This document shows positions 1-32,000 of a stretch of 32,000 bases of DNA, piece after piece (within the stretch, counting starts at the first letter, position 1; each line of letters opens with the position of its first letter). The position numbers and the translations under genes were made by a program. The DNA lies in NCBI GenBank assembly GCA_016196885.1, contig JACPWU010000046.1:35285-67284 (forward strand). Reading direction: 5' to 3'. Below the pieces are notes generated by a model. The model was given only the letters and a program-made list of their open reading frames with translations. It had not been told where the DNA came from and did no database searches. The DNA comes from Chlamydiota bacterium. GTDB lineage: Bacteria; Auribacterota; JACPWU01.

Positions 1-1
1 A

Positions 2-205
2 CTCGAATTTATGGGAGAAGAAGTGATGATCGTACGCAATCATCATAACGTAGCCCGTATTATTCCTGGTTCTCCCCATCTCACTGCACTAGAAGCACTC
101 GCAGATCTTTACCGCACCCTCCCAGAAGATGCAGCTAAAAACTGGCTCAAGGAAAGTCGCATCCCTCATACCTTGAAAGAAATGAGAAACCCATGGGCGT
201 CTTGA
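2..205 (+). CDS. Type II antitoxin, Phd/YefM-like partner of the downstream PIN toxin; 5' end runs off the window
   Basis: The frame is open from base 2 (..LEFMGEEVMIVRNHHNVARIIPG..), so the listed ATG at 11 need not be the start. The GEEVMIVRNxxxVARIIP stretch resembles the strand core of Phd/YefM antitoxins. The stop (203-205) overlaps the ATG (193) of the PIN gene by 13 nt, the usual antitoxin-toxin layout. Confidence 0.6.
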   Translation, partial: LEFMGEEVMIVRNHHNVARIIPGSPHLTALEALADLYRTLPEDAAKNWLKESRIPHTLKEMRNPWAS

Positions 206-612
206 TCGACACCTGTATTTGGATTGATGTTGAGCGCGGAAAATTGTCTCCTGCGGATGTTGCCTCCTACACGGGTAGGGAACCTATTTTTATTTCTCCC
301 ATTACCATCGCTGAGCTTACCTATGGGATCGAACAAGTGAAAGGCAATCGACGCCTCTACGAATTACGCTTGGCCGCATTAAGTCGCTTACGCAAGAAAC
401 CTTCTCTTTCTATCGATACCACAACAGGCGAAATCTTTGGTCGACTTGCATCTTATTTAACAAATCACAAACGCAGTCATCATTTTCGAGTCCAAGATTT
501 ATGGCTTGCAAGTCAGGCGATTCAACAAGATATGAATCTTCTCACCTATAACGAAAAAGATTTTTCTGATATTCCGGGCCTTGATTTGACATTGATAAAG
601 CCCAAGAATTAA
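193..612 (+). CDS. vapC: PIN-domain ribonuclease toxin (VapC family)
   Basis: 139 aa. N-terminal LIDTCIWID carries the first PIN acidic residue. ITIAELTYG, RVQDLWLA and NEKDF supply the later acidic positions. Size and position directly after a small overlapping antitoxin ORF fit VapC. Confidence 0.85.
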   Translation: MGVLIDTCIWIDVERGKLSPADVASYTGREPIFISPITIAELTYGIEQVKGNRRLYELRLAALSRLRKKPSLSIDTTTGEIFGRLASYLTNHKRSHHFRVQDLWLASQAIQQDMNLLTYNEKDFSDIPGLDLTLIKPKN

Positions 613-614
613 TT

Positions 615-3344
615 TTACGATCCCACCTGCGACTTCACAAACTCAAGGCTTTTTAAAAGTTTTTCTTTCTGCTCTCGCATCTGATTTCTTTTTTCTTTTT
701 CTTTCTCAACCACCTCACGAGGTGCCCTTTTCAAAAAATCTTGATTTTGGAGACGTCCCTCCAGTTTTTGAAGACCCCCCTCGATTTCTTGTAGTTGTTT
801 TTCGAGTCGTGTCATTTCTCCCGTAAAATCAAAACCTCCCTCCAAATGCATAAAAACAGTTCCTGCCTGAGACAGACTGGAGGGAGTCGGTTGGGCGGGT
901 GTAAAATGAGAATCAATCTCCAGATGAGAGGCCTTGAGAAGTCGCTGAAGTTCTTGGCTTTGAGATAAGAGCAAAGTTTTATCTCCTGCACTGGCTGGTT
1001 TAATCACAAATTTTACCTCTTGGGCAGGCTTGATCTGATATTCAGCCCTTAAATTTCGGCCCACGCGAATCAAATCATATTTCTTTTCTACCTGAAGCAC
1101 CGCCTCAGCATCGATCCAGCTCTTTTTAGATTTGGGCCAGGACTCTATCATAATGGAAGAAGAGGCCTTCGGTAAAAATCCCATTTCTTTTAATCGCTGC
1201 CAAATCTCTTCTGTCACAAACGGCATGATGGGATGAAGAAGACGCAGAGACATTTCTAAAACGGTTAGAAGCACTTTCTGCGTACGAATTTTCTGATCGG
1301 AAACTTCTGCATGCAAAATGGGCTTGACAGCCTCAATATAGCGATCACAAAAGTGATGCCAGAAAAAATCATAGAGCAAATGGGCAGCTTCATTGAAACG
1401 ATATTTTTCCAAAGAGCGGGTCACCTTTCCCGCTACCTCATGTAATTTCGACAAGATATAAGAATCTTCCAAAGACAAATCTTCGGGTTTTCTTTCCAAA
1501 AGTCGAGCGTCGGATCCCTCTAGAGTCATCATCAGGAAGCGAGATGCGTTCCAGATTTTATTTGCAAAATTGCGTCCCATTTCAAATTTATCCTTTGATA
1601 AATAAACGTCTTGACCCTGAGCCGTAATCATAATCAAACTCATGCGAAGCGCATCCGTCCCATATTCATCAATGATTTCCAGGGGATCAATGATGTTGCC
1701 CAAGGATTTACTCATCTTGGTCCCCGTGTGATCCCGAACGGTCCCATGGATATAAATATGAGAAAAGGGCTTCTCCCCCATGAATTCAAAACCGGCCATG
1801 ATCATGCGGGCCACCCAGAAAAAAATAATTTCCTGAGCCGTCACCAAAGTTGCAGTCGGATAATAAAATCTTTGATCTTCATCCTTTTCAGGCCAGCCCA
1901 TGGTAGAAAAAGGCCAGAGCCAAGATGAGAACCAGGTGTCCAGAACATCGGAGTCTTGTTCTAATTCAGTAGAGCCACAGGTTGGGCATTTTTCGGGCCT
2001 TTCTTTCGCAACAATGATCCCTGGATGATATGATTTATTTTTTCTGTCTTCTGACTTCTGACTTCTGTCTTCTGTCTTCCGACAATTTTGACAATACCAA
2101 ACCGGAATCCGATGCCCCCACCAAATCTGTCGCGAGATGCACCAATCTCTGATATTCTCCATCCACCTCAGATATACTTTAGTCCATCGCTTGGGATAAA
2201 ATTTAATTTCTCCTTTCTCCACCGCTTGCAGAGCCTTCTTGGCCAAAGGCTTCATGCGCACAAACCACTGGGGAGAAAGTCTGGGCTCCACCATCGTATG
2301 ACAGCGATAACAATGTCCGACCGCATGTTGATGCGGCTCGACTTTCTTTAAAAGGTTTCTCTCTTCTAAATCTTCTAAAATTAATTTCCGGCACTGAAAG
2401 CGGTCTAGACCCTGATAGCGAGGCCCCGCATTTTCATTCATGTGACCATCGTCTGTCATCACATTGATTGGCTTAAGTCCGTGACGCTCGCCCATTAAAA
2501 AATCATTGGGATCATGAGCGGGTGTCACCTTCACCACCCCTGTACCAAACTTGGGATCTACAAAATCATCTTGAACTACGGGAAGTTCACGATTCAAGAA
2601 AGGAAGTAAAATTTTTTTCGAGAGGATGTCTTTGTAACGCTTGTCCTTGGGATGAACCGCGACCGCCACATCTCCCAACAAAGTTTCAGGCCGCGTTGTC
2701 GCGACCAACACAAACTCGCCTGCCCCTTGAATGGGATAGGCAATGTGATAGAGATTTCCTTGTATCTCCTGATGCATGGCCTCTTCATCCGAGAGAGCCG
2801 TTTGACAACGGGGACACCAATTAATGATGTATTCACCTTTATAAATCAATCCCTTATCATAAAGATGACAGAACACCTCTAATACCGCCTTGCTCAGCCC
2901 CTCATCCATGGTGAAACGAAGCCGTCGCCAATCGCAAGAAGAACCCAGACGTTTGAGCTGATTGACAATGGTATTGCCATATTGATCTCGCCACTGCCAA
3001 ACTTTTTTCAGAAAACCTTCTCGCCCCAAATCCTTTCGGTGAGTTCCCTCTTTTGCCAACATCTTTTCAACCACATTTTGAGTCGCAATGCCCGCATGAT
3101 CTGTCCCCGGGATCCAAAGCGCATTCCATCCCTGCATGCGTTTCAGACGAATGAGAATGTCTTGAAGCGTATTGTTCAAGGCATGCCCCATGTGGAGAAT
3201 ACCCGTGATGTTGGGAGGAGGAATGACAATGGTATAGGGCTTGCCGCCTTTTTCGCGATCGGCATTAAATAAACCCTGATCCAGCCAAAAGCTGTACCAT
3301 TTATTTTCAGCGTCTTTGGGATTGTACTGACTGGGAATGTTCAT
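615..3344 (-). CDS. valS: Valyl-tRNA synthetase
   Basis: 909 aa. Class I signatures PPPNITGILHMGH (HIGH) and KMSKSLGN (KMSKS), a WYCQNC...CPTCGS zinc knuckle, and a C-terminal coiled coil typical of ValRS. Confidence 0.97.
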   Translation of the reverse strand: MNIPSQYNPKDAENKWYSFWLDQGLFNADREKGGKPYTIVIPPPNITGILHMGHALNNTLQDILIRLKRMQGWNALWIPGTDHAGIATQNVVEKMLAKEGTHRKDLGREGFLKKVWQWRDQYGNTIVNQLKRLGSSCDWRRLRFTMDEGLSKAVLEVFCHLYDKGLIYKGEYIINWCPRCQTALSDEEAMHQEIQGNLYHIAYPIQGAGEFVLVATTRPETLLGDVAVAVHPKDKRYKDILSKKILLPFLNRELPVVQDDFVDPKFGTGVVKVTPAHDPNDFLMGERHGLKPINVMTDDGHMNENAGPRYQGLDRFQCRKLILEDLEERNLLKKVEPHQHAVGHCYRCHTMVEPRLSPQWFVRMKPLAKKALQAVEKGEIKFYPKRWTKVYLRWMENIRDWCISRQIWWGHRIPVWYCQNCRKTEDRSQKSEDRKNKSYHPGIIVAKERPEKCPTCGSTELEQDSDVLDTWFSSWLWPFSTMGWPEKDEDQRFYYPTATLVTAQEIIFFWVARMIMAGFEFMGEKPFSHIYIHGTVRDHTGTKMSKSLGNIIDPLEIIDEYGTDALRMSLIMITAQGQDVYLSKDKFEMGRNFANKIWNASRFLMMTLEGSDARLLERKPEDLSLEDSYILSKLHEVAGKVTRSLEKYRFNEAAHLLYDFFWHHFCDRYIEAVKPILHAEVSDQKIRTQKVLLTVLEMSLRLLHPIMPFVTEEIWQRLKEMGFLPKASSSIMIESWPKSKKSWIDAEAVLQVEKKYDLIRVGRNLRAEYQIKPAQEVKFVIKPASAGDKTLLLSQSQELQRLLKASHLEIDSHFTPAQPTPSSLSQAGTVFMHLEGGFDFTGEMTRLEKQLQEIEGGLQKLEGRLQNQDFLKRAPREVVEKEKEKRNQMREQKEKLLKSLEFVKSQVGS
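2039..2080. repeat. Six tandem heptamers (TTTTTCT GTCTTCT GACTTCT GACTTCT GTCTTCT GTCTTCC) inside valS
   Basis: Read directly from the sequence. 42 nt = 14 codons, translated on the minus strand as RKTEDRSQKSEDRK between the two CxxC pairs of the ValRS zinc knuckle. Confidence 0.9.
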
Positions 3345-3348
3345 CTTG

Positions 3349-3741
3349 TTATTTTATCTTGAGGTTTAAAATAAAATCCCTAATCTCAGAAAACATCTTG
3401 AAGGCGTTCGCCGCGTCCTTTTTATGAGGCAAACCATCAGGCAAAGAACCCGGAAGAGCATCAGGATAACGAGTCGGAATATAAAACTTATCTAGCTCAC
3501 GAAAGAAATCTTTAAACTCACTGAGGCGTGGCTCAAGTGAATGAGAAAAAGTAAAAAGCTCTAAGAGACTATGCGTCTTGTGAATAGGTCTATTGCGAAT
3601 AAACAAAAAACCCTTCAGAAGTTTTTCCACACCTTGTTGAGCATGAAAACATGTCTGATTATAGATCTCGTCCTCAAGAGCACTCTGAGCCATATGATAG
3701 TCCTCGTCCGCAAAATTGAACCACGGATTATTTACGCTCAT
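3349..3741 (-). CDS. HEPN-domain protein (toxin half of a HEPN/MNT pair)
   Basis: 130 aa. DYHMAQSALE...FHAQQGVEKLLKG and FYIPTRYPD are characteristic of the small HEPN family. It overlaps the upstream nucleotidyltransferase gene by 14 nt. Confidence 0.8.
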   Translation of the reverse strand: MSVNNPWFNFADEDYHMAQSALEDEIYNQTCFHAQQGVEKLLKGFLFIRNRPIHKTHSLLELFTFSHSLEPRLSEFKDFFRELDKFYIPTRYPDALPGSLPDGLPHKKDAANAFKMFSEIRDFILNLKIK

Positions 3742-4072
3742 AGAGGACTTTTCCCCTTTTTAGAATTTCTTCTTTAATAAAATACCTGTTTTCCTTAACC
3801 ATCTGATTCCATTCACGAGGTGTATAAACCAACGCATCCATGGAAAACTTAGGATTAGCAATAAATAGAACATCTCCAATACGATCCAAAAATCGTTTTT
3901 TGGTTTCTTTGACAATTGCAAGGTCAATATCACTGGCTTCTTTTACCTGACCACTCGCCAAAGATCCAAAAAGATAAATTTTTTCAGGATGATATTTCTG
4001 AATAATTCTTGGTAAAATTTTCTTCAGTTCGCTCTGAAGATTTTTTTTTCTCTTTAAACTCAGGACATTCAA
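3728..4072 (-). CDS. Minimal nucleotidyltransferase (MNT antitoxin half of a HEPN/MNT pair)
   Basis: 114 aa. LFGSLASGQVKEASDIDLAIV matches the GS-x(9-13)-DxD pol-beta nucleotidyltransferase signature. It is paired with the overlapping HEPN gene. Confidence 0.8.
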   Translation of the reverse strand: MNVLSLKRKKNLQSELKKILPRIIQKYHPEKIYLFGSLASGQVKEASDIDLAIVKETKKRFLDRIGDVLFIANPKFSMDALVYTPREWNQMVKENRYFIKEEILKRGKVLYERK

Positions 4073-4087
4073 TGGGGTTTACCTTTC

Positions 4088-5677
4088 TCAAGATTTTTTT
4101 GCGGATTTCCCTTCTTCATCTTTGAGCAATTTATATTCAAGGCTATCCACCAACGCCTCCCAGGAGGCTTCAATGATGTTCTCACTGACACCCACCGTTC
4201 CCCATAAAGCCTGATCGTCTTTGGTTTCAATCAGAACACGCACTTTGGCTCCGGTTCCACCTTTGGCATCCAGAACTCTCACCTTAAAATCTTCCAAATG
4301 AACTTTTTCTAGGCTCGGGTAGAATCCCACCAAAGCTTTTCGCAAGGCGTTGTCTAAGGCATTCACAGGACCGTCGCCTTCTGCCGCCGTATGCTCTGAA
4401 ACTCCATCCACTTTGACCTTGATGGTGGCTTCGCAATGAGAATGACCCGCCCCTCTTTTTTCAATGATCACTCGAAAACCTTCTAATTCAAAAAAGGGCT
4501 TGTGCCTCTGAAGAATTTTTTGCACCAAAAGTTTGAACGAAGCCTCAGCCGCTTCATATTCATAACCTTCATGCTCCATTTTCTTCAGTTCTTGGACAAT
4601 CTGTTTTAAATCCACATCGTTTTTGGTCAAATCAATTCCCAGTTCTACACCCTTAAACCAAATGTTGCTCCGCCCCGCTAATTCAGAAACCAGAATCCTT
4701 CTTTGATTTCCCACAGACTCTGGCTTGACATGTTCAAAACTTTTCTCGACTTTCTGAACTGCATTCACATGCGTCCCACCTTTATGAGAAAAAGCGCTTG
4801 TGCCCACATAAGGGGCCCGCTCATCATGTCGCACATTGGCCAGTTCATCCACAAATCGAGAGAGTTCCACCAAGCGTTTCAATTTATCAGCAGGCAAACA
4901 GGGATAACCCAATTTCAATTGAAGATTGGGAATAATGGTACATAAATTGGCATTGCCACAACGCTCCCCGTAGCCATTGATGGTCCCCTGGACTTGAAGT
5001 GCGCCCAACTGAATCGCCAAAACGGAGTTGGCCACCGCCAACCCAGAATCGTTGTGCGAATGAATTCCCAAAGGAATTTTTATTTTCTTCGAAACTACTT
5101 CTATGATTTCTTTTAAATCAAGCGACAACGTCCCGCCATTGGTGTCGCACAAAGCGATACAATCCGCCCCCGCTTCCTCAGCCGCTTGAATCGTTTTCAA
5201 GGCGTATTCGGGATTGTCTTTAAACCCATCAAAGAAATGCTCGGCGTCATAAACCACTTCGCGGTCATGGTCTTTTAAGAAACGTACCGTATCTCGAATG
5301 ATGGCCAAATTTTCATCGCCCGTGGTGCCCAAAATATGCTGAACATGCAGCATCCAACTTTTCCCAAAAATAGTCACCACCGAAGTTTCTGCGTCAAGAA
5401 GGGCCTTGACTTGGGGATCATTTTTAACAGAGGTATTGGCCCTTCGAGTACTTCCAAACGCGACCAATTTGGCCTGTTTCAGAGACAAACGCCTGGCCTC
5501 TTTAAAAAAAGCCACTTCCTTGGGATTAGCCCCCGGCCATCCCCCTTCAATATAAGGAATTGCAAAGTCATCCAGCTTTTCAACAATGCGCAGTTTATCC
5601 GCACTGGAAAAAGAAATTCCCGCCGCCTGAGCGCCGTCTCTGAGCGTGGTGTCGTAAATGATAATTTTTTTATGCAT
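4088..5677 (-). CDS. cimA: Citramalate synthase (LeuA/CimA family, long form with C-terminal regulatory domain)
   Basis: 529 aa. [26 protein letters not shown] and [13 protein letters not shown] (HxH metal site). From memory the N-terminus is very close to the Geobacter-type CimA rather than LeuA. It sits next to lysC/thrC/hom. Confidence 0.8.
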
Positions 5678-5694
5678 AATGCATATTCTTCGTT

Positions 5695-6918
5695 TTAGGC
5701 ATGATTTATTCCAAGACCAAACTTTTGATGAACCGTCTGAACAGCCTTATCTGCATACTCCCTTCTGATGACACAAGAAATCTTAATTTCGGAAGTGCTG
5801 ATCATCAGAATGTTAATCCCCTCTTTGGCCAAGGCTTCAAAAAGATTCGCCGCCACTCCGGAATGACTTTTCATCCCAATCCCCACAACAGACACCTTTG
5901 CAATTTTGTCATCGGAATCAATTTTCTGAGCCCCCACTTCATTGGCCGCATTTTTAAGCACGTTGAGCGTCTTAGATAAATCCGTCTGGCTCACCGTAAA
6001 GGAAATATCCGTATGCCCCTGTTCACTGACGTTTTGAATAATCATGTCAATATTGATATGGGCATCCGCCAGAAGCTTAAAAATCTTGGCTGCAATCCCT
6101 GGTTTATCTGCCACTTTGCTGATAGTCACCTTTGCCTGATCTTTGTCCGCTGTCACACCGCGTATCACTACATCTTCCATTTCTCGAGCCTCCTCTACAA
6201 TCATCGTGCCAGGTTCGTCATTGAAACTGGACCGAACGTGAATCTTGACCCCATATTTTTTCGCAAATTCAATCGACCTCGAATGCATCACCTTCGCCCC
6301 AAGACTGGCCAATTCTAGCATTTCATCATAAGAGATTTCAGGAATTCTCTTCGCCTCGGAAACCACGCGAGGATCTGTCGTAAAAATACCATTCACATCT
6401 GTATAAATTTCGCAATCATCCGCCTTAAGCACCGCCGCCAAAGCCACCGCTGTCGTGTCTGATCCTCCACGTCCCAAAGTCGTGATATCCTGAGCTTCAT
6501 TCACCCCTTGAAAACCCGCCACAATCACGATATTTCCCTCTTTCAAAGCACTTGTCACACGATCTGTACTGATGCTGCGAATTTTCGCCTTGGTGTGAAC
6601 ATTGTCTGTAAAAATTCCGACCTGTGCCCCTGTGAAAGAAATGGCTGAACACCCGAGCGCATGAACGGCCATGCTCAAAAGGGCCGCTGACATTTGCTCT
6701 CCCGTCGCCATCAACATATCCATCTCTCTTTCGCTGGGATCATCCGTCATTTTTTTGGCCAAATCAATCAAATCATCTGTGGTATCTCCCAAGGCTGAAA
6801 CCACCGCGACCACATCATTGCCCGCTTTCTTAGCGGCCACAATTCTTCGAGCCACATTTTTAATGCGCTCTGGATTTGCAACAGAACTTCCACCGTATTT
6901 TTGAACAATCAAAGACAT
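5695..6918 (-). CDS. lysC: Aspartate kinase
   Basis: [13 protein letters not shown] start and two C-terminal ACT-like repeats. I prefer the ATG at 6918 (AAGGGG 8 nt upstream) over the track start at 6942, whose extra MGIKGVFI has no counterpart in aspartokinases. Confidence 0.93.
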
Positions 6919-6932
6919 AATAAAAACCCCTT

Positions 6933-7046
6933 TAATTCCCAATAACCAATAACAAATGACAAATTAATTCCCAATGAACCAATGTCTAATTAAACATTGG
7001 CTATTAGTCATTCATTTGTCATTTGAAATTGGTCATTTGTCATTTC
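6933..7046. repeat. Palindromic thrC-lysC spacer built from heptamer-like units around a central hairpin
   Basis: Central hairpin CCAATGT(6979-6985)/ACATTGG(6994-7000). 11-nt inverted repeat AAATGACAAAT(6954-6964)/ATTTGTCATTT(7014-7024). TCATTTG/GTCATTT units are repeated again at 7033-7045. Direct repeat TAATTCCCAAT at 6933 and 6964. Confidence 0.8.
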
Positions 7047-7048
7047 AC

Positions 7049-8104
7049 CTATACCCACTTCAACACCTCTTCCACTCTGGGTTTAATCACCTTCGGTTCT
7101 CCAGCCACCTTCATCGCCCGATCGGGATCTTTTAAACCATGCCCTGTCAGAGTAGCCACAATCATTTTTTCTCCAGAGTCCTTGAAAAACCCTTCCTTGT
7201 TGAGTTTTATCAAACCTGCAAAAGACGCAGCAGAAGCAGGCTCTGCAAAAATGCCATCCATTTTCGCAAGCATTTGATAAGCTTTCAGAATTTCCTCATC
7301 CGTTACTTTATCAATTTTTCCTTGAGAGGCTTGAACCGTATCCACAGCCTTTTGCCAATTGGCAGGATTGCCAATTTTAATGGCCGTCGCGAGGGTCTCG
7401 GGTTTCTCAATCACATGGCCCTCCACAATGGGTGCCGCACCCGCTGCCTGAAAACCCATCATTTTGGGAAGACGATTAGACTTTTTCAATTTAAAATATT
7501 CTTGATATCCCATCCAGTAGGCCGAAATATTTCCAGCATTCCCCACGGGAATAAAATGATAATCCGGTGCCTTTCCAAGTGCATCGCAAATCTCAAAGGC
7601 TGCCGTTTTCTGACCTTCCAAACGATAAGGATTAATAGAATTTACAAGTGTAAGCGGATGTTTCTTCCCTACTTCTTTAACCACATTCAAGGCCTCGTCA
7701 AAACTTCCCTCCACCGCCAACACAACTGCGCCATGCATCAAGGCCTGAGCCAGTTTTCCCAAGGCAATGCCCCCTTGAGGCACCAGCACAATACACTTCA
7801 TCTTCGCCCGAGCCGCATAAGCTGCGGCTGCGGCTGAGGTATTTCCTGTTGAGGCGCAAATGACGGCTTGAGAACCCTCTTCTAAAGCCTTTGAAATCGC
7901 CATCGTCATCCCACGATCCTTAAAAGATCCCGTGGGATTGGCCCCTTCAAATTTAAAATAAATTTTCAATCCATTCCCTAAAAACTCACTGATATTCTTT
8001 CCATAAATGAGCGGAGTATTCCCCTCATGAAGGGTGACAATCGGCGTGCGATCACTCACCGGAAGAAGGTTGCGATAATGATGAATCAATCCTTGCCAGT
8101 ACAT
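7049..8104 (-). CDS. thrC: Threonine synthase
   Basis: 351 aa. [19 protein letters not shown]-lysine motif, and an N-terminus ([24 protein letters not shown]) typical of short ThrC. AGAGGAG lies upstream of the ATG. Confidence 0.95.
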
Positions 8105-8159
8105 TTTATTTAGAATTCTCCTCTGACACCTTAATGGTTATCTCTAGCCACCCTCTAGA

Positions 8160-8239
8160 GTCATCCCCGAGTGTCCTAATCGGGGATCCAGAAAAACTTC
8201 TCAAACCGTGGATTCCCGCTTGCAACCTGCGGGAATGAC
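8160..8239. repeat. Two mirrored GC hairpins (GTCATCCCCGA..TCGGGGATCCA and TGGATTCCCGC..GCGGGAATGAC) forming an 80-nt palindrome
   Basis: Stems 8163-8170/8180-8187 and 8212-8219/8229-8236, read directly. The two units are reverse complements of each other in design and lie in the hom-thrC spacer. Confidence 0.8.
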
Positions 8240-8281
8240 AACTTATATACATTTTAAATTTATGATAATGATAAATATAAG

Positions 8282-9580
8282 TTAATTCTCTTCTGACTCT
8301 TCTACTCTAATCCTTAACGTTTTTTTACGAATAGCACTCAAACGATCAATGGTTTGAATCGCTTGTCTAAAATTTTTCTCCTTGGCCTGATGCGTCATAA
8401 TCACCACAGGCACAGGCCCGCTTTGATGGCGCTCCGGCTGAATCACAGACGCAATGCTGATGCCATTCTCACCTAGAATCCCTGCAATTCTGGCCAAAAC
8501 ACCCGGCTTATCCAAGGCCGAAAAGCGCAAATAAGACCGGCACTCCAGTTCATCCATATTTTGAATCGCTTTTTGACTCTCTTTTCGGGTCGTGGAAAAA
8601 CTCGAAAAACCATGACCCATTTGCTTCGCAATATCCACCAAATCTCCCACCACCGCACTCGCTGTGGGACGTTCTCCAGCGCCTCTCCCGTAGAAAAGCC
8701 CACGACCCACATAGTCCCCTTCATAATAAATGGCGTTATAAACCCCATTCACAGAAGCCAGCAAATGCGTCTGAGGGATCAAGGTCGGATGAACCCTAGC
8801 CTCCAAAGAGGCTCCTTTATCCTTCGCAATCGCCAAAAGCTTAACGGCATAACCAAATTGACGCACATATTGAATATCTAAAGAAGTGATTTGAGTAATC
8901 CCTTCGACATAAACTTTCTTAAAATCAATCCAATGCCCATACGCCAAAGAAGCCAAAATCACCAACTTATGTGCAGAGTCAATCCCTTCTATGTCTAAAG
9001 TTGAATTGGCCTCTGCATAGCCAAGAGATTTTGCTTGAGCCAAAGCTTCTTCAAAATCCATATTCTCCAAAGTCATCTTGCTCAAAATATAATTAGACGT
9101 TCCGTTCACAATCCCGCAAATTGTCTTAAAATGATTTCCGACCAGTCCCTCTCGAAAGCCCTTAATCACAGGGATTCCGCCGCCGACGCTCCCCTCAAAA
9201 AAAAGATTTTTCCCAGAGCGCTCAGCTGCGCGAAAAAGTTCACGCCCACATTCAGCCAAAAGGGCCTTGTTCGCCGTCACCACATGCTTTCCCTGTTTCA
9301 ACGCCTTCAAAATAAATTCTTTGGCGGGATGAAGCCCTCCAATCAGTTCAATCACGATTTCAATTTGAGGATCCTGAAGAATTTCATCGGCATTCAGAGT
9401 TAAAAGAGAAGAAGATACTTTGATCGCCCTCTTTCTCCCAGGATCCCGATCCGCAATTTTAACGAGTTCGATTTTTCGGCCCGCCCTTTGAAAGATCAAT
9501 TCTTGATTCTCTCTCAAAAGACGCACCACCCCCGTCCCGACCGTGCCAAAACCGATTAAACCTACTTTGATTGTATTCAA
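8282..9580 (-). CDS. hom: Homoserine dehydrogenase
   Basis: NTIKVGLIGFGTVGTG NAD-binding start and a C-terminal ACT domain. I place the start at TTG 9580 (GGAGG 6 nt upstream). The track extension to 9745 reads through repeat sequence and has no homologous look. Confidence 0.9.
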   Translation of the reverse strand: MNTIKVGLIGFGTVGTGVVRLLRENQELIFQRAGRKIELVKIADRDPGRKRAIKVSSSLLTLNADEILQDPQIEIVIELIGGLHPAKEFILKALKQGKHVVTANKALLAECGRELFRAAERSGKNLFFEGSVGGGIPVIKGFREGLVGNHFKTICGIVNGTSNYILSKMTLENMDFEEALAQAKSLGYAEANSTLDIEGIDSAHKLVILASLAYGHWIDFKKVYVEGITQITSLDIQYVRQFGYAVKLLAIAKDKGASLEARVHPTLIPQTHLLASVNGVYNAIYYEGDYVGRGLFYGRGAGERPTASAVVGDLVDIAKQMGHGFSSFSTTRKESQKAIQNMDELECRSYLRFSALDKPGVLARIAGILGENGISIASVIQPERHQSGPVPVVIMTHQAKEKNFRQAIQTIDRLSAIRKKTLRIRVEESEEN

Positions 9581-9690
9581 CGATAACCTCCAGAATAGGC
9601 TAGGAATATAGCATTCACATCGGGTTAGTTTCAAATGAAAAGGAAACACGAAACAACGTAGTTCATTCCGATAGGGAGGGGAGAAACCAG

Positions 9691-9743
9691 GGACGAGGGA
9701 CGACGGAAGAAGGATGCAAAAGAATTTAAGTCGTCCCTCGTCC
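9691..9743 (-). terminator. 14-bp perfect GC-rich hairpin spanning the dedA stop codon (possible terminator/attenuator between dedA and hom)
   Basis: GGACGAGGGACGAC (9691-9704) is the exact reverse complement of GTCGTCCCTCGTCC (9730-9743), with a 25-nt loop. On the minus-strand RNA it is followed by CUGGUUUCUC. The U-tract is weak and the loop long, hence low confidence as a terminator. Confidence 0.3.
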
Positions 9744-10394
9744 ATCGTCCATCGTCCATCGTTTTTTCCTCTGCCTCACATACTCGACCGCGCCCGGCAG
9801 AATGGAGATGACAATGATGGCCAGAATCACCAGCGTGAAATTATGCTTCACATAGGAAAGATTTCCGAAAAAATATCCGCCTAAAATGAAGGCAAAAATC
9901 CAGGCAAGGCCTCCAAGGAGGTTATAACTGAGGAAACGCGTGTAACTCATTTTTCCAATCCCAGCGACAAAAGGAGCAAAGGTTCGGACAATCGGGACAA
10001 ATCGGGCCAAAATAATGGTTTTAGCCCCATACTTTTCATAGAAAGAATGCGTGCGATCTAAATATTCTTTTTTCAGGAAACGGCTTTTTTCTTGATGGAA
10101 TACCTTGGGCCCCACGATGGCGCCTATCCAATAATTAAGCGTATCCCCTGCCACTGCAGCAAAAGACAAAATCAAAAGCAAAATTTCAACTTTTAAAGAA
10201 CCTTGTGCTGCAAAAGCCCCCGCGGCAAAAAGTAAAGAATCTCCCGGAAGAATGGGTGTGACCACCAAACCGGTTTCACAAAACACAATCAAAAATAAAA
10301 TTAAATATGTCCACAAACCACAATTCTGAATCATCACACTCAAGTGCTGATCCAAATGGAGAAAAAAATCAATACCCTGATGAAGCCAACTCAT
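9726..10394 (-). CDS. DedA-family inner-membrane protein
   Basis: FCETGLVVTPILPGDSLLFAAG DedA signature about 40 aa after MSWLHQ, plus multiple hydrophobic helices. Start set at ATG 10394; the track extension to 10616 runs through an intergenic hairpin element. Confidence 0.8.
   Translation of the reverse strand: MSWLHQGIDFFLHLDQHLSVMIQNCGLWTYLILFLIVFCETGLVVTPILPGDSLLFAAGAFAAQGSLKVEILLLILSFAAVAGDTLNYWIGAIVGPKVFHQEKSRFLKKEYLDRTHSFYEKYGAKTIILARFVPIVRTFAPFVAGIGKMSYTRFLSYNLLGGLAWIFAFILGGYFFGNLSYVKHNFTLVILAIIVISILPGAVEYVRQRKKRWTMDDGRGTT
9731..9761. repeat. Tandem heptamers TCGTCCC TCGTCCA TCGTCCA TCGTCCA at the 3' end of dedA
   Basis: Read directly. Translated on the minus strand as the C-terminal tail ..WTMDDGRGTT of the DedA ORF. 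Confidence 0.9.
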
Positions 10395-10592
10395 GCCCCC
10401 CCCGAACAAAAAGGAATCAAAAATGTTAAAATCTGGATTCAAAAAATCTTTATCCGATTGGCTAAATGTACTGAAAATCAAAAACCATTTCAATTCTTTT
10501 CCTTCCCGCATTCTTCCCAAACACGGACATTCAACAAAATAGGAAAAAAGTGGATGATGGATGTTGGATTCCTCCCCCTCGTTGAAGCTTGT

Positions 10593-10653
10593 GTAGTCGC
10601 CCGATTCATCGGGCAATCCGTGTGCAAGGCTGCCCCATAAATGGGGCGACTAC
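10593..10653. repeat. Composite hairpin element GTAGTCGCCCGATTCATCGGGC ... GCCCCATAAATGGGGCGACTAC
   Basis: Two small hairpins (GCCCGA..TCGGGC and GCCCCAT..ATGGGGC) bracketed by GTAGTCGCC/GGCGACTAC, read directly. It lies in the 340-nt spacer between the reductase stop and the dedA start. Confidence 0.7.
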
Positions 10654-10734
10654 AACATGAGCCTCACTTTCATAGCAAGGAGAGGTGAGGGGAGGCGAGA
10701 GAAAGGGATTAGAAGCTAAGTGAACAGTATGGGG

Positions 10735-12615
10735 CTAGGCGGAACACTCGCCCTTTTTAGCTTCAAGGCGGTAATCCTGATCCGAGCCCCAATCCTTGTA
10801 TATTTCAGGGGCCTCGTCTGGAGGGGGAACAAGTGCGAAGGGATTTAATTCGTTTCGAACTTTTTCGAAACCTATTCTCTCAAAAAAACTCTGCAGACTT
10901 TCATCTGAATTTCTATGTCCAAGATAGAACCTTAAAAGATGGGTCACCGCCTCAGGAACTTTTCTCGCCGGGACTGACAGAATATTTTTTGCAAATTGGG
11001 CCCTGCCTTTTTCTGTAAATCCCCCCGTCATGATCTGATAATGGGGAACCACCCGTCCATGGAGAGTCCGAGACGCTCCGTGAAATCCTAAATCTGCAAT
11101 GGAGTGCTGACTGCAGCCATGGGGACATCCGGAAACCTTAAGTCGAAGTTTAAATATCTCAGAATCATGGCTCAAGCCATTGCTAAAAATTTTTCCGAGT
11201 TCTACCGCCAATCCCCTCGAGCGAGTAATGGCCGAAATGCAGCTATCAGCACCCGCACAACGGGTAATATCCATCACATGTTCTGCACAACAATCAGCAA
11301 GATCCGCTGATTTCAACTCACGGTAAAGAAAGGGAAGATCATCCTGATGAACCCATCGCAAGAGAAGATTTTGTGTAATGGTTGTTCTCACCCGTCCTTC
11401 GCAAAACCGGCGGGATATCTCAGCGATTCTTCTCAATTGAGAGCCCGTAATATCTCCCAGAAAACAGCGTATAAAAACAGAACGAAATTCTGCCTGTTTT
11501 TGGGAAAGGGTGTTATGGTGCTCCCATCTTTCGAATTCAGAATTTTTGAGAAAGGCGTCTTTTTTGAAAAACCCCGATTCAACCCAGATTTTGCAATAGA
11601 CGCGTGAACCGAGACGCAAGAGCTTGAGCCAGATTGGCCTGAAGAAAACGGAGGCATGCAAAAATTTGCCTGTCGAGTATTTCTGAAGGTCAAGTGCCCC
11701 AAGATCTTGCGTCGAATTCCGCGGCCTATTGCAAATTCTGGGTTCAACCCTCTTTGGCGCTTCTTCAATCTTTTCAAGGAGATCCGTCCCCCCTTTTTGG
11801 AAGAGAATTTCTTGCCGGACAGATTGAACCGCCTCCTTAAAACGTTCGATCCCCCAGTCCTTGATCAAAAACTTCAGCCTTGAGCGATCCTTGTTTTGGC
11901 GGCTTCCATGCTGGTTAAACACCGCAAGAATAGCCTGAAAGGTGATAAGCAAGAACTCCGCCGGTGTGAAATTTTCAAGGAGCTGGGCCTCCCGCGGTGC
12001 TCCCCCCAGCCCCCCTCCTACATATACTTCAAAACCACGGATCGCACCCCTCATAACCGCAAAAACGCCAATGTCATGAATCATGGCATGAATATGATCC
12101 GCAGGACATCCTTCAAAGGCAATTTTGATTTTTCTGGGAAGACCCTGCGTCAGGGGATTTCTTAAAAAATATTTGCTTACTGCTTGCGCATAAGGCGTAA
12201 CATCAAAGAGCTCATCCCGAGCAATACCTGAAAATGGACAGGTCGTAACATTTCGGACGCCATTTCCGCCCGTTTCACGCGAGGTAAGATCCACATCCGC
12301 CAAAGAACGCAAAACCTTCATCAAATGATCTTCACTGATCCCATAAAGTTCCAGACCTTGGCGAGTGGTCAAATGAACCCCCTTAATGGCACTATACTCT
12401 TCAGACAAATCCGCGACCCGCTCCATTTGAAGAGGTGAAAGCATCCCCTGAGGGATTTTGATCCTAATCATATATTTGTCAGAGGTCCCGCGGTAGGAAT
12501 AAACACCCTGCCAAACCCTGACCTTTCGAAATTCTTCAAAATCCAGGCGGCCCTCCATAAAATGGTTGAACGAAATCTCGAACCGATCCAGTTCCGCTTG
12601 TGAAGTATTCTTCAT
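10735..12615 (-). CDS. Siroheme/[4Fe-4S] sulfite or nitrite reductase (ferredoxin-dependent NirA/Sir family)
   Basis: 626 aa with duplicated nitrite/sulfite-reductase half-domains. Cysteine cluster CAGADSC ... SGCPHGCSQH (Cx5C...Cx3C) and TTRQGLELYGI / TTITQNLLLRWV repeats. Substrate not assignable from sequence alone. Confidence 0.8.
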   Translation of the reverse strand: MKNTSQAELDRFEISFNHFMEGRLDFEEFRKVRVWQGVYSYRGTSDKYMIRIKIPQGMLSPLQMERVADLSEEYSAIKGVHLTTRQGLELYGISEDHLMKVLRSLADVDLTSRETGGNGVRNVTTCPFSGIARDELFDVTPYAQAVSKYFLRNPLTQGLPRKIKIAFEGCPADHIHAMIHDIGVFAVMRGAIRGFEVYVGGGLGGAPREAQLLENFTPAEFLLITFQAILAVFNQHGSRQNKDRSRLKFLIKDWGIERFKEAVQSVRQEILFQKGGTDLLEKIEEAPKRVEPRICNRPRNSTQDLGALDLQKYSTGKFLHASVFFRPIWLKLLRLGSRVYCKIWVESGFFKKDAFLKNSEFERWEHHNTLSQKQAEFRSVFIRCFLGDITGSQLRRIAEISRRFCEGRVRTTITQNLLLRWVHQDDLPFLYRELKSADLADCCAEHVMDITRCAGADSCISAITRSRGLAVELGKIFSNGLSHDSEIFKLRLKVSGCPHGCSQHSIADLGFHGASRTLHGRVVPHYQIMTGGFTEKGRAQFAKNILSVPARKVPEAVTHLLRFYLGHRNSDESLQSFFERIGFEKVRNELNPFALVPPPDEAPEIYKDWGSDQDYRLEAKKGECSA

Positions 12616-12796
12616 TCTCCAGAATCCCTTTTTCTCACTGTTAAACCCTTACAGGTTTCGTTCAAACGGAGCAATCGTATCTGTTATCTTTCATTAATCT
12701 ATGATGTAAGTCATGAAAATGGATAAAATTTAATGCGGGATCTTTCTCAACATCAATACTTCAACGCTGTTCGTCGCATCATTTCACGACGGCGTC

Positions 12797-12980
12797 TAGC
12801 CCGCATTTCTCATCACATTTCTGCTGCGAGCGCCGATTCCGCCTCGTCTCTCCGTGCAGACTCGGTCGGCCACGCTCAACATACTGTAAAGTATGCCTCG
12901 CATGGCCTCGGTCGTCTTCCTCGCATCCAAAGCGGACTCAGGCGTTCCTCGCGACGAAATCTGATGAGAAATGCGGGCTA
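12797..12980. repeat. 184-nt imperfect palindrome with 19-bp perfect termini (6S-like sRNA or MITE-like element)
   Basis: TAGCCCGCATTTCTCATCA (12797-12815) is the exact reverse complement of 12962-12980. Hand folding gives a long closing stem, an unpaired pyrimidine-rich internal loop on both arms (about 12843-12858 and 12915-12931) and a terminal stem-loop (loop 12885-12890). Confidence 0.75.
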
Positions 12981-13068
12981 ATCGTCTCTTGAGTCACGGC
13001 TTCTTCGGGAAGGATTTGTCTTAATTGGGTAAGAGCGTCACGGTCCATACCGGTACCCGAATTTCTTT

Positions 13069-15231
13069 TTATTGAACTTGGATAGAAACTTTTGAACAAG
13101 CCCCGCTTTCATCATTGACACGGATATCGTGAAATCCCACTCTGGGTGTCCAGAATAGAGATTCTTCCGAATGGGCCTTTCCGATAAACGTTCCATCCAC
13201 AAACCACCATCGCCAAGAGTGAGGTTCTCCCCCATTTGATTTGAGCGTTATTTTTTGATGCGCTAGAGATGCGTGATCATCTATGTAGAATTCCTGATTG
13301 TGCGCAATAGAAGCAATGACCAGACTTCTCTCCCCTTTTTCTAATTCTAAAGATTTTGTTTTTTCATCCGGCACTGAGGGCCATTCTTGAATTTTAGGAT
13401 GAAGGTTGTTTAGCAATCGAAGCGCAAGAGGCGCAGCCAAAGTCTGACCAACCAATTCGTGAGATCCCTTTCCGGAGGTATTTCCCAGCCATACCACAAG
13501 GGTAAATTGAGGTGTGACCACGGCACACCAAGCATCTTTATGATCACTGCTGGTTCCCGTTTTCCAGGCTGGATGAAAGAGAGCGGCTTCAGGACATATT
13601 CTTTCTGTTCTCTTTGAATCGCTTAAAACATTCAGAACTTGCCAGCAGGCTTTGGAAGAAAGAATAGATTTTTTTTCAAGGGCGAATAAGTCGCGCTTAT
13701 AACCCCTCCTACTCCCCTCAAGATTTTCTAGTCCCTGTGGGATTAAAAAAAAGGGGAGAGTCTCCCCTCTTAGTGTAAGAGGGGTTGGGGGAGTTACATC
13801 ATTTTTAGATTCCTTTGAAGTGTGTATAAACTTTACTGGAACATGAAAGCCCCCTCGCCCCAGAGTCGCATAAGCCTCTGCCATTTCAAGAATGGATGCC
13901 TCTGCCCCACCAATAGCCAAAGACAATCCATATTTTTCAGGAGCCTGAGACAATTTTTTAAAGCCTGCTCCCTCCAGGATACCCAGGACACGAGGGATTC
14001 CCACTTTAGACAACAACATCATCGCAGGGATGTTCCGGCTCTCTCGCAAAGCCTCTCCTGCAGTGATAGGACCTCGAAACATTTCATCATAATTCTGAGG
14101 CGTATAACCTGTCCAAGCAATGGGCTGGTCTTTCAAAAGCGTGCTGGGCGTACACAAGCCCATTTCAAAACTCGCAGCATAGATAAAGGGTTTAAGCGTT
14201 GAACCTGTGGAGTAAGAGCGTCTAGACAAATCCAAAACATTTTTCTCTTTTGTGAGGCTGATCGAGGCAAGACATTCTGCCGTTTGAGTATTTAAAAGGA
14301 CAATCGCCAACGTATTAATATCAGGCGAATGAACCTGGTTGAATACCTCTCTCGCTGTCAGAGTGAGTTGCTCTTGAAAATTTGAATCCAATGTTGTCGT
14401 GATTTTCCCTTGCCGAAACCATTCCTTTAAAGTCAGCAAAAAAGGAAGCGCTGAGTCATGAGCTGCATGGGGCAAGGAATGCCACACCGCTTGAACGGGT
14501 TCGGATAACGCCCTTTGATATTCTTTTTCTGAAATCATTTTTTGATTCCACATTTTGAGAAGCACATGATTGCGCCTCTTGAAGGCACGCTCTGGAAACA
14601 AATCCGGACGATAACGGTTCGGACTTTGGGGTAGACCCGCCAAAAGAGCTGCTTGGTTTAAGGAAAGATCGCGGCAGGAAAGATCAAAATACCTCCAACT
14701 CGCTGCGCCAACACCCATAAGGTTTCCGCCCATGGGACAGCGATTTAAATACTCGAGAAGAATTTCTTTTTTACTCATCTTTTTTTCTAACTGATAAGCC
14801 CGAATGGCTTCGATCCATTTAGACTTAAAGGTTCGAGATTTAGGATGACGAAGATGCTCGACTTGCATGGTGAGAGTACTGGCGCCTCGAACAATTTTTA
14901 AAGCTTTCACATCCTGCCAAAGGGCTGCTGCAACGCCCAGCCAGTCAACGCCTGAATGCCCATAAAAACGACGATCTTCAATCGCCACAATCGCTTGATA
15001 AAGATAGGGACTTATTTCTTTTTCTTTTAAGGGGAAATACCATTCGTCATTTTCTGAAACAAAGGCAGCCAGCGCTTTTCCATGAGCATCTTCAATCCAC
15101 AAGCTAGGAGGAGGTGCAACATGAGGAGGAAGTGGCACATAAGCAACAGCCAGAAGAAAAGAAAAATAGCCTGATAATAAAAGGCTCGTTATGGATGTTA
15201 AAAAAATAATCAGTCGATGATAATGTTTCAT
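13069..15231 (-). CDS. pbpC: Penicillin-binding protein 1C (bifunctional glycosyltransferase/transpeptidase)
   Basis: 720 aa. N-terminal signal anchor, GT51 motif EDRRFYGHSGVD, transpeptidase motifs STLK (SxxK), SRN and KTGTS, a C-terminal PBP1C-type beta domain, and adjacency to an alpha-2-macroglobulin gene as in E. coli yfhM-pbpC. Confidence 0.88.
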   Translation of the reverse strand: MKHYHRLIIFLTSITSLLLSGYFSFLLAVAYVPLPPHVAPPPSLWIEDAHGKALAAFVSENDEWYFPLKEKEISPYLYQAIVAIEDRRFYGHSGVDWLGVAAALWQDVKALKIVRGASTLTMQVEHLRHPKSRTFKSKWIEAIRAYQLEKKMSKKEILLEYLNRCPMGGNLMGVGAASWRYFDLSCRDLSLNQAALLAGLPQSPNRYRPDLFPERAFKRRNHVLLKMWNQKMISEKEYQRALSEPVQAVWHSLPHAAHDSALPFLLTLKEWFRQGKITTTLDSNFQEQLTLTAREVFNQVHSPDINTLAIVLLNTQTAECLASISLTKEKNVLDLSRRSYSTGSTLKPFIYAASFEMGLCTPSTLLKDQPIAWTGYTPQNYDEMFRGPITAGEALRESRNIPAMMLLSKVGIPRVLGILEGAGFKKLSQAPEKYGLSLAIGGAEASILEMAEAYATLGRGGFHVPVKFIHTSKESKNDVTPPTPLTLRGETLPFFLIPQGLENLEGSRRGYKRDLFALEKKSILSSKACWQVLNVLSDSKRTERICPEAALFHPAWKTGTSSDHKDAWCAVVTPQFTLVVWLGNTSGKGSHELVGQTLAAPLALRLLNNLHPKIQEWPSVPDEKTKSLELEKGERSLVIASIAHNQEFYIDDHASLAHQKITLKSNGGEPHSWRWWFVDGTFIGKAHSEESLFWTPRVGFHDIRVNDESGACSKVSIQVQ
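13701..13795. repeat. GC-rich palindromic element lying inside the pbpC reading frame
   Basis: AACCCCTCCTACTCCCCTCA ... CCCCTCTTAGTGTAAGAGGGGTTGGGGGAGTT. It contains the hairpin CCCCTCTTA/TAAGAGGGG and an A8 run, and resembles the elements at 15251 and 17056. It is translated as ..TPPTPLTLRGETLPFFLIPQGLENLEGSRRG.. Boundaries are approximate. Confidence 0.65.
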
Positions 15232-15250
15232 ATTTTAAAGAAGCAATAGC

Positions 15251-15332
15251 ATTCCCCTCCCTTGATGGGAGGGGTAGGGGAGGGTGAGTTCAAATTCCCC
15301 CTCCCTAACCCTCCCCACAAGGGGGAGGGAAT
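15251..15332. repeat. GC-rich palindromic element, intergenic copy (a2m-pbpC spacer)
   Basis: ATTCCCCTCCCTTGATGGGAGGGGTAGGGGAGGGTGAGTTCAAATTCCCCCTCCCTAACCCTCCCCACAAGGGGGAGGGAAT. The termini are near-inverted repeats with internal CCCCTCCC/GGGAGGGG hairpins. Confidence 0.85.
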
Positions 15333-15345
15333 TAATATAGATTTC

Positions 15346-18300
15346 TCAATTCTTCGAAGAAATCGTCAGCGTCTCTCCTGCCCCAAAAAGACTGTTGATC
15401 GAAATGTCATACATACACTGCGCTCGAACAGGGGGAATCGTGAAGGTTCCAGGGGTAATCGCCCTTACAAGATACGTGTAGGTTGCCCGGCCTTTGGACA
15501 TTTTTCCATAAAGAACCAGACGATCATCTCGAATATCTACTCGACTGTCGACAAAAGCAGAAACTGCGTCAGGATTTGACAGCTGAGCTGTTGTATTGAA
15601 TCTGGGGTTTTCAATCTCGAACCCGGCTGGTAGAAGATCTTCAATCACAAGATTGTCATAAGTAATCGTCGTTTCCAAATCGAGCTCTACCTGAATCAAG
15701 TCTCCGCTCTTGATCTCGTTCATAGATAAAGGCTTTCCGTTTTGATCCAGGTATTTTCTGCGAATGGAAATCCCATGATCCTCATTTTTGGGAGCTTCTT
15801 TGGATACACCTGTTACTGTCCATGAAATATATCCTTTTGCCTGTTCAGACCCTTGAATTTTCACAAGAAAATTTTTTCCGATCACGTCTTGATTTAAAGA
15901 AGTCCAGGAAAGAGCCTCTCCTCCTTTTGTCTCTAGGATTTTTTCAGAATCAGACCCTAGCTCGCAAGAGGCAAAAGGCTCACCCATATCCACTTTTTCT
16001 AAATATTGTCCCAGCGCCATCAGAGCAAAGGCATAGTCCTGGGTACTCCCCCATTTTTTATCATCCCCTGCTTGTGCAATTTCCTGAATCAGTTTTGGAA
16101 TGGCCGCATTCTCTGGGTCTAATTCCATCAAGGCTTGAGCCAAAATAGACTGGTCACGAATTGGAGATCCAATGTTGCCTTCAAGCTCTCGACTCTGCCG
16201 AGGCCGAGCGAAATCCTGAGGAATGAGATCCATCGCAAGATCGCGGCGCCCCGCGTAAAACCAGGCCAAGGCCAGGTAAAAGCGCGTGGAAGGATAAATC
16301 TCATGTTCTGATACAACAGGATTTTTGAGCAACTCTTCGAGACGAGTCATGATGGAACGTTCTGGTTTTCCAGCCTTGGCCAAGACAAAACAGGCATAAG
16401 CCTGAATTTCTAAAGTATCGGGATTGTCACTTGTTTCCTTCATTAACTTTTGCAAATAAAGAAAAAGCCTGTCCCGAAAATCTAGTGGGATCTCATAACC
16501 TAAACTTTCAGCCTCCACCAGAAAATGTGCTGCGTAAACACTGGCCCAAGGCCATATCTCACGGTACCCTGGCCACATTGCGATCCCGCCATCAAGCGTT
16601 TGCATGCCAATGAGTCGCGTAATCGTGGTATCTACTCTTTGAGTTACATATTTTTTCTCGAATAAATCCGGAAAAAATTTCTCCCCCACTTTTGTAAGCC
16701 CTATCAGAGGGAAAGCCGTACTGAGGGTCTGCTCTGCGCATCCATGCGGATATTCATTGAGATAATTCAGGGCGTTCACAATGTTAAACGTCGAAAAAGG
16801 GAAAACGCGTATATTAAGCTGCGCCGTTTGGGAAACCCATTTTTCAGGAATTTTGATTTCCATGGGATGACCCGGCGTCACAGTCGCATCACTTCCAACA
16901 GATGTGATGGGGTAAGGGGGACGCACAGGTAACTCTAATTCTTGCGTGTATTTTTCTCCATTTAACTCAGCTTCAATGTAAAGATGCGCCGTTCCCATTG
17001 CTTCACCTGCTTCTAAAGGAATGGACAAAGTGACTTGCCCTCCATTTTCCATCAATATTCCCCTCCCTAGATGGGAGGGGTTAGGGGAGGGTGGATTCAA
17101 ATCTCCCCCCTCCCTAACCCTCCCCATGGTTTCCGTCTCTCGACTCCAACCACTCTCTCGTCCACCCGCAAGCGGGTACCCGGACTCGGTCGCAAGGGGG
17201 AGGGAACTTTTCGAATTCTTCTCTGAAGAGTTTGTGAAACGAAGCACTGCTTTTTCATCTTTCAACTCAATAGAAAGATTTGCACTTCCCTTTTGCCCCG
17301 TATGATTGAAAAGGGTGATGGGCATTTCAAAATGATCTTTCATGGCTACAAATCGGGGAAGAGTTGTCTGAAACATCAGAGGGGATCTCACAATCATAGG
17401 CTGGTCCATGGCTCCGAAAAGATTGCCTGCATGAGCAATCACCATCACCCGCAGGCTTCCTGAAAACTCTGGAAGGCTAAAATGGGCGACGACTTTTCCT
17501 TTTGAATTGGAATGAAGAATTTTAGAAACTAAAGCAACATTTTGGATTCGCTGGGGAGAAACCGGTGACAAATGTCTTGGATTATATCCGCTGCCGTCTC
17601 CACCGACCGCACTTTTTGGATTTAAAGCAGGAATTTCAGGAAAAAGCTCGCTGTAAAGGTCCGACCCTGAAACTCCCAGTCCTCTGGTTTGATGAAAAAA
17701 CTCAAAAGGATCCGGCGTCGAAAAATCCGTTAATTGCAAAATTCCCTCATCCACCAAAGCCAATGTCACAGAGGCATTGCAAACGGGCTCACCTGTTGGA
17801 TTTCTCACTTCGACCGCTATCCTCACCTTTGTTTTTGGGCGTGCTTCCTTCGGGCCATCTACCTTAAGCAAAAGTTTTTCATCCTCATTCTCCACACGCA
17901 ATCGGGTCACGCCAAAGGCCCGATGCATTTTCCAAGGGGCATCAGACTTCACAGGCTGAATCACTGTGGCCGACACATAAGCATTCGGACGAAACTCTTC
18001 AGTCATATCGATAGGAACCGTTACATACGACTCCGTCATCTCTTGCACTTGATGAAAAATCACATGATCCGTTTCGAGGGTCAAAAGCAATGTCCCCGGA
18101 AAAGGACTGCGAATTACGACTTCTGTCTTCTCCCCAACACGCACAGGAGAAATTTTGATTTTAAGTTCATCCGGTCTTTCTCGGCTGATAGAGTCTTCCC
18201 ATCCTTCTCCCTCACTGACGTAAAATGACTCTGATGTCAGGGTTCCCATTTTGGGATCTCTGATAGAGACAACATACGATCCCCCGCCCGAAGGTGTGAC

Positions 18301-21063
18301 AGCAACCTTCCCCTTCCCTTCTTTTAAGAGAATGGAGACAGACTGAACCTCTTCTAAAACACGAACGGAATCATACGAATAACTTCTATCCCGATACGTC
18401 AAAACATTGTTCCAAGTTTCTCTAAAAACTTTCACCTCAATTGAATCCAAAACCTTTGATATTTCTCCCTGACCTGTGACCGCAGCCACGTCAAAATCAG
18501 AAGGAGATCCTGGTGCCATCCTCCTAGATACGGGAGAACGAAGCGCCAAATAATAGGAAGGACCATCAATGAACAATTGCTCTGTCGAGCTCACCGCCCG
18601 CCCCCCCATTTCTTGGACACTGCCTGTAACCGTCAAAAGCCAAGGGCCCGCATAAGAAAATGTTTTGTCCTTCATTTTAGAAAGAGAAGCCAAATCAAGT
18701 TCCCATTTTCCCTTGCCCTGTTCATCCAGCTTAATGGGAGGCAATTCAATCGATTGACCTTCAGGAAGAGGCACCCCAAATGTCTTTAAAGTTTCTGCGC
18801 TGTCTCCAAAGGTCCAACCTTTCCATTTTTTCGAACGAAAAGAAGTGGGATCCAAACGTCCCGTCAAAGTCGCATCGCCATTTTTGGCCGGCTGGCCAAA
18901 AAGATAATCCCCTTTGATTTTAGCCTGAAGGGATTTATCTGAAAGTTTGTAACGCCCGCGTTCAGATGGCCTTAATTTAAGAGCCATTTTCATTCGATTG
19001 GGAACAAATTCCTCTACCAAAAATGAAGCCAATCCAAATTCTTCTTTCTCTTCCTTTCCAGATTTAGGAAGTCCCACGCAAACAGACCACCTCCCCGTCG
19101 GAATATCCTTTGGCAACTTCATAGAAAGATGAGACATGCCATTGGAATCCATTTTGACCATACGTCCCTTCCACTCTCGACCCTCAGGTCTGTAAAATTG
19201 CCATTTCACTGGAAAACTTTCAGGAACGGTAAGCTCTGAGCCTCGAACAATCGCCCAAAGATGAATTTTTTCTCCAGGACGGTAAGCCCCTCTCTCTGAA
19301 TAGACAAAAGCTTCATACCCCTTTCTTAAATAAGGCGTTCCGGAAACATCAAAATTAGAATAAGAAAGCTGGCTTGACCTTAAATCAAGCCAGGTGAGAC
19401 CTGTTTTTGAGGAATCAGAGGATGACAACTCTGCAACCACAATAGCAGGCCTCTCATCCTCCTTTATTTCTATTTTTTCTATTCTTGCCACCCCCTTTGA
19501 ATCCGTAAGCGCCTCTCCTAAAAGTTGATTTTTATCCGAAAAAAGTTTAATTCTAACTTTTTCCATCGGTTTTGCAGTCGCCAAAGAAATTGCCCACACA
19601 AAAATGCCGCCTGAGAACTGCTTTGCAACAAGGCCCACATCAGACAAGGTTACAACCGTAGAAGCCGATAAATAATAGTAGGCATCGTAAGTTCTATTTT
19701 CCTGATCTGGTTTTATTTTAATTTCATAAACCCCATCTCGAGCGATATCCTTGGTGAGCAATTCATCCAAAGACAGGCGTATGTCTTGAATTTTATTTTT
19801 CTCCACATTTAACTTCAAAGATTTTTCAGCAACAACCTGACTCAATTGACTCAAGCCATACCACCTGCTTTCATAGACCGTATTTCTCCACGCCACAATG
19901 TTGTTTTCATACATTCTGGTCACAATCACCTTCACATTTTCAATATTCACCGCATGGGCCAGCACCGCCCGGTTTCCTTGGGAACCTAAATAGCCTTGTT
20001 CCTGTTCAAACCACAGTTGAGGTTCTCGATCATCAATAAAAACGCTAAAAAGATCCGAACGTGGATAAATCTTTTGGGAATTTGAAACAGCAGGTTTGGA
20101 TATTTTTAAAGCATATCTTTGCCCTGGGATGAAATCTCCTTCTAAACTTGCCCCAAACCATTCCTTCATGCATGTGAAAGGCACCTGAGGCTCAACCGAA
20201 AGCACTTCTTTAAGAAGCTCCGTATCCATGTTGTTGTTCGAGTAAAGACGAATCTTGATTTTTCCCCGTGAAGAAGAATAGGGTTCAACTCTCGTGATCA
20301 TGAGTTGATTGCTTAAGACAAGCGTTGCTTCATAAGGAGCAGCCAGGCCCAAAGGACCACTCACCCCGCAAAGCCCCGCATCCAAATGAACCATCACCTG
20401 AGGAAAGGTCTCATGGTCTAGCTGTAGAAGAGGCGTTGGCTCTGTTATGATTCTGATGACATTCCCCGTACTTTCCCCATACAAATGGAAAGAGATGGCT
20501 TGATGATCCAAAGATTCCATTTTTAAACATTTCAGGGCTTCGGTAGATAAAACATTGTTGTTAAACTCGATCTCCAGCATAAATTGATCTCTTTCGTCAA
20601 AAGCCGCTTGGCGTATGGAGATCACTTCAAGAGGCGCCGTCTTCACAGTCACCGAAAAAGAACTGTTTGAACATCCCTCTTTTGAAAGAAGAGTTTTTTC
20701 TGGCAAAGTAAATGTAAAAGGAGTGGTCTTTGGAAGGTCTATTTCAGGTGTAAAAGCGAGCTTTCTGGGACCCAGCCAATCCCAATGCCCCTGGACGAGA
20801 TAAGGAGACTGAGAGGGTGTTTGAATCGTAATGGGAAGATGAGCAATCTCTGGAAAGTTTCGGTATTTTTCATCAATATCCAGATTAAATTCCCAAACCA
20901 GTATCGGTCGAGCCCCCACAACTGCATCTACCCCCGGACTAAATTTTATGACCTGCAAAAGATTTTCATTTTTAAACTGATTGAAATGAATATAACCCAA
21001 CCAAGCCCCGATATTTGCTACCGCAAAACAAGAAACGGTCATCCAAAATTTTTTGCTCAACAT
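15346..21063 (-). CDS. yfhM: Bacterial alpha-2-macroglobulin family protein with intact thioester motif
   Basis: About 1,905 aa of repeated beta-sandwich (MG-like) sequence. YPHGCAEQT thioester motif at 16729-16740, an N-terminal hydrophobic anchor, and upstream partnership with pbpC. Start set at ATG 21063 (GGAG 6 nt upstream) rather than the GTG at 21075. Confidence 0.9.
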   Translation of the reverse strand: MLSKKFWMTVSCFAVANIGAWLGYIHFNQFKNENLLQVIKFSPGVDAVVGARPILVWEFNLDIDEKYRNFPEIAHLPITIQTPSQSPYLVQGHWDWLGPRKLAFTPEIDLPKTTPFTFTLPEKTLLSKEGCSNSSFSVTVKTAPLEVISIRQAAFDERDQFMLEIEFNNNVLSTEALKCLKMESLDHQAISFHLYGESTGNVIRIITEPTPLLQLDHETFPQVMVHLDAGLCGVSGPLGLAAPYEATLVLSNQLMITRVEPYSSSRGKIKIRLYSNNNMDTELLKEVLSVEPQVPFTCMKEWFGASLEGDFIPGQRYALKISKPAVSNSQKIYPRSDLFSVFIDDREPQLWFEQEQGYLGSQGNRAVLAHAVNIENVKVIVTRMYENNIVAWRNTVYESRWYGLSQLSQVVAEKSLKLNVEKNKIQDIRLSLDELLTKDIARDGVYEIKIKPDQENRTYDAYYYLSASTVVTLSDVGLVAKQFSGGIFVWAISLATAKPMEKVRIKLFSDKNQLLGEALTDSKGVARIEKIEIKEDERPAIVVAELSSSDSSKTGLTWLDLRSSQLSYSNFDVSGTPYLRKGYEAFVYSERGAYRPGEKIHLWAIVRGSELTVPESFPVKWQFYRPEGREWKGRMVKMDSNGMSHLSMKLPKDIPTGRWSVCVGLPKSGKEEKEEFGLASFLVEEFVPNRMKMALKLRPSERGRYKLSDKSLQAKIKGDYLFGQPAKNGDATLTGRLDPTSFRSKKWKGWTFGDSAETLKTFGVPLPEGQSIELPPIKLDEQGKGKWELDLASLSKMKDKTFSYAGPWLLTVTGSVQEMGGRAVSSTEQLFIDGPSYYLALRSPVSRRMAPGSPSDFDVAAVTGQGEISKVLDSIEVKVFRETWNNVLTYRDRSYSYDSVRVLEEVQSVSILLKEGKGKVAVTPSGGGSYVVSIRDPKMGTLTSESFYVSEGEGWEDSISRERPDELKIKISPVRVGEKTEVVIRSPFPGTLLLTLETDHVIFHQVQEMTESYVTVPIDMTEEFRPNAYVSATVIQPVKSDAPWKMHRAFGVTRLRVENEDEKLLLKVDGPKEARPKTKVRIAVEVRNPTGEPVCNASVTLALVDEGILQLTDFSTPDPFEFFHQTRGLGVSGSDLYSELFPEIPALNPKSAVGGDGSGYNPRHLSPVSPQRIQNVALVSKILHSNSKGKVVAHFSLPEFSGSLRVMVIAHAGNLFGAMDQPMIVRSPLMFQTTLPRFVAMKDHFEMPITLFNHTGQKGSANLSIELKDEKAVLRFTNSSEKNSKSSLPLATESGYPLAGGRESGWSRETETMGRVREGGDLNPPSPNPSHLGRGILMENGGQVTLSIPLEAGEAMGTAHLYIEAELNGEKYTQELELPVRPPYPITSVGSDATVTPGHPMEIKIPEKWVSQTAQLNIRVFPFSTFNIVNALNYLNEYPHGCAEQTLSTAFPLIGLTKVGEKFFPDLFEKKYVTQRVDTTITRLIGMQTLDGGIAMWPGYREIWPWASVYAAHFLVEAESLGYEIPLDFRDRLFLYLQKLMKETSDNPDTLEIQAYACFVLAKAGKPERSIMTRLEELLKNPVVSEHEIYPSTRFYLALAWFYAGRRDLAMDLIPQDFARPRQSRELEGNIGSPIRDQSILAQALMELDPENAAIPKLIQEIAQAGDDKKWGSTQDYAFALMALGQYLEKVDMGEPFASCELGSDSEKILETKGGEALSWTSLNQDVIGKNFLVKIQGSEQAKGYISWTVTGVSKEAPKNEDHGISIRRKYLDQNGKPLSMNEIKSGDLIQVELDLETTITYDNLVIEDLLPAGFEIENPRFNTTAQLSNPDAVSAFVDSRVDIRDDRLVLYGKMSKGRATYTYLVRAITPGTFTIPPVRAQCMYDISINSLFGAGETLTISSKN
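17056..17206. repeat. Second copy of the 15251 element, carrying a nested ~66-nt insert, inside the a2m reading frame
   Basis: 17056-17125 and 17192-17206 align almost base for base with 15251-15332. 17126-17191 is extra and contains the hairpin ACCCGCAAGCGGGT. Translated in frame as ..PLAGGRESGWSRETETMGRVREGGDLNPPSPNPSHLGRGI.. Confidence 0.85.
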
Positions 21064-21212
21064 AGATGTCTCCACTCGTCTGTAATAAAAATTTGTTTCG
21101 AAAATTTTTCATAAAATTTATGGAAATAAATCTGAACGGTTTGAGAAAGAGGGTCAATGAAAAATGAAAAATAATTTCAGACATGAATTAACTTATTGCA
21201 CAGGAGGAAGTA

Positions 21213-21320
21213 ATGATTGAACAATATGAAAAAAAATTTATTCTTCAAAATGAGAGAGAAAAAATCTTAAATTCTGAGCTCACATTTTTTAGGGTTTTAG
21301 AAAATTTTATAAAAATTTAA
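21213..21320 (+). CDS. Candidate 35-aa small protein (MIEQYEKKFILQNEREKILNSELTFFRVLENFIKI)
   Basis: Not in the ORF track (too short). ATG 21213 is preceded by AGGAGG (21202-21207) at 5-nt spacing. The frame stays open for 35 codons in a very AT-rich spacer. It is divergent from a2m. No homology recognised. Confidence 0.3.
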   Translation: MIEQYEKKFILQNEREKILNSELTFFRVLENFIKI

Positions 21321-21333
21321 AATAGATATTTCT

Positions 21334-24300
21334 CTACATCTGCGTCTGAGTCAAATCCATCATAGCTTTGAGAGAGGCGAGGCGTTTGGTGGACCGAAGT
21401 TGAAGATGCCTTTTTTGATTCATCTCATCCATGGCAGGGGGATCTATCGACCGAAGGTCGTCACTTATTTTTTGTCCATGCTGGGCTAAAATGTCGAGAA
21501 TCACAGCCAGCTTGGCTTGGTCTAACCTTCCCTCCACAACCCAAGCCATGACACTATTCAACTCATCTCCCAAGCGTTCTTTCAAAGAAGAGGACACAAA
21601 CCATATTTCTTCTAAACTCTGACCCGTCATCTCCTGTCCAAAGCGCTTTTTCGCCTCTGTCTGAATCATCTGAAGGTAATTTTGAGGTGAAAGACGTGTC
21701 TTTCCTTCCCGGATGACAAAAACCTGAACATTCTTGAGATTTGGAGAAAGGCTTAAGGCCTGTCGGGCTGACTTCTCTAACACTTCATCACTTTCTTTAA
21801 CATTTTCATTCACAAAAACAGGAATCAATCCCTTGAAATCTTCTTCTTTTCCGGCCTCTCTCAAATCATTTAGATATTGATTCAAGGCTGTCGGATCCAC
21901 ATGCATTTGACCCTGATCCGTCACAGAAATTCCGACAATATCCTGATCCATGATAGAAACTTGATGGGCGGGAAGATGAGAGATTTGCTCTCGATGTTGC
22001 GTTTTATAAACCCGCCCCATCTCAACCCAAAGAGAACTGCAAACCACTTCTACTTCATGGGTAGAGGGATTGATCATCCTGACCCGTGCAATCACATGAG
22101 CCCTTTCACTTGAACCAGGCTCTTCAGGCAGATTTAAATCCAAAGTTGCCGGATTCTGACCCTCCCAAGATTCAAGGGCTGTTAATAAGTAGGAAAGAAA
22201 TTCTTCGTCTAAATTGGCGTTTACGATATGAATCCTAGAGGATCTTGATGTTAGGACAAGATCCCTCGTTACTCTCGGGATGACACTTTCAGTAGAAGGA
22301 TCTTCCCACATCGCCGCCAGTAAATCATCCAGATAAAGACTTTCAGTATAGTCTGAAAATCCTTCATACTGAGGAATGTGTCTCGGAAGTTCTCCTTTTC
22401 CATTCATGATAAAATTCGCTATTTTTTCAAGCTCTTGATCCTTTAGATCTAATCCGCGAACAGCTCCTGCCAATTGCAAAAGATCCCTAAAAATAGCTGA
22501 TTTTGCCTGCCGCCTTCCTTCTTGATCCACTTTCTCTCCCTTCTCCATGGCCCCAATCAATTTTAATACAGCTTGCCTCAAAGCTCCCACTCTCACATTT
22601 TCTCGAGTGATCAATCGAACCACTCTATCTAATGCCTTCTCAAAAGCCTCATCTCGATCTAGCTCGTTTGTTTGACCCATCAAGAGTCGCAACTGATTGA
22701 GAAGAAGCCGGCGAGCATATTCATCTACCCCCCTCTTAGGGTCAAGTCTTTCCTTGACTACATCTCTACCCAGCACCGTCGCCACCCACTCCTCCCATCC
22801 CAGCTGAACAGGCCTTCCCTCTTCCATGAGCCATTTGAGTTCACAAATATTTTTGTCTGCATCATAAGCTATAAGGTCTGGATACTTTTCGGATAATTGA
22901 ATCAGTTCTTGAATTTCATTTTCATAATCTTCTTGTGCCAACTTCATCCTTCTCTGTTCCTGAAGAGCTTTTTCGTGAAGGTCTTCCAAGAAGGCATATT
23001 CTTTTTCTGTCATGATCTGACGCGCTTCTACATTCCGGCCTATTAAATAATCTTCCAATCTTTGAATAGATTGAGGAATGAGAGAAACACCCTCCACATC
23101 TTCCATAAGTCTTTTTCGCCCTCGGGCTTGGTTTTTTGCCTGGATGGCCTCTCTCAAAGTATAAAAATCGTGATTCTGATTTTGATAAAGTTGTTTCATC
23201 TCTCTCATCCATTTTCTAAGCCCATGAAAAAACAGGGTAAATTTCTTTTTGGATTGACTAGATTTAACACCCATCAGAGTCTCCCTATCGCCCATCACAA
23301 CCAATCGATCTATCGAGCGACTCAAAGCCACATTCAAACGATTCAAATTTCGAATATGACCCACCTCTCCAGCAGAATTGCTCCTGACAAAGCTGTAGAT
23401 CACCACGTGGTTTTCCCTGCCTTGATAGCTATCTACCGTTGAAACTTGCTCACGAACAAGCCCCTCTGCTCGATCTGGATTCATATCTCTTTTCTGAGTT
23501 AAATAACTCTTTAAAAGATCTCTTATCAAATCCACTTGTGCAGCGTAACCGGTTAAAATGGTGATCTGTTCAGGTCTATAACCCGAAAGCAGGGCACGCT
23601 GATATTCCCGAAGAGCTTGTTCAGCCTCTTTCAGATTTTTATAACTTTTCCCTTCTTTCTCTTCATTGGGATGATTTCCTTCCATAGGAACATCTACCAT
23701 TCTCAATGTATCCCTTTCCATCATTCTCCAATACTTAGGAACCATCAACCTTCTATAAAACAATAAACCCACTAAAACTGTAATCGCAGGATGAGATCGA
23801 TAATTTCTCGCCAAAAATACTTGTGGGTATCCTCGATCCCATCTTCGACCCATGCCACTTCTCTTCATCAGTCTTAAAAATTCTTTTCCATGACCCGCCA
23901 TCCATTGACTTTCAAAATAAGGCTGCAACTGTCGATGATCCCCTGCTAGAACAACTTTCTCCCGAGCCTTGGCCACAGCCAGCAAAGTCTCCGCCTCATT
24001 CACAGTCCCGGCTTCTTCAACAATCACAACATCAAAATCATTTCGATAAGTCTCCGGCACAAGACCCATGGAGTGAATCGTCGCACCCACGACATAACCG
24101 TTCCCGTTTAAATTCCAACGGTGTTCACATATCCTAGCTCCTTCTCTATCATATTGATTAAAATTCTGACGATCTCGAACCCAATACTTTCTCAACTTTT
24201 CAAGAATTCTCTCATCTCCTCCACCATCTACCCCTTTGTTATACACACGCATGATGGGAAGTTCTATTTTGTCTAAACGGGCCAACAAATGATCCACAGC

Positions 24301-27300
24301 ACGATTGGTCCTGCTCACGACCATCACCCTTTTACCCTGCTGAACAAACTGTTGAACGATCCCGACCAATGTGGATGTCTTTCCACTGCCCGCCCCTCCC
24401 TGAATCAGAATGACATTGGCTTTAGGATTCAGGGAAACGTCTTGCGCATGGGATTGAAATGGATCGTTCTCAGTATTTCTGTCCATGCCAGAGTGAGCAT
24501 CCTCAATATCCAATCTAGATATAGGCGTTGGTTCTCTCAAACCTAAAAACTCTTTCACGGCATCCGTTGCAGTACCCTCTTCTATTTTCTGCTTCAAATC
24601 CATTAAAGCGATAGCCATCGCCCTTTGAAGTTCAGGACGCATCCCATTTTTACTCGCTCTTCCATCTGTTTTAAGTTTGGCAGTTCCTGCTATCAGCATG
24701 TCTAATTCATCTAAGACTTCTTTTCTTGTCCGTGTCTTAAGAAGAAAACCCTTTTCACCTGGAAGTTGCATAGAGGCAACTTCCGCTTCCCCATTAAATT
24801 CTCCATCTAAAACAGTTATGGACGGAAGTGTAACATTCCATTTCAGGGCGGCTACCCACAAAGGGCGGTTGGGCATCATCCCATTCAAGAGAGACCATAC
24901 ATCATTCCCAAAGCCCCCAGCTTCGCGTTCCCGAAGCGCCACTTGGACCTGCTCAACATTTGAATAACCCGAAGAGAGTCTTGGTTGAAAACCAATAGCG
25001 TTCCCCTTAAGAACCAGACGATGAAATCGAAAAATGGTTTTTCGATGAAAACGTTTTCTCGTCTCATAAATCCAACCTGCCAAGCTATCATCATAAAATC
25101 GTCTTATCTCAACAGGACCTTGACCCGGGCCTGTAGGCAAAACAACCCTCTTTTCCATTTTCTTTTTGAGTTCGCCTCGACCCGTTTCTTCAGTCCACGT
25201 CACGACAACTCTTCCAAATTTATCTGCCTTAAGGCTCCACGGACCTTCGAAAGGTTTCACAGCATTTTTCTCTAAACCTTTTTGACCCATTCTGACATGT
25301 TGAACAATTCTTTCCTCACTCGGATCAAACGGTTTTAAATCCAAATGTTTTTTATCTTCATTCCAGACCATTCTTAAGAAATTGATAAACTCTTCTCCTG
25401 CCACCACACGCCTCGTCTTGTAAACCCATCCCCATTCTGGATCAAAAGTACGACTCAATTTTGCAACCGATGGACATTCTTTTTTTGTTCCGGTAGCAGC
25501 CGAAACATGATGTTCCTTTTTTTGTTCGTCGACCCAATAAAAAGAAATATCTCCTCGAGCATCCGTGGGCACTTCCCAATCTTCAAAAGGCTCTACCGCC
25601 TTGCGTTTCTGGGCTTTGGTTTTTGACATTCTTAGATGAGCAACGATTTGTTCTCGAATAGGATCTTCAATCGGTTCAAACACCCAATGTCCCTTATCTT
25701 CTTCCCATTTCAACCGAGATTGACAAATAATGGTTTTAGATACTCCCTCTTCCGCCACCCTTCTTCGAGTTTCATAAATCCATTCTTTTCTCATGGAATC
25801 AAAAAACCGCCGAACCTCGGCTTCTCCTTCCTCTATAGAACCTGTAGACAATAACGCACTGTTTTTGCCCCAGCCATACGTCAGTTTGCCATTGCCAATC
25901 GTTCCTTGTTTCCACCATCCCAATTCCCTTACTGCATCTGACTTCTGAGCCTCACTCTTTCCCATACTCAGATGAGCCACAACTTCTCGGCGCATTCTAC
26001 CCAGCACCGTTCTATCTAAATTTTTAAACGTCCAAGAGTTATGACTCTCATCCCACTCCAACCTGGACTCGCTGATGATAAATCGGCGACGCCCATTCTC
26101 ATGAACTTCTCTACGCGTTCGATAGACCCAACCCCATTCACGCGTGTAAAAACGCATCACATCTACCCAGACTTTTCCACTGTTCTTACTTCCACTTGTG
26201 GACAAATACCTCTGTTTTCTGACGCCATTGACCGTCACGCTAAACAACAACTGACCGTCATCATTCGTTTCTTGACACCATCTGACGGATTGCGTCCCTT
26301 CCAATTCCAAATGCGTTAACTGATAAACTGTCTCGGCCTTACCCTCTTCAGAACTCAACTCCTTTGCCCGAAGCCACTGATAAACCCTCTGCGCAAAACC
26401 TAACCCTTCTTCTTGCAACATTGTTCTAAACATCGTGAGTTCTTCCACCGTTATCTTCAACTCTTGAAGGACATATTCAATATCCTCTTCCAAAAGCATG
26501 GCCTCTTCTTCTATCGTGTTACCTACACCCGACTCATGCCTGAGTTCATGCCTCAAACCGAGCTTCAATAATTTCAACCGGCAAGCAGGAGAAATTCTTG
26601 AGTTAAAAACTTGACCATTGATGCCAATAAAACCGTTCGTTTGATGATCTTCAAAAAGGTGAGTAGAACTTGAAAGGAGGGATAGAATAATTTCATTACC
26701 TTGCGGAGGTGAATGATCAAACTGCTCAGCCAAATATTCTTTCAAAAACTTTTCAAAATCATTTGAACCCTCAAAACCAAAAGCTGTAAACCTAGACAAA
26801 ATCTCTTTATCTATCCACACCGCTTTACCTGCAATCTCACCCAAAGATTTTGACTGGGCTTTAACTTGGCCTTTTATCTGCTGAATATCTTTTCCTTCTA
26901 TCCCCTGCCCCCACCACATCATTGGGCCCTCATTTTTGAGCTTTAGCCCTTCCATGTTGGCAATATTCGACGGAGCAGGTCCTGACACTCCAAATTTGCT
27001 TTCCCATTCTCTACTCAGAGGATCCACAAACAAATATTGAAACAAAGGATGTTGACCCTTATCTATAACATCTCCAACATCATGAGTTATTTTTTCCTGA
27101 CTGAGTCCTCTTCCTGAATAAAGTAGACCCAGGAAAAATACTTTATCATTGTCATTTAGCATTCTTTTTAAAACACGCTCGTTTTCAAATGGTGGGGCAT
27201 GTCCCAGGGCAGACTCCAGATGAAGGGCAAAAATCCACTCATCAATGTATATGCCTCTCATATACACATCTATGGTGTTCCAAATCATCCGGCGAAGATT

Positions 27301-28806
27301 CAGTTTTTGCTTTTGATCTAACACTCCCCGTTTCAAAATTTGATTAAAATACGTTCTGGAATTTTCATCTTGATTGTATTCCAATTGAAAATCATTCTGT
27401 CGCTCTCTTAAAACCAAAGCAATGTATTCCATCGCTTGCTCATTTGCCAATATCTCAGGCCAAAATCCCAGGGCCAATCGCCTCTGAAAAAGGACACGTA
27501 AGGAGCCATCTTCTTTCAGACGCTCAACCTGTAATCTTCGATCGCTTCCCAAAATTTTTCCCATTTCTTCTGTTATTCTCTTATGCTCTTTCAGGTAAGG
27601 CGTATGATCTATATGAAAGGCCTCATGTGCCATAAACGCCTCCAAGGCATATTTTCGATAAGCCTCCGTTATTAGATCCAAATTAACCGTCAGCTTTTGA
27701 TCCAAAGGCTCCATGGTCATGGGTGCTTTAACCCCTTTTCCGCCTCTCCCTCTAACAACCACCAGTTGAATTTCACGTGTGCGTAGTTTTTCAAGCAATA
27801 CTTGTGCTTTTTCTTTCTGGGGAGATTCCAGCATGCCTTCTTGAATGGACTGAAGCTTTTGAAGAGCTTGCGCTTGATCACTTAAAGCAGGAGTATTCAT
27901 AAAAGAATTTGAAGAAGAAGGTGCTACTGGAATTTTGCTTTCTTTTTTCTGAGGCCTCAAAAAACCTAACCAATAAGAGACTCCAACCACGCCAACAACA
28001 CCCAATCCACCCAAAAACCATCTTCTTGAAAAAGTTTTTGACTGTTTTTGTAACGCGACAATCAATGCTGAACTCCCTTGAAATAAATCCACCGATATCA
28101 AGTCTCGTACAGCAATCCCCAACTCTCTTGCATAATCAACATCTTGATCAAACAGCTCTTTTTCAAACGCATCCAGCTCTTCATCCAACTTCTCTTTCAT
28201 CTCATGCCTCAACTCATGACGAAGGCCCAAATTAAGGAGTTTAAAAAGAAATGAGTTGTCTATATTTTGTGCAAATAGCTGTTTGCTGATACCTATAAAT
28301 CCATTGCCTTGATGGTCTTCAAAAGGATGGCGGGAATTTTCGAGGAGGGAAATCACAAAAGCACCCGCATATCCAGCTTTTTCACGAGAGCGCACCTGAG
28401 CTAAAAGCTGACCCTGCTCTGCATCCGTCATACGATCCATTTGCTGCTGAAAAGCCTGACGAATCAGTTCTACTTTTCCTAAATCTGCTCCCGGAAAATC
28501 AAAAACAGCTTCAACCTGACTCCCCTTTTCATCTCCATGGCGTAAAACAAAACTCTCTTTCTTTCCTTTCGAATGGATGAAGCGCTTATATTCCTTCAAT
28601 CTTTCTTCATTCGTCAAATCAATCCGTTTTCCATTTTTAAATCCTTGGCGTTTTATCCAAACTCCACTTTCTCCCTTCTTAAAACTGAGCCCTTCCATGT
28701 GGGCAATGACTGAGGTCAGATCCTGTAATTTAACCTCTGGAAGTTCTTGCCGCTCCACATTTCGATTGACTCTCTTTGATAGAATCTTTAGAATCCGCTC
28801 CATCAT
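21334..28806 (-). CDS. Minimal version of the giant gene (2,490 aa) starting at ATG-ATG 28806
   Basis: MMERILKILSKR.. is the first in-frame Met pair after the antisense stretch. Everything downstream (HELRH modules, repeats, helicase motifs) has normal protein-like composition. No good SD at a canonical distance (GGAG 14 nt upstream), so the start is uncertain. Confidence 0.6.
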   Translation of the reverse strand: MMERILKILSKRVNRNVERQELPEVKLQDLTSVIAHMEGLSFKKGESGVWIKRQGFKNGKRIDLTNEERLKEYKRFIHSKGKKESFVLRHGDEKGSQVEAVFDFPGADLGKVELIRQAFQQQMDRMTDAEQGQLLAQVRSREKAGYAGAFVISLLENSRHPFEDHQGNGFIGISKQLFAQNIDNSFLFKLLNLGLRHELRHEMKEKLDEELDAFEKELFDQDVDYARELGIAVRDLISVDLFQGSSALIVALQKQSKTFSRRWFLGGLGVVGVVGVSYWLGFLRPQKKESKIPVAPSSSNSFMNTPALSDQAQALQKLQSIQEGMLESPQKEKAQVLLEKLRTREIQLVVVRGRGGKGVKAPMTMEPLDQKLTVNLDLITEAYRKYALEAFMAHEAFHIDHTPYLKEHKRITEEMGKILGSDRRLQVERLKEDGSLRVLFQRRLALGFWPEILANEQAMEYIALVLRERQNDFQLEYNQDENSRTYFNQILKRGVLDQKQKLNLRRMIWNTIDVYMRGIYIDEWIFALHLESALGHAPPFENERVLKRMLNDNDKVFFLGLLYSGRGLSQEKITHDVGDVIDKGQHPLFQYLFVDPLSREWESKFGVSGPAPSNIANMEGLKLKNEGPMMWWGQGIEGKDIQQIKGQVKAQSKSLGEIAGKAVWIDKEILSRFTAFGFEGSNDFEKFLKEYLAEQFDHSPPQGNEIILSLLSSSTHLFEDHQTNGFIGINGQVFNSRISPACRLKLLKLGLRHELRHESGVGNTIEEEAMLLEEDIEYVLQELKITVEELTMFRTMLQEEGLGFAQRVYQWLRAKELSSEEGKAETVYQLTHLELEGTQSVRWCQETNDDGQLLFSVTVNGVRKQRYLSTSGSKNSGKVWVDVMRFYTREWGWVYRTRREVHENGRRRFIISESRLEWDESHNSWTFKNLDRTVLGRMRREVVAHLSMGKSEAQKSDAVRELGWWKQGTIGNGKLTYGWGKNSALLSTGSIEEGEAEVRRFFDSMRKEWIYETRRRVAEEGVSKTIICQSRLKWEEDKGHWVFEPIEDPIREQIVAHLRMSKTKAQKRKAVEPFEDWEVPTDARGDISFYWVDEQKKEHHVSAATGTKKECPSVAKLSRTFDPEWGWVYKTRRVVAGEEFINFLRMVWNEDKKHLDLKPFDPSEERIVQHVRMGQKGLEKNAVKPFEGPWSLKADKFGRVVVTWTEETGRGELKKKMEKRVVLPTGPGQGPVEIRRFYDDSLAGWIYETRKRFHRKTIFRFHRLVLKGNAIGFQPRLSSGYSNVEQVQVALREREAGGFGNDVWSLLNGMMPNRPLWVAALKWNVTLPSITVLDGEFNGEAEVASMQLPGEKGFLLKTRTRKEVLDELDMLIAGTAKLKTDGRASKNGMRPELQRAMAIALMDLKQKIEEGTATDAVKEFLGLREPTPISRLDIEDAHSGMDRNTENDPFQSHAQDVSLNPKANVILIQGGAGSGKTSTLVGIVQQFVQQGKRVMVVSRTNRAVDHLLARLDKIELPIMRVYNKGVDGGGDERILEKLRKYWVRDRQNFNQYDREGARICEHRWNLNGNGYVVGATIHSMGLVPETYRNDFDVVIVEEAGTVNEAETLLAVAKAREKVVLAGDHRQLQPYFESQWMAGHGKEFLRLMKRSGMGRRWDRGYPQVFLARNYRSHPAITVLVGLLFYRRLMVPKYWRMMERDTLRMVDVPMEGNHPNEEKEGKSYKNLKEAEQALREYQRALLSGYRPEQITILTGYAAQVDLIRDLLKSYLTQKRDMNPDRAEGLVREQVSTVDSYQGRENHVVIYSFVRSNSAGEVGHIRNLNRLNVALSRSIDRLVVMGDRETLMGVKSSQSKKKFTLFFHGLRKWMREMKQLYQNQNHDFYTLREAIQAKNQARGRKRLMEDVEGVSLIPQSIQRLEDYLIGRNVEARQIMTEKEYAFLEDLHEKALQEQRRMKLAQEDYENEIQELIQLSEKYPDLIAYDADKNICELKWLMEEGRPVQLGWEEWVATVLGRDVVKERLDPKRGVDEYARRLLLNQLRLLMGQTNELDRDEAFEKALDRVVRLITRENVRVGALRQAVLKLIGAMEKGEKVDQEGRRQAKSAIFRDLLQLAGAVRGLDLKDQELEKIANFIMNGKGELPRHIPQYEGFSDYTESLYLDDLLAAMWEDPSTESVIPRVTRDLVLTSRSSRIHIVNANLDEEFLSYLLTALESWEGQNPATLDLNLPEEPGSSERAHVIARVRMINPSTHEVEVVCSSLWVEMGRVYKTQHREQISHLPAHQVSIMDQDIVGISVTDQGQMHVDPTALNQYLNDLREAGKEEDFKGLIPVFVNENVKESDEVLEKSARQALSLSPNLKNVQVFVIREGKTRLSPQNYLQMIQTEAKKRFGQEMTGQSLEEIWFVSSSLKERLGDELNSVMAWVVEGRLDQAKLAVILDILAQHGQKISDDLRSIDPPAMDEMNQKRHLQLRSTKRLASLKAMMDLTQTQM

Positions 28807-31800
28807 GGAAGAGAAAAAGTCTCCAAAACCCGTTCCTACTTCTGAAGAAACCCAACGATACAACTCCGTTCTGATTGAGGAAATGCGAGGCCAATTTAAG
28901 GTGATTGGAGAAGGACTGACCAGCTTTAGGAAAGAAGCTAATGAGAAATTTGATACCCTATACGAGATGGTTGCCAAAAACACTGAAGATATTGGAGATG
29001 TCCGCATCCGAATGGGTCGGGTTGAAGAAAAACTTGAAAGAATGGAAGGGGACCTTCGCATCATCAAGAACCAAATCAAAGTCAAAGTAGACCTTGAAGA
29101 ATTCAAATTGCTAGAAGGTAGACTTGTCATTGTCGAAAAACGGCTTTCAGCACTCGCCTCTTGATTTTTTTCCACGACAGCTCTTAAATACTCCAAATTC
29201 ATCTGATGATGTCGCCACATCGTCAGAGCAAAAAGTCCTACACCAAAAAATCCAATCACAAACCAATGGGAACGAAAGAATTGAAGATGAGGAACAACAC
29301 CCAACCCATTGACACCTCTAGGAAGGGTTGTTAAACTTCCCTTATGGCCCCTACCAAAACGATTTTCTACCTGGTTGCCTTGAACTCCAACGTAAGACGA
29401 AGACATAAACATACCCGGATAGGGAAGACAGTTACGAGTTTTTCCGTCCAAATTAAAATTTCCCATAACAGGATCTGGAAGGTCATTGTCAGGTACGATA
29501 CCGCTCATGGCTTTGCCCATAGAGACCTGATCAGGGCCAGTGGAAAGGTTGACAAAAACCCACTTTTCGTTCAGAATTACAATGAGGCCTTGGATACTGC
29601 TGAAGCTGATCTTCGTAACAATTGGGAAAGTTACGTTGACAACTTCCTGAAGGAGAATGAATAATGACGGAAAAAATCTTGTTTGAGAAAAATCTAGAAC
29701 TTTCAACAGAATTCTCAAAATACGTTTTGTCTCACCCAGAACTGGATGATCAGATTCCTGAGGGGGCACAGATTGTCTTCTTACTTGAGAGCGACCCTGC
29801 CCTTTCCAAAAAAAATCTTGAACTCGCCAAAGAACAGCATGAAGAAGGTCAACCTGTTGTCCTTGTTCACGTGGAGGGACTTCGTCCCGAAGTTTCTCGC
29901 CTGATCTCACCCCGTCTTGAAAAGGCTGTTGGGTTTTAGCCACAACAAATTGATTCAAATACCCCAAATTCATCCGATGATGTCGCCAAGTCGTGAGGAC
30001 AAAAAATCCCACGCCAAAAGATGCAATCATCATCCAATGGGAAGAAATCAAGAAAAGCGTGTAGGCAACCGAAACCGCAGCAAAATTCTCTAATGCAATT
30101 CTAAATATTCCAGACCACGGTGGCGCACGAAGACCCAGTTCTTTAAGCAATCTCTTACGTCCTGGAATATGCCCAACCGTAAAACTTGCCCATACAAAAG
30201 CCAAAATCCCAAAACCAGCAAATCCTCCTGAAAGGACCGCCAAAGCACTCAAACCCCAAAATGTCACGTGCTCAATTGTCGCTTGATGTTCAAGCTCAAT
30301 CTCCAACCCTTTAAAAACTCTAAAATTTTCAATCGCCCAAGATAAAAGAGGGATTATGCCTGCTTCGGCCTTTTCAGTTACACTCTCAGCCTCTGAAAAC
30401 GCCGGGAAAAAGCGGTCCAAAACCGCTAAGGTTTCATCGGGGCTGTGCACTTCCCGAAAGCATCCTCCCAAAGGCTGCATCCAGAGGTCACCGTCCAGAC
30501 TCAGGCTCGGATCATTTCCAATGGCCAGCGCTTGTCCGGGAACAATCCCCCTTTTACTCATCATAAAATCTCTTCCAACCGCTTTCGTAATGCCTTTCGG
30601 AACAATGTGCCAACCATCTTCCGAGACTTCGAGCTTCTCCGCCATAGCCCTAATTTGATCATCTGGTTTTTGTTTAAGCTGTTCGACTAAACGTCCGCCA
30701 CTTCCATAGGCCTCCAGAGAAGCCCCACGATTGTGCACTGATTCTCCTAACACCTGTGCCAGTTGGCTAAAATCAATCTCTTGTTCTTCAGCCTTGTCAT
30801 ATTTCTTAGCCCAACTTTCCTCCTCCCATAAATATCCTTGAGCGGATCCACAGGGGAAAAGACCTATTCTATTTAGAATAGGGTCCCGTTGCTCTGGCGT
30901 CCAACCCTGCATTCTCTCTTCTAAGGGGCGAATGACATTCTTTCGCAATTCTTCCATGCCCTGCATCGTGACGACCATGAGAGAAAGATCGGCATGGCTC
31001 CATAAAATGTTCACCAGCTTCTCTACCATTTGTGACGAAAGAGGTGTTTTTTTAGGCGTTACTAATGTTCCATCCAAATCGAGGGCTAAAAGATGAATCT
31101 CATTTTCGGCATGATTGGCTTGCAGAGGAAAAGATGAATCATCTCGAAAGATTTCTTTAAATGTCTCGCCCTCTATAAAATCGTTCCATAGTCCTCTCAA
31201 ACCATTCGTCAGGCGCCAGCTCGTCTTAAGCTTCCAGCCGCCATTGGATCTTTGAGCAACCAACTGTCCTTCCCTCTCTTTACCCTTGTCATCCCAGCGC
31301 TTCCATTGCAAGGCATTCCCACTGAGATGCAAACGATCTATATTCGTCTTACGAGGTAGCGCCGCATGACAGAAAATCCATTCCTGCCCTTGCGTCCCTA
31401 ATCGCGGTTCACCTGTCTCATTCGAACTATCGTACCCCTGAGGCACTGGCTCATAAGGACCATCGAACTCTCCCAGAAGAGGAGCAGAATGCTCTACTGG
31501 ATACCACGCCCTTGGGTACCAGAATTTCACCTCCGTTCCCTGACGCCTGAGCAGCCCAAGACTATTCGCAAACCACGCCTCCCAACTTTGAGGAATAGCA
31601 ATACCCTTCGATTTCATCAAATAGCAGAGATACCCTACGAAAGCCGAAGGATAATGAAACTTGTTTGGAGAATGTTCAGGACTTTCCATGGATCCAAATG
31701 AAACATCTACCACAATCACCTGCCTCGCCCGCCCTATCTTGGACTTTTCCTCATCAGAGAATACATCGTCAAAATATCCAGTGAATCCCACATTCTCAAT

Positions 31801-32000
31801 CTTGCTCGATCCAATTTTTGTTTGAATCACTTGAATATTTGTTCCCAAAATATAAGTGTTTCCATCCACACGCTCATCCGTCAATGCCGCGAGAGGAAAC
31901 CAGCCATTGGTTAAATTAGCCACCACAACCATGGCCTGATCAGCGGCTTCATAACTTCCCAATGATTCTTTTAAAGCCTCCCTTCGCTTCAGAATAAGAT
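21334..32000 (-). CDS. Maximal giant ORF (>3,555 codons, 5' end open at the window edge): HAD-like + membrane block + HExxH modules + novel repeats + SF1B helicase
   Basis: No in-frame stop from 32000 down to the TAG at 21334-21336. The track start at 31962 is a TTG and the frame continues open upstream (..LILKRREALKES-LGSY..). Most of the translation looks like genuine protein, but 28805-29939 is antisense to better plus-strand genes (see findings). Confidence 0.55.
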   Translation of the reverse strand, partial: LILKRREALKESLGSYEAADQAMVVVANLTNGWFPLAALTDERVDGNTYILGTNIQVIQTKIGSSKIENVGFTGYFDDVFSDEEKSKIGRARQVIVVDVSFGSMESPEHSPNKFHYPSAFVGYLCYLMKSKGIAIPQSWEAWFANSLGLLRRQGTEVKFWYPRAWYPVEHSAPLLGEFDGPYEPVPQGYDSSNETGEPRLGTQGQEWIFCHAALPRKTNIDRLHLSGNALQWKRWDDKGKEREGQLVAQRSNGGWKLKTSWRLTNGLRGLWNDFIEGETFKEIFRDDSSFPLQANHAENEIHLLALDLDGTLVTPKKTPLSSQMVEKLVNILWSHADLSLMVVTMQGMEELRKNVIRPLEERMQGWTPEQRDPILNRIGLFPCGSAQGYLWEEESWAKKYDKAEEQEIDFSQLAQVLGESVHNRGASLEAYGSGGRLVEQLKQKPDDQIRAMAEKLEVSEDGWHIVPKGITKAVGRDFMMSKRGIVPGQALAIGNDPSLSLDGDLWMQPLGGCFREVHSPDETLAVLDRFFPAFSEAESVTEKAEAGIIPLLSWAIENFRVFKGLEIELEHQATIEHVTFWGLSALAVLSGGFAGFGILAFVWASFTVGHIPGRKRLLKELGLRAPPWSGIFRIALENFAAVSVAYTLFLISSHWMMIASFGVGFFVLTTWRHHRMNLGYLNQFVVAKTQQPFQDGVRSGEKLRDEVPPREQGQQVDLLHAVLWRVQDFFWKGQGRSQVRRQSVPPQESDHPVLGETKRILRILLKVLDFSQTRFFPSLFILLQEVVNVTFPIVTKISFSSIQGLIVILNEKWVFVNLSTGPDQVSMGKAMSGIVPDNDLPDPVMGNFNLDGKTRNCLPYPGMFMSSSYVGVQGNQVENRFGRGHKGSLTTLPRGVNGLGVVPHLQFFRSHWFVIGFFGVGLFALTMWRHHQMNLEYLRAVVEKNQEASAESRFSTMTSLPSSNLNSSRSTLTLIWFLMMRRSPSILSSFSSTRPIRMRTSPISSVFLATISYRVSNFSLASFLKLVSPSPITLNWPRISSIRTELYRWVSSEVGTGFGDFFSSMMERILKILSKRVNRNVERQELPEVKLQDLTSVIAHMEGLSFKKGESGVWIKRQGFKNGKRIDLTNEERLKEYKRFIHSKGKKESFVLRHGDEKGSQVEAVFDFPGADLGKVELIRQAFQQQMDRMTDAEQGQLLAQVRSREKAGYAGAFVISLLENSRHPFEDHQGNGFIGISKQLFAQNIDNSFLFKLLNLGLRHELRHEMKEKLDEELDAFEKELFDQDVDYARELGIAVRDLISVDLFQGSSALIVALQKQSKTFSRRWFLGGLGVVGVVGVSYWLGFLRPQKKESKIPVAPSSSNSFMNTPALSDQAQALQKLQSIQEGMLESPQKEKAQVLLEKLRTREIQLVVVRGRGGKGVKAPMTMEPLDQKLTVNLDLITEAYRKYALEAFMAHEAFHIDHTPYLKEHKRITEEMGKILGSDRRLQVERLKEDGSLRVLFQRRLALGFWPEILANEQAMEYIALVLRERQNDFQLEYNQDENSRTYFNQILKRGVLDQKQKLNLRRMIWNTIDVYMRGIYIDEWIFALHLESALGHAPPFENERVLKRMLNDNDKVFFLGLLYSGRGLSQEKITHDVGDVIDKGQHPLFQYLFVDPLSREWESKFGVSGPAPSNIANMEGLKLKNEGPMMWWGQGIEGKDIQQIKGQVKAQSKSLGEIAGKAVWIDKEILSRFTAFGFEGSNDFEKFLKEYLAEQFDHSPPQGNEIILSLLSSSTHLFEDHQTNGFIGINGQVFNSRISPACRLKLLKLGLRHELRHESGVGNTIEEEAMLLEEDIEYVLQELKITVEELTMFRTMLQEEGLGFAQRVYQWLRAKELSSEEGKAETVYQLTHLELEGTQSVRWCQETNDDGQLLFSVTVNGVRKQRYLSTSGSKNSGKVWVDVMRFYTREWGWVYRTRREVHENGRRRFIISESRLEWDESHNSWTFKNLDRTVLGRMRREVVAHLSMGKSEAQKSDAVRELGWWKQGTIGNGKLTYGWGKNSALLSTGSIEEGEAEVRRFFDSMRKEWIYETRRRVAEEGVSKTIICQSRLKWEEDKGHWVFEPIEDPIREQIVAHLRMSKTKAQKRKAVEPFEDWEVPTDARGDISFYWVDEQKKEHHVSAATGTKKECPSVAKLSRTFDPEWGWVYKTRRVVAGEEFINFLRMVWNEDKKHLDLKPFDPSEERIVQHVRMGQKGLEKNAVKPFEGPWSLKADKFGRVVVTWTEETGRGELKKKMEKRVVLPTGPGQGPVEIRRFYDDSLAGWIYETRKRFHRKTIFRFHRLVLKGNAIGFQPRLSSGYSNVEQVQVALREREAGGFGNDVWSLLNGMMPNRPLWVAALKWNVTLPSITVLDGEFNGEAEVASMQLPGEKGFLLKTRTRKEVLDELDMLIAGTAKLKTDGRASKNGMRPELQRAMAIALMDLKQKIEEGTATDAVKEFLGLREPTPISRLDIEDAHSGMDRNTENDPFQSHAQDVSLNPKANVILIQGGAGSGKTSTLVGIVQQFVQQGKRVMVVSRTNRAVDHLLARLDKIELPIMRVYNKGVDGGGDERILEKLRKYWVRDRQNFNQYDREGARICEHRWNLNGNGYVVGATIHSMGLVPETYRNDFDVVIVEEAGTVNEAETLLAVAKAREKVVLAGDHRQLQPYFESQWMAGHGKEFLRLMKRSGMGRRWDRGYPQVFLARNYRSHPAITVLVGLLFYRRLMVPKYWRMMERDTLRMVDVPMEGNHPNEEKEGKSYKNLKEAEQALREYQRALLSGYRPEQITILTGYAAQVDLIRDLLKSYLTQKRDMNPDRAEGLVREQVSTVDSYQGRENHVVIYSFVRSNSAGEVGHIRNLNRLNVALSRSIDRLVVMGDRETLMGVKSSQSKKKFTLFFHGLRKWMREMKQLYQNQNHDFYTLREAIQAKNQARGRKRLMEDVEGVSLIPQSIQRLEDYLIGRNVEARQIMTEKEYAFLEDLHEKALQEQRRMKLAQEDYENEIQELIQLSEKYPDLIAYDADKNICELKWLMEEGRPVQLGWEEWVATVLGRDVVKERLDPKRGVDEYARRLLLNQLRLLMGQTNELDRDEAFEKALDRVVRLITRENVRVGALRQAVLKLIGAMEKGEKVDQEGRRQAKSAIFRDLLQLAGAVRGLDLKDQELEKIANFIMNGKGELPRHIPQYEGFSDYTESLYLDDLLAAMWEDPSTESVIPRVTRDLVLTSRSSRIHIVNANLDEEFLSYLLTALESWEGQNPATLDLNLPEEPGSSERAHVIARVRMINPSTHEVEVVCSSLWVEMGRVYKTQHREQISHLPAHQVSIMDQDIVGISVTDQGQMHVDPTALNQYLNDLREAGKEEDFKGLIPVFVNENVKESDEVLEKSARQALSLSPNLKNVQVFVIREGKTRLSPQNYLQMIQTEAKKRFGQEMTGQSLEEIWFVSSSLKERLGDELNSVMAWVVEGRLDQAKLAVILDILAQHGQKISDDLRSIDPPAMDEMNQKRHLQLRSTKRLASLKAMMDLTQTQM
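23270..24450 (-). other. Upf1/DNA2-like SF1B helicase core within the giant ORF
   Basis: Walker A GGAGSGKTS (24376-24402), Walker B FDVVIVEEAG, motif III VVLAGDHRQLQP (23921-23955), NYRSHPAI, VDSYQGRENHVVIYSFVRSN and motif VI NRLNVALSRS (about 23324-23360). Confidence 0.85.
24980..26290 (-). repeat. Four tandem ~117-aa (about 351-nt) protein repeats of an unrecognised domain
   Basis: Recurring core: VMRFYTREWGWVYRTRREV (26111-26160), VRRFFDSMRKEWIYETRRRV (about 25751-25815), SRTFDPEWGWVYKTRRVV (about 25407-25456), IRRFYDDSLAGWIYETRKRF (about 25051-25107). Each of the first three cores is followed by SRLxWxEDxxHWxFxP and (I)VAHLxMxK..AQK..AV; the fourth repeat lacks these trailing motifs. Confidence 0.8.
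26420..26985 (-). other. HELRH module, copy 2 (paralogue of 28090-28725)
   Basis: IANMEGLKLKNEG ... LFEDHQTNGFIGINGQVF ... LKLGLRHELRHES; HELRH codons at 26536-26550. Confidence 0.6.
26986..27960 (-). other. Region with a third HExxH motif (AFMAHEAFHIDH)
   Basis: HEAFH codons at 27613-27627. The region follows the twin-arginine-like hydrophobic segment. No family recognised. Confidence 0.4.
27963..28035 (-). other. Twin-arginine-like motif plus hydrophobic helix (TFSRRWFLGGLGVVGVVGVSYWLG) inside the giant ORF
   Basis: SRRWFLG matches the S/T-R-R-x-F-L Tat consensus and is followed by about 20 hydrophobic residues. It could equally be an internal transmembrane helix. Confidence 0.5.
28090..28725 (-). 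other. HELRH module, copy 1
   Basis: IAHMEGLSFKKGESG ... PFEDHQGNGFIGISKQLF ... LNLGLRHELRHEM; HELRH codons at 28204-28218. Confidence 0.6.
28805..29164 (+). CDS. 119-aa coiled-coil protein of unknown function, antisense to the giant frame
   Basis: MEEKKSPKPVPTSEETQRYNSVLIEEMRGQFKVIGEGLTSFRKEANEKFDTLYEMV...LEGRLVIVEKRLSALAS has balanced, heptad-like composition. The opposite-strand translation over the same bases has 30 Ser in about 120 residues by my count. No clear SD. Confidence 0.55.
   Translation: MEEKKSPKPVPTSEETQRYNSVLIEEMRGQFKVIGEGLTSFRKEANEKFDTLYEMVAKNTEDIGDVRIRMGRVEEKLERMEGDLRIIKNQIKVKVDLEEFKLLEGRLVIVEKRLSALAS
29172..29275. repeat. Direct repeat copy A (about 105 nt), immediately 3' of the 28805 gene
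   Basis: 29186-29271 aligns without gaps to 29957-30042, with 71 of 86 positions identical by hand count. On the minus strand it encodes SHWFVIGFFGVGLFALTMWRHHQMNLEYLRAVVEKNQE. Confidence 0.8.
29344..29664 (+). CDS. 106-aa small protein with RYDTAHGFAHRD motif (first gene of a two-gene cassette)
   Basis: ..KVIVRYDTAHGFAHRDLIRASGKVDKNPLFVQNYNEALDTAEADLRNNWESYVDNFLKENE resembles, from memory, small uncharacterised proteins with an (R)YDxAHG..H motif that precede a ~90-aa partner. Its stop overlaps the next ATG (TAATG). The N-terminal 30 aa look poor, so the start is uncertain. Confidence 0.55.
   Translation: MAPTKTIFYLVALNSNVRRRHKHTRIGKTVTSFSVQIKISHNRIWKVIVRYDTAHGFAHRDLIRASGKVDKNPLFVQNYNEALDTAEADLRNNWESYVDNFLKENE
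29664..29939 (+). CDS. 91-aa small protein, DUF5647-like by recollection (second gene of the cassette)
   Basis: MTEKILFEKNLELSTEFSKYVLSHPELDDQIPEGAQIVFLLESDPALSKKNLELAKEQHEEGQPVVLVHVEGLRP.. has normal globular composition. AAGGAG (29650-29655) lies 8 nt upstream of the ATG. The family name is recalled, not verified. Confidence 0.7.
   Translation: MTEKILFEKNLELSTEFSKYVLSHPELDDQIPEGAQIVFLLESDPALSKKNLELAKEQHEEGQPVVLVHVEGLRPEVSRLISPRLEKAVGF
29940..30046. repeat. Direct repeat copy B (about 105 nt), immediately 3' of the 29664 gene
   Basis: Partner of 29172-29275 at an offset of 771 nt (257 codons). On the minus strand it encodes SHWMMIASFGVGFFVLTTWRHHRMNLGYLNQFVVAKTQQ. Confidence 0.8.
29990..30360 (-). 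other. Multi-helix hydrophobic (membrane) block of the giant frame
   Basis: IIPLLSWAIENF, VTFWGLSALAVLSGGFAGFGILAFVWASFTV, IFRIALENFAAVSVAYTLFLI and HWMMIASFGVGFFVLTTW are consecutive hydrophobic stretches of helix length. Confidence 0.6.
30470..31100 (-). other. HAD-superfamily-like phosphatase fold within the giant frame
   Basis: Motif I LLALDLDGTLV (about 31066-31086). A long cap-like insert, conserved Lys region PKGITKAVG, and a terminal acidic motif AIGNDPSLSLDGD (30481-30537). The pattern fits Cof/IIB-type HAD proteins, but similarity was judged by eye only. Confidence 0.5.

Follow-up and report, generated by a model that had tools for sequence, protein, structure and literature searches.

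Rickettsia palindromic elements (RPEs; Ogata et al. 2000) are, as outlined in two other papers (PMC10969869, PMC3733652), palindromes of about 100-150 nt that are located between genes as well as in frame within unrelated genes. REP sequences, which number tens to hundreds per genome, are mostly extragenic. Copies within genes have nevertheless been described, among them dimers that code for 20-30 aa, and the host is often a gene for DNA repair (Di Nocera et al. 2013, PMC3733652). In-frame fusions with host ORFs were also described for MITEs, namely for ERIC/RU, BOX, Correia and cyanobacterial elements (PMC10969869, PMC2759123). As intragenic insertions of REPs and MITEs are already documented, the insert in an alpha-2-macroglobulin gene (a2m) reported here represents another case of a known phenomenon.

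The locus belongs to an environmental MAG labelled Chlamydiota. We consider it quite probable that a non-autonomous palindromic repeat inserted twice in its a2m-pbpC operon, and that the copy within a2m is a tolerated in-frame loop. If so, an RPE-like process is at work in a Chlamydiota-labelled lineage, far from Rickettsia, and the a2m locus would add an environmental MAG to the instances of 'selfish DNA inside protein-coding genes' that are best known from Rickettsia. The host gene product is a large extracytoplasmic defence protein, and the locus combines a clean empty site with structural context. As a single-locus finding this is modest, since neither a novel mechanism nor a novel role of a2m is indicated.

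Two copies of a palindromic element in the a2m-pbpC operon

The analysed stretch of DNA (the window) comprises 32,000 nt, and all positions given below refer to it. The a2m gene occupies 15346..21063 on the minus strand and encodes 1905 aa in the NCBI record; the mechanically called ORF (15346-21075, minus strand) begins with GTG at 21075 and gives 1909 aa. Its downstream operon partner pbpC (PBP1C; 13069..15231, minus strand; Pfam Transgly, Transpeptidase and BiPBP_C) follows on the same strand 114 nt past a2m. An 82-nt REPIN-like element (15251..15332, no strand assigned) takes up most of this spacer, which extends from the a2m stop codon to the start codon of pbpC. The closest orthologous locus has no spacer, its a2m and pbpC overlapping by 4 nt.

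The second copy is an in-frame insert in a2m (17057..17206, minus strand) of 150 nt or about 50 codons, with edges placed to within about 1 nt. It is composed of i) the left 70 nt of the element (17057..17126), containing hairpin 1, hairpin 2 and the 5' arm of hairpin 3, ii) an extra 66 nt (22 codons; 17127..17192) in the loop of hairpin 3, which include ACCCGCAAGCGGGT and have no counterpart in the intergenic copy, and iii) the right terminal arm, CAAGGGGGAGGGAA (17193..17206), which equals 15318-15331 at 14 of 14 positions. MAFFT paired 17057-17126 with 15251-15317 and 17193-17206 with 15318-15331. When the a2m element was compared with the window by BLAST, its left 70 nt matched 15251-15317 with 90% identity (70 columns, 3 gap positions, E = 1e-13). 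With the 66 nt excised, the two copies, which have the same orientation, aligned over 84 columns with 91.7% identity (3 gap positions, E = 2e-26). The first-pass annotation, which had recognized a copy of the palindromic intergenic repeat inside a2m, was thus borne out; its coordinates were right to within 1-2 nt, the insert starting at 17057 instead of 17056 and the extra piece spanning 17127-17192. Both copies, 82 and 150 nt in size, end in the terminal inverted repeats ATTCCCCTCCC...GGGAGGGAAT. A count of copies, which had been suggested as a check, was made for 42 kb of the contig and yielded just these two, 1.8 kb apart, one of them in a CDS.

Folding and classification of the element

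The 82-nt copy folded with -58.4 kcal/mol (z = -4.5 relative to dinucleotide-shuffled sequences), either into a single long hairpin or into three, with a central spacer of 12-13 nt. The 150-nt copy reached -77.6 kcal/mol on the mRNA strand (z = -3.0). The element is a REPIN- or MITE-like inverted doublet of CCCTCCC/GGGAGGG hairpins. Its layout agrees with that of REPs and REPINs (Bertels & Rainey 2011, PMC3116915), in which an inverted pair of short, imperfect palindromes encloses a short spacer and can fold into one long hairpin. Unlike them, however, it has no GTAG beside the stem and no cognate RAYT gene within 42 kb. Neither copy carries a GTAG or CGTC tag at the REP end, and assignment to the classical GTAG REPs was rejected for lack of the tag. 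A single GTAG occurs by chance in the intergenic copy, between G-blocks (GGGGTAGGGG), while GTTAG is found in the a2m copy and in the other arm; in other genomes, related elements have CC, TT, CT or TTA as the linker. The G-block is a near, not an exact, fit to the GGGGWSAS motif of the TIRs that flank TIRYT genes.

As for MITEs, the element resembles them in its small size, its terminal inverted repeats, the lack of coding capacity and the in-frame fusion with a host ORF, and differs from them in showing no target-site duplication and in having no known parent IS. The flanks of the two copies (AATAGC|...|TAATAT and CATCAAT|...|CTTTTCG) share no direct repeat. Among the genes in 42 kb of the contig, none encodes a transposase, Y1_Tnp domain proteins included. 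At gathering thresholds, Rfam had no match in the window. No terminator-like site was called at either copy, and a terminator role of the elements was rejected on these grounds.

Similarly to RPEs, the element is a palindromic repeat of about 100-150 nt that is present both between genes and in frame within an ORF, where the encoded peptide is, according to the structure model, compatible with the fold of the host protein. The host, too, may be of an intracellular lineage, going by its NCBI label (Chlamydiae/Chlamydiota), which is not that of Rickettsia or another member of Rickettsiales. NCBI gives this label to a UvrB encoded nearby on the same contig. On the other hand, the CGTC tag reported for RPEs of the RPE-4/6 type is absent, and only one intragenic copy is known here as opposed to dozens in R. 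conorii. The parallel with RPEs that had been drawn from the sequence is therefore a fair analogy for the process and does not imply membership in the family.

Occurrence of the element core in other genomes

A scan of genome contigs revealed the 18-mer core of the element in many phyla among the matches listed. The partner hairpin arm accompanied it in 108 of these 125 matches, and the full inverted doublet was present in 29 of the 125. In several instances the core was located in frame and between Pfam domains, specifically in genes for UvrB, E2 acyltransferase, ComEC and Mfd; UvrB and Mfd make this family, like the intragenic REPs, one that is hosted by DNA-repair genes. Searching the text of the literature with the repeat sequences returned only unrelated primer or aptamer matches, and the accession led to no publication.

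These data bear on the possibility that the element is immobile here, the insert being a lineage-specific loop of a2m that local duplication or gene conversion then carried into the spacer, or vice versa. Although just two copies in the same orientation were present in 42 kb, 1.8 kb from each other, and neither a transposase gene (in 42 kb) nor a target-site duplication was visible, such an origin is unlikely in view of the same doublet architecture and the same 18-mer core in many unrelated genomes. Moreover, the GC content of the insert is 62%, compared with 44% for the remainder of a2m. The assembly graph points in the same direction: a Logan contig from run SRR12113387, an exact match to window positions 15304-17086, ends 29-30 nt inside each of the two elements, as is expected when a k = 31 graph meets a repeat, so that the 31-mers in question would have further contexts in the sample. 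From these contig breaks, together with the copies in other genomes, it can be inferred that the element is repetitive in the host genome.

We thus favour the insertion of a mobile, non-autonomous repeat. According to this model, the repeat would have inserted twice within 1.8 kb, once between genes and once inside a2m. Mobilisation would have taken place in trans, the most plausible agent being a HUH tyrosine transposase of the RAYT/TIRYT type that works on single-stranded hairpins.

The insert in the a2m protein

The a2m product contains the Pfam domains bMG3, MG2, bMG5, bMG6, A2M_BRD, A2M and bMG10. It conforms to the ECAM/YfhM-type A2M proteins (4U48, 5A42, 4RTD) in the order of its MG domains, the bait-region domain, the CxEQ thioester in the TED, the C-terminal MG motifs (RDDR and MY) and the operon with pbpC. 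Unlike the E. coli and Salmonella proteins, it is longer by about 250-290 residues and bears a 50-residue repeat-derived loop in domain MG9.

The minus-strand ORF reads through the insert uninterrupted, as had been proposed, with SSLPLATESGYPLAGGRESGWSRETETMGRVREGGDLNPPSPNPSHLGRGI at aa 1290-1340 (1909-aa numbering). The roughly 50 extra codons, at 62% GC, specify a stretch in which Gly, Ser, Pro and Arg are abundant, in line with the Gly/Pro/Arg-rich loop anticipated in the first-pass annotation. Alignment with orthologues (35-55% identity), suggested as a way to find the empty site, showed the segment to be missing in 51 of 51 and the site to be a loop of variable length. The insert is also absent from the solved Salmonella and E. 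coli proteins (SaA2M/ECAM), and the interval that spans 74 residues here comprises 19 in Salmonella A2M. Among 1.84 billion representative proteins, the 51-aa insert peptide had no HMMER match, and a word-index search gave no candidate; a concatenated query of four other open-frame translations likewise matched nothing in protein collections. A homologous non-repetitive segment in orthologues had been named beforehand as the observation that would contradict an insertion; since neither the 51 orthologues nor the 1.84 billion proteins contained one, this objection falls away.

In an AlphaFold2 model (mean pLDDT 83.9), whose best Foldseek matches, 4U48 and 5A42, identify the fold as bacterial A2M, confidence dropped below 50 only in the bait region and in the insert. 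The insert, with a pLDDT of about 30 over aa 1296-1337, is predicted to be a disordered loop in MG9, with a short strand on either side (fragment residues 332-334 and 381-383). The only other long segment of low pLDDT is the predicted disordered bait region (17542..17652, minus strand; aa 1142-1178, fragment residues 183-219), which adjoins the C-terminal edge of A2M_BRD (aa 977-1115) and lies 110-150 residues upstream of the insert. As the used frame contains no stop codon over about 150 nt, the insert would simply be translated, giving a disordered loop of about 50 residues at a length-variable site of MG9. The first few residues encoded by the element (SLPLA) would substitute for a short beta-strand. 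We infer that the insert is translated and near-neutral, and it is probably a tolerated passenger. In this sense the locus is a natural experiment on the amount of disordered sequence that can be accommodated by an MG domain in a thioester protein.

Alternatively, the insert could have been co-opted, either as a second protease-accessible, bait-like loop or, together with the intergenic copy, through an RNA hairpin that adjusts a2m expression in relation to that of pbpC. The insert loop resembles the bait region in its length and its predicted disorder, and MG9 is part of the moving TED arm (PMC4498604), which closes on the protease. The hairpins of the element are very stable, and REP hairpins in operons have been proposed (PMC3733652) to stabilise mRNA or to affect transcription termination. 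Co-option is nevertheless quite unlikely. There is no conservation by which to judge it, as the insert occurs in none of the 51 orthologues and its peptide is unique among the 1.84 billion representative proteins; no terminator-like site accompanies the elements; and similar repeats reside in many unrelated proteins, which argues for tolerated passengers.

Integrity of the gene and of the assembly

The tolerated passenger would reside in a gene that still appears to be functional. The thioester motif GCAEQ, which the first-pass annotation had correctly reported as intact, is found 104 codons past the insert (about 105 had been estimated) and spans 16729..16743 on the minus strand rather than 16729-16740. 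Its C, E and Q are invariant columns in a 46-sequence alignment, and all other residues that are invariant in this alignment, including the RDDR motif and MY, were retained as well. With every family-invariant residue kept, the a2m product is most likely still a thioester protease trap, judging from its sequence. As the 150-nt copy is open in two of its six frames, the open frame could be fortuitous in a gene already inactivated or decaying, and a 150-nt hairpin within the CDS could impede expression; decay of a2m is, however, very unlikely considering the intact 1905-aa ORF with its thioester motif and invariant residues, and a model that is confident outside the insert.

The identical 1905-aa protein is encoded by two NCBI contigs (67,210 and 67,284 bp), and the Logan contig spans the junctions 17056/17057 and 15332/15333, which confirms two of the four junctions independently. 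In addition, the distance between the 66-nt piece and unique a2m sequence is only 14 nt, and any k-mer of at least 21 nt should therefore cover both. An assembly artefact, in which the repeat was misthreaded into the a2m contig or the 66 nt came from another copy of the element, is thus hardly credible, even though the source is a short-read MAG and the Logan assembly breaks in both elements, where repeats evidently trouble assembly, as the second contig, the two crossed junctions, the preserved frame and the continuation of the same MG9 domain on both flanks all weaken this objection, which had been raised at the outset.

The nested segment and its hairpin module

Cyanobacterial small dispersed repeats (SDRs) are reportedly units of 21-27 nt with a hairpin core and conserved flanks, which are dispersed in genomes and nest in larger repeats. 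A comparable unit was detected within the 66 nt that separate the arms of hairpin 3 in the a2m copy. The recurring part of this segment is confined to its 3' third and consists of a hairpin module of about 21-27 nt, CACCCGCAAGCGGGTACCCGG; its 22-nt form, CCACCCGCAAGCGGGTACCCGG (17162..17183), encodes SGYPLAGG on the gene strand. Part of the extra sequence in the third hairpin's loop is itself a widely scattered mini-repeat of 21-22 nt. More than 120 exact matches of the module, with unrelated flanks, were present in metagenome contigs among the matches listed. Across 17 aligned copies of a repeat of about 100 nt, the module was present or missing at three positions, i.e. it also nests within a larger repeat. 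The remaining 36-40 nt or so of the 66-nt piece had no other copy in the fetched module loci or in viral contigs. In 20 loci carrying the 22-mer, Rfam identified one tRNA and nothing else.

The earlier view of the extra segment as a second nested element with its own hairpin therefore holds for the widespread module, which does contain a hairpin of 21-22 nt, and not for the segment as a whole: its other 36-40 nt lack a second copy, and the 66-nt piece folded alone showed no significant structure (z = -1.4). Module variants with altered inner stems exist; evidence of covariation among them is weak, as the filter demanded complementary ends. Only some copies of the module were located in hairpin loops. 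Targeting of hairpin loops by the module was rejected, the flanking stems averaging 4.75 bp as compared with 4.70 bp in controls.

It is possible, although doubtful, that the cross-phylum CCCTCCC/GGGAGGG family and the 21-nt (7-codon) module are general, so far undescribed generators of in-frame peptide insertions, in which case the a2m insert would be a composite of both and an RPE-like process would operate far outside Rickettsia. Being in frame in many genes, both repeat families are a potential source of error in gene calling, domain annotation and assembly.

The 21-22-nt module and the SDRs have in common their size, the hairpin core with conserved flanks, the occurrence in unrelated contexts and the nesting, while we know of no sequence similarity between them. 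In contrast to SDRs, the module is hosted by high-GC bacteria of soil, peat and wetland and by this MAG, not by cyanobacteria. Its 21 nt correspond to seven codons and, again unlike SDRs, it is found inside coding sequences, being in frame in genes for UbiD, peptidase S49, a phage portal protein and a PQQ-propeller protein.

Two copies of one repeat in the a2m-pbpC operon

The ORF at 15346-21075 (minus strand; 1909 aa with a GTG start codon; the public record uses the ATG at 21063, for 1905 aa) contains the Pfam domains bMG3, MG2, bMG5, bMG6, A2M_BRD, A2M and bMG10 of a bacterial alpha-2-macroglobulin. The ORF 114 nt downstream (13069-15231, minus strand, 720 aa) contains the Transgly, Transpeptidase and BiPBP_C domains of PBP1C, and the two form a classical a2m-pbpC pair. 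Most of the spacer between them is occupied by an 82-nt palindromic element (15251-15332). A second copy, in the same orientation, lies inside a2m (17057-17126 and 17193-17206) and is split by an additional 66-nt piece (17127-17192). The copies are 90% identical over 70 columns (BLAST, E = 1e-13), or 91.7% identical over 84 columns when the 66-nt piece is left out (E = 2e-26). The a2m frame meets no stop codon in the intragenic copy and encodes SSLPLATESGYPLAGGRESGWSRETETMGRVREGGDLNPPSPNPSHLGRGI there; of the six possible frames, two are open in this copy. The insert has a GC content of 62% versus 44% for the gene, and is enriched in Gly, Ser, Pro and Arg. One repeat family has thus been inserted twice in one operon, with the frame open and the host gene intact. 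The alignment, the E value and the stop-free frame bear out the first-pass annotation, which had proposed a palindromic intergenic repeat in frame within a2m and an intact thioester motif behind it: GCAEQ is unbroken at 16729-16743, 104 codons downstream of the insert.

The element is composed of alternating blocks CCCCTCCC and GGGAGGGG, which can pair as three separate hairpins or as a single long one. Folding energies are -58.4 kcal/mol (z = -4.5) for the 82-nt copy and -77.6 kcal/mol (z = -3.0) for the 150-nt copy on the mRNA strand; the 66-nt piece folded alone showed no significant structure (z = -1.4). G-rich blocks at 15267-15284 and 17073-17092 contain a canonical four-tract G-quadruplex motif, GGGAGGGGT(T)AGGGGAGGG, and a complementary C-rich motif lies on the same strand at 15297-15316 and 17106-17125. 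Judged from these motifs, the element could alternate between hairpin and G4/i-motif forms. As direct repeats (15251-17206), the copies also flank the 3' 1.7 kb of a2m, encoding the thioester domain, CUB and the C-terminal MG domain, and recombination between them would lead to loss of this part.

Empty sites and position of the insert in the protein

The a2m protein was aligned with its 51 best homologues (35-55% identical). None of the 51 had residues in the approximately 43 columns opened by the insert, which revealed the empty site at a position where orthologues already vary in length by a few residues. The interval around the insert comprises 74 residues here and 19 aa in Salmonella A2M (residues 1052-1071), and the 51-aa insert peptide had no HMMER match among 1.84 billion representative proteins. 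As the segment was absent from all three comparisons, we found no lineage with a homologous non-repetitive segment, the observation that had been named beforehand as evidence against an insertion. L121, the orthologous locus nearest to this one (55% identity), has no spacer, its a2m and pbpC genes overlapping by 4 nt; by this comparison, the intergenic copy likewise looks like an insertion.

An AlphaFold2 model of aa 960-1909, based on an alignment of 46 sequences, had a mean pLDDT of 83.9 and a pTM of 0.75, with Salmonella A2M (4U48) and E. coli ECAM (5A42) as top structural matches. Only two long stretches were of low confidence, namely the bait region (fragment residues 183-219, aa 1142-1178) and the insert loop (fragment residues 337-378, aa 1296-1337). 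The latter is bordered by short strands at fragment residues 332-334 (SLP, encoded by the element) and 381-383, and lies approximately 110-150 residues past the bait region and 105 residues ahead of the thioester. The beta-sandwich that carries it is followed immediately by the CUB and TED domains and therefore corresponds to MG9 in bacterial numbering, a part of the 'TED arm' that is mobile on activation (PMC4498604). All invariant family columns are retained (thioester C, E and Q; DDR of the RDDR motif; MY). Together with the low pLDDT, this indicates that the insert is a predicted disordered loop of approximately 42-50 residues and that the protease trap is otherwise intact.

Relatives of the element in other genomes

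The 18-mer CCCTCCCTAACCCTCCCC, scanned against one genome per species, was found in at least 119 stretches; among the matches listed, hosts included Alphaproteobacteria, Planctomycetota, Chloroflexota, Melainabacteria, CPR and other groups. The complementary arm GGGGAGGG followed within 30 nt in 108 of the 125 matches listed, and in 29 of these 125 an inverted G-block was present 11-58 nt upstream, the inverted-doublet layout seen in the window. In this layout the element resembles REPINs, i.e. two inverted REPs forming one long hairpin (PMC3116915). It has neither the GTAG nor the CGTC tag of classical REPs (PMC3733652). Related copies in other genomes include GGGGAGAG, a sequence consistent with the GGGGWSAS motif that has been described for TIRs on either side of RAYT-like 'TIRYT' genes (PMC3733652), which provides a lead.

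Four other genes contain the CCCTCCCTAACCCTCCCC hairpin in frame and flanked on each side by Pfam domains: UvrB of Magasanikbacteria (locus L014, 2371), an E2 acyltransferase of Bradyrhizobiaceae (L063, 3031, minus strand), ComEC of Gallionellaceae (L049, 2590) and Mfd (L113, 1887, minus strand). Loci L109, L102, L114, L013 and L043 are further plausible candidates. Hosts such as UvrB and Mfd echo published intragenic REPs, which are frequent in repair genes and as dimers encode 20-30 residues (PMC3733652); a recent review describes in-frame MITE fusions as 'not unusual' and RPEs as their most extreme form (PMC10969869). The a2m insert, correctly interpreted from the start, belongs to this documented class of intragenic REP, MITE and RPE insertions, and what is new in it is the host lineage and the host protein.

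The nested 66-nt piece

The 22-mer CCACCCGCAAGCGGGTACCCGG from the 66-nt piece occurred in at least 120 metagenomic stretches, those listed being soil, peat and wetland contigs (mean 60% GC) with unrelated flanks; three viral contigs also carried it. Only 22-27 nt of the piece are common to the matches listed, and its first 36 nt or so had no relative in the fetched loci or viral contigs. The proposal of a second, nested element therefore holds for one third of the 66 nt, a widely recurring module, the remainder being at most a candidate. Hairpin loops are not the usual site of the module; only some copies, that in a2m among them, lie in one.

The conserved core CACCCGCAAGCGGGTACCCGG is 21 nt, exactly seven codons (e.g. 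HPQAGTR or PPASGYP). It was in frame within the matched Pfam domain of UbiD-family (L146, 4065), lambda-type phage portal (L126, 5449) and PQQ beta-propeller (L226, 3001) genes, and just upstream of the matched domain in peptidase S49 (SppA; L166, 2498) and APH-like kinase (L163, 607) genes. Both repeat types, the CCCTCCCTAACCCTCCCC hairpin and the 21-nt module, are thus found in frame in other genes, and any real novelty may lie in these two widely distributed families. L126 is on the same contig as the viral locus L246.

The module is also central to a recurrent, MITE-like repeat of approximately 100 nt (...TGGGGCTCGCGTCGCCCCCTCC...GCTCGCCGTGCTCGCTAGATAGATT) in wetland and soil metagenomes (L143, L180, L189, L201, L213, L216, L224, L225 and others), some copies having extra modules elsewhere. 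Among 17 copies of this family, extra modules occupied three distinct positions, and this is evidence for polymorphic insertion. Two further recurrent module contexts look like structured RNAs or elements; Rfam gave no match for the repeat or the other contexts. The module is perhaps most analogous to the small dispersed repeats of cyanobacteria, reportedly described by Elhai in 2008 (cited in PMC3116915).

Origin of the insert

We propose that an HUH tyrosine transposase may mobilise the repeat in trans as a single-stranded hairpin, which is consistent with the REPIN-like form and with the lack of target-site duplications at both copies. Selection would have filtered for an insertion that was a multiple of three, stop-free and in a tolerant loop, and the insert would be translated as a passenger loop. 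No tyrosine-transposase gene was seen within 42 kb of contig.

Local duplication of the element without mobility would agree with the presence of only these two copies in the same 42 kb. A Logan contig of run SRR12113387 (1,783 bp), which exactly matches 15304-17086, bears on this. It covers the whole unique sequence separating the two elements and extends 29 nt into the intergenic and 30 nt into the intragenic copy; the Logan assembly breaks precisely at both copies. A k = 31 graph stops k-1 bases into a repeat when the next k-mer has several contexts, and from this we infer that more copies exist in the sample. We do not favour duplication alone, nor exaptation of the insert as a second bait or RNA regulator, to which its low pLDDT, shared with the bait region, and its strong mRNA fold might appeal; the loop has no counterpart in the 51 homologues. 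Pseudogenisation of a2m, to which a 150-nt hairpin within the CDS might point, is not favoured either, the frame and invariant residues being preserved.

An assembly artefact is unlikely: the same 1905-aa product is present on two NCBI contigs (67,210 and 67,284 bp), and the Logan contig, source of a 568-aa fragment in the a2m protein cluster, independently confirms junctions 15332/15333 and 17056/17057, with 17206/17207 not among them; unique a2m sequence is only 14 repeat bases away from the 66-nt piece.

Other features of the window

NCBI contig JACOUD010000031.1 (assembly GCA_016178005.1) contains the window, with a UvrB gene just beyond it on the same contig that NCBI assigns to a 'Chlamydiae/Chlamydiota bacterium' MAG. 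Despite this label, the MAG encodes a2m and a class-A-type PBP1C that includes a transglycosylase domain (13069-21063). Classical chlamydiae are not known to have such PBPs, so that the MAG represents a deep environmental lineage or else is loosely labelled.

Between a sulfite-reductase-like gene and pbpC, a second palindromic element, unrelated to the first, forms a near-perfect hairpin of approximately 190 nt (12785-12992; RNA MFE -111.8 kcal/mol, z = -10.3). The public record places an 82-aa ORF over it; the ORF had no Pfam match and the hairpin no Rfam match. The spacer after a VTT-domain gene (9684-9760) contains a 14-bp stem, GGGACGAGGGACGAC...GTCGTCCCTCGTCC, followed by three CGTCCAT units. 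A giant ORF is present at 21334-32000 (3561 aa in the record). Its C-terminal part is an AAA_11/AAA_12 (Upf1-like) helicase region, and within the ORF two direct repeats of 87 nt, 83% identical, are located at 29186 and 29957. HEPN/nucleotidyltransferase and PIN toxin-antitoxin-like pairs are located at 193-612 and 3349-4072.

Follow-up and report, generated by a model that had tools for sequence, protein, structure and literature searches.

A stop-free 10.6-kb reading frame of an environmental Chlamydiota bacterium belongs to a class of giant modular proteins and runs antisense through an island of small genes

Results

A stop-free minus-strand frame at the end of a contig

The window, by which we mean the whole 32,000-nt stretch of DNA analyzed here, comes from a metagenome-assembled genome (MAG) of an environmental Chlamydiota bacterium. 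A minus-strand frame runs from position 31998 to 21337 without a stop for 3,554 codons and is closed by a stop codon at 21334–21336. Its 5′ end is open, as the source contig (JACOUD010000031.1, 67,210 nt) ends 21 nt past the window; the protein, partial at its N terminus, would be at least 3,561 amino acids (aa) long. A first-pass annotation, made from the letters alone, had described a stop-less frame of more than 10.6 kb with an open 5′ end, and this frame is real. The window agrees base for base with the public record over positions 5346–31063, and the 3,554-aa product is 100% identical in a second deposited Chlamydiota MAG assembly; the assemblies derive from groundwater samples. In both assemblies the contig ends at the 5′ side of the giant frame. 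Downstream of the giant ORF lie a2m and pbpC, in a neighborhood of housekeeping and envelope genes, and we found no functional link between the giant ORF and this pair. The chromosome is rich in toxin–antitoxin genes; no tRNA or tmRNA was detected in the window. The features of the region are listed below in the direction of the minus frame.

31114..31998, minus: N-terminal region, aa 1–295, cut by the contig end; coding-like codon usage
30439..31113, minus: HAD-like (Cof/Hydrolase_3-type) region, aa 296–520, motif I LALDLDGTLV; weak Pfam and PDB matches, motifs by eye
29989..30276, minus: hydrophobic block, two hairpin-like pairs of predicted membrane helices, aa 575–670; Kyte–Doolittle peaks at aa 584–611 and 634–668
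29957..30047, no strand: direct repeat copy R, 92 nt, sharing 82.6% identity with copy L; read in the minus frame as the last membrane helix plus WRHHRMNLGYL
29664..29939, plus: DUF5647-family gene, 91 aa, antisense to aa 687–779; Pfam PF18882, E 7.4e-28, 96.6 bits (cut-off 27)
29344..29664, plus: DUF7718-family gene, 106 aa, antisense to aa 779–885; Pfam PF24839, E 5.2e-29, 100.6 bits (cut-off 25)
29309..29337, plus: TG-extended promoter-like site, TTGACA-17-TAAACT, 6 nt upstream of the DUF7718 start codon ATG; consensus scan only
29186..29277, no strand: direct repeat copy L, paired with copy R; read in the minus frame as a second helix copy plus WRHHQMNLEYL
28805..29164, plus: probable coiled-coil-like ORF, 119 aa, antisense to aa 946–1065; codon usage
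28766..28794, plus: promoter-like site TTGACT-17-TAGAAT upstream of the coiled-coil ORF; consensus scan only
28801..28806, minus: ATG ATG (M1065, M1066), 33 codons ahead of module 1; candidate internal start for a gene of 2,490 aa
28087..28707, minus: zincin-like module 1, PFEDHqgNGFIGIS … GLRHELRHE, aa 1098–1304; module HMM E 1.7e-43
27958..28032, minus: internal membrane anchor (SRRWFLGGLGVVGVVGVSYWLGFL), aa 1323–1347; transmembrane (TM) helix at the same place in P0114 and P0153
26992..27957, minus: HEAxH domain, SPQKEK … FMAHEAFHIDH, aa 1348–1669; TM-anchored, homology to P0114
26425..26967, minus: zincin-like module 2, LFEDHQTNGFIGIN … GLRHELRHE, aa 1678–1858; module HMM E 5.8e-69
24916..26289, minus: four tandem repeats of ~115 aa, the last partial, aa 1904–2361; jackhmmer
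24469..24915, minus: conserved linker GGFGNDVWSLLNGMMPNRPL…LP, aa 2362–2510; kept in P0001, P0002, P0003 and P0112
23251..24468, minus: Upf1-like SF1B helicase core, aa 2511–2916; Pfam AAA_12 E 5e-33, AAA_11 E 5e-23
22801..23250, minus: post-helicase block, aa 2917–3066; aligned in P0001, P0002, P0003, P0112 and P0120
21334..22800, minus: C-terminal tail, aa 3067–3554, and stop codon; coding-like codon usage

Zincin-like modules, membrane segments and a helicase

In codon usage, aa 1–686 score about 0.23 bit per codon (real genes, 0.26 ± 0.10). The first 295 aa had no match in Pfam, NCBIfam or PDB. The next region had been taken for a DxDxT HAD-like fold, and the motifs can indeed be read by eye (DLDGT as motif I, GND…D as motif IV), but the HAD assignment of aa 296–520 is weakly supported: Pfam Hydrolase_3 gave a partial match (aa 438–496, E 0.027, 14.6 bits versus a cut-off of 20.9), and matches to the HAD proteins 3niw and 3dnp in the PDB were non-significant (E 0.27–1.4). 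A word-index homology search with aa 1–690 returned nothing that would tie aa 1–686 to the giant-protein family described below, and it was insensitive, as it also missed the self protein present in the collection.

Further along the frame, the two HELRH modules proposed initially were recovered and are homologous to each other. AlphaFold2 predicted the structure of module 2 with a pLDDT of 92.5, and the best-matching PDB folds belong without exception to zincin peptidases (M1 aminopeptidases, LTA4H, selecase, M61), albeit as weak matches (E ~0.1, probability 0.6–0.9); the module profile had no match among PDB sequences. The HExxH motif lies on a predicted helix (residues 128–146); across 29 sequences its two histidines, H141 and H145, never vary, and the glutamates E142 and E146 are at least 90% conserved. 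The ~180-aa module, with its signature LFEDHxxNGFIGIN…HELxHE, turns up in ~50 giant proteins from Chlamydiota, Omnitrophota and other groups. From sequence and predicted fold, the modules may be metal-dependent peptidases, possibly ones that cut the giant protein into pieces. The HEAFH region, counted originally as another of three HExxH modules, is not matched by the module HMM and is a distinct TM-anchored domain, 33% identical to the Chlamydiota protein P0114 over 347 aa (E 1e-50). The helix in front of it, formerly described as twin-arginine-like, is an internal TM anchor; a Tat signal at aa 1323 was rejected because the segment is internal, the frame encoding at least 3,561 aa, and because P0114 and P0153 keep the TM helix without the RR motif. 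Such internal TM anchors ahead of domains are conserved in relatives.

The four tandem repeats, estimated before at ~117 aa, are predicted to be all-beta, with seven strands and a helix (AlphaFold2 pLDDT 86.9), and this fold had no significant match in the PDB. The same repeat occurs four to seven times each in P0112, P0120, P0119 and P0171. As had been recognized from its motifs, the frame also contains an SF1B helicase: both RecA-like halves exceed the Pfam cut-off of 27 bits (AAA_12, 114.7; AAA_11, 82.7), and GAGSGKT, GDHRQLQP, NYRSHP, SYQGRE and VALSRS are all present, with a Walker B of VIVEEAG where all four relatives carry DEAG. The IGHMBP2 model TIGR00376 scored 162.4 bits (E 1.5e-47), below its cut-off of 348.9. 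The PADLOC model of MkoA (PDLC03920) matched aa 2529–2939 with an E-value of 3.7e-59, through model positions 633–1102, its helicase part, alone, and further NCBIfam helicase matches were PLuB helicase-like (1e-26) and ProA (3e-8), all NCBIfam scores being far below their cut-offs. Judging from these motifs, the helicase would drive ATP-dependent unwinding of RNA or DNA at the membrane. The C-terminal tail had no family match and aligns just loosely to the tail of P0001. The helicase alone is thus covered by curated families, and the whole protein falls into none in Pfam, NCBIfam or PADLOC.

Relatives in Chlamydiota and Omnitrophota

An exhaustive search with the middle part of the protein revealed 75 other proteins with modules, repeats or the HEAxH domain, many of them 2,000–6,700 aa long, from Chlamydiota, Omnitrophota, Ca. 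Theseobacter and Spirochaetota; an earlier word-index search with aa 1060–2450 had returned nothing and had missed the self protein, too. A scan of genome contigs (query A1) gave generic SF1 helicases only, among the matches listed. The domain combination, announced at first as unprecedented, therefore has precedents, the closest being P0112 (3,164 aa; GCA_964640155.1), a complete gene whose product is 40% identical over aa 1852–3066. P0112 has the beta repeats, linker, helicase and post-helicase block in the same order, with a degenerate zincin-like module directly before the repeats; it differs in its N-terminal part, 1,500 aa of other sequence that include a signal anchor, and in having a short tail, no HAD-like domain and no nested island. 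It is the only protein with module and helicase together among the relatives examined. P0002 and P0003 are just 1,091–1,458 aa long and have other repeat types, while sharing with P0112, P0120 and P0001 the same family of repeats, linker and Upf1-like helicase; both are stand-alone genes with divergent upstream neighbors. The 180-aa module is found at 30–53% identity in P0115, P0118, P0121, P0126 and others (850–6,700 aa; Omnitrophota and Chlamydiota), often as two modules per protein, mostly internal and mixed with enzyme domains and TM anchors, but with different partner domains such as LysM, amino-acid kinase and PPDK. Giant single ORFs of the same class include, besides the complete P0112, the ~4.3-kaa relative L003, with other enzymes at its N terminus, and many proteins of 2–6.7 kaa with an internal module.

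The giant frame falls into a class of giant modular proteins, as yet uncharacterised, that occurs in Chlamydiota and Omnitrophota and in which module 2 through the post-helicase block forms the conserved core of a family. The early view that one very large, modular product unites zinc-peptidase-like modules with membrane segments and an SF1B helicase is supported. Our literature search found no description of this giant-protein family, of DUF5647, which no paper mentioned, or of the source assembly.

An island of plus-strand genes antisense to the giant frame

About one-tenth of the giant frame is antisense read-through of a small island of opposite-strand genes. Codons 687–1065 (28805–29939; 379 codons) are antisense to this island, which lies within the membrane block. 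The domain string drawn up initially is not continuous across this stretch, which is no native domain block, and two of the plus-strand genes have strong Pfam support. These two, DUF7718 and DUF5647, overlap by 1 nt and, by their family matches, are genuine genes; a metagenome scan with DUF5647 returned locus L087, with a 62%-identical DUF5647 homologue and the pair in the same gene order. Small overlapping genes kept as a pair in the same order, as in L087, are the layout of type II toxin–antitoxin systems, and by size and layout the pair looks like one. Neither product matched NCBIfam, PADLOC or PHROG, and a viral-contig scan for DUF7718 returned nothing. The 119-aa coiled-coil-like ORF is probably a plus-strand gene as well, since its span scores +0.19 bit per codon in its own frame versus −0.07 in the giant frame; searches that included tblastn against plasmids and phages and viral-contig scans found no homologues. 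None of the three nested genes was picked up by the annotation pipelines behind the two deposited records, and the giant ORFs of the relatives L003–L006 showed no such genes nested within them.

The DUF7718/DUF5647 pair lies between the direct repeats R and L, whose spacing of 771 nt equals 257 codons and therefore keeps the minus frame. Differences between the copies are spread evenly across codon positions (5/8/7), without third-position bias in the minus frame. We found no more copies of the 92-nt repeat in the window or in L087–L089, and Rfam gave no match over 28.3–30.4 kb. An integron attC cassette was considered and rejected, given repeat DNA folding z-scores of −0.36 and −0.97 and a sole hairpin that is not conserved between the copies; no R′/R″ core sites were seen by eye at the repeats.

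The open frame across the island and a candidate internal start

Between 28400 and 30300 the giant frame has 0 stops and the other five frames 25–45 each. When the three plus-strand genes were resampled synonymously, the probability of a stop-free minus frame was 0.07 × 0.096 × 0.026 = 1.7e-4, with ~7 stops expected, and in nine control genes the longest open run in an alternative frame was 233 codons, compared with at least 379 here. In the L087 cassette the antisense frame is open too, but at 57% GC. The repeats have drifted to 83% identity, a sign that the event may be old; without selection, stops would then be expected to have built up since. The upstream part (aa 1–686) lacks a terminating codon, and its translation therefore has to continue. 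At the junction lies an A7 run (29166–29172), and a length off by one would close the upstream frame within 6–15 codons.

Homology to relatives begins at aa ~1057–1098, just after M1065/M1066, and L090, which is the nearest relative to module 1, has an ORF that opens ~26 codons ahead of its first module. Upstream of M1065 there is no minus-strand promoter-like site and no good Shine–Dalgarno sequence; its start codon and that of the divergent plus-strand ORF, both ATG, share 2 nt, leaving no room for such signals.

Discussion

One protein or two

On balance, we lean towards a single giant, membrane-anchored modular protein that is translated through the nested antisense island. In that case the 3′-terminal 10.6 kb of a single very large gene would lie in the window, and its product would comprise, in order, the N-terminal region, the HAD-like region, two membrane hairpin pairs, zincin-like module 1, the TM-anchored HEAxH domain, zincin-like module 2, the four all-beta repeats with the linker, the Upf1-like 5′–3′ helicase and the tail. 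Ribosomes would read the 379 antisense codons as an unstructured, Ser/Leu/Val-rich insert in which the last membrane helix occurs again, and the island promoters might interfere with transcription of the giant gene. The early suggestion of a stop-less fusion of several cistrons came near the mark in one respect, overlooked at the time, namely the 379 codons antisense to opposite-strand genes.

A reading that we find less convincing, though it has to be taken seriously, is that of two minus-strand genes with the three-gene plus-strand island between them: a 2,490-aa gene from M1065 and an upstream HAD/TM ORF, separate or decaying, that has lost its stop, with the frame between them open by coincidence. 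It accords with the point at which homology to the relatives begins, with the start of L090 so close to its module (M1065 lies 33 codons before module 1), and with P0002 and P0003 standing alone beside divergent neighbors. The plus-strand units also have promoter-like sites of their own, the giant frame scores like a non-coding one along the coiled-coil ORF, differences between the repeat copies do not favor third positions of the minus frame, and the antisense frame of the L087 cassette is likewise open. Against this, the coincidence needed is ~(1/3) × 1.7e-4 × a spacer term, roughly 2e-5; the window was, however, selected for its long open frame, which makes a chance of 1e-4 to 1e-5 possible. 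Moreover, the upstream ORF is gene-like in codon usage yet stop-less, which leaves it no discrete product, M1065 lacks a convincing ribosome-binding site or promoter, and modules of the LFEDH…HELxHE type are usually internal in giant proteins.

That the open frame is an assembly or consensus artefact, from a chimeric MAG or a homopolymer error in a population with separate genes, seems very improbable to us. The source is metagenome-assembled, the A7/T7 run sits exactly at the junction, where an error of ±1 ends the upstream ORF, and the same upstream break in both assemblies hints at a difficult region. However, the translations are identical in two separately deposited assemblies, the window matches the public record, a chimera is not expected to leave an in-frame, stop-free 1.1-kb junction, and runs of seven identical bases are seldom wrong in a short-read consensus. 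We give equally little credence to the notion that the helicase is a Mokosh (MkoA)-type anti-phage protein and the whole ORF a defense system with accessory domains. The MkoA, PLuB and ProA matches and the abundance of toxin–antitoxin genes in the chromosome speak for it, but the MkoA match is confined to the generic Upf1-like helicase core, and the PLD nuclease domain is absent from the ORF and the downstream genes (the upstream side lies beyond the contig end). The giant ORF has housekeeping and envelope genes for neighbors, its closest relatives lie in housekeeping surroundings or beside other giant enzyme genes, and NCBIfam scores are all well under their cut-offs.

Implications

Read as one protein, the locus would be a clear natural case of Pfam-recognizable antisense genes nested in an unbroken bacterial coding sequence. 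This nested island is the most unusual feature of the giant frame, the giant modular protein itself having relatives. A bolder version, which we regard as improbable, holds that selection keeps the frame open, so that the giant gene permanently hosts an antisense toxin–antitoxin-like operon, and that the modules are self-processing zincins. The translated ‘antisense’ insert, including the duplicated membrane helix, would in that case be part of the giant protein, and convergent transcription from the two island promoters would gate the part that encodes modules and helicase; the LFEDH…HELxHE modules would represent a new zincin family that cuts giant precursors into membrane-anchored enzymes, a polyprotein strategy common to Chlamydiota and Omnitrophota. 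If the frame is coincidental instead, very long MAG ORFs can hide opposite-strand genes and inflate reported protein lengths. The ~180-aa zincin-like module, confidently folded in prediction, with its invariant H..H and near-invariant E, has no Pfam model and occurs in dozens of giants; together with the all-beta repeat, it offers a starting point for the roles of giant proteins in these host-dependent bacteria.

Comparison with known systems

Giant genes with many TM regions and peptidase domains have been described in Omnitrophota, a PVC lineage, and the peptidase domains were proposed to process a larger precursor (West-Roberts et al., bioRxiv 10.1101/2023.11.21.568195). Those giants differ in exceeding 30,000 aa, in carrying SecA_DEAD and beta-helix filaments and in being predicted to be largely extracellular, none of which we saw here. 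With Upf1, IGHMBP2 and MkoA-type helicases the protein shares the full AAA_11/AAA_12 core and motifs I, III, IV, V and VI, whereas its Walker B reads EEAG, the core is embedded in at least 3,561 aa, and there is neither a PLD partner nor the CH domain of Upf1. For the island itself, the nearest parallel may be the palindromic elements of Rickettsia, mobile DNA that reportedly sits in frame inside protein-coding genes and is translated. In both cases foreign DNA would lie within an ORF whose frame stays intact, and the host protein would gain a peptide; the insert described here, however, is 0.8–1.2 kb long, non-palindromic and present once, and its opposite strand bears genes that look functional and have candidate promoters of their own.

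A reproducible open frame of 3,554 codons

The long minus-strand frame that the first-pass annotation had followed down to 21334 was confirmed, as it runs from 31998 through 3,554 codons with zero stops and terminates at a stop codon at 21334-21336. A deposited record (JACOUD010000031.1, from the Chlamydiota MAG GCA_016178005.1) contains the window, whose coordinates equal those of the record minus 35,189, and every base between 5346 and 31063 is identical in the two. In a second deposited assembly (a 67,284-nt contig), MBI3266937.1 (P0111; 3,554 aa) is 100% identical to the giant-frame product. This record identity and the identical product show the open frame to be real and reproducible. The 5′ end of the ORF is not recoverable, because JACOUD010000031.1 stops 21 nt beyond the window edge, its giant product being a 3,561-aa partial protein. 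For both assemblies deposited from this Chlamydiota population the contig breaks off in the 5′ portion of the giant ORF, at points no more than about 21 nt apart, which suggests a repeat or coverage problem immediately upstream. A codon-usage score trained on the window's other genes was gene-like throughout the giant frame except at aa ~700-1050 (counted from the open 5′ edge), and a plus-strand frame outscored it at 29,150-28,700.

A plus-strand island nested antisense within the frame

Three plus-strand ORFs, unannotated in both deposited records, lie in this region.

Plus-strand genes of the nested island
28805-29164, plus strand: probable gene, coiled-coil-like 119-aa ORF (+0.19 bit per codon in own frame)
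29344-29664, plus strand: DUF7718 protein gene (E 5e-29)
29664-29939, plus strand: DUF5647 protein gene (E 7e-28)

Because these ORFs fill the stretch, codons 687-1065 of the giant frame (about 11%) are antisense to other genes, and the earlier picture of one native domain string along the whole frame, in which the island had been overlooked, is partly a misreading. Over the coiled-coil-like ORF the giant frame scored -0.07 bit per codon, against the positive score of the ORF's own frame; homologue searches with this ORF gave none. Promoter-like sequences precede both the coiled-coil ORF (TTGACT-17-TAGAAT, ending 10 nt short of the ATG at 28805) and the DUF7718 gene (TTGACA-17-TAAACT, ending 6 nt short of the ATG at 29344). 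On a metagenome contig (L087) the DUF7718/DUF5647 pair is found again, 62% identical and with its order kept. The chromosome segment is abundant in toxin-antitoxin-type genes even apart from the nested pair, with a PIN-domain gene (193-612, plus strand) and a HEPN/nucleotidyltransferase pair (3349-4072, minus strand) amid housekeeping genes.

A direct repeat of 92 nt flanks the DUF7718/DUF5647 pair (29186-29277 and 29957-30047, 82.6% identical). Its copies are spaced by 771 nt, or 257 codons, and each, read in the giant frame, specifies a membrane helix with WRHH(Q/R)MNL after it. Differences between the copies fall evenly across codon positions (5, 8 and 7), and at least one copy is therefore free of protein-level constraint. 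An attC site was rejected, as the repeat does not resemble one, and no Rfam family or tRNA was found near it.

Between 28,400 and 30,300, each of the five other frames carries 25-45 stops versus 0 in the giant frame. When the three plus-strand proteins were held fixed and synonymous codons were drawn anew from the window codon usage, about 7 stops were expected in total across the three genes, and the share of trials in which the giant frame had no stop was 7%, 9.6% and 2.6%, respectively; the product, 1.7e-4, has to be read with the fact that the window was chosen for its long open frame. The longest alternative-frame open run in nine control genes was 233 codons, versus at least 379 codons at the island. 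In the L087 cassette (57% GC) the antisense frame is open too, stop-free for 285 codons over both genes (L087 5-862, minus strand), which could reflect chance at 57% GC or a property of the cassette.

Domains of the giant frame and their relatives

The two HELRH modules (aa 1098-1304 and aa 1678-1858) represent a ~180-aa module shared by some 50 proteins that range from 850 to 6,700 aa; where a source is named, it is Chlamydiota, Omnitrophota, Ca. Theseobacter or Spirochaetota. Twelve proteins hold two or three copies, and the domains combined with the module include LysM, amino-acid kinase and PPDK. The module signature is LLDxSxHLFEDHxxNGFIGIN … LLxxGLxHELxHE, with one Glu and two His invariant in 29 sequences. 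AlphaFold2 modeling from the 29-sequence alignment (pLDDT 92.5) yielded a fold whose best PDB matches were nearly all zincin peptidases (M1 aminopeptidases, LTA4 hydrolase, selecase, M61), at weak scores (E ~0.1, TM-score 0.3-0.46). The predicted fold resembles zincins, and we name the module zincin-like, a putative rather than an established member of that group. The closest relative of the first module (46% identity) lies on L090, a noisy 3,439-nt contig of 2× coverage, where three zincin-like modules occur within 3.4 kb between other domains, broken by frameshifts.

The HEAFH region, previously listed as a third HExxH module, is a domain in its own right, located after a TM anchor and kept in two related proteins (P0114 and P0153). 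Their anchor lacks the RR motif, and the supposed twin-arginine-like helix is therefore an internal anchor. The HAD-like assignment is tentative, based on motifs read by eye and on database matches below threshold. Comparison with Pfam, NCBIfam and the PDB gave no match for aa 1-295, and no family match was found for aa 3067-3554.

Curated libraries matched the helicase only (Pfam AAA_11/AAA_12; NCBIfam IGHMBP2, below cut-off; the helicase part of PADLOC MkoA, 3.7e-59). A search with aa 2380-3554 returned P0001, P0002, P0003 and P0004 (1,091-1,737 aa); P0001 to P0003 share N-terminal tandem repeats, a conserved linker, the helicase and a post-helicase block, while the P0004 alignment covers just 29% of the query. 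P0001 makes up the 3′ portion of an ORF of ~4.3 kaa (697-13433 of locus L003), continuous with the upstream ORF apart from a scaffold gap (a run of N inside the repeat array), and the N-terminal part carries glucosamine-6-P isomerase-like, two HD and PRK-like domains. The gene that follows codes for a further giant, of 2,554 aa, which has glycosyltransferase domains. With aa 1098-2290 as query, an exhaustive search returned 76 proteins including self. P0112, a complete 3,164-aa gene on a 186-kb contig, is 40% identical across aa 1852-3066 and carries a degenerate module, then six copies of the giant frame's beta repeat, for which seven strands and one helix are predicted (pLDDT 86.9) and no significant PDB match was obtained. 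The reported union of putative zinc-peptidase motifs, membrane segments and an SF1B helicase in one ORF is thus present but, as P0112 and the 76-protein search indicate, not without relatives. Two long queries gave no match in a word-index protein search even though the identical protein (P0111/P0192) was in the collection, so such negatives do not equal absence of homologues.

The helicase motif set, described as complete, contains every other motif, but its Walker B reads VIVEEAG (24046-24054, aa 2649-2651): EEAG instead of the DEAG of P0001, P0002, P0003 and P0112, with Glu for the usual Asp. Judging from this substitution, ATPase activity may be altered or reduced.

One gene or two

We lean, without great confidence, towards a single read-through giant protein. 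The upstream part is gene-like and without a stop, an accidental open frame has a small probability, and stops should have built up without selection because the 92-nt repeats look old. Start signals are absent at M1065, the candidate internal start (two ATG codons, M1065 and M1066, at 28801-28806), and the relatives are themselves giant ORFs in which modules and TM anchors lie internally. Two separate genes are possible but rather doubtful: homology to relatives begins right after M1065, the ORF on the noisy 2× contig L090 begins ~26 codons ahead of its first module, the family includes stand-alone members, and the giant-frame peptide over the island is junk-like, with 25% Ser opposite the coiled-coil ORF.

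Right between repeat copy L (29186-29277) and the coiled-coil ORF's 3′ end lies an A7/T7 run (29166-29172), which may represent an error hotspot or a slippage switch. A change of ±1 in its length would bring the upstream frame to a stop, at 29147 or 29127, after 6 to 15 codons. The same product was deposited from a second assembly, and we consider an assembly artefact very improbable.

Possible function and comparison with known systems

The conserved core (zincin-like module, beta repeats, linker, Upf1-like helicase and post-helicase block) suggests, from its domain content, an ATP-driven motor acting on nucleic acid, tethered to the membrane and associated with a metalloprotease. Giant proteins repeatedly place the module amid enzyme domains unrelated to one another, so that a possible role for it in self-processing of a precursor is attractive. 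A gap of ~270 nt separates the giant ORF from the next genes downstream, a complete bacterial alpha-2-macroglobulin (1,905 aa) and pbpC, which this Chlamydiota MAG encodes as a pair on the same strand (13069-21063, minus strand); nothing links the giant ORF functionally to this pair, beside which it had first been placed.

A Mokosh defence system, a proposal that concerns function and not gene structure, is highly unlikely and was rejected because no PLD nuclease was found in the ORF or downstream of it. No description of the helicase-bearing family, the module or the repeat was found in the libraries and literature searched. Giant modular proteins of PVC bacteria are already known (bioRxiv 10.1101/2023.11.21.568195); what is unusual here is the antisense island nested in frame.

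Follow-up and report, generated by a model that had tools for sequence, protein, structure and literature searches.

The window, i.e. the whole stretch of 32,000 nucleotides that was analyzed, probably belongs to an Omnitrophota-like groundwater bacterium. Its minus strand is stop-free in one frame from the window end down to position 21334, and this giant ORF is called as a 3,561-residue product in the record GCA_016178005.1 (contig JACOUD010000031.1). Three small genes, here named A, B, and C, run antisense to it on the plus strand. The features of the locus are the following:

21334–32000, minus strand: host giant ORF, continuing 19 nt past the window, with its single stop at 21334–21336
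29941–32000, minus strand: host N-terminal module, a HAD-like region followed by hydrophobic helices, with WRHHRMNLGYL at its end
21334–28803, minus strand: host C-terminal part, 2,489 residues, with a superfamily-1 helicase core
28804–29940, minus strand: stop-free stretch (putative filler), 379 host codons made up of the antisense of C, B, and A plus repeat copy 2
28766–28794, plus strand: promoter-like site for A, TTGACT, 17 nt spacer, TAGAAT, ending 10 nt before the ATG of A
28801–28807, both strands: interlock CATCATG, in which the plus-strand ATG of A interlocks with two minus-strand ATG codons of the host frame
28805–29164, plus strand: gene A, 119 aa, a coiled-coil protein of no Pfam family
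29186–29277, minus strand: direct repeat copy 2, host coding, hydrophobic helix and WRHHQMNLEYL, beginning approximately 20 nt past the stop of A
29309–29337, plus strand: promoter-like site for B and C, TTGACA, 17 nt spacer, TG, TAAACT, ending 6 nt before the ATG of B
29344–29664, plus strand: gene B, DUF7718, 106 aa, its codons aligned exactly antisense to host codons
29664–29939, plus strand: gene C, DUF5647 family, 91 aa
29957–30047, minus strand: direct repeat copy 1, host coding, hydrophobic helix and WRHHRMNLGYL, beginning 18 nt past the stop of C

The N-terminal module of the giant ORF is 60% identical to P0002/L002 (E 3.5e-145), gives a weak Pfam match to Hydrolase_3, and has its hydropathy peaks at 30255–29995. 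The helicase core of the C-terminal part was matched by the Pfam families AAA_11 (E 8e-24) and AAA_12 (E 3e-33). P0001, at first taken for a 97% relative, is the window's own protein and offers no independent comparison. Pfam scans of nine large window ORFs and the giant ORF revealed no integrase, and no plus-strand ORF within the giant gene other than the small genes gave a Pfam match.

Gene B was assigned to DUF7718 (PF24839; E 5.2e-29, 100.6 bits with a gathering cut-off of 25, profile positions 6–102 of 104), and the motif RYDT.H.FAHRD was invariant in 18 aligned homologues. Gene C matched DUF5647 (PF18882; E 7.4e-28, 96.6 bits with a gathering cut-off of 27, profile positions 2–76 of 79). 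As originally described, the TAATG at 29662–29666 joins the TAA of B and the ATG of C. For comparison, 160 related DUF7718 loci were collected from genomes (MAGs) and metagenome contigs of different projects. The adjacency of B and C is kept in 154 of them, and wherever a nested locus was examined in detail, an intact C orthologue adjoined B. Of 13 related cassettes inspected, 11 repeat the −35 and extended −10 arrangement of the B–C promoter, with its spacing to the start codon unchanged. Since the promoter-like site ends 6 nt before the ATG, the sequence suggests a leaderless B–C transcript.

Homologues of gene A are P0047 and P0048, two copies in L002, and L165. The first in-frame ATG of its stop-free frame would yield a longer ORF (28577–29164). 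Over the last 35 codons, A and a free-standing copy in L003 share 31 identical residues and differ by 17 synonymous and 4 non-synonymous codons, with the differences distributed 7/2/20 over the codon positions. Judging from this pattern, A is under purifying selection in its own frame. Its promoter-like site is kept in both L002 copies and in L003, and the homology between the window and L002 stops at this site. The promoters of A and of the B–C pair are thus both sigma-70-like, conserved, and placed 6–10 nt before a start codon. Together with the Pfam matches of B and C, the alignment of the B family, and the codon-position pattern of A, they show that all three plus-strand ORFs are real, intact genes under purifying selection on their own strand, a possibility that the original prediction had raised.

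The open frame opposite these genes was recounted. In 28804–29940, the minus frame with codons starting at coordinates divisible by 3 contains no stop in 379 codons, while the other five frames contain 16–26. The plus-strand ORFs do start at coordinates congruent to 2, 1, and 0 mod 3 (28805–29164, 29344–29664, and 29664–29939), and the reported serine richness opposite A was reproduced (30 Ser in 121 residues). A reassigned stop codon was dismissed, as no stop appears in the frame even when all three of the standard code are counted, and neighboring genes end normally. To judge the openness, the three plus-strand proteins were held fixed and their synonymous codons redrawn from the window's own codon usage, a check already proposed with the original prediction. 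The probability of no antisense stop was 0.07 for A, 0.07 for B, and 0.02 for C, or approximately 1e-4 jointly, which is more than chance would explain. In gene B, the codons TTA, CTA, and TCA are all absent. For three nested copies of A, the same probability was 0.06, 0.06, and 0.009.

The arrangement recurs. In 13 of the 160 loci, B and C lie antisense within long or contig-spanning stop-free frames; in 16, an antisense ORF of 600–1,070 nt spans exactly the cassette, which is then free-standing; and in 125, the antisense strand is interrupted. The antisense strand is wholly open in 29 of 154 related cassettes, against approximately 0.3 expected. Over eight nested loci, no antisense stop was seen where 43 were expected, and the product of the per-gene probabilities is approximately 1e-24. 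These counts bear out the earlier suspicion that stops are being selected against. Usable flanks were available for ten nested loci, among them the window and L004, and nine of these are stop-free in the same frame for 400 codons on either side; in L006 and L143, the contig end was reached on one side. Real Pfam domains lie in the same frame both upstream and downstream. The antisense frame passes through gene C in one phase in six loci and in another in L007 and L013, without a stop in either phase. In these cassette lineages, as the sequences show, the antisense strand is kept free of stops, and its phase matches that of the host on either side. The nearest neighbor of an open cassette was also open in 25 of 30 cases; by this measure openness clusters among related cassettes and is heritable within a cassette subfamily. 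The 400-aa flanks of the ten nested loci are mutually unrelated, and because B and C occur in at least ten such unrelated host contexts, their distribution indicates a mobile cassette. Mobility is also supported by a second A cassette in another ORF of the same contig, and by L002, which shares the N-terminal module and the A cassette but has no B–C pair and a single copy of the repeat. Genes of the DUF433, DUF5615, PIN, and DUF2283 families are nested in the same way.

The original prediction had offered overprinting or obligate read-through linkers as reasons for selection against stops. Overprinted pairs are recognized by a maintained ORF on both strands, which is found here (29/154 open), and by reduced synonymous change in the first gene, which is not. 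At matched amino acid identity, the fraction of identical codons at identical residues in B was 0.39–0.40 for nested pairs versus 0.43 for ordinary pairs, and the codons at the invariant RYDTAHGFAHRD motif vary freely, as read from the translations. With no added conservation at the synonymous sites of B, the antisense peptide appears to be stop-free filler rather than an overprinted second functional protein, and the read-through linker is the better fit of the two options. The filler itself (379 codons) has no Pfam match, and the synonymous-site comparison of B revealed no constraint beyond the avoidance of stops.

The insertions are accompanied by direct duplications of 45–130 nt of host coding sequence. 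In the window, the two repeat copies are 92 nt long, 83% identical, and 771 nt apart; since this spacing is a multiple of 3, they are in frame with each other. L002 holds a single-copy homologue (HHEMNLEYL) directly before its own A cassette. The copies differ by 5 synonymous and 25 non-synonymous codons, and because no clear synonymous excess is visible, their divergence says little on which strand constrains them. The flanking repeats are host-derived and differ from locus to locus, and no conserved terminal sequence was found at the cassette ends across loci, so that no recombination site can be defined. Neither a recombinase for the cassettes nor terminal inverted repeats around the insert were found; the only inverted repeats are four pairs of 14–16 nt, of a kind expected by chance. 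An invertible, shufflon-like segment was rejected, as the flanking repeats are direct and the inverted pairs chance-like. Copy 1 does not preserve a possible hairpin seen in copy 2 (CTGATGATG...CATCGTCAG), and a candidate third copy near 27900–28100 did not align. Phages are not an obvious vehicle, given that a single distant DUF7718 gene was all that viral contigs contained.

The best explanation, which we consider probable, is that two cassettes sit antisense in a 3,561-codon host gene and are read through as filler. Cassette 1 would consist of a promoter and gene A, cassette 2 of a promoter and the overlapping B–C pair, and the small genes would be transcribed convergently from their own promoters. 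Ribosomes on the host mRNA would read through approximately 380 filler codons into the helicase-containing part, and because of this read-through, the insertion would neither truncate the host protein nor uncouple translation from transcription. Such uncoupling would expose the downstream message to polarity. Translationally transparent cassettes may thus survive in long or highly translated genes, with non-transparent ones being purged. The free-standing cassettes can be read in the same terms: they are preceded by a duplicated 5′ end of the downstream host gene, and the resulting ORF of signal peptide and antisense filler terminates at a stop codon overlapping the start codon of the host gene proper, which is intact, e.g., ATGA in L109. 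Stop/start overlaps behind duplicated host 5′ ends fit an anti-polarity logic and speak for it. As the PIN, DUF433, DUF5615, and DUF2283 genes keep company with them, the small genes may be toxin–antitoxin-like addiction modules. On the host side, the duplicated helix is a possible extra membrane pass that would flip the downstream topology, which would be awkward for a single functional protein.

What counts against host read-through is that an antisense ORF as long as the cassette persists in the 16 free-standing copies, in some of them with its own start (in L010 and L012, an ATG inside the end of C), so the open frame could serve the cassette itself. It would then be a third overlapping antisense gene, or an antisense transcript translated for its own regulation, the host fusion would be incidental, and the N-terminal and C-terminal parts would be made separately. 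The heritable openness within the cassette subfamily suits this idea. However, the missing extra constraint at synonymous sites argues against a conserved antisense protein, the nested frames are continuous with host domains for kilobases, where incidental fusion would occur in approximately 1 in 9 cases per locus, cassettes of unrelated types (A, DUF433, DUF5615, PIN, and DUF2283) behave alike, and the free-standing copies start with a duplicated host 5′ end; we therefore regard a frame owned by the cassette as rather unlikely. A split of the host gene is suggested by the interlock of start codons (CCATCATGG at 28800–28808), which the original prediction had read as a possible divergent gene pair with shared starts. 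The interlock is real, the host-frame Met at CATG is conserved in the window, P0002, and P0022, and the C-terminal part could start independently by internal restart. It would then be a 2,489-residue protein initiated at the ATG-ATG at 28806–28801, divergent from A, with the N-terminal product of an abutting gene running into the filler and the open frame only keeping ribosomes on the message (translational coupling). L002, which lacks the B–C pair, combines this N-terminal module and the A cassette with an unrelated C-terminal part; this fits either module shuffling or two genes merely abutting, and the free-standing arrangements likewise end in stop/start overlaps. Unlike in those, no stop lies between the two parts in the window. 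Moreover, the GGAG 14 nt upstream of the host-frame ATG is too distant for typical Shine–Dalgarno spacing, and the host domain directly after the cassettes matches internal parts of many homologous proteins of 2,000–6,000 residues. Shared starts do not account for an open frame that runs on uninterrupted in both directions, and selection against stops would still be required, so that this account overlaps with the best explanation. We hold two abutting genes to be improbable.

Two further possibilities concern the fate and the reality of the giant product. It could be a polyprotein from which the filler is cut out post-translationally at short recurring motifs that flank the cassettes. GARL[AST] occurs 13 times in L004 with varied codons, directly flanking the cassette, and also in L008 and L009, and an RSEAR motif flanks the cassette in L005 and L006. 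The DNA sequence behind the latter, however, is itself conserved and comes close to a palindrome, and this speaks for a DNA element, not for a site of cleavage; the host ORF of the window lacks such motifs and is flanked by the duplicated helix and WRHH.MNL.YL instead, and no protease was identified. Cleavage of this kind is thus very improbable. Still less credence is given to a chance "shadow" ORF or an assembly error. Long antisense ORFs do arise by chance opposite real genes, and the codon-aligned antisense frame of ordinary B genes is free of stops in 8 of 73 non-nested loci (approximately 10%), but the joint probabilities given above for the window and the eight nested loci oppose a chance origin. 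The original concern that the 1.1-kb block might be mis-oriented or chimeric is very unlikely to apply, as the layout recurs with an open frame and in the same orientation in 13 independent assemblies, among them MAGs and metagenome contigs of different projects, and flipping the block would place three stop-terminated genes in the host strand.

Several known systems share individual traits with the nested cassettes. The set1A/set1B genes in pic/she of Shigella and enteroaggregative E. coli are nested antisense genes at a single locus with both products functional. They likewise lie wholly within, and antisense to, a large gene with an open frame, whereas a mobile cassette family with many hosts and an unconstrained host-frame peptide is found here. 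Phage morons are autonomous promoter–gene–terminator units inserted between genes; they are similarly compact, independently transcribed cargo without a recombinase of their own, but do not lie antisense in an ORF and need no stop-free opposite strand. Integron cassettes, often with toxin–antitoxin genes, are also small mobile units separated by repeats, but they are promoterless and end in a conserved attC site, whereas the cassettes here have their own conserved promoter and locus-specific, host-derived repeats and do not qualify as integron cassettes. With type II toxin–antitoxin systems, B and C share that they are small, adjacent, and co-directional with an overlapping stop/start, that there are many copies per lineage, and that they are found alongside the similarly nested PIN, DUF433, DUF5615, and DUF2283 genes. 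In contrast to these systems, neither DUF7718 nor DUF5647 gave a match to a PADLOC model, an NCBIfam model, or a solved structure, so that no recognized toxin or antitoxin family was found for them, and we know of no toxin activity for either. Searches of PADLOC, NCBIfam, PDB, and Rfam with the cassettes gave no match.

The closest parallel in manner of insertion is given by the Rickettsia palindromic elements (RPEs) and other MITEs, which are selfish insertions, in frame and stop-free, in many unrelated host ORFs, whose proteins gain a peptide (PMC10969869). RPEs are palindromic elements of about 150 bp that carry no genes (PMC10969869). The cassettes also insert in frame and stop-free in host ORFs, with the same element in many unrelated genes, but they are not short palindromic non-coding elements. 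The insert is 0.4–2 kb, contains intact opposite-strand genes with a promoter, has long stretches of duplicated host coding sequence on its flanks, and lacks terminal inverted repeats. On balance, we lean towards seeing small selfish cassettes, with their own promoter and an evolved stop-free antisense strand, as a lifestyle so far undescribed. It would cover the DUF7718–DUF5647 pair, the coiled-coil gene, and the PIN, DUF433, DUF5615, and DUF2283 genes, which would settle backwards in very long genes or just behind the starts of secreted-protein genes, where host ribosomes would pass through them as through harmless filler. No earlier description of such cassettes was found in the searchable literature. 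If confirmed, they would be a gene-carrying counterpart to the Rickettsia in-frame palindromic elements, and selection could act on a non-coding strand purely to keep it translatable. They would also offer a natural system for how bacteria tolerate insertions in long genes, for translation–transcription coupling and polarity, and for how convergent transcription within a gene regulates toxin–antitoxin-like modules.

The giant genes of Omnitrophota from groundwater MAGs are long multi-domain ORFs with transmembrane segments (bioRxiv 10.1101/2023.11.21.568195, 10.64898/2026.06.07.730766). The ORF in the window shares this architecture but is, with 3,561 aa, far shorter than the giants described there, and the terms antisense, nested, and opposite strand are absent from both papers. 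Of the seven nested loci that come from genomes, four bear the label Candidatus Omnitrophota. If our reading is true, some of what is predicted as "giant proteins" in Omnitrophota-like bacteria would be antisense filler and not functional sequence, and domain and structure analyses of them would include hundreds of meaningless filler residues. Neither B nor C could be matched to a called gene by exact look-up; since the giant ORF is called in the source record and the two small products are not, whole families could be under-counted in these genomes. For gene A, a metagenome scan with its alignment gave no match and a word-based search returned two homologues only.

The minus frame of the giant host ORF, which ends at 21334 and runs past the window end, contains no stop in the 379 codons of 28804-29940; the other five frames have 16 to 26. 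The plus-strand ORFs that it crosses, A (28805-29164, coiled-coil), B (29344-29664) and C (29664-29939), were confirmed at their predicted coordinates and in three different phases, as were the TAATG overlap of B and C and the interlocking start codons in CCATCATGG. The serine-rich character of the minus translation over A was also reproduced (30 Ser in 121 residues). With the three proteins fixed and synonymous codons redrawn from the window's codon usage, the probability of an open antisense strand is 0.07 for A, 0.07 for B and 0.02 for C, or roughly 1e-4 jointly, which bears out the original prediction that such a pass is unlikely by chance.

All three plus-strand ORFs are real genes, judged by Pfam matches, homologues, a codon-position pattern and conserved promoters. 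B is a full-length match to DUF7718 (100.6 bits, cut-off 25) and C a match to DUF5647 (96.6 bits, cut-off 27); an invariant RYDT.H.FAHRD motif appears when B is aligned with 17 homologues. The Pfam search returned no family for A, which nevertheless has homologues, including a free-standing one with an interrupted antisense strand (locus L003). In the last 35 codons of this pair, 31 residues are identical and 17 codons differ synonymously, and differences by codon position are 7/2/20, so A is under purifying selection in its own frame. Sigma-70-like promoters lie directly 5' of B (TTGACA-17-TG-TAAACT, ending 6 nt from the ATG) and of A (TTGACT-17-TAGAAT, ending 10 nt from it). Since layout and start distance are conserved, in 11 of 13 related B cassettes inspected and in three other A copies, the promoters point to independent and probably leaderless transcripts of A and B-C. 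Gene layout and company suggest a toxin-antitoxin nature for B-C, for which family-model and structure searches were negative.

More decisive against chance than the probability for the window alone is the recurrence of the arrangement. A search of the host segment against 1.8 billion representative proteins found the antisense translation of B-C inside three predicted proteins (P0005, P0011, P0034) and that of A inside two (P0002, P0022). The DNA around 160 relatives of B was then retrieved from genomes and metagenomes. B-C lies antisense in a stop-free frame that is long or spans the contig (up to >8.3 kb) in 13 loci, an antisense ORF of 600-1,070 nt covers exactly the cassette in 16, ordinary antisense stops occur in 125, and C does not adjoin B in 6; chance alone would yield about 0.3 fully open cassettes. 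Within B and C of eight nested loci, resampling predicted 43 antisense stops and none is present, so the stop-free pass is not accidental; multiplying the per-gene probabilities gives about 1e-24, an estimate that assumes independent loci, a fair approximation at 45-65% protein identity. Nested B is always crossed codon-on-codon and lacks TTA, CTA and TCA codons, while TTA or CTA make up 15-43% of host Leu codons. The B/C overlap in L007 and L013 differs from that in the other loci, so the host frame passes C in a second phase there; C is open in either phase. Nor does any antisense stop occur in three nested A copies (resampling probabilities 0.06, 0.06 and 0.009). The trait clusters among related cassettes; of the 7 nested loci from genomes, 4 carry the label Candidatus Omnitrophota, and Elusimicrobia are among the sources of free-standing open cassettes. 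One close relative of nested B (L088, 43-306), which shares 60% identity with B of the window, carries a single stop in the codon-aligned antisense frame. This gene may be a copy that has decayed or moved, and it would be useful for dating when the antisense constraint was lost.

These patterns indicate that selection removes antisense stops. It does so without preserving a second protein, because nested B shows no extra codon identity (identical codons at identical residues 0.39-0.40, versus 0.43 in ordinary B at matched amino-acid identity) and codons at its invariant motif vary freely between loci. The same two observations argue against overprinting in the strict sense, one of the options raised in the original prediction, and the antisense peptide is most probably filler.

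Ten nested loci have usable flanks, and in these the host frame continues for 400 codons to either side of the cassette without a stop, except where contig ends cut two flanks short. Pfam domains lie upstream and downstream of the cassettes in the window's host frame; in the corresponding frame of other loci, L007 has HEAT upstream, with cytidylyltransferase, PRK and methyltransferase downstream, while L008 and L013 have one HATPase_c domain each. Mutual comparison of the ten flank pairs detected no similarity; the host genes of the cassette thus differ between loci, which speaks for mobility. Conserved cassette ends and a recombinase were looked for across the loci and none was found. Other small genes are nested likewise in these ORFs (DUF433, DUF5615; PIN and DUF2283 in L109). 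The window's own contig carries another A-type cassette (L165, contig positions 1-8427; cassette at 3396-3890), nested antisense in a different ORF of 1,350 residues, close to its N-terminus. That ORF has a NAGPA domain, and no stop interrupts the frame opposite the cassette (resampling probability 0.009). In L002, a locus holding a 60% homologue of the host, a second A-like gene (6828-7175, minus) directly follows the giant ORF's stop, and its whole antisense strand is open (6805-7224, plus, 139 codons).

In host strand order, the window is arranged as follows:

Minus strand, start: N-terminal module, then repeat copy 1
29957-30047, minus strand: repeat copy 1, hydrophobic helix and WRHHRMNLGYL
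Between repeat copies 1 and 2, host strand: antisense of C and B with promoter
29186-29277, minus strand: repeat copy 2, helix and WRHHQMNLEYL
After repeat copy 2, host strand: antisense of A with promoter, then the C-terminal part

Over 92 nt the repeat copies share 83% identity, and their distance of 771 nt keeps them in frame. L002 has a single copy followed directly by its own A cassette and lacks B-C; its homology to the window ends at A's -35 element, beyond which the host sequences are unrelated. In a more distant relative, P0026, the helix-NLEYL motif runs directly into host sequence without a cassette. In the simplest history, A would have inserted after the helix first, and B-C would have arrived later, duplicating about 100 nt of the host. 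Direct duplications of host-coding sequence also flank the cassettes of L013 (66 nt, 97% identical), L004 (~45 nt, encoding GYLVPT.SGARL) and L010 (~130 nt). An in-frame GARL[AST] motif with varied codons recurs in the giant ORFs of L004 (13 sites), L008 and L009, and an in-frame RSEAR motif in those of L005 (7 sites) and L006 (2 sites); both also flank cassettes. The DNA that encodes RSEAR, CGCTCCGAAGCG, is a 12-mer close to a palindrome, and its nucleotide sequence is conserved in two different MAGs; it may serve for recombination or processing, or be a REP-like DNA element that is read in frame.

In L109, L010 and L096 the cassette is preceded by a duplicate of the downstream host gene's 5' end (start and signal peptide), from which we infer that the ORF of signal peptide and filler is translated; its stop falls at the start of the intact host gene, as an ATGA overlap in L109. 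Because ribosomes begun on the host message would stay on across the cassette in both nested and free-standing layouts, the stop-free antisense strand would keep host translation running. Truncation would be avoided inside long genes, and exposure of untranslated RNA with the resulting polarity in both layouts, so that cassette lineages with a stop-free antisense strand could persist where insertion is otherwise lethal or costly. L109 holds three serial units (2554-6805), each opening with the same host signal peptide copy (CLAAPAWAA). The first two run on as antisense filler, one over PIN and the other over DUF2283, DUF5647 and DUF7718, each up to a stop that overlaps the start of the following unit; the third is the host gene itself, intact.

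The chief rival reading, which the free-standing copies support, has the open frame serving the cassette rather than the host. It is opposed by the lack of sequence constraint on the antisense peptide, by the way the frame runs on in phase into host domains, and by the stop-free property common to unrelated cassette types. Possibly the C-terminal part is restarted at the ATG interlocked with A's start, but the frame would still need to be kept open; excision of the filler after translation at GARL or RSEAR is possible in other hosts, although these motifs have no counterpart in the window. A chance shadow frame is effectively ruled out by both resampling estimates and the recurrence, and so is the misassembly considered in the original prediction.

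Antisense nested genes are known from isolated cases, set1 within pic being one, and these are among the nearest precedents. So are the Rickettsia palindromic elements, which are in-frame, read-through insertions (PMC10969869); the cassettes differ in carrying genes and a promoter, and in being antisense. We classify them as a gene-carrying, promoter-bearing, antisense form of 'translated-through' selfish insertion. Full-text literature searches gave nothing relevant, either on DUF5647 or DUF7718 or on toxin-antitoxin genes nested in antisense, and two Omnitrophota giant-gene papers make no mention of antisense, nested or opposite strand.

The window sequence was found in contig JACOUD010000031.1 of a metagenome-assembled genome (GCA_016178005.1) and is ordinary bacterial chromosome:

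Minus strand: ValRS, LeuA-like synthase, aspartokinase, PLP-dependent (PALP-family) enzyme
Minus strand: homoserine dehydrogenase, sulfite reductase, PBP1C, alpha-2-macroglobulin
Beyond the window end to 21334, minus strand: host giant ORF, after alpha-2-macroglobulin and the others, called as a 3,561-residue product

The host's last 2,489 residues include a superfamily-1 helicase core (Pfam AAA_11, E 8e-24; AAA_12, E 3e-33), and its first ~690 are 60% identical to the large predicted protein P0002. The called start lies just past the window end. The homologue in L002 (55-2100) reaches ~690 residues further N-terminal; in the window's genome these extra residues may be missing or may be encoded by an ORF of their own upstream. 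Internal protein repeats occupy the host's C-terminal part (~23800-28200, minus): a module ending FEDHQ.NGFIGI...LGLRHELRHE is present twice, and four or five modules carry W-[GI]-[WY]-[VI]-Y-x-TR-[RK]. The FEDHQ-type module matches internal regions of many proteins of 2,000-6,000 residues. Between the ValRS and LeuA-like genes lies an ordinary non-nested nucleotidyltransferase (NTP_transf_2, MNT-like) and HEPN gene pair (3349-4072, minus).

Follow-up and report, generated by a model that had tools for sequence, protein, structure and literature searches.

The direct repeat in the giant open frame described here is best explained by the in-frame duplication of a ~90-nt stretch of the host's coding sequence, which arose with or through the antisense insertion of a DUF7718/DUF5647 gene cassette; we put the probability of this reading at about 0.58. 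The repeat lies in the window, the 32,000-nt stretch of DNA that was analysed (G000:C57:35285-67284, where G000 stands for this genome). Window and contig end together, and the giant frame, which has at least 3,554 codons on the minus strand (21334-31998), runs off this end. It contains the repeat, a membrane module, the cassette and a gene for a small coiled-coil protein. The duplication exactly brackets the cassette, and the giant frame is stop-free across the insert: the unique 667 nt and the duplicated ~104 nt add up to 771 nt, a multiple of three.

The repeat and the cassette between its copies

A repeat search located two copies of 87 nt each at 29186-29272 and 29957-30043, which align without gaps at 83% identity (16 mismatches, counted in the giant frame) and are spaced 771 nt apart. 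Local alignment of the two flanks of the cassette against each other (260 nt per side, 300 shuffles) recovered the same pair with z = 34, confirming the gap-free direct repeat that had been noticed in an earlier, sequence-only reading of this DNA. That reading had also placed both copies in the giant frame, which holds: since the spacing is 3 × 257, they share one stop-free frame on the minus strand. In this frame copy A (29957-30043) is translated into SHWMMIASFGVGFFVLTTWRHHRMNLGYL and copy B (29186-29272) into SHWFVIGFFGVGLFALTMWRHHQMNLEYL. Copy A encodes the last transmembrane helix and WRHHRMNLGYL of a full membrane module, which is contiguous upstream; copy B is an isolated duplicate of helix and motif (WRHHQMNLEYL) that is not preceded by a membrane module. 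The two share no perfect match longer than 13 nt, and BLAST across the genome's own assembly (2.23 Mb, 66 contigs) detected no third copy at the DNA level. Outside the 87 nt, the segments 29172-29185 and 29940-29956, which differ by a 3-nt indel, show weak similarity toward the plus-strand stop codons. Only ~8/17 positions are alike, and the proposal that the repeat extends up to these stops is therefore unproven.

A structured RNA or terminator was rejected as an explanation for the repeat. With RNA folding z-scores of −1.0 and −0.5 for the plus strand and of +1.5 and −2.1 for the minus strand, the copies show no common stable fold, and a terminator was called at neither of them. An Rfam-type explanation is likewise unnecessary.

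The plus-strand genes that the copies had been said to abut are real. Full-length Pfam matches were obtained for the DUF7718 gene (29344-29664, plus strand, 106 aa, E 5e-29) and for the DUF5647 gene (29664-29939, plus strand, 91 aa, E 7e-28), the latter being backed by codon usage as well, and the gene beside copy B belongs to a conserved coiled-coil family. The ATG of DUF5647 and the stop codon of DUF7718 overlap by 1 nt, and the codons of DUF7718 are in exact register with those of the giant frame. A sigma-70-type promoter (TTGACA-N17-TAAACT with a TG extension) is predicted on the plus strand at 29309-29337, with 6 nt separating its end from the ATG. It is kept in the paralogous cassette on contig C24 and in the cassettes of other MAGs, the conserved form being TTGAC-N17-TAnAnT. 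The unique insert between the copies thus comprises 667 nt (29273-29939, plus strand), with a linker of ~36 nt, the promoter and the two genes, and it ends at the TAG stop codon. On the cassette side, 66-71 nt separate the end of the left copy from the DUF7718 ATG, and the right copy starts 1-17 nt past the DUF5647 stop codon; the start of copy A itself lies 17 nt past this stop, with the weak similarity reaching up to it. Comparison of five loci showed that the homology between cassettes begins at the −35 box and does not reach past the stop codon, which makes the cassette a compact promoter-to-stop unit.

No match that would assign a function to the cassette was found in NCBIfam, PADLOC, PHROGs or the PDB sequences. 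The cassette shares a trait with type II toxin-antitoxin systems, namely two small overlapping genes with their own (predicted) promoter; its family matches are limited to DUF7718 and DUF5647, and a toxin or immunity pairing was not recognised. These two genes are the only ones in the insert, and a transposase, recombinase or integrase gene is absent from the 771 nt. Inverted repeats at the insert ends were not found by the repeat search.

The coiled-coil gene (28805-29164, plus strand) is likewise nested antisense. Its stop codon lies 21 nt from copy B, and the tail downstream of copy B is antisense to the 3′ end of this gene. A promoter-like site is located upstream at 28766-28794, and codon usage at 28805-29164 favours the plus strand. 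At E ≤ 0.001 the family comprises 196 representatives, most of which are 90-170 aa long and match nearly the full query, and its C-terminal half is strongly conserved.

The MAG is fragmented, and the contigs C52 and C57, both of which carry giant-gene sequence, end inside it; the two ends probably belong to the same giant gene. An assembly artefact is nevertheless hardly credible as the source of the repeat: copies that are 83% identical do not collapse or chimerise, and the cassette lies with its junctions ~2 kb inside the contig.

The membrane module and the relationship of the two copies

Copy A forms the end of a multi-helix membrane module of type 2 (29950-30378, minus strand), which was identified by a profile match (G000:C57:65234-65662, E 5e-57) and is also backed by the alignment with other modules and by hydrophobicity peaks. 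The final transmembrane helix and the motif HHxMNLxYL, which both copies encode, close this conserved module of ~150 aa. The motif was found at only five places in the DNA examined: three are in this genome (the two copies and G000:C52:40406-40885) and two in the relative G001 (G001:C33:38806-39372 and G001:C38:69738-70271), and all five lie within open frames of 2,740-3,554 codons. A full module precedes the motif in four of them. The exception is copy B, which matches the model at positions 116-157 only, the last 42 of the 158 positions of the module profile. The codons for H, H, M, N, L, Y and L differ among the five instances almost only at third positions (CAT/CAC, TAT/TAC, TTG/TTA), and the motif is thus subject to selection on the protein encoded by the minus strand. 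The core ATGAATTTG is identical across all five modules.

The helix had been interpreted as the C-terminus of an ancestral shorter protein. A stop codon follows the motif in 0/5 instances, the frame running on for hundreds to thousands of codons, and in G001:C38 it continues past the motif without a convincing gene on the opposite strand. The helix is thus the last one of an internal ~150-aa module and not the end of a shorter protein. A C-terminal sorting signal of the PEP-CTERM or LPXTG type was also rejected, since the motif is internal in 5/5 instances. Relatives of the module or of the domain upstream of it were found neither in the genome-contig database, nor in metagenome contigs with the profile, nor with a wobble-degenerate pattern of 59 nt; the protein database yielded nothing beyond the protein of the window itself and the G001-like protein P0002. 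The module carriers are the two genomes G000 and G001, on which the comparisons rest.

Copies A and B are each other's closest relatives. Their nucleotide identity is 73% in the helix and 91% in the motif, compared with 32-47% and 64-79%, respectively, against the other three modules. A relative-rate test was performed with the type-2 module of G001:C38 as outgroup, which at the 16 A/B differences sides with A at 11 and with B at 1 (p = 0.006). As 11 of the 12 polarisable changes fall on B, copy A is the resident, constrained copy and keeps the ancestral state; copy B either evolves faster or derives from a diverged source. Its tail is related to the tails of C52 and G001:C33, and when a second outgroup is used, the codons at the 3′ end of its motif look like those of the coiled-coil-adjacent type. 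Of the six frames, only the giant frame is stop-free in both copies, and the helix of copy B is still fully hydrophobic. Comparison of A and B alone gave a dN/dS of 0.43 and 3/6/7 differences at the three codon positions, on a sequence too short to test coding firmly; the substitution test suggested earlier is thus underpowered.

The giant frames of G000 contain many in-frame direct repeats that are simple domain repeats and enclose no nested genes, and the module is itself a recurring building block. The second helix and motif might accordingly be an ordinary internal protein repeat, generated by a segmental duplication of its own, with the position of the cassette being incidental. However, the duplicated piece comprises only the last 29-35 of the 150 module codons, its ends match those of the cassette, and the hicBA genes discussed below show the same bracket, so that we consider this origin improbable.

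Openness of the giant frame across the nested genes

The openness of the minus frame was modelled with the plus-strand proteins fixed and their synonymous codons redrawn from genome usage. The frame stayed free of stop codons with a probability of 0.09 (DUF7718), 0.024 (DUF5647) and 0.07 (coiled-coil gene). Among ordinary genes of the genome, antisense windows of equal length and matched phase are open in 5.4%, 1.8% and 0.3% of cases, respectively. The joint chance for the three open antisense stretches is ~1e-4 or less. The coiled-coil gene adds little to this argument, since a copy in G001 that is located just beyond the giant gene also has an open antisense frame (139 codons).

The free-standing DUF7718 paralogue on contig C62 has all antisense frames interrupted; the nested paralogue on C24 lies within an open frame of 6,021 codons. 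For 80 DUF7718 loci from public genomes, the median length of the longest antisense frame is 75 codons, and at six of the 80 this frame measures 750 to >2,770 codons. Four of these six loci are labelled Candidatus Omnitrophota, an NCBI label that the nearest relatives of the cassette carry, too. In the tree the window cassette forms a clade with three nested public copies (support 100/97), and this clade occurs in non-homologous host contexts. The phase between DUF7718 and host is identical in 6/6 nested cases for which it was determined, the codons coinciding exactly with host codons; this is the antisense phase that is easiest to keep open. The frame is open, too, in G001, which is an independent MAG, and in a further four MAGs with the cassette.

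The giant frame is held open beyond chance across the cassette. We infer that it would be translated straight through the insert. Within the antisense-encoded loop the hydrophobicity profile shows a single stretch of borderline hydrophobicity, which may or may not pair with helix B and on which the predicted membrane side of the downstream part of the protein depends.

A different view would be that no giant gene exists and that antisense frames, open by chance or through other selection, join convergent genes, the copies being the 3′ ends of two paralogous minus-strand genes. The open coiled-coil antisense frame outside the giant frame in G001 agrees with this view, as do the promoter-like sites and candidate internal starts that are present. 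The low joint chance and the frames open in G001 and the four other MAGs speak against it; moreover, a stop codon follows the motif in none of the five instances, and no gene body precedes copy B. We regard this view as highly improbable.

Insertion, exchange and other nested cassettes

All long frames of the genome were scanned for in-frame direct repeats. One other repeat pair encloses real antisense genes, hicA and hicB in the intein on C24. This bracket (C24:20772-20810 and C24:21465-21504; 40 nt, 90%, codon offset 693, z = 19) consists of intein block B, R[S/R]IKTTANHPYL, duplicated in frame. Related inteins of C19 and G001 carry other cassettes at a different position and without a duplication. 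In another MAG, a DUF7718 cassette from the window clade (L032) is bracketed by a 20-nt repeat (offset 693, z = 6) with a geometry like that in the window, the left copy ending 69 nt before the ATG and the right copy starting 5 nt past the stop codon. A third copy of the short motif lies nearby in the host, 240 nt off, and it is uncertain whether the L032 bracket is genuine or a recurrent host motif. L033 gave a marginal signal (z = 2.8). A bracketing repeat is absent at ten nested cassettes (five coiled-coil genes, the C24 DUF pair, L034, L035, the PIN/UPF0175 cassette of C19 and L030 of G001). Altogether, 2 of the 14 nested cassettes tested have clear brackets, possibly three or four, and a frequency of 2/14 fits a scar that decays with age. 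A candidate flanking duplication at the C24 DUF pair (AGAHPVS versus AGGTHPLS) was rejected as not significant. A general tie of nested cassettes to an adjacent transmembrane helix is not supported across L032-L035.

According to the insertion reading, a pre-existing cassette free of antisense stops would have inserted adjacent to where the membrane module ends, and the insertion event would have duplicated ~90-100 nt of host coding sequence, that is helix and motif. Readthrough would give the giant protein an antisense-encoded loop of ~230 residues, one more hydrophobic helix and a duplicate of the motif, and only insertions that keep the frame would survive. The duplication probably results from the insertion process itself, which could be of a repair or replication type with a long, variable target duplication, or the integration of a circle through a homologous segment. 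The variable lengths (~20, 40 and ~100 nt) together with the lack of a recombinase and of inverted repeats argue against a classical transposase, and we infer that the repeat is not a purpose-built recombination site. Several points count against the insertion reading. We know of no bacterial insertion mechanism that yields duplications of 20-100 nt, most of the nested cassettes tested have no bracket, and there is no empty-site allele for comparison. The 3′ motif codons of copy B, being of the coiled-coil-adjacent type, would also suit a recombinational origin.

Such an origin would make helix and motif a block of homology through which modules or cassettes are exchanged between paralogous giant genes, by reversible Campbell-type integration or by unequal exchange. 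The comparison with G001 bears on this possibility. Contig C33 of G001 has 90% nucleotide identity to window positions 30400-32000; the similarity between the two genomes stops abruptly at 30400 and resumes at 29211-29078 with 70%, from inside the motif of copy B into the coiled-coil gene. The layout of G001:C33 is one module, one motif and the coiled-coil gene, without the cassette. It was rejected as a clean empty-site comparison because its module is of the other type: module and coiled-coil gene correspond to the G000:C52 type and not to type 2, which points to a module swap. The unit of module and coiled-coil gene is found at differing positions in G000:C52 and G001:C33. The comparison shows that units of a module and a nested gene get reshuffled, with the conserved motif coinciding with a breakpoint.

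The break in similarity and the differing positions of the unit both favour exchange through the motif. The mosaic look of copy B, with a helix like that of A and a motif end and tail of the coiled-coil-adjacent type, points in the same direction, as do the common core of the modules and the occurrence of the cassette clade in non-homologous hosts. However, the genome has just two copies at the DNA level, the cassette lies beside the motif at no other locus, and a maximum perfect identity of 13 nt is shorter than the identity needed for efficient RecA-type recombination. In addition, an allele with an empty site or an alternative cassette, or an excision product, was found neither among the genome contigs, nor in the metagenome contigs, nor in 79 genomes of the phylum. 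Taken together, we consider exchange through the motif rather unlikely as the origin of the repeat.

A search for further repeat copies and empty-site alleles in the genome and related MAGs, which the sequence-only reading had suggested, found none. Its idea that recombination between A and B would excise the cassette in frame agrees with the arithmetic of the 771 nt, but no excision product was found, and with a longest perfect match of 13 nt present-day homologous excision is expected to be rare. Likewise, the unit of genes plus repeat had been thought to be duplicated or modular. It is modular with a bracketed cassette, and only the host segment of ~90 nt is duplicated.

Host direct repeats that bracket a discrete insert, one copy being contiguous with the upstream and the other with the downstream sequence, resemble the target-site duplications of transposable elements. 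Typical transposable elements generate a fixed target duplication of 2-15 bp, whereas the duplications found here are long and variable (87-100 nt, 40 nt at hicBA and ~20 nt at L032). A transposase and terminal inverted repeats are absent, and the duplicate is kept as coding sequence that is presumably translated. As in Campbell-type integration with its attL and attR sites, diverged direct repeats of a gene segment flank the insert, and recombination between A and B would restore a single copy; here, however, there is no integrase, no tRNA or gene-end target and no long identical core, and the insert of 667 nt lies on the opposite strand inside a continuing open frame. The orphan modules of CdiA and Rhs proteins (VENN, PxxxxDPxGL) are comparable in that a short coding segment recurs before varying small gene blocks and might be a handle for swapping, but in the window the following genes are antisense, the host frame continues, and neither a toxin domain nor an immunity pairing is recognised.

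With hicBA in the C24 intein the window shares a self-promoted antisense cassette of two genes, an open giant frame and a duplicated host segment as bracket. In contrast to the intein case, the 3,554 aa of the window's frame contain no Hint-type Pfam match, and the flanks are a transmembrane helix and HHxMNLxYL; without a surrounding intein the antisense-encoded stretch cannot be spliced out by a known route. In the giant-gene preprints searched, no mention of antisense-nested cassettes was found, and no paper was found on intein-nested antisense toxin-antitoxin operons. The new element here is the bracketing duplication around an antisense-nested cassette.

A broader and doubtful extension is that self-promoted cassettes free of antisense stops are lineages adapted to giant genes, which enter them via long, variable in-frame duplications of the host (20-100 nt). 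If true, this would be an undescribed route by which mobile modules enter coding DNA without inactivating it. For the case described here, the repeat would be the physical trace of a foreign gene pair that entered a giant gene without breaking it, and cassette entry would also have remodelled the host protein by a loop and an extra membrane helix. The prediction is then that in-frame duplications of the host flank young nested cassettes and have been lost around older ones. This would provide the first mechanistic handle on antisense-nested cassettes in giant genes of uncultivated bacteria. Giant proteins would be able to absorb hundreds of antisense-encoded residues and an additional membrane helix, which would bear on how giant proteins grow as well as on gene callers and domain annotators.

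Giant open frames at the contig ends

Two open frames of the source genome reach contig ends, one of 3,301 codons on contig C52 (G000:C52:41723) and one of 3,554 codons on C57, the contig of the window (window position 31998). Both are collinear with a single 3,123-codon frame in the relative MAG G001 and probably represent parts of the same gene, over 7,000 codons long, that was split by the assembly. Comparison with G001 showed a sharp breakpoint at window position 30400, with 90% nucleotide identity to G001:C33 above this position and none below. The breakpoint falls exactly where the HAD-like domain meets the membrane module (...DRFFPA|). Recurring (S)(K/R)LEAR(S/G) peptides were found in the first 300 residues of the G001:C33 giant frame (loci L021/L014) and in locus L030; they are due to short tandem DNA repeats (AAGCTCG-like units) within the giant frames. 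The RSEARG bracket motif of locus L032 resembles these peptides.

Coiled-coil genes nested in long frames

Four paralogues of the small coiled-coil gene are present in the source genome (window 28805-29164, G000:C52:40900-41334, C57:4541-5032 and C17:34743-35258), and all four are located antisense inside long open frames. Their third codon positions always coincide with those of the enclosing frame. The copy on C17 is adjoined by a 71-aa gene (G000:C17:35359-35574), DUF2283-like by eye, which is likewise nested antisense in a long frame that continues past the contig end. Locus L014 of G001 contains coiled-coil genes at 14298-14792 and 11631-11978. A free-standing copy in G001 lies directly past the stop codon of the giant gene, and its antisense frame is likewise open, over 139 codons.

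The coiled-coil gene in the window is preceded by a promoter-like site (TTGACT-N17-TAGAAT, 28766-28794), located 10 nt ahead of the ATG. This plus-strand ATG (28805) overlaps back-to-back with an in-frame minus-strand ATG ATG (28803-28810, MMERILK...), which may serve the giant frame as an internal start.

Direct repeats next to other cassettes

Outside the window, a 6,021-codon frame on contig C24 of the source genome contains an intein that holds an antisense hicB-hicA pair. This pair is bracketed by an in-frame duplication of intein block B (G000:C24:20772-20810 and 21465-21504; 40 nt, 90% identity) encoding R[S/R]IKTTANHPYL. The same contig carries a perfect 26-nt direct repeat (26452-26477 and 26707-26732) with an offset of 255 = 3 x 85. 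Its second copy forms the final 8 codons and the stop of a nested DUF5647 paralogue. Between the copies lie 229 nt that, read in the giant frame, specify a transmembrane helix; it looks as if a small segment was recently inserted or duplicated here in frame.

In L104, a locus from a Candidatus Omnitrophota MAG, three direct repeats of 39-46 nt (3397-3441, 4876-4926 and 5560-5598) are located between successive small cassettes, the order being DUF7718/DUF5647 with a DUF2283-like gene, then an antitoxin/PemK-like pair. This organization recalls a cassette array with a common boundary element.
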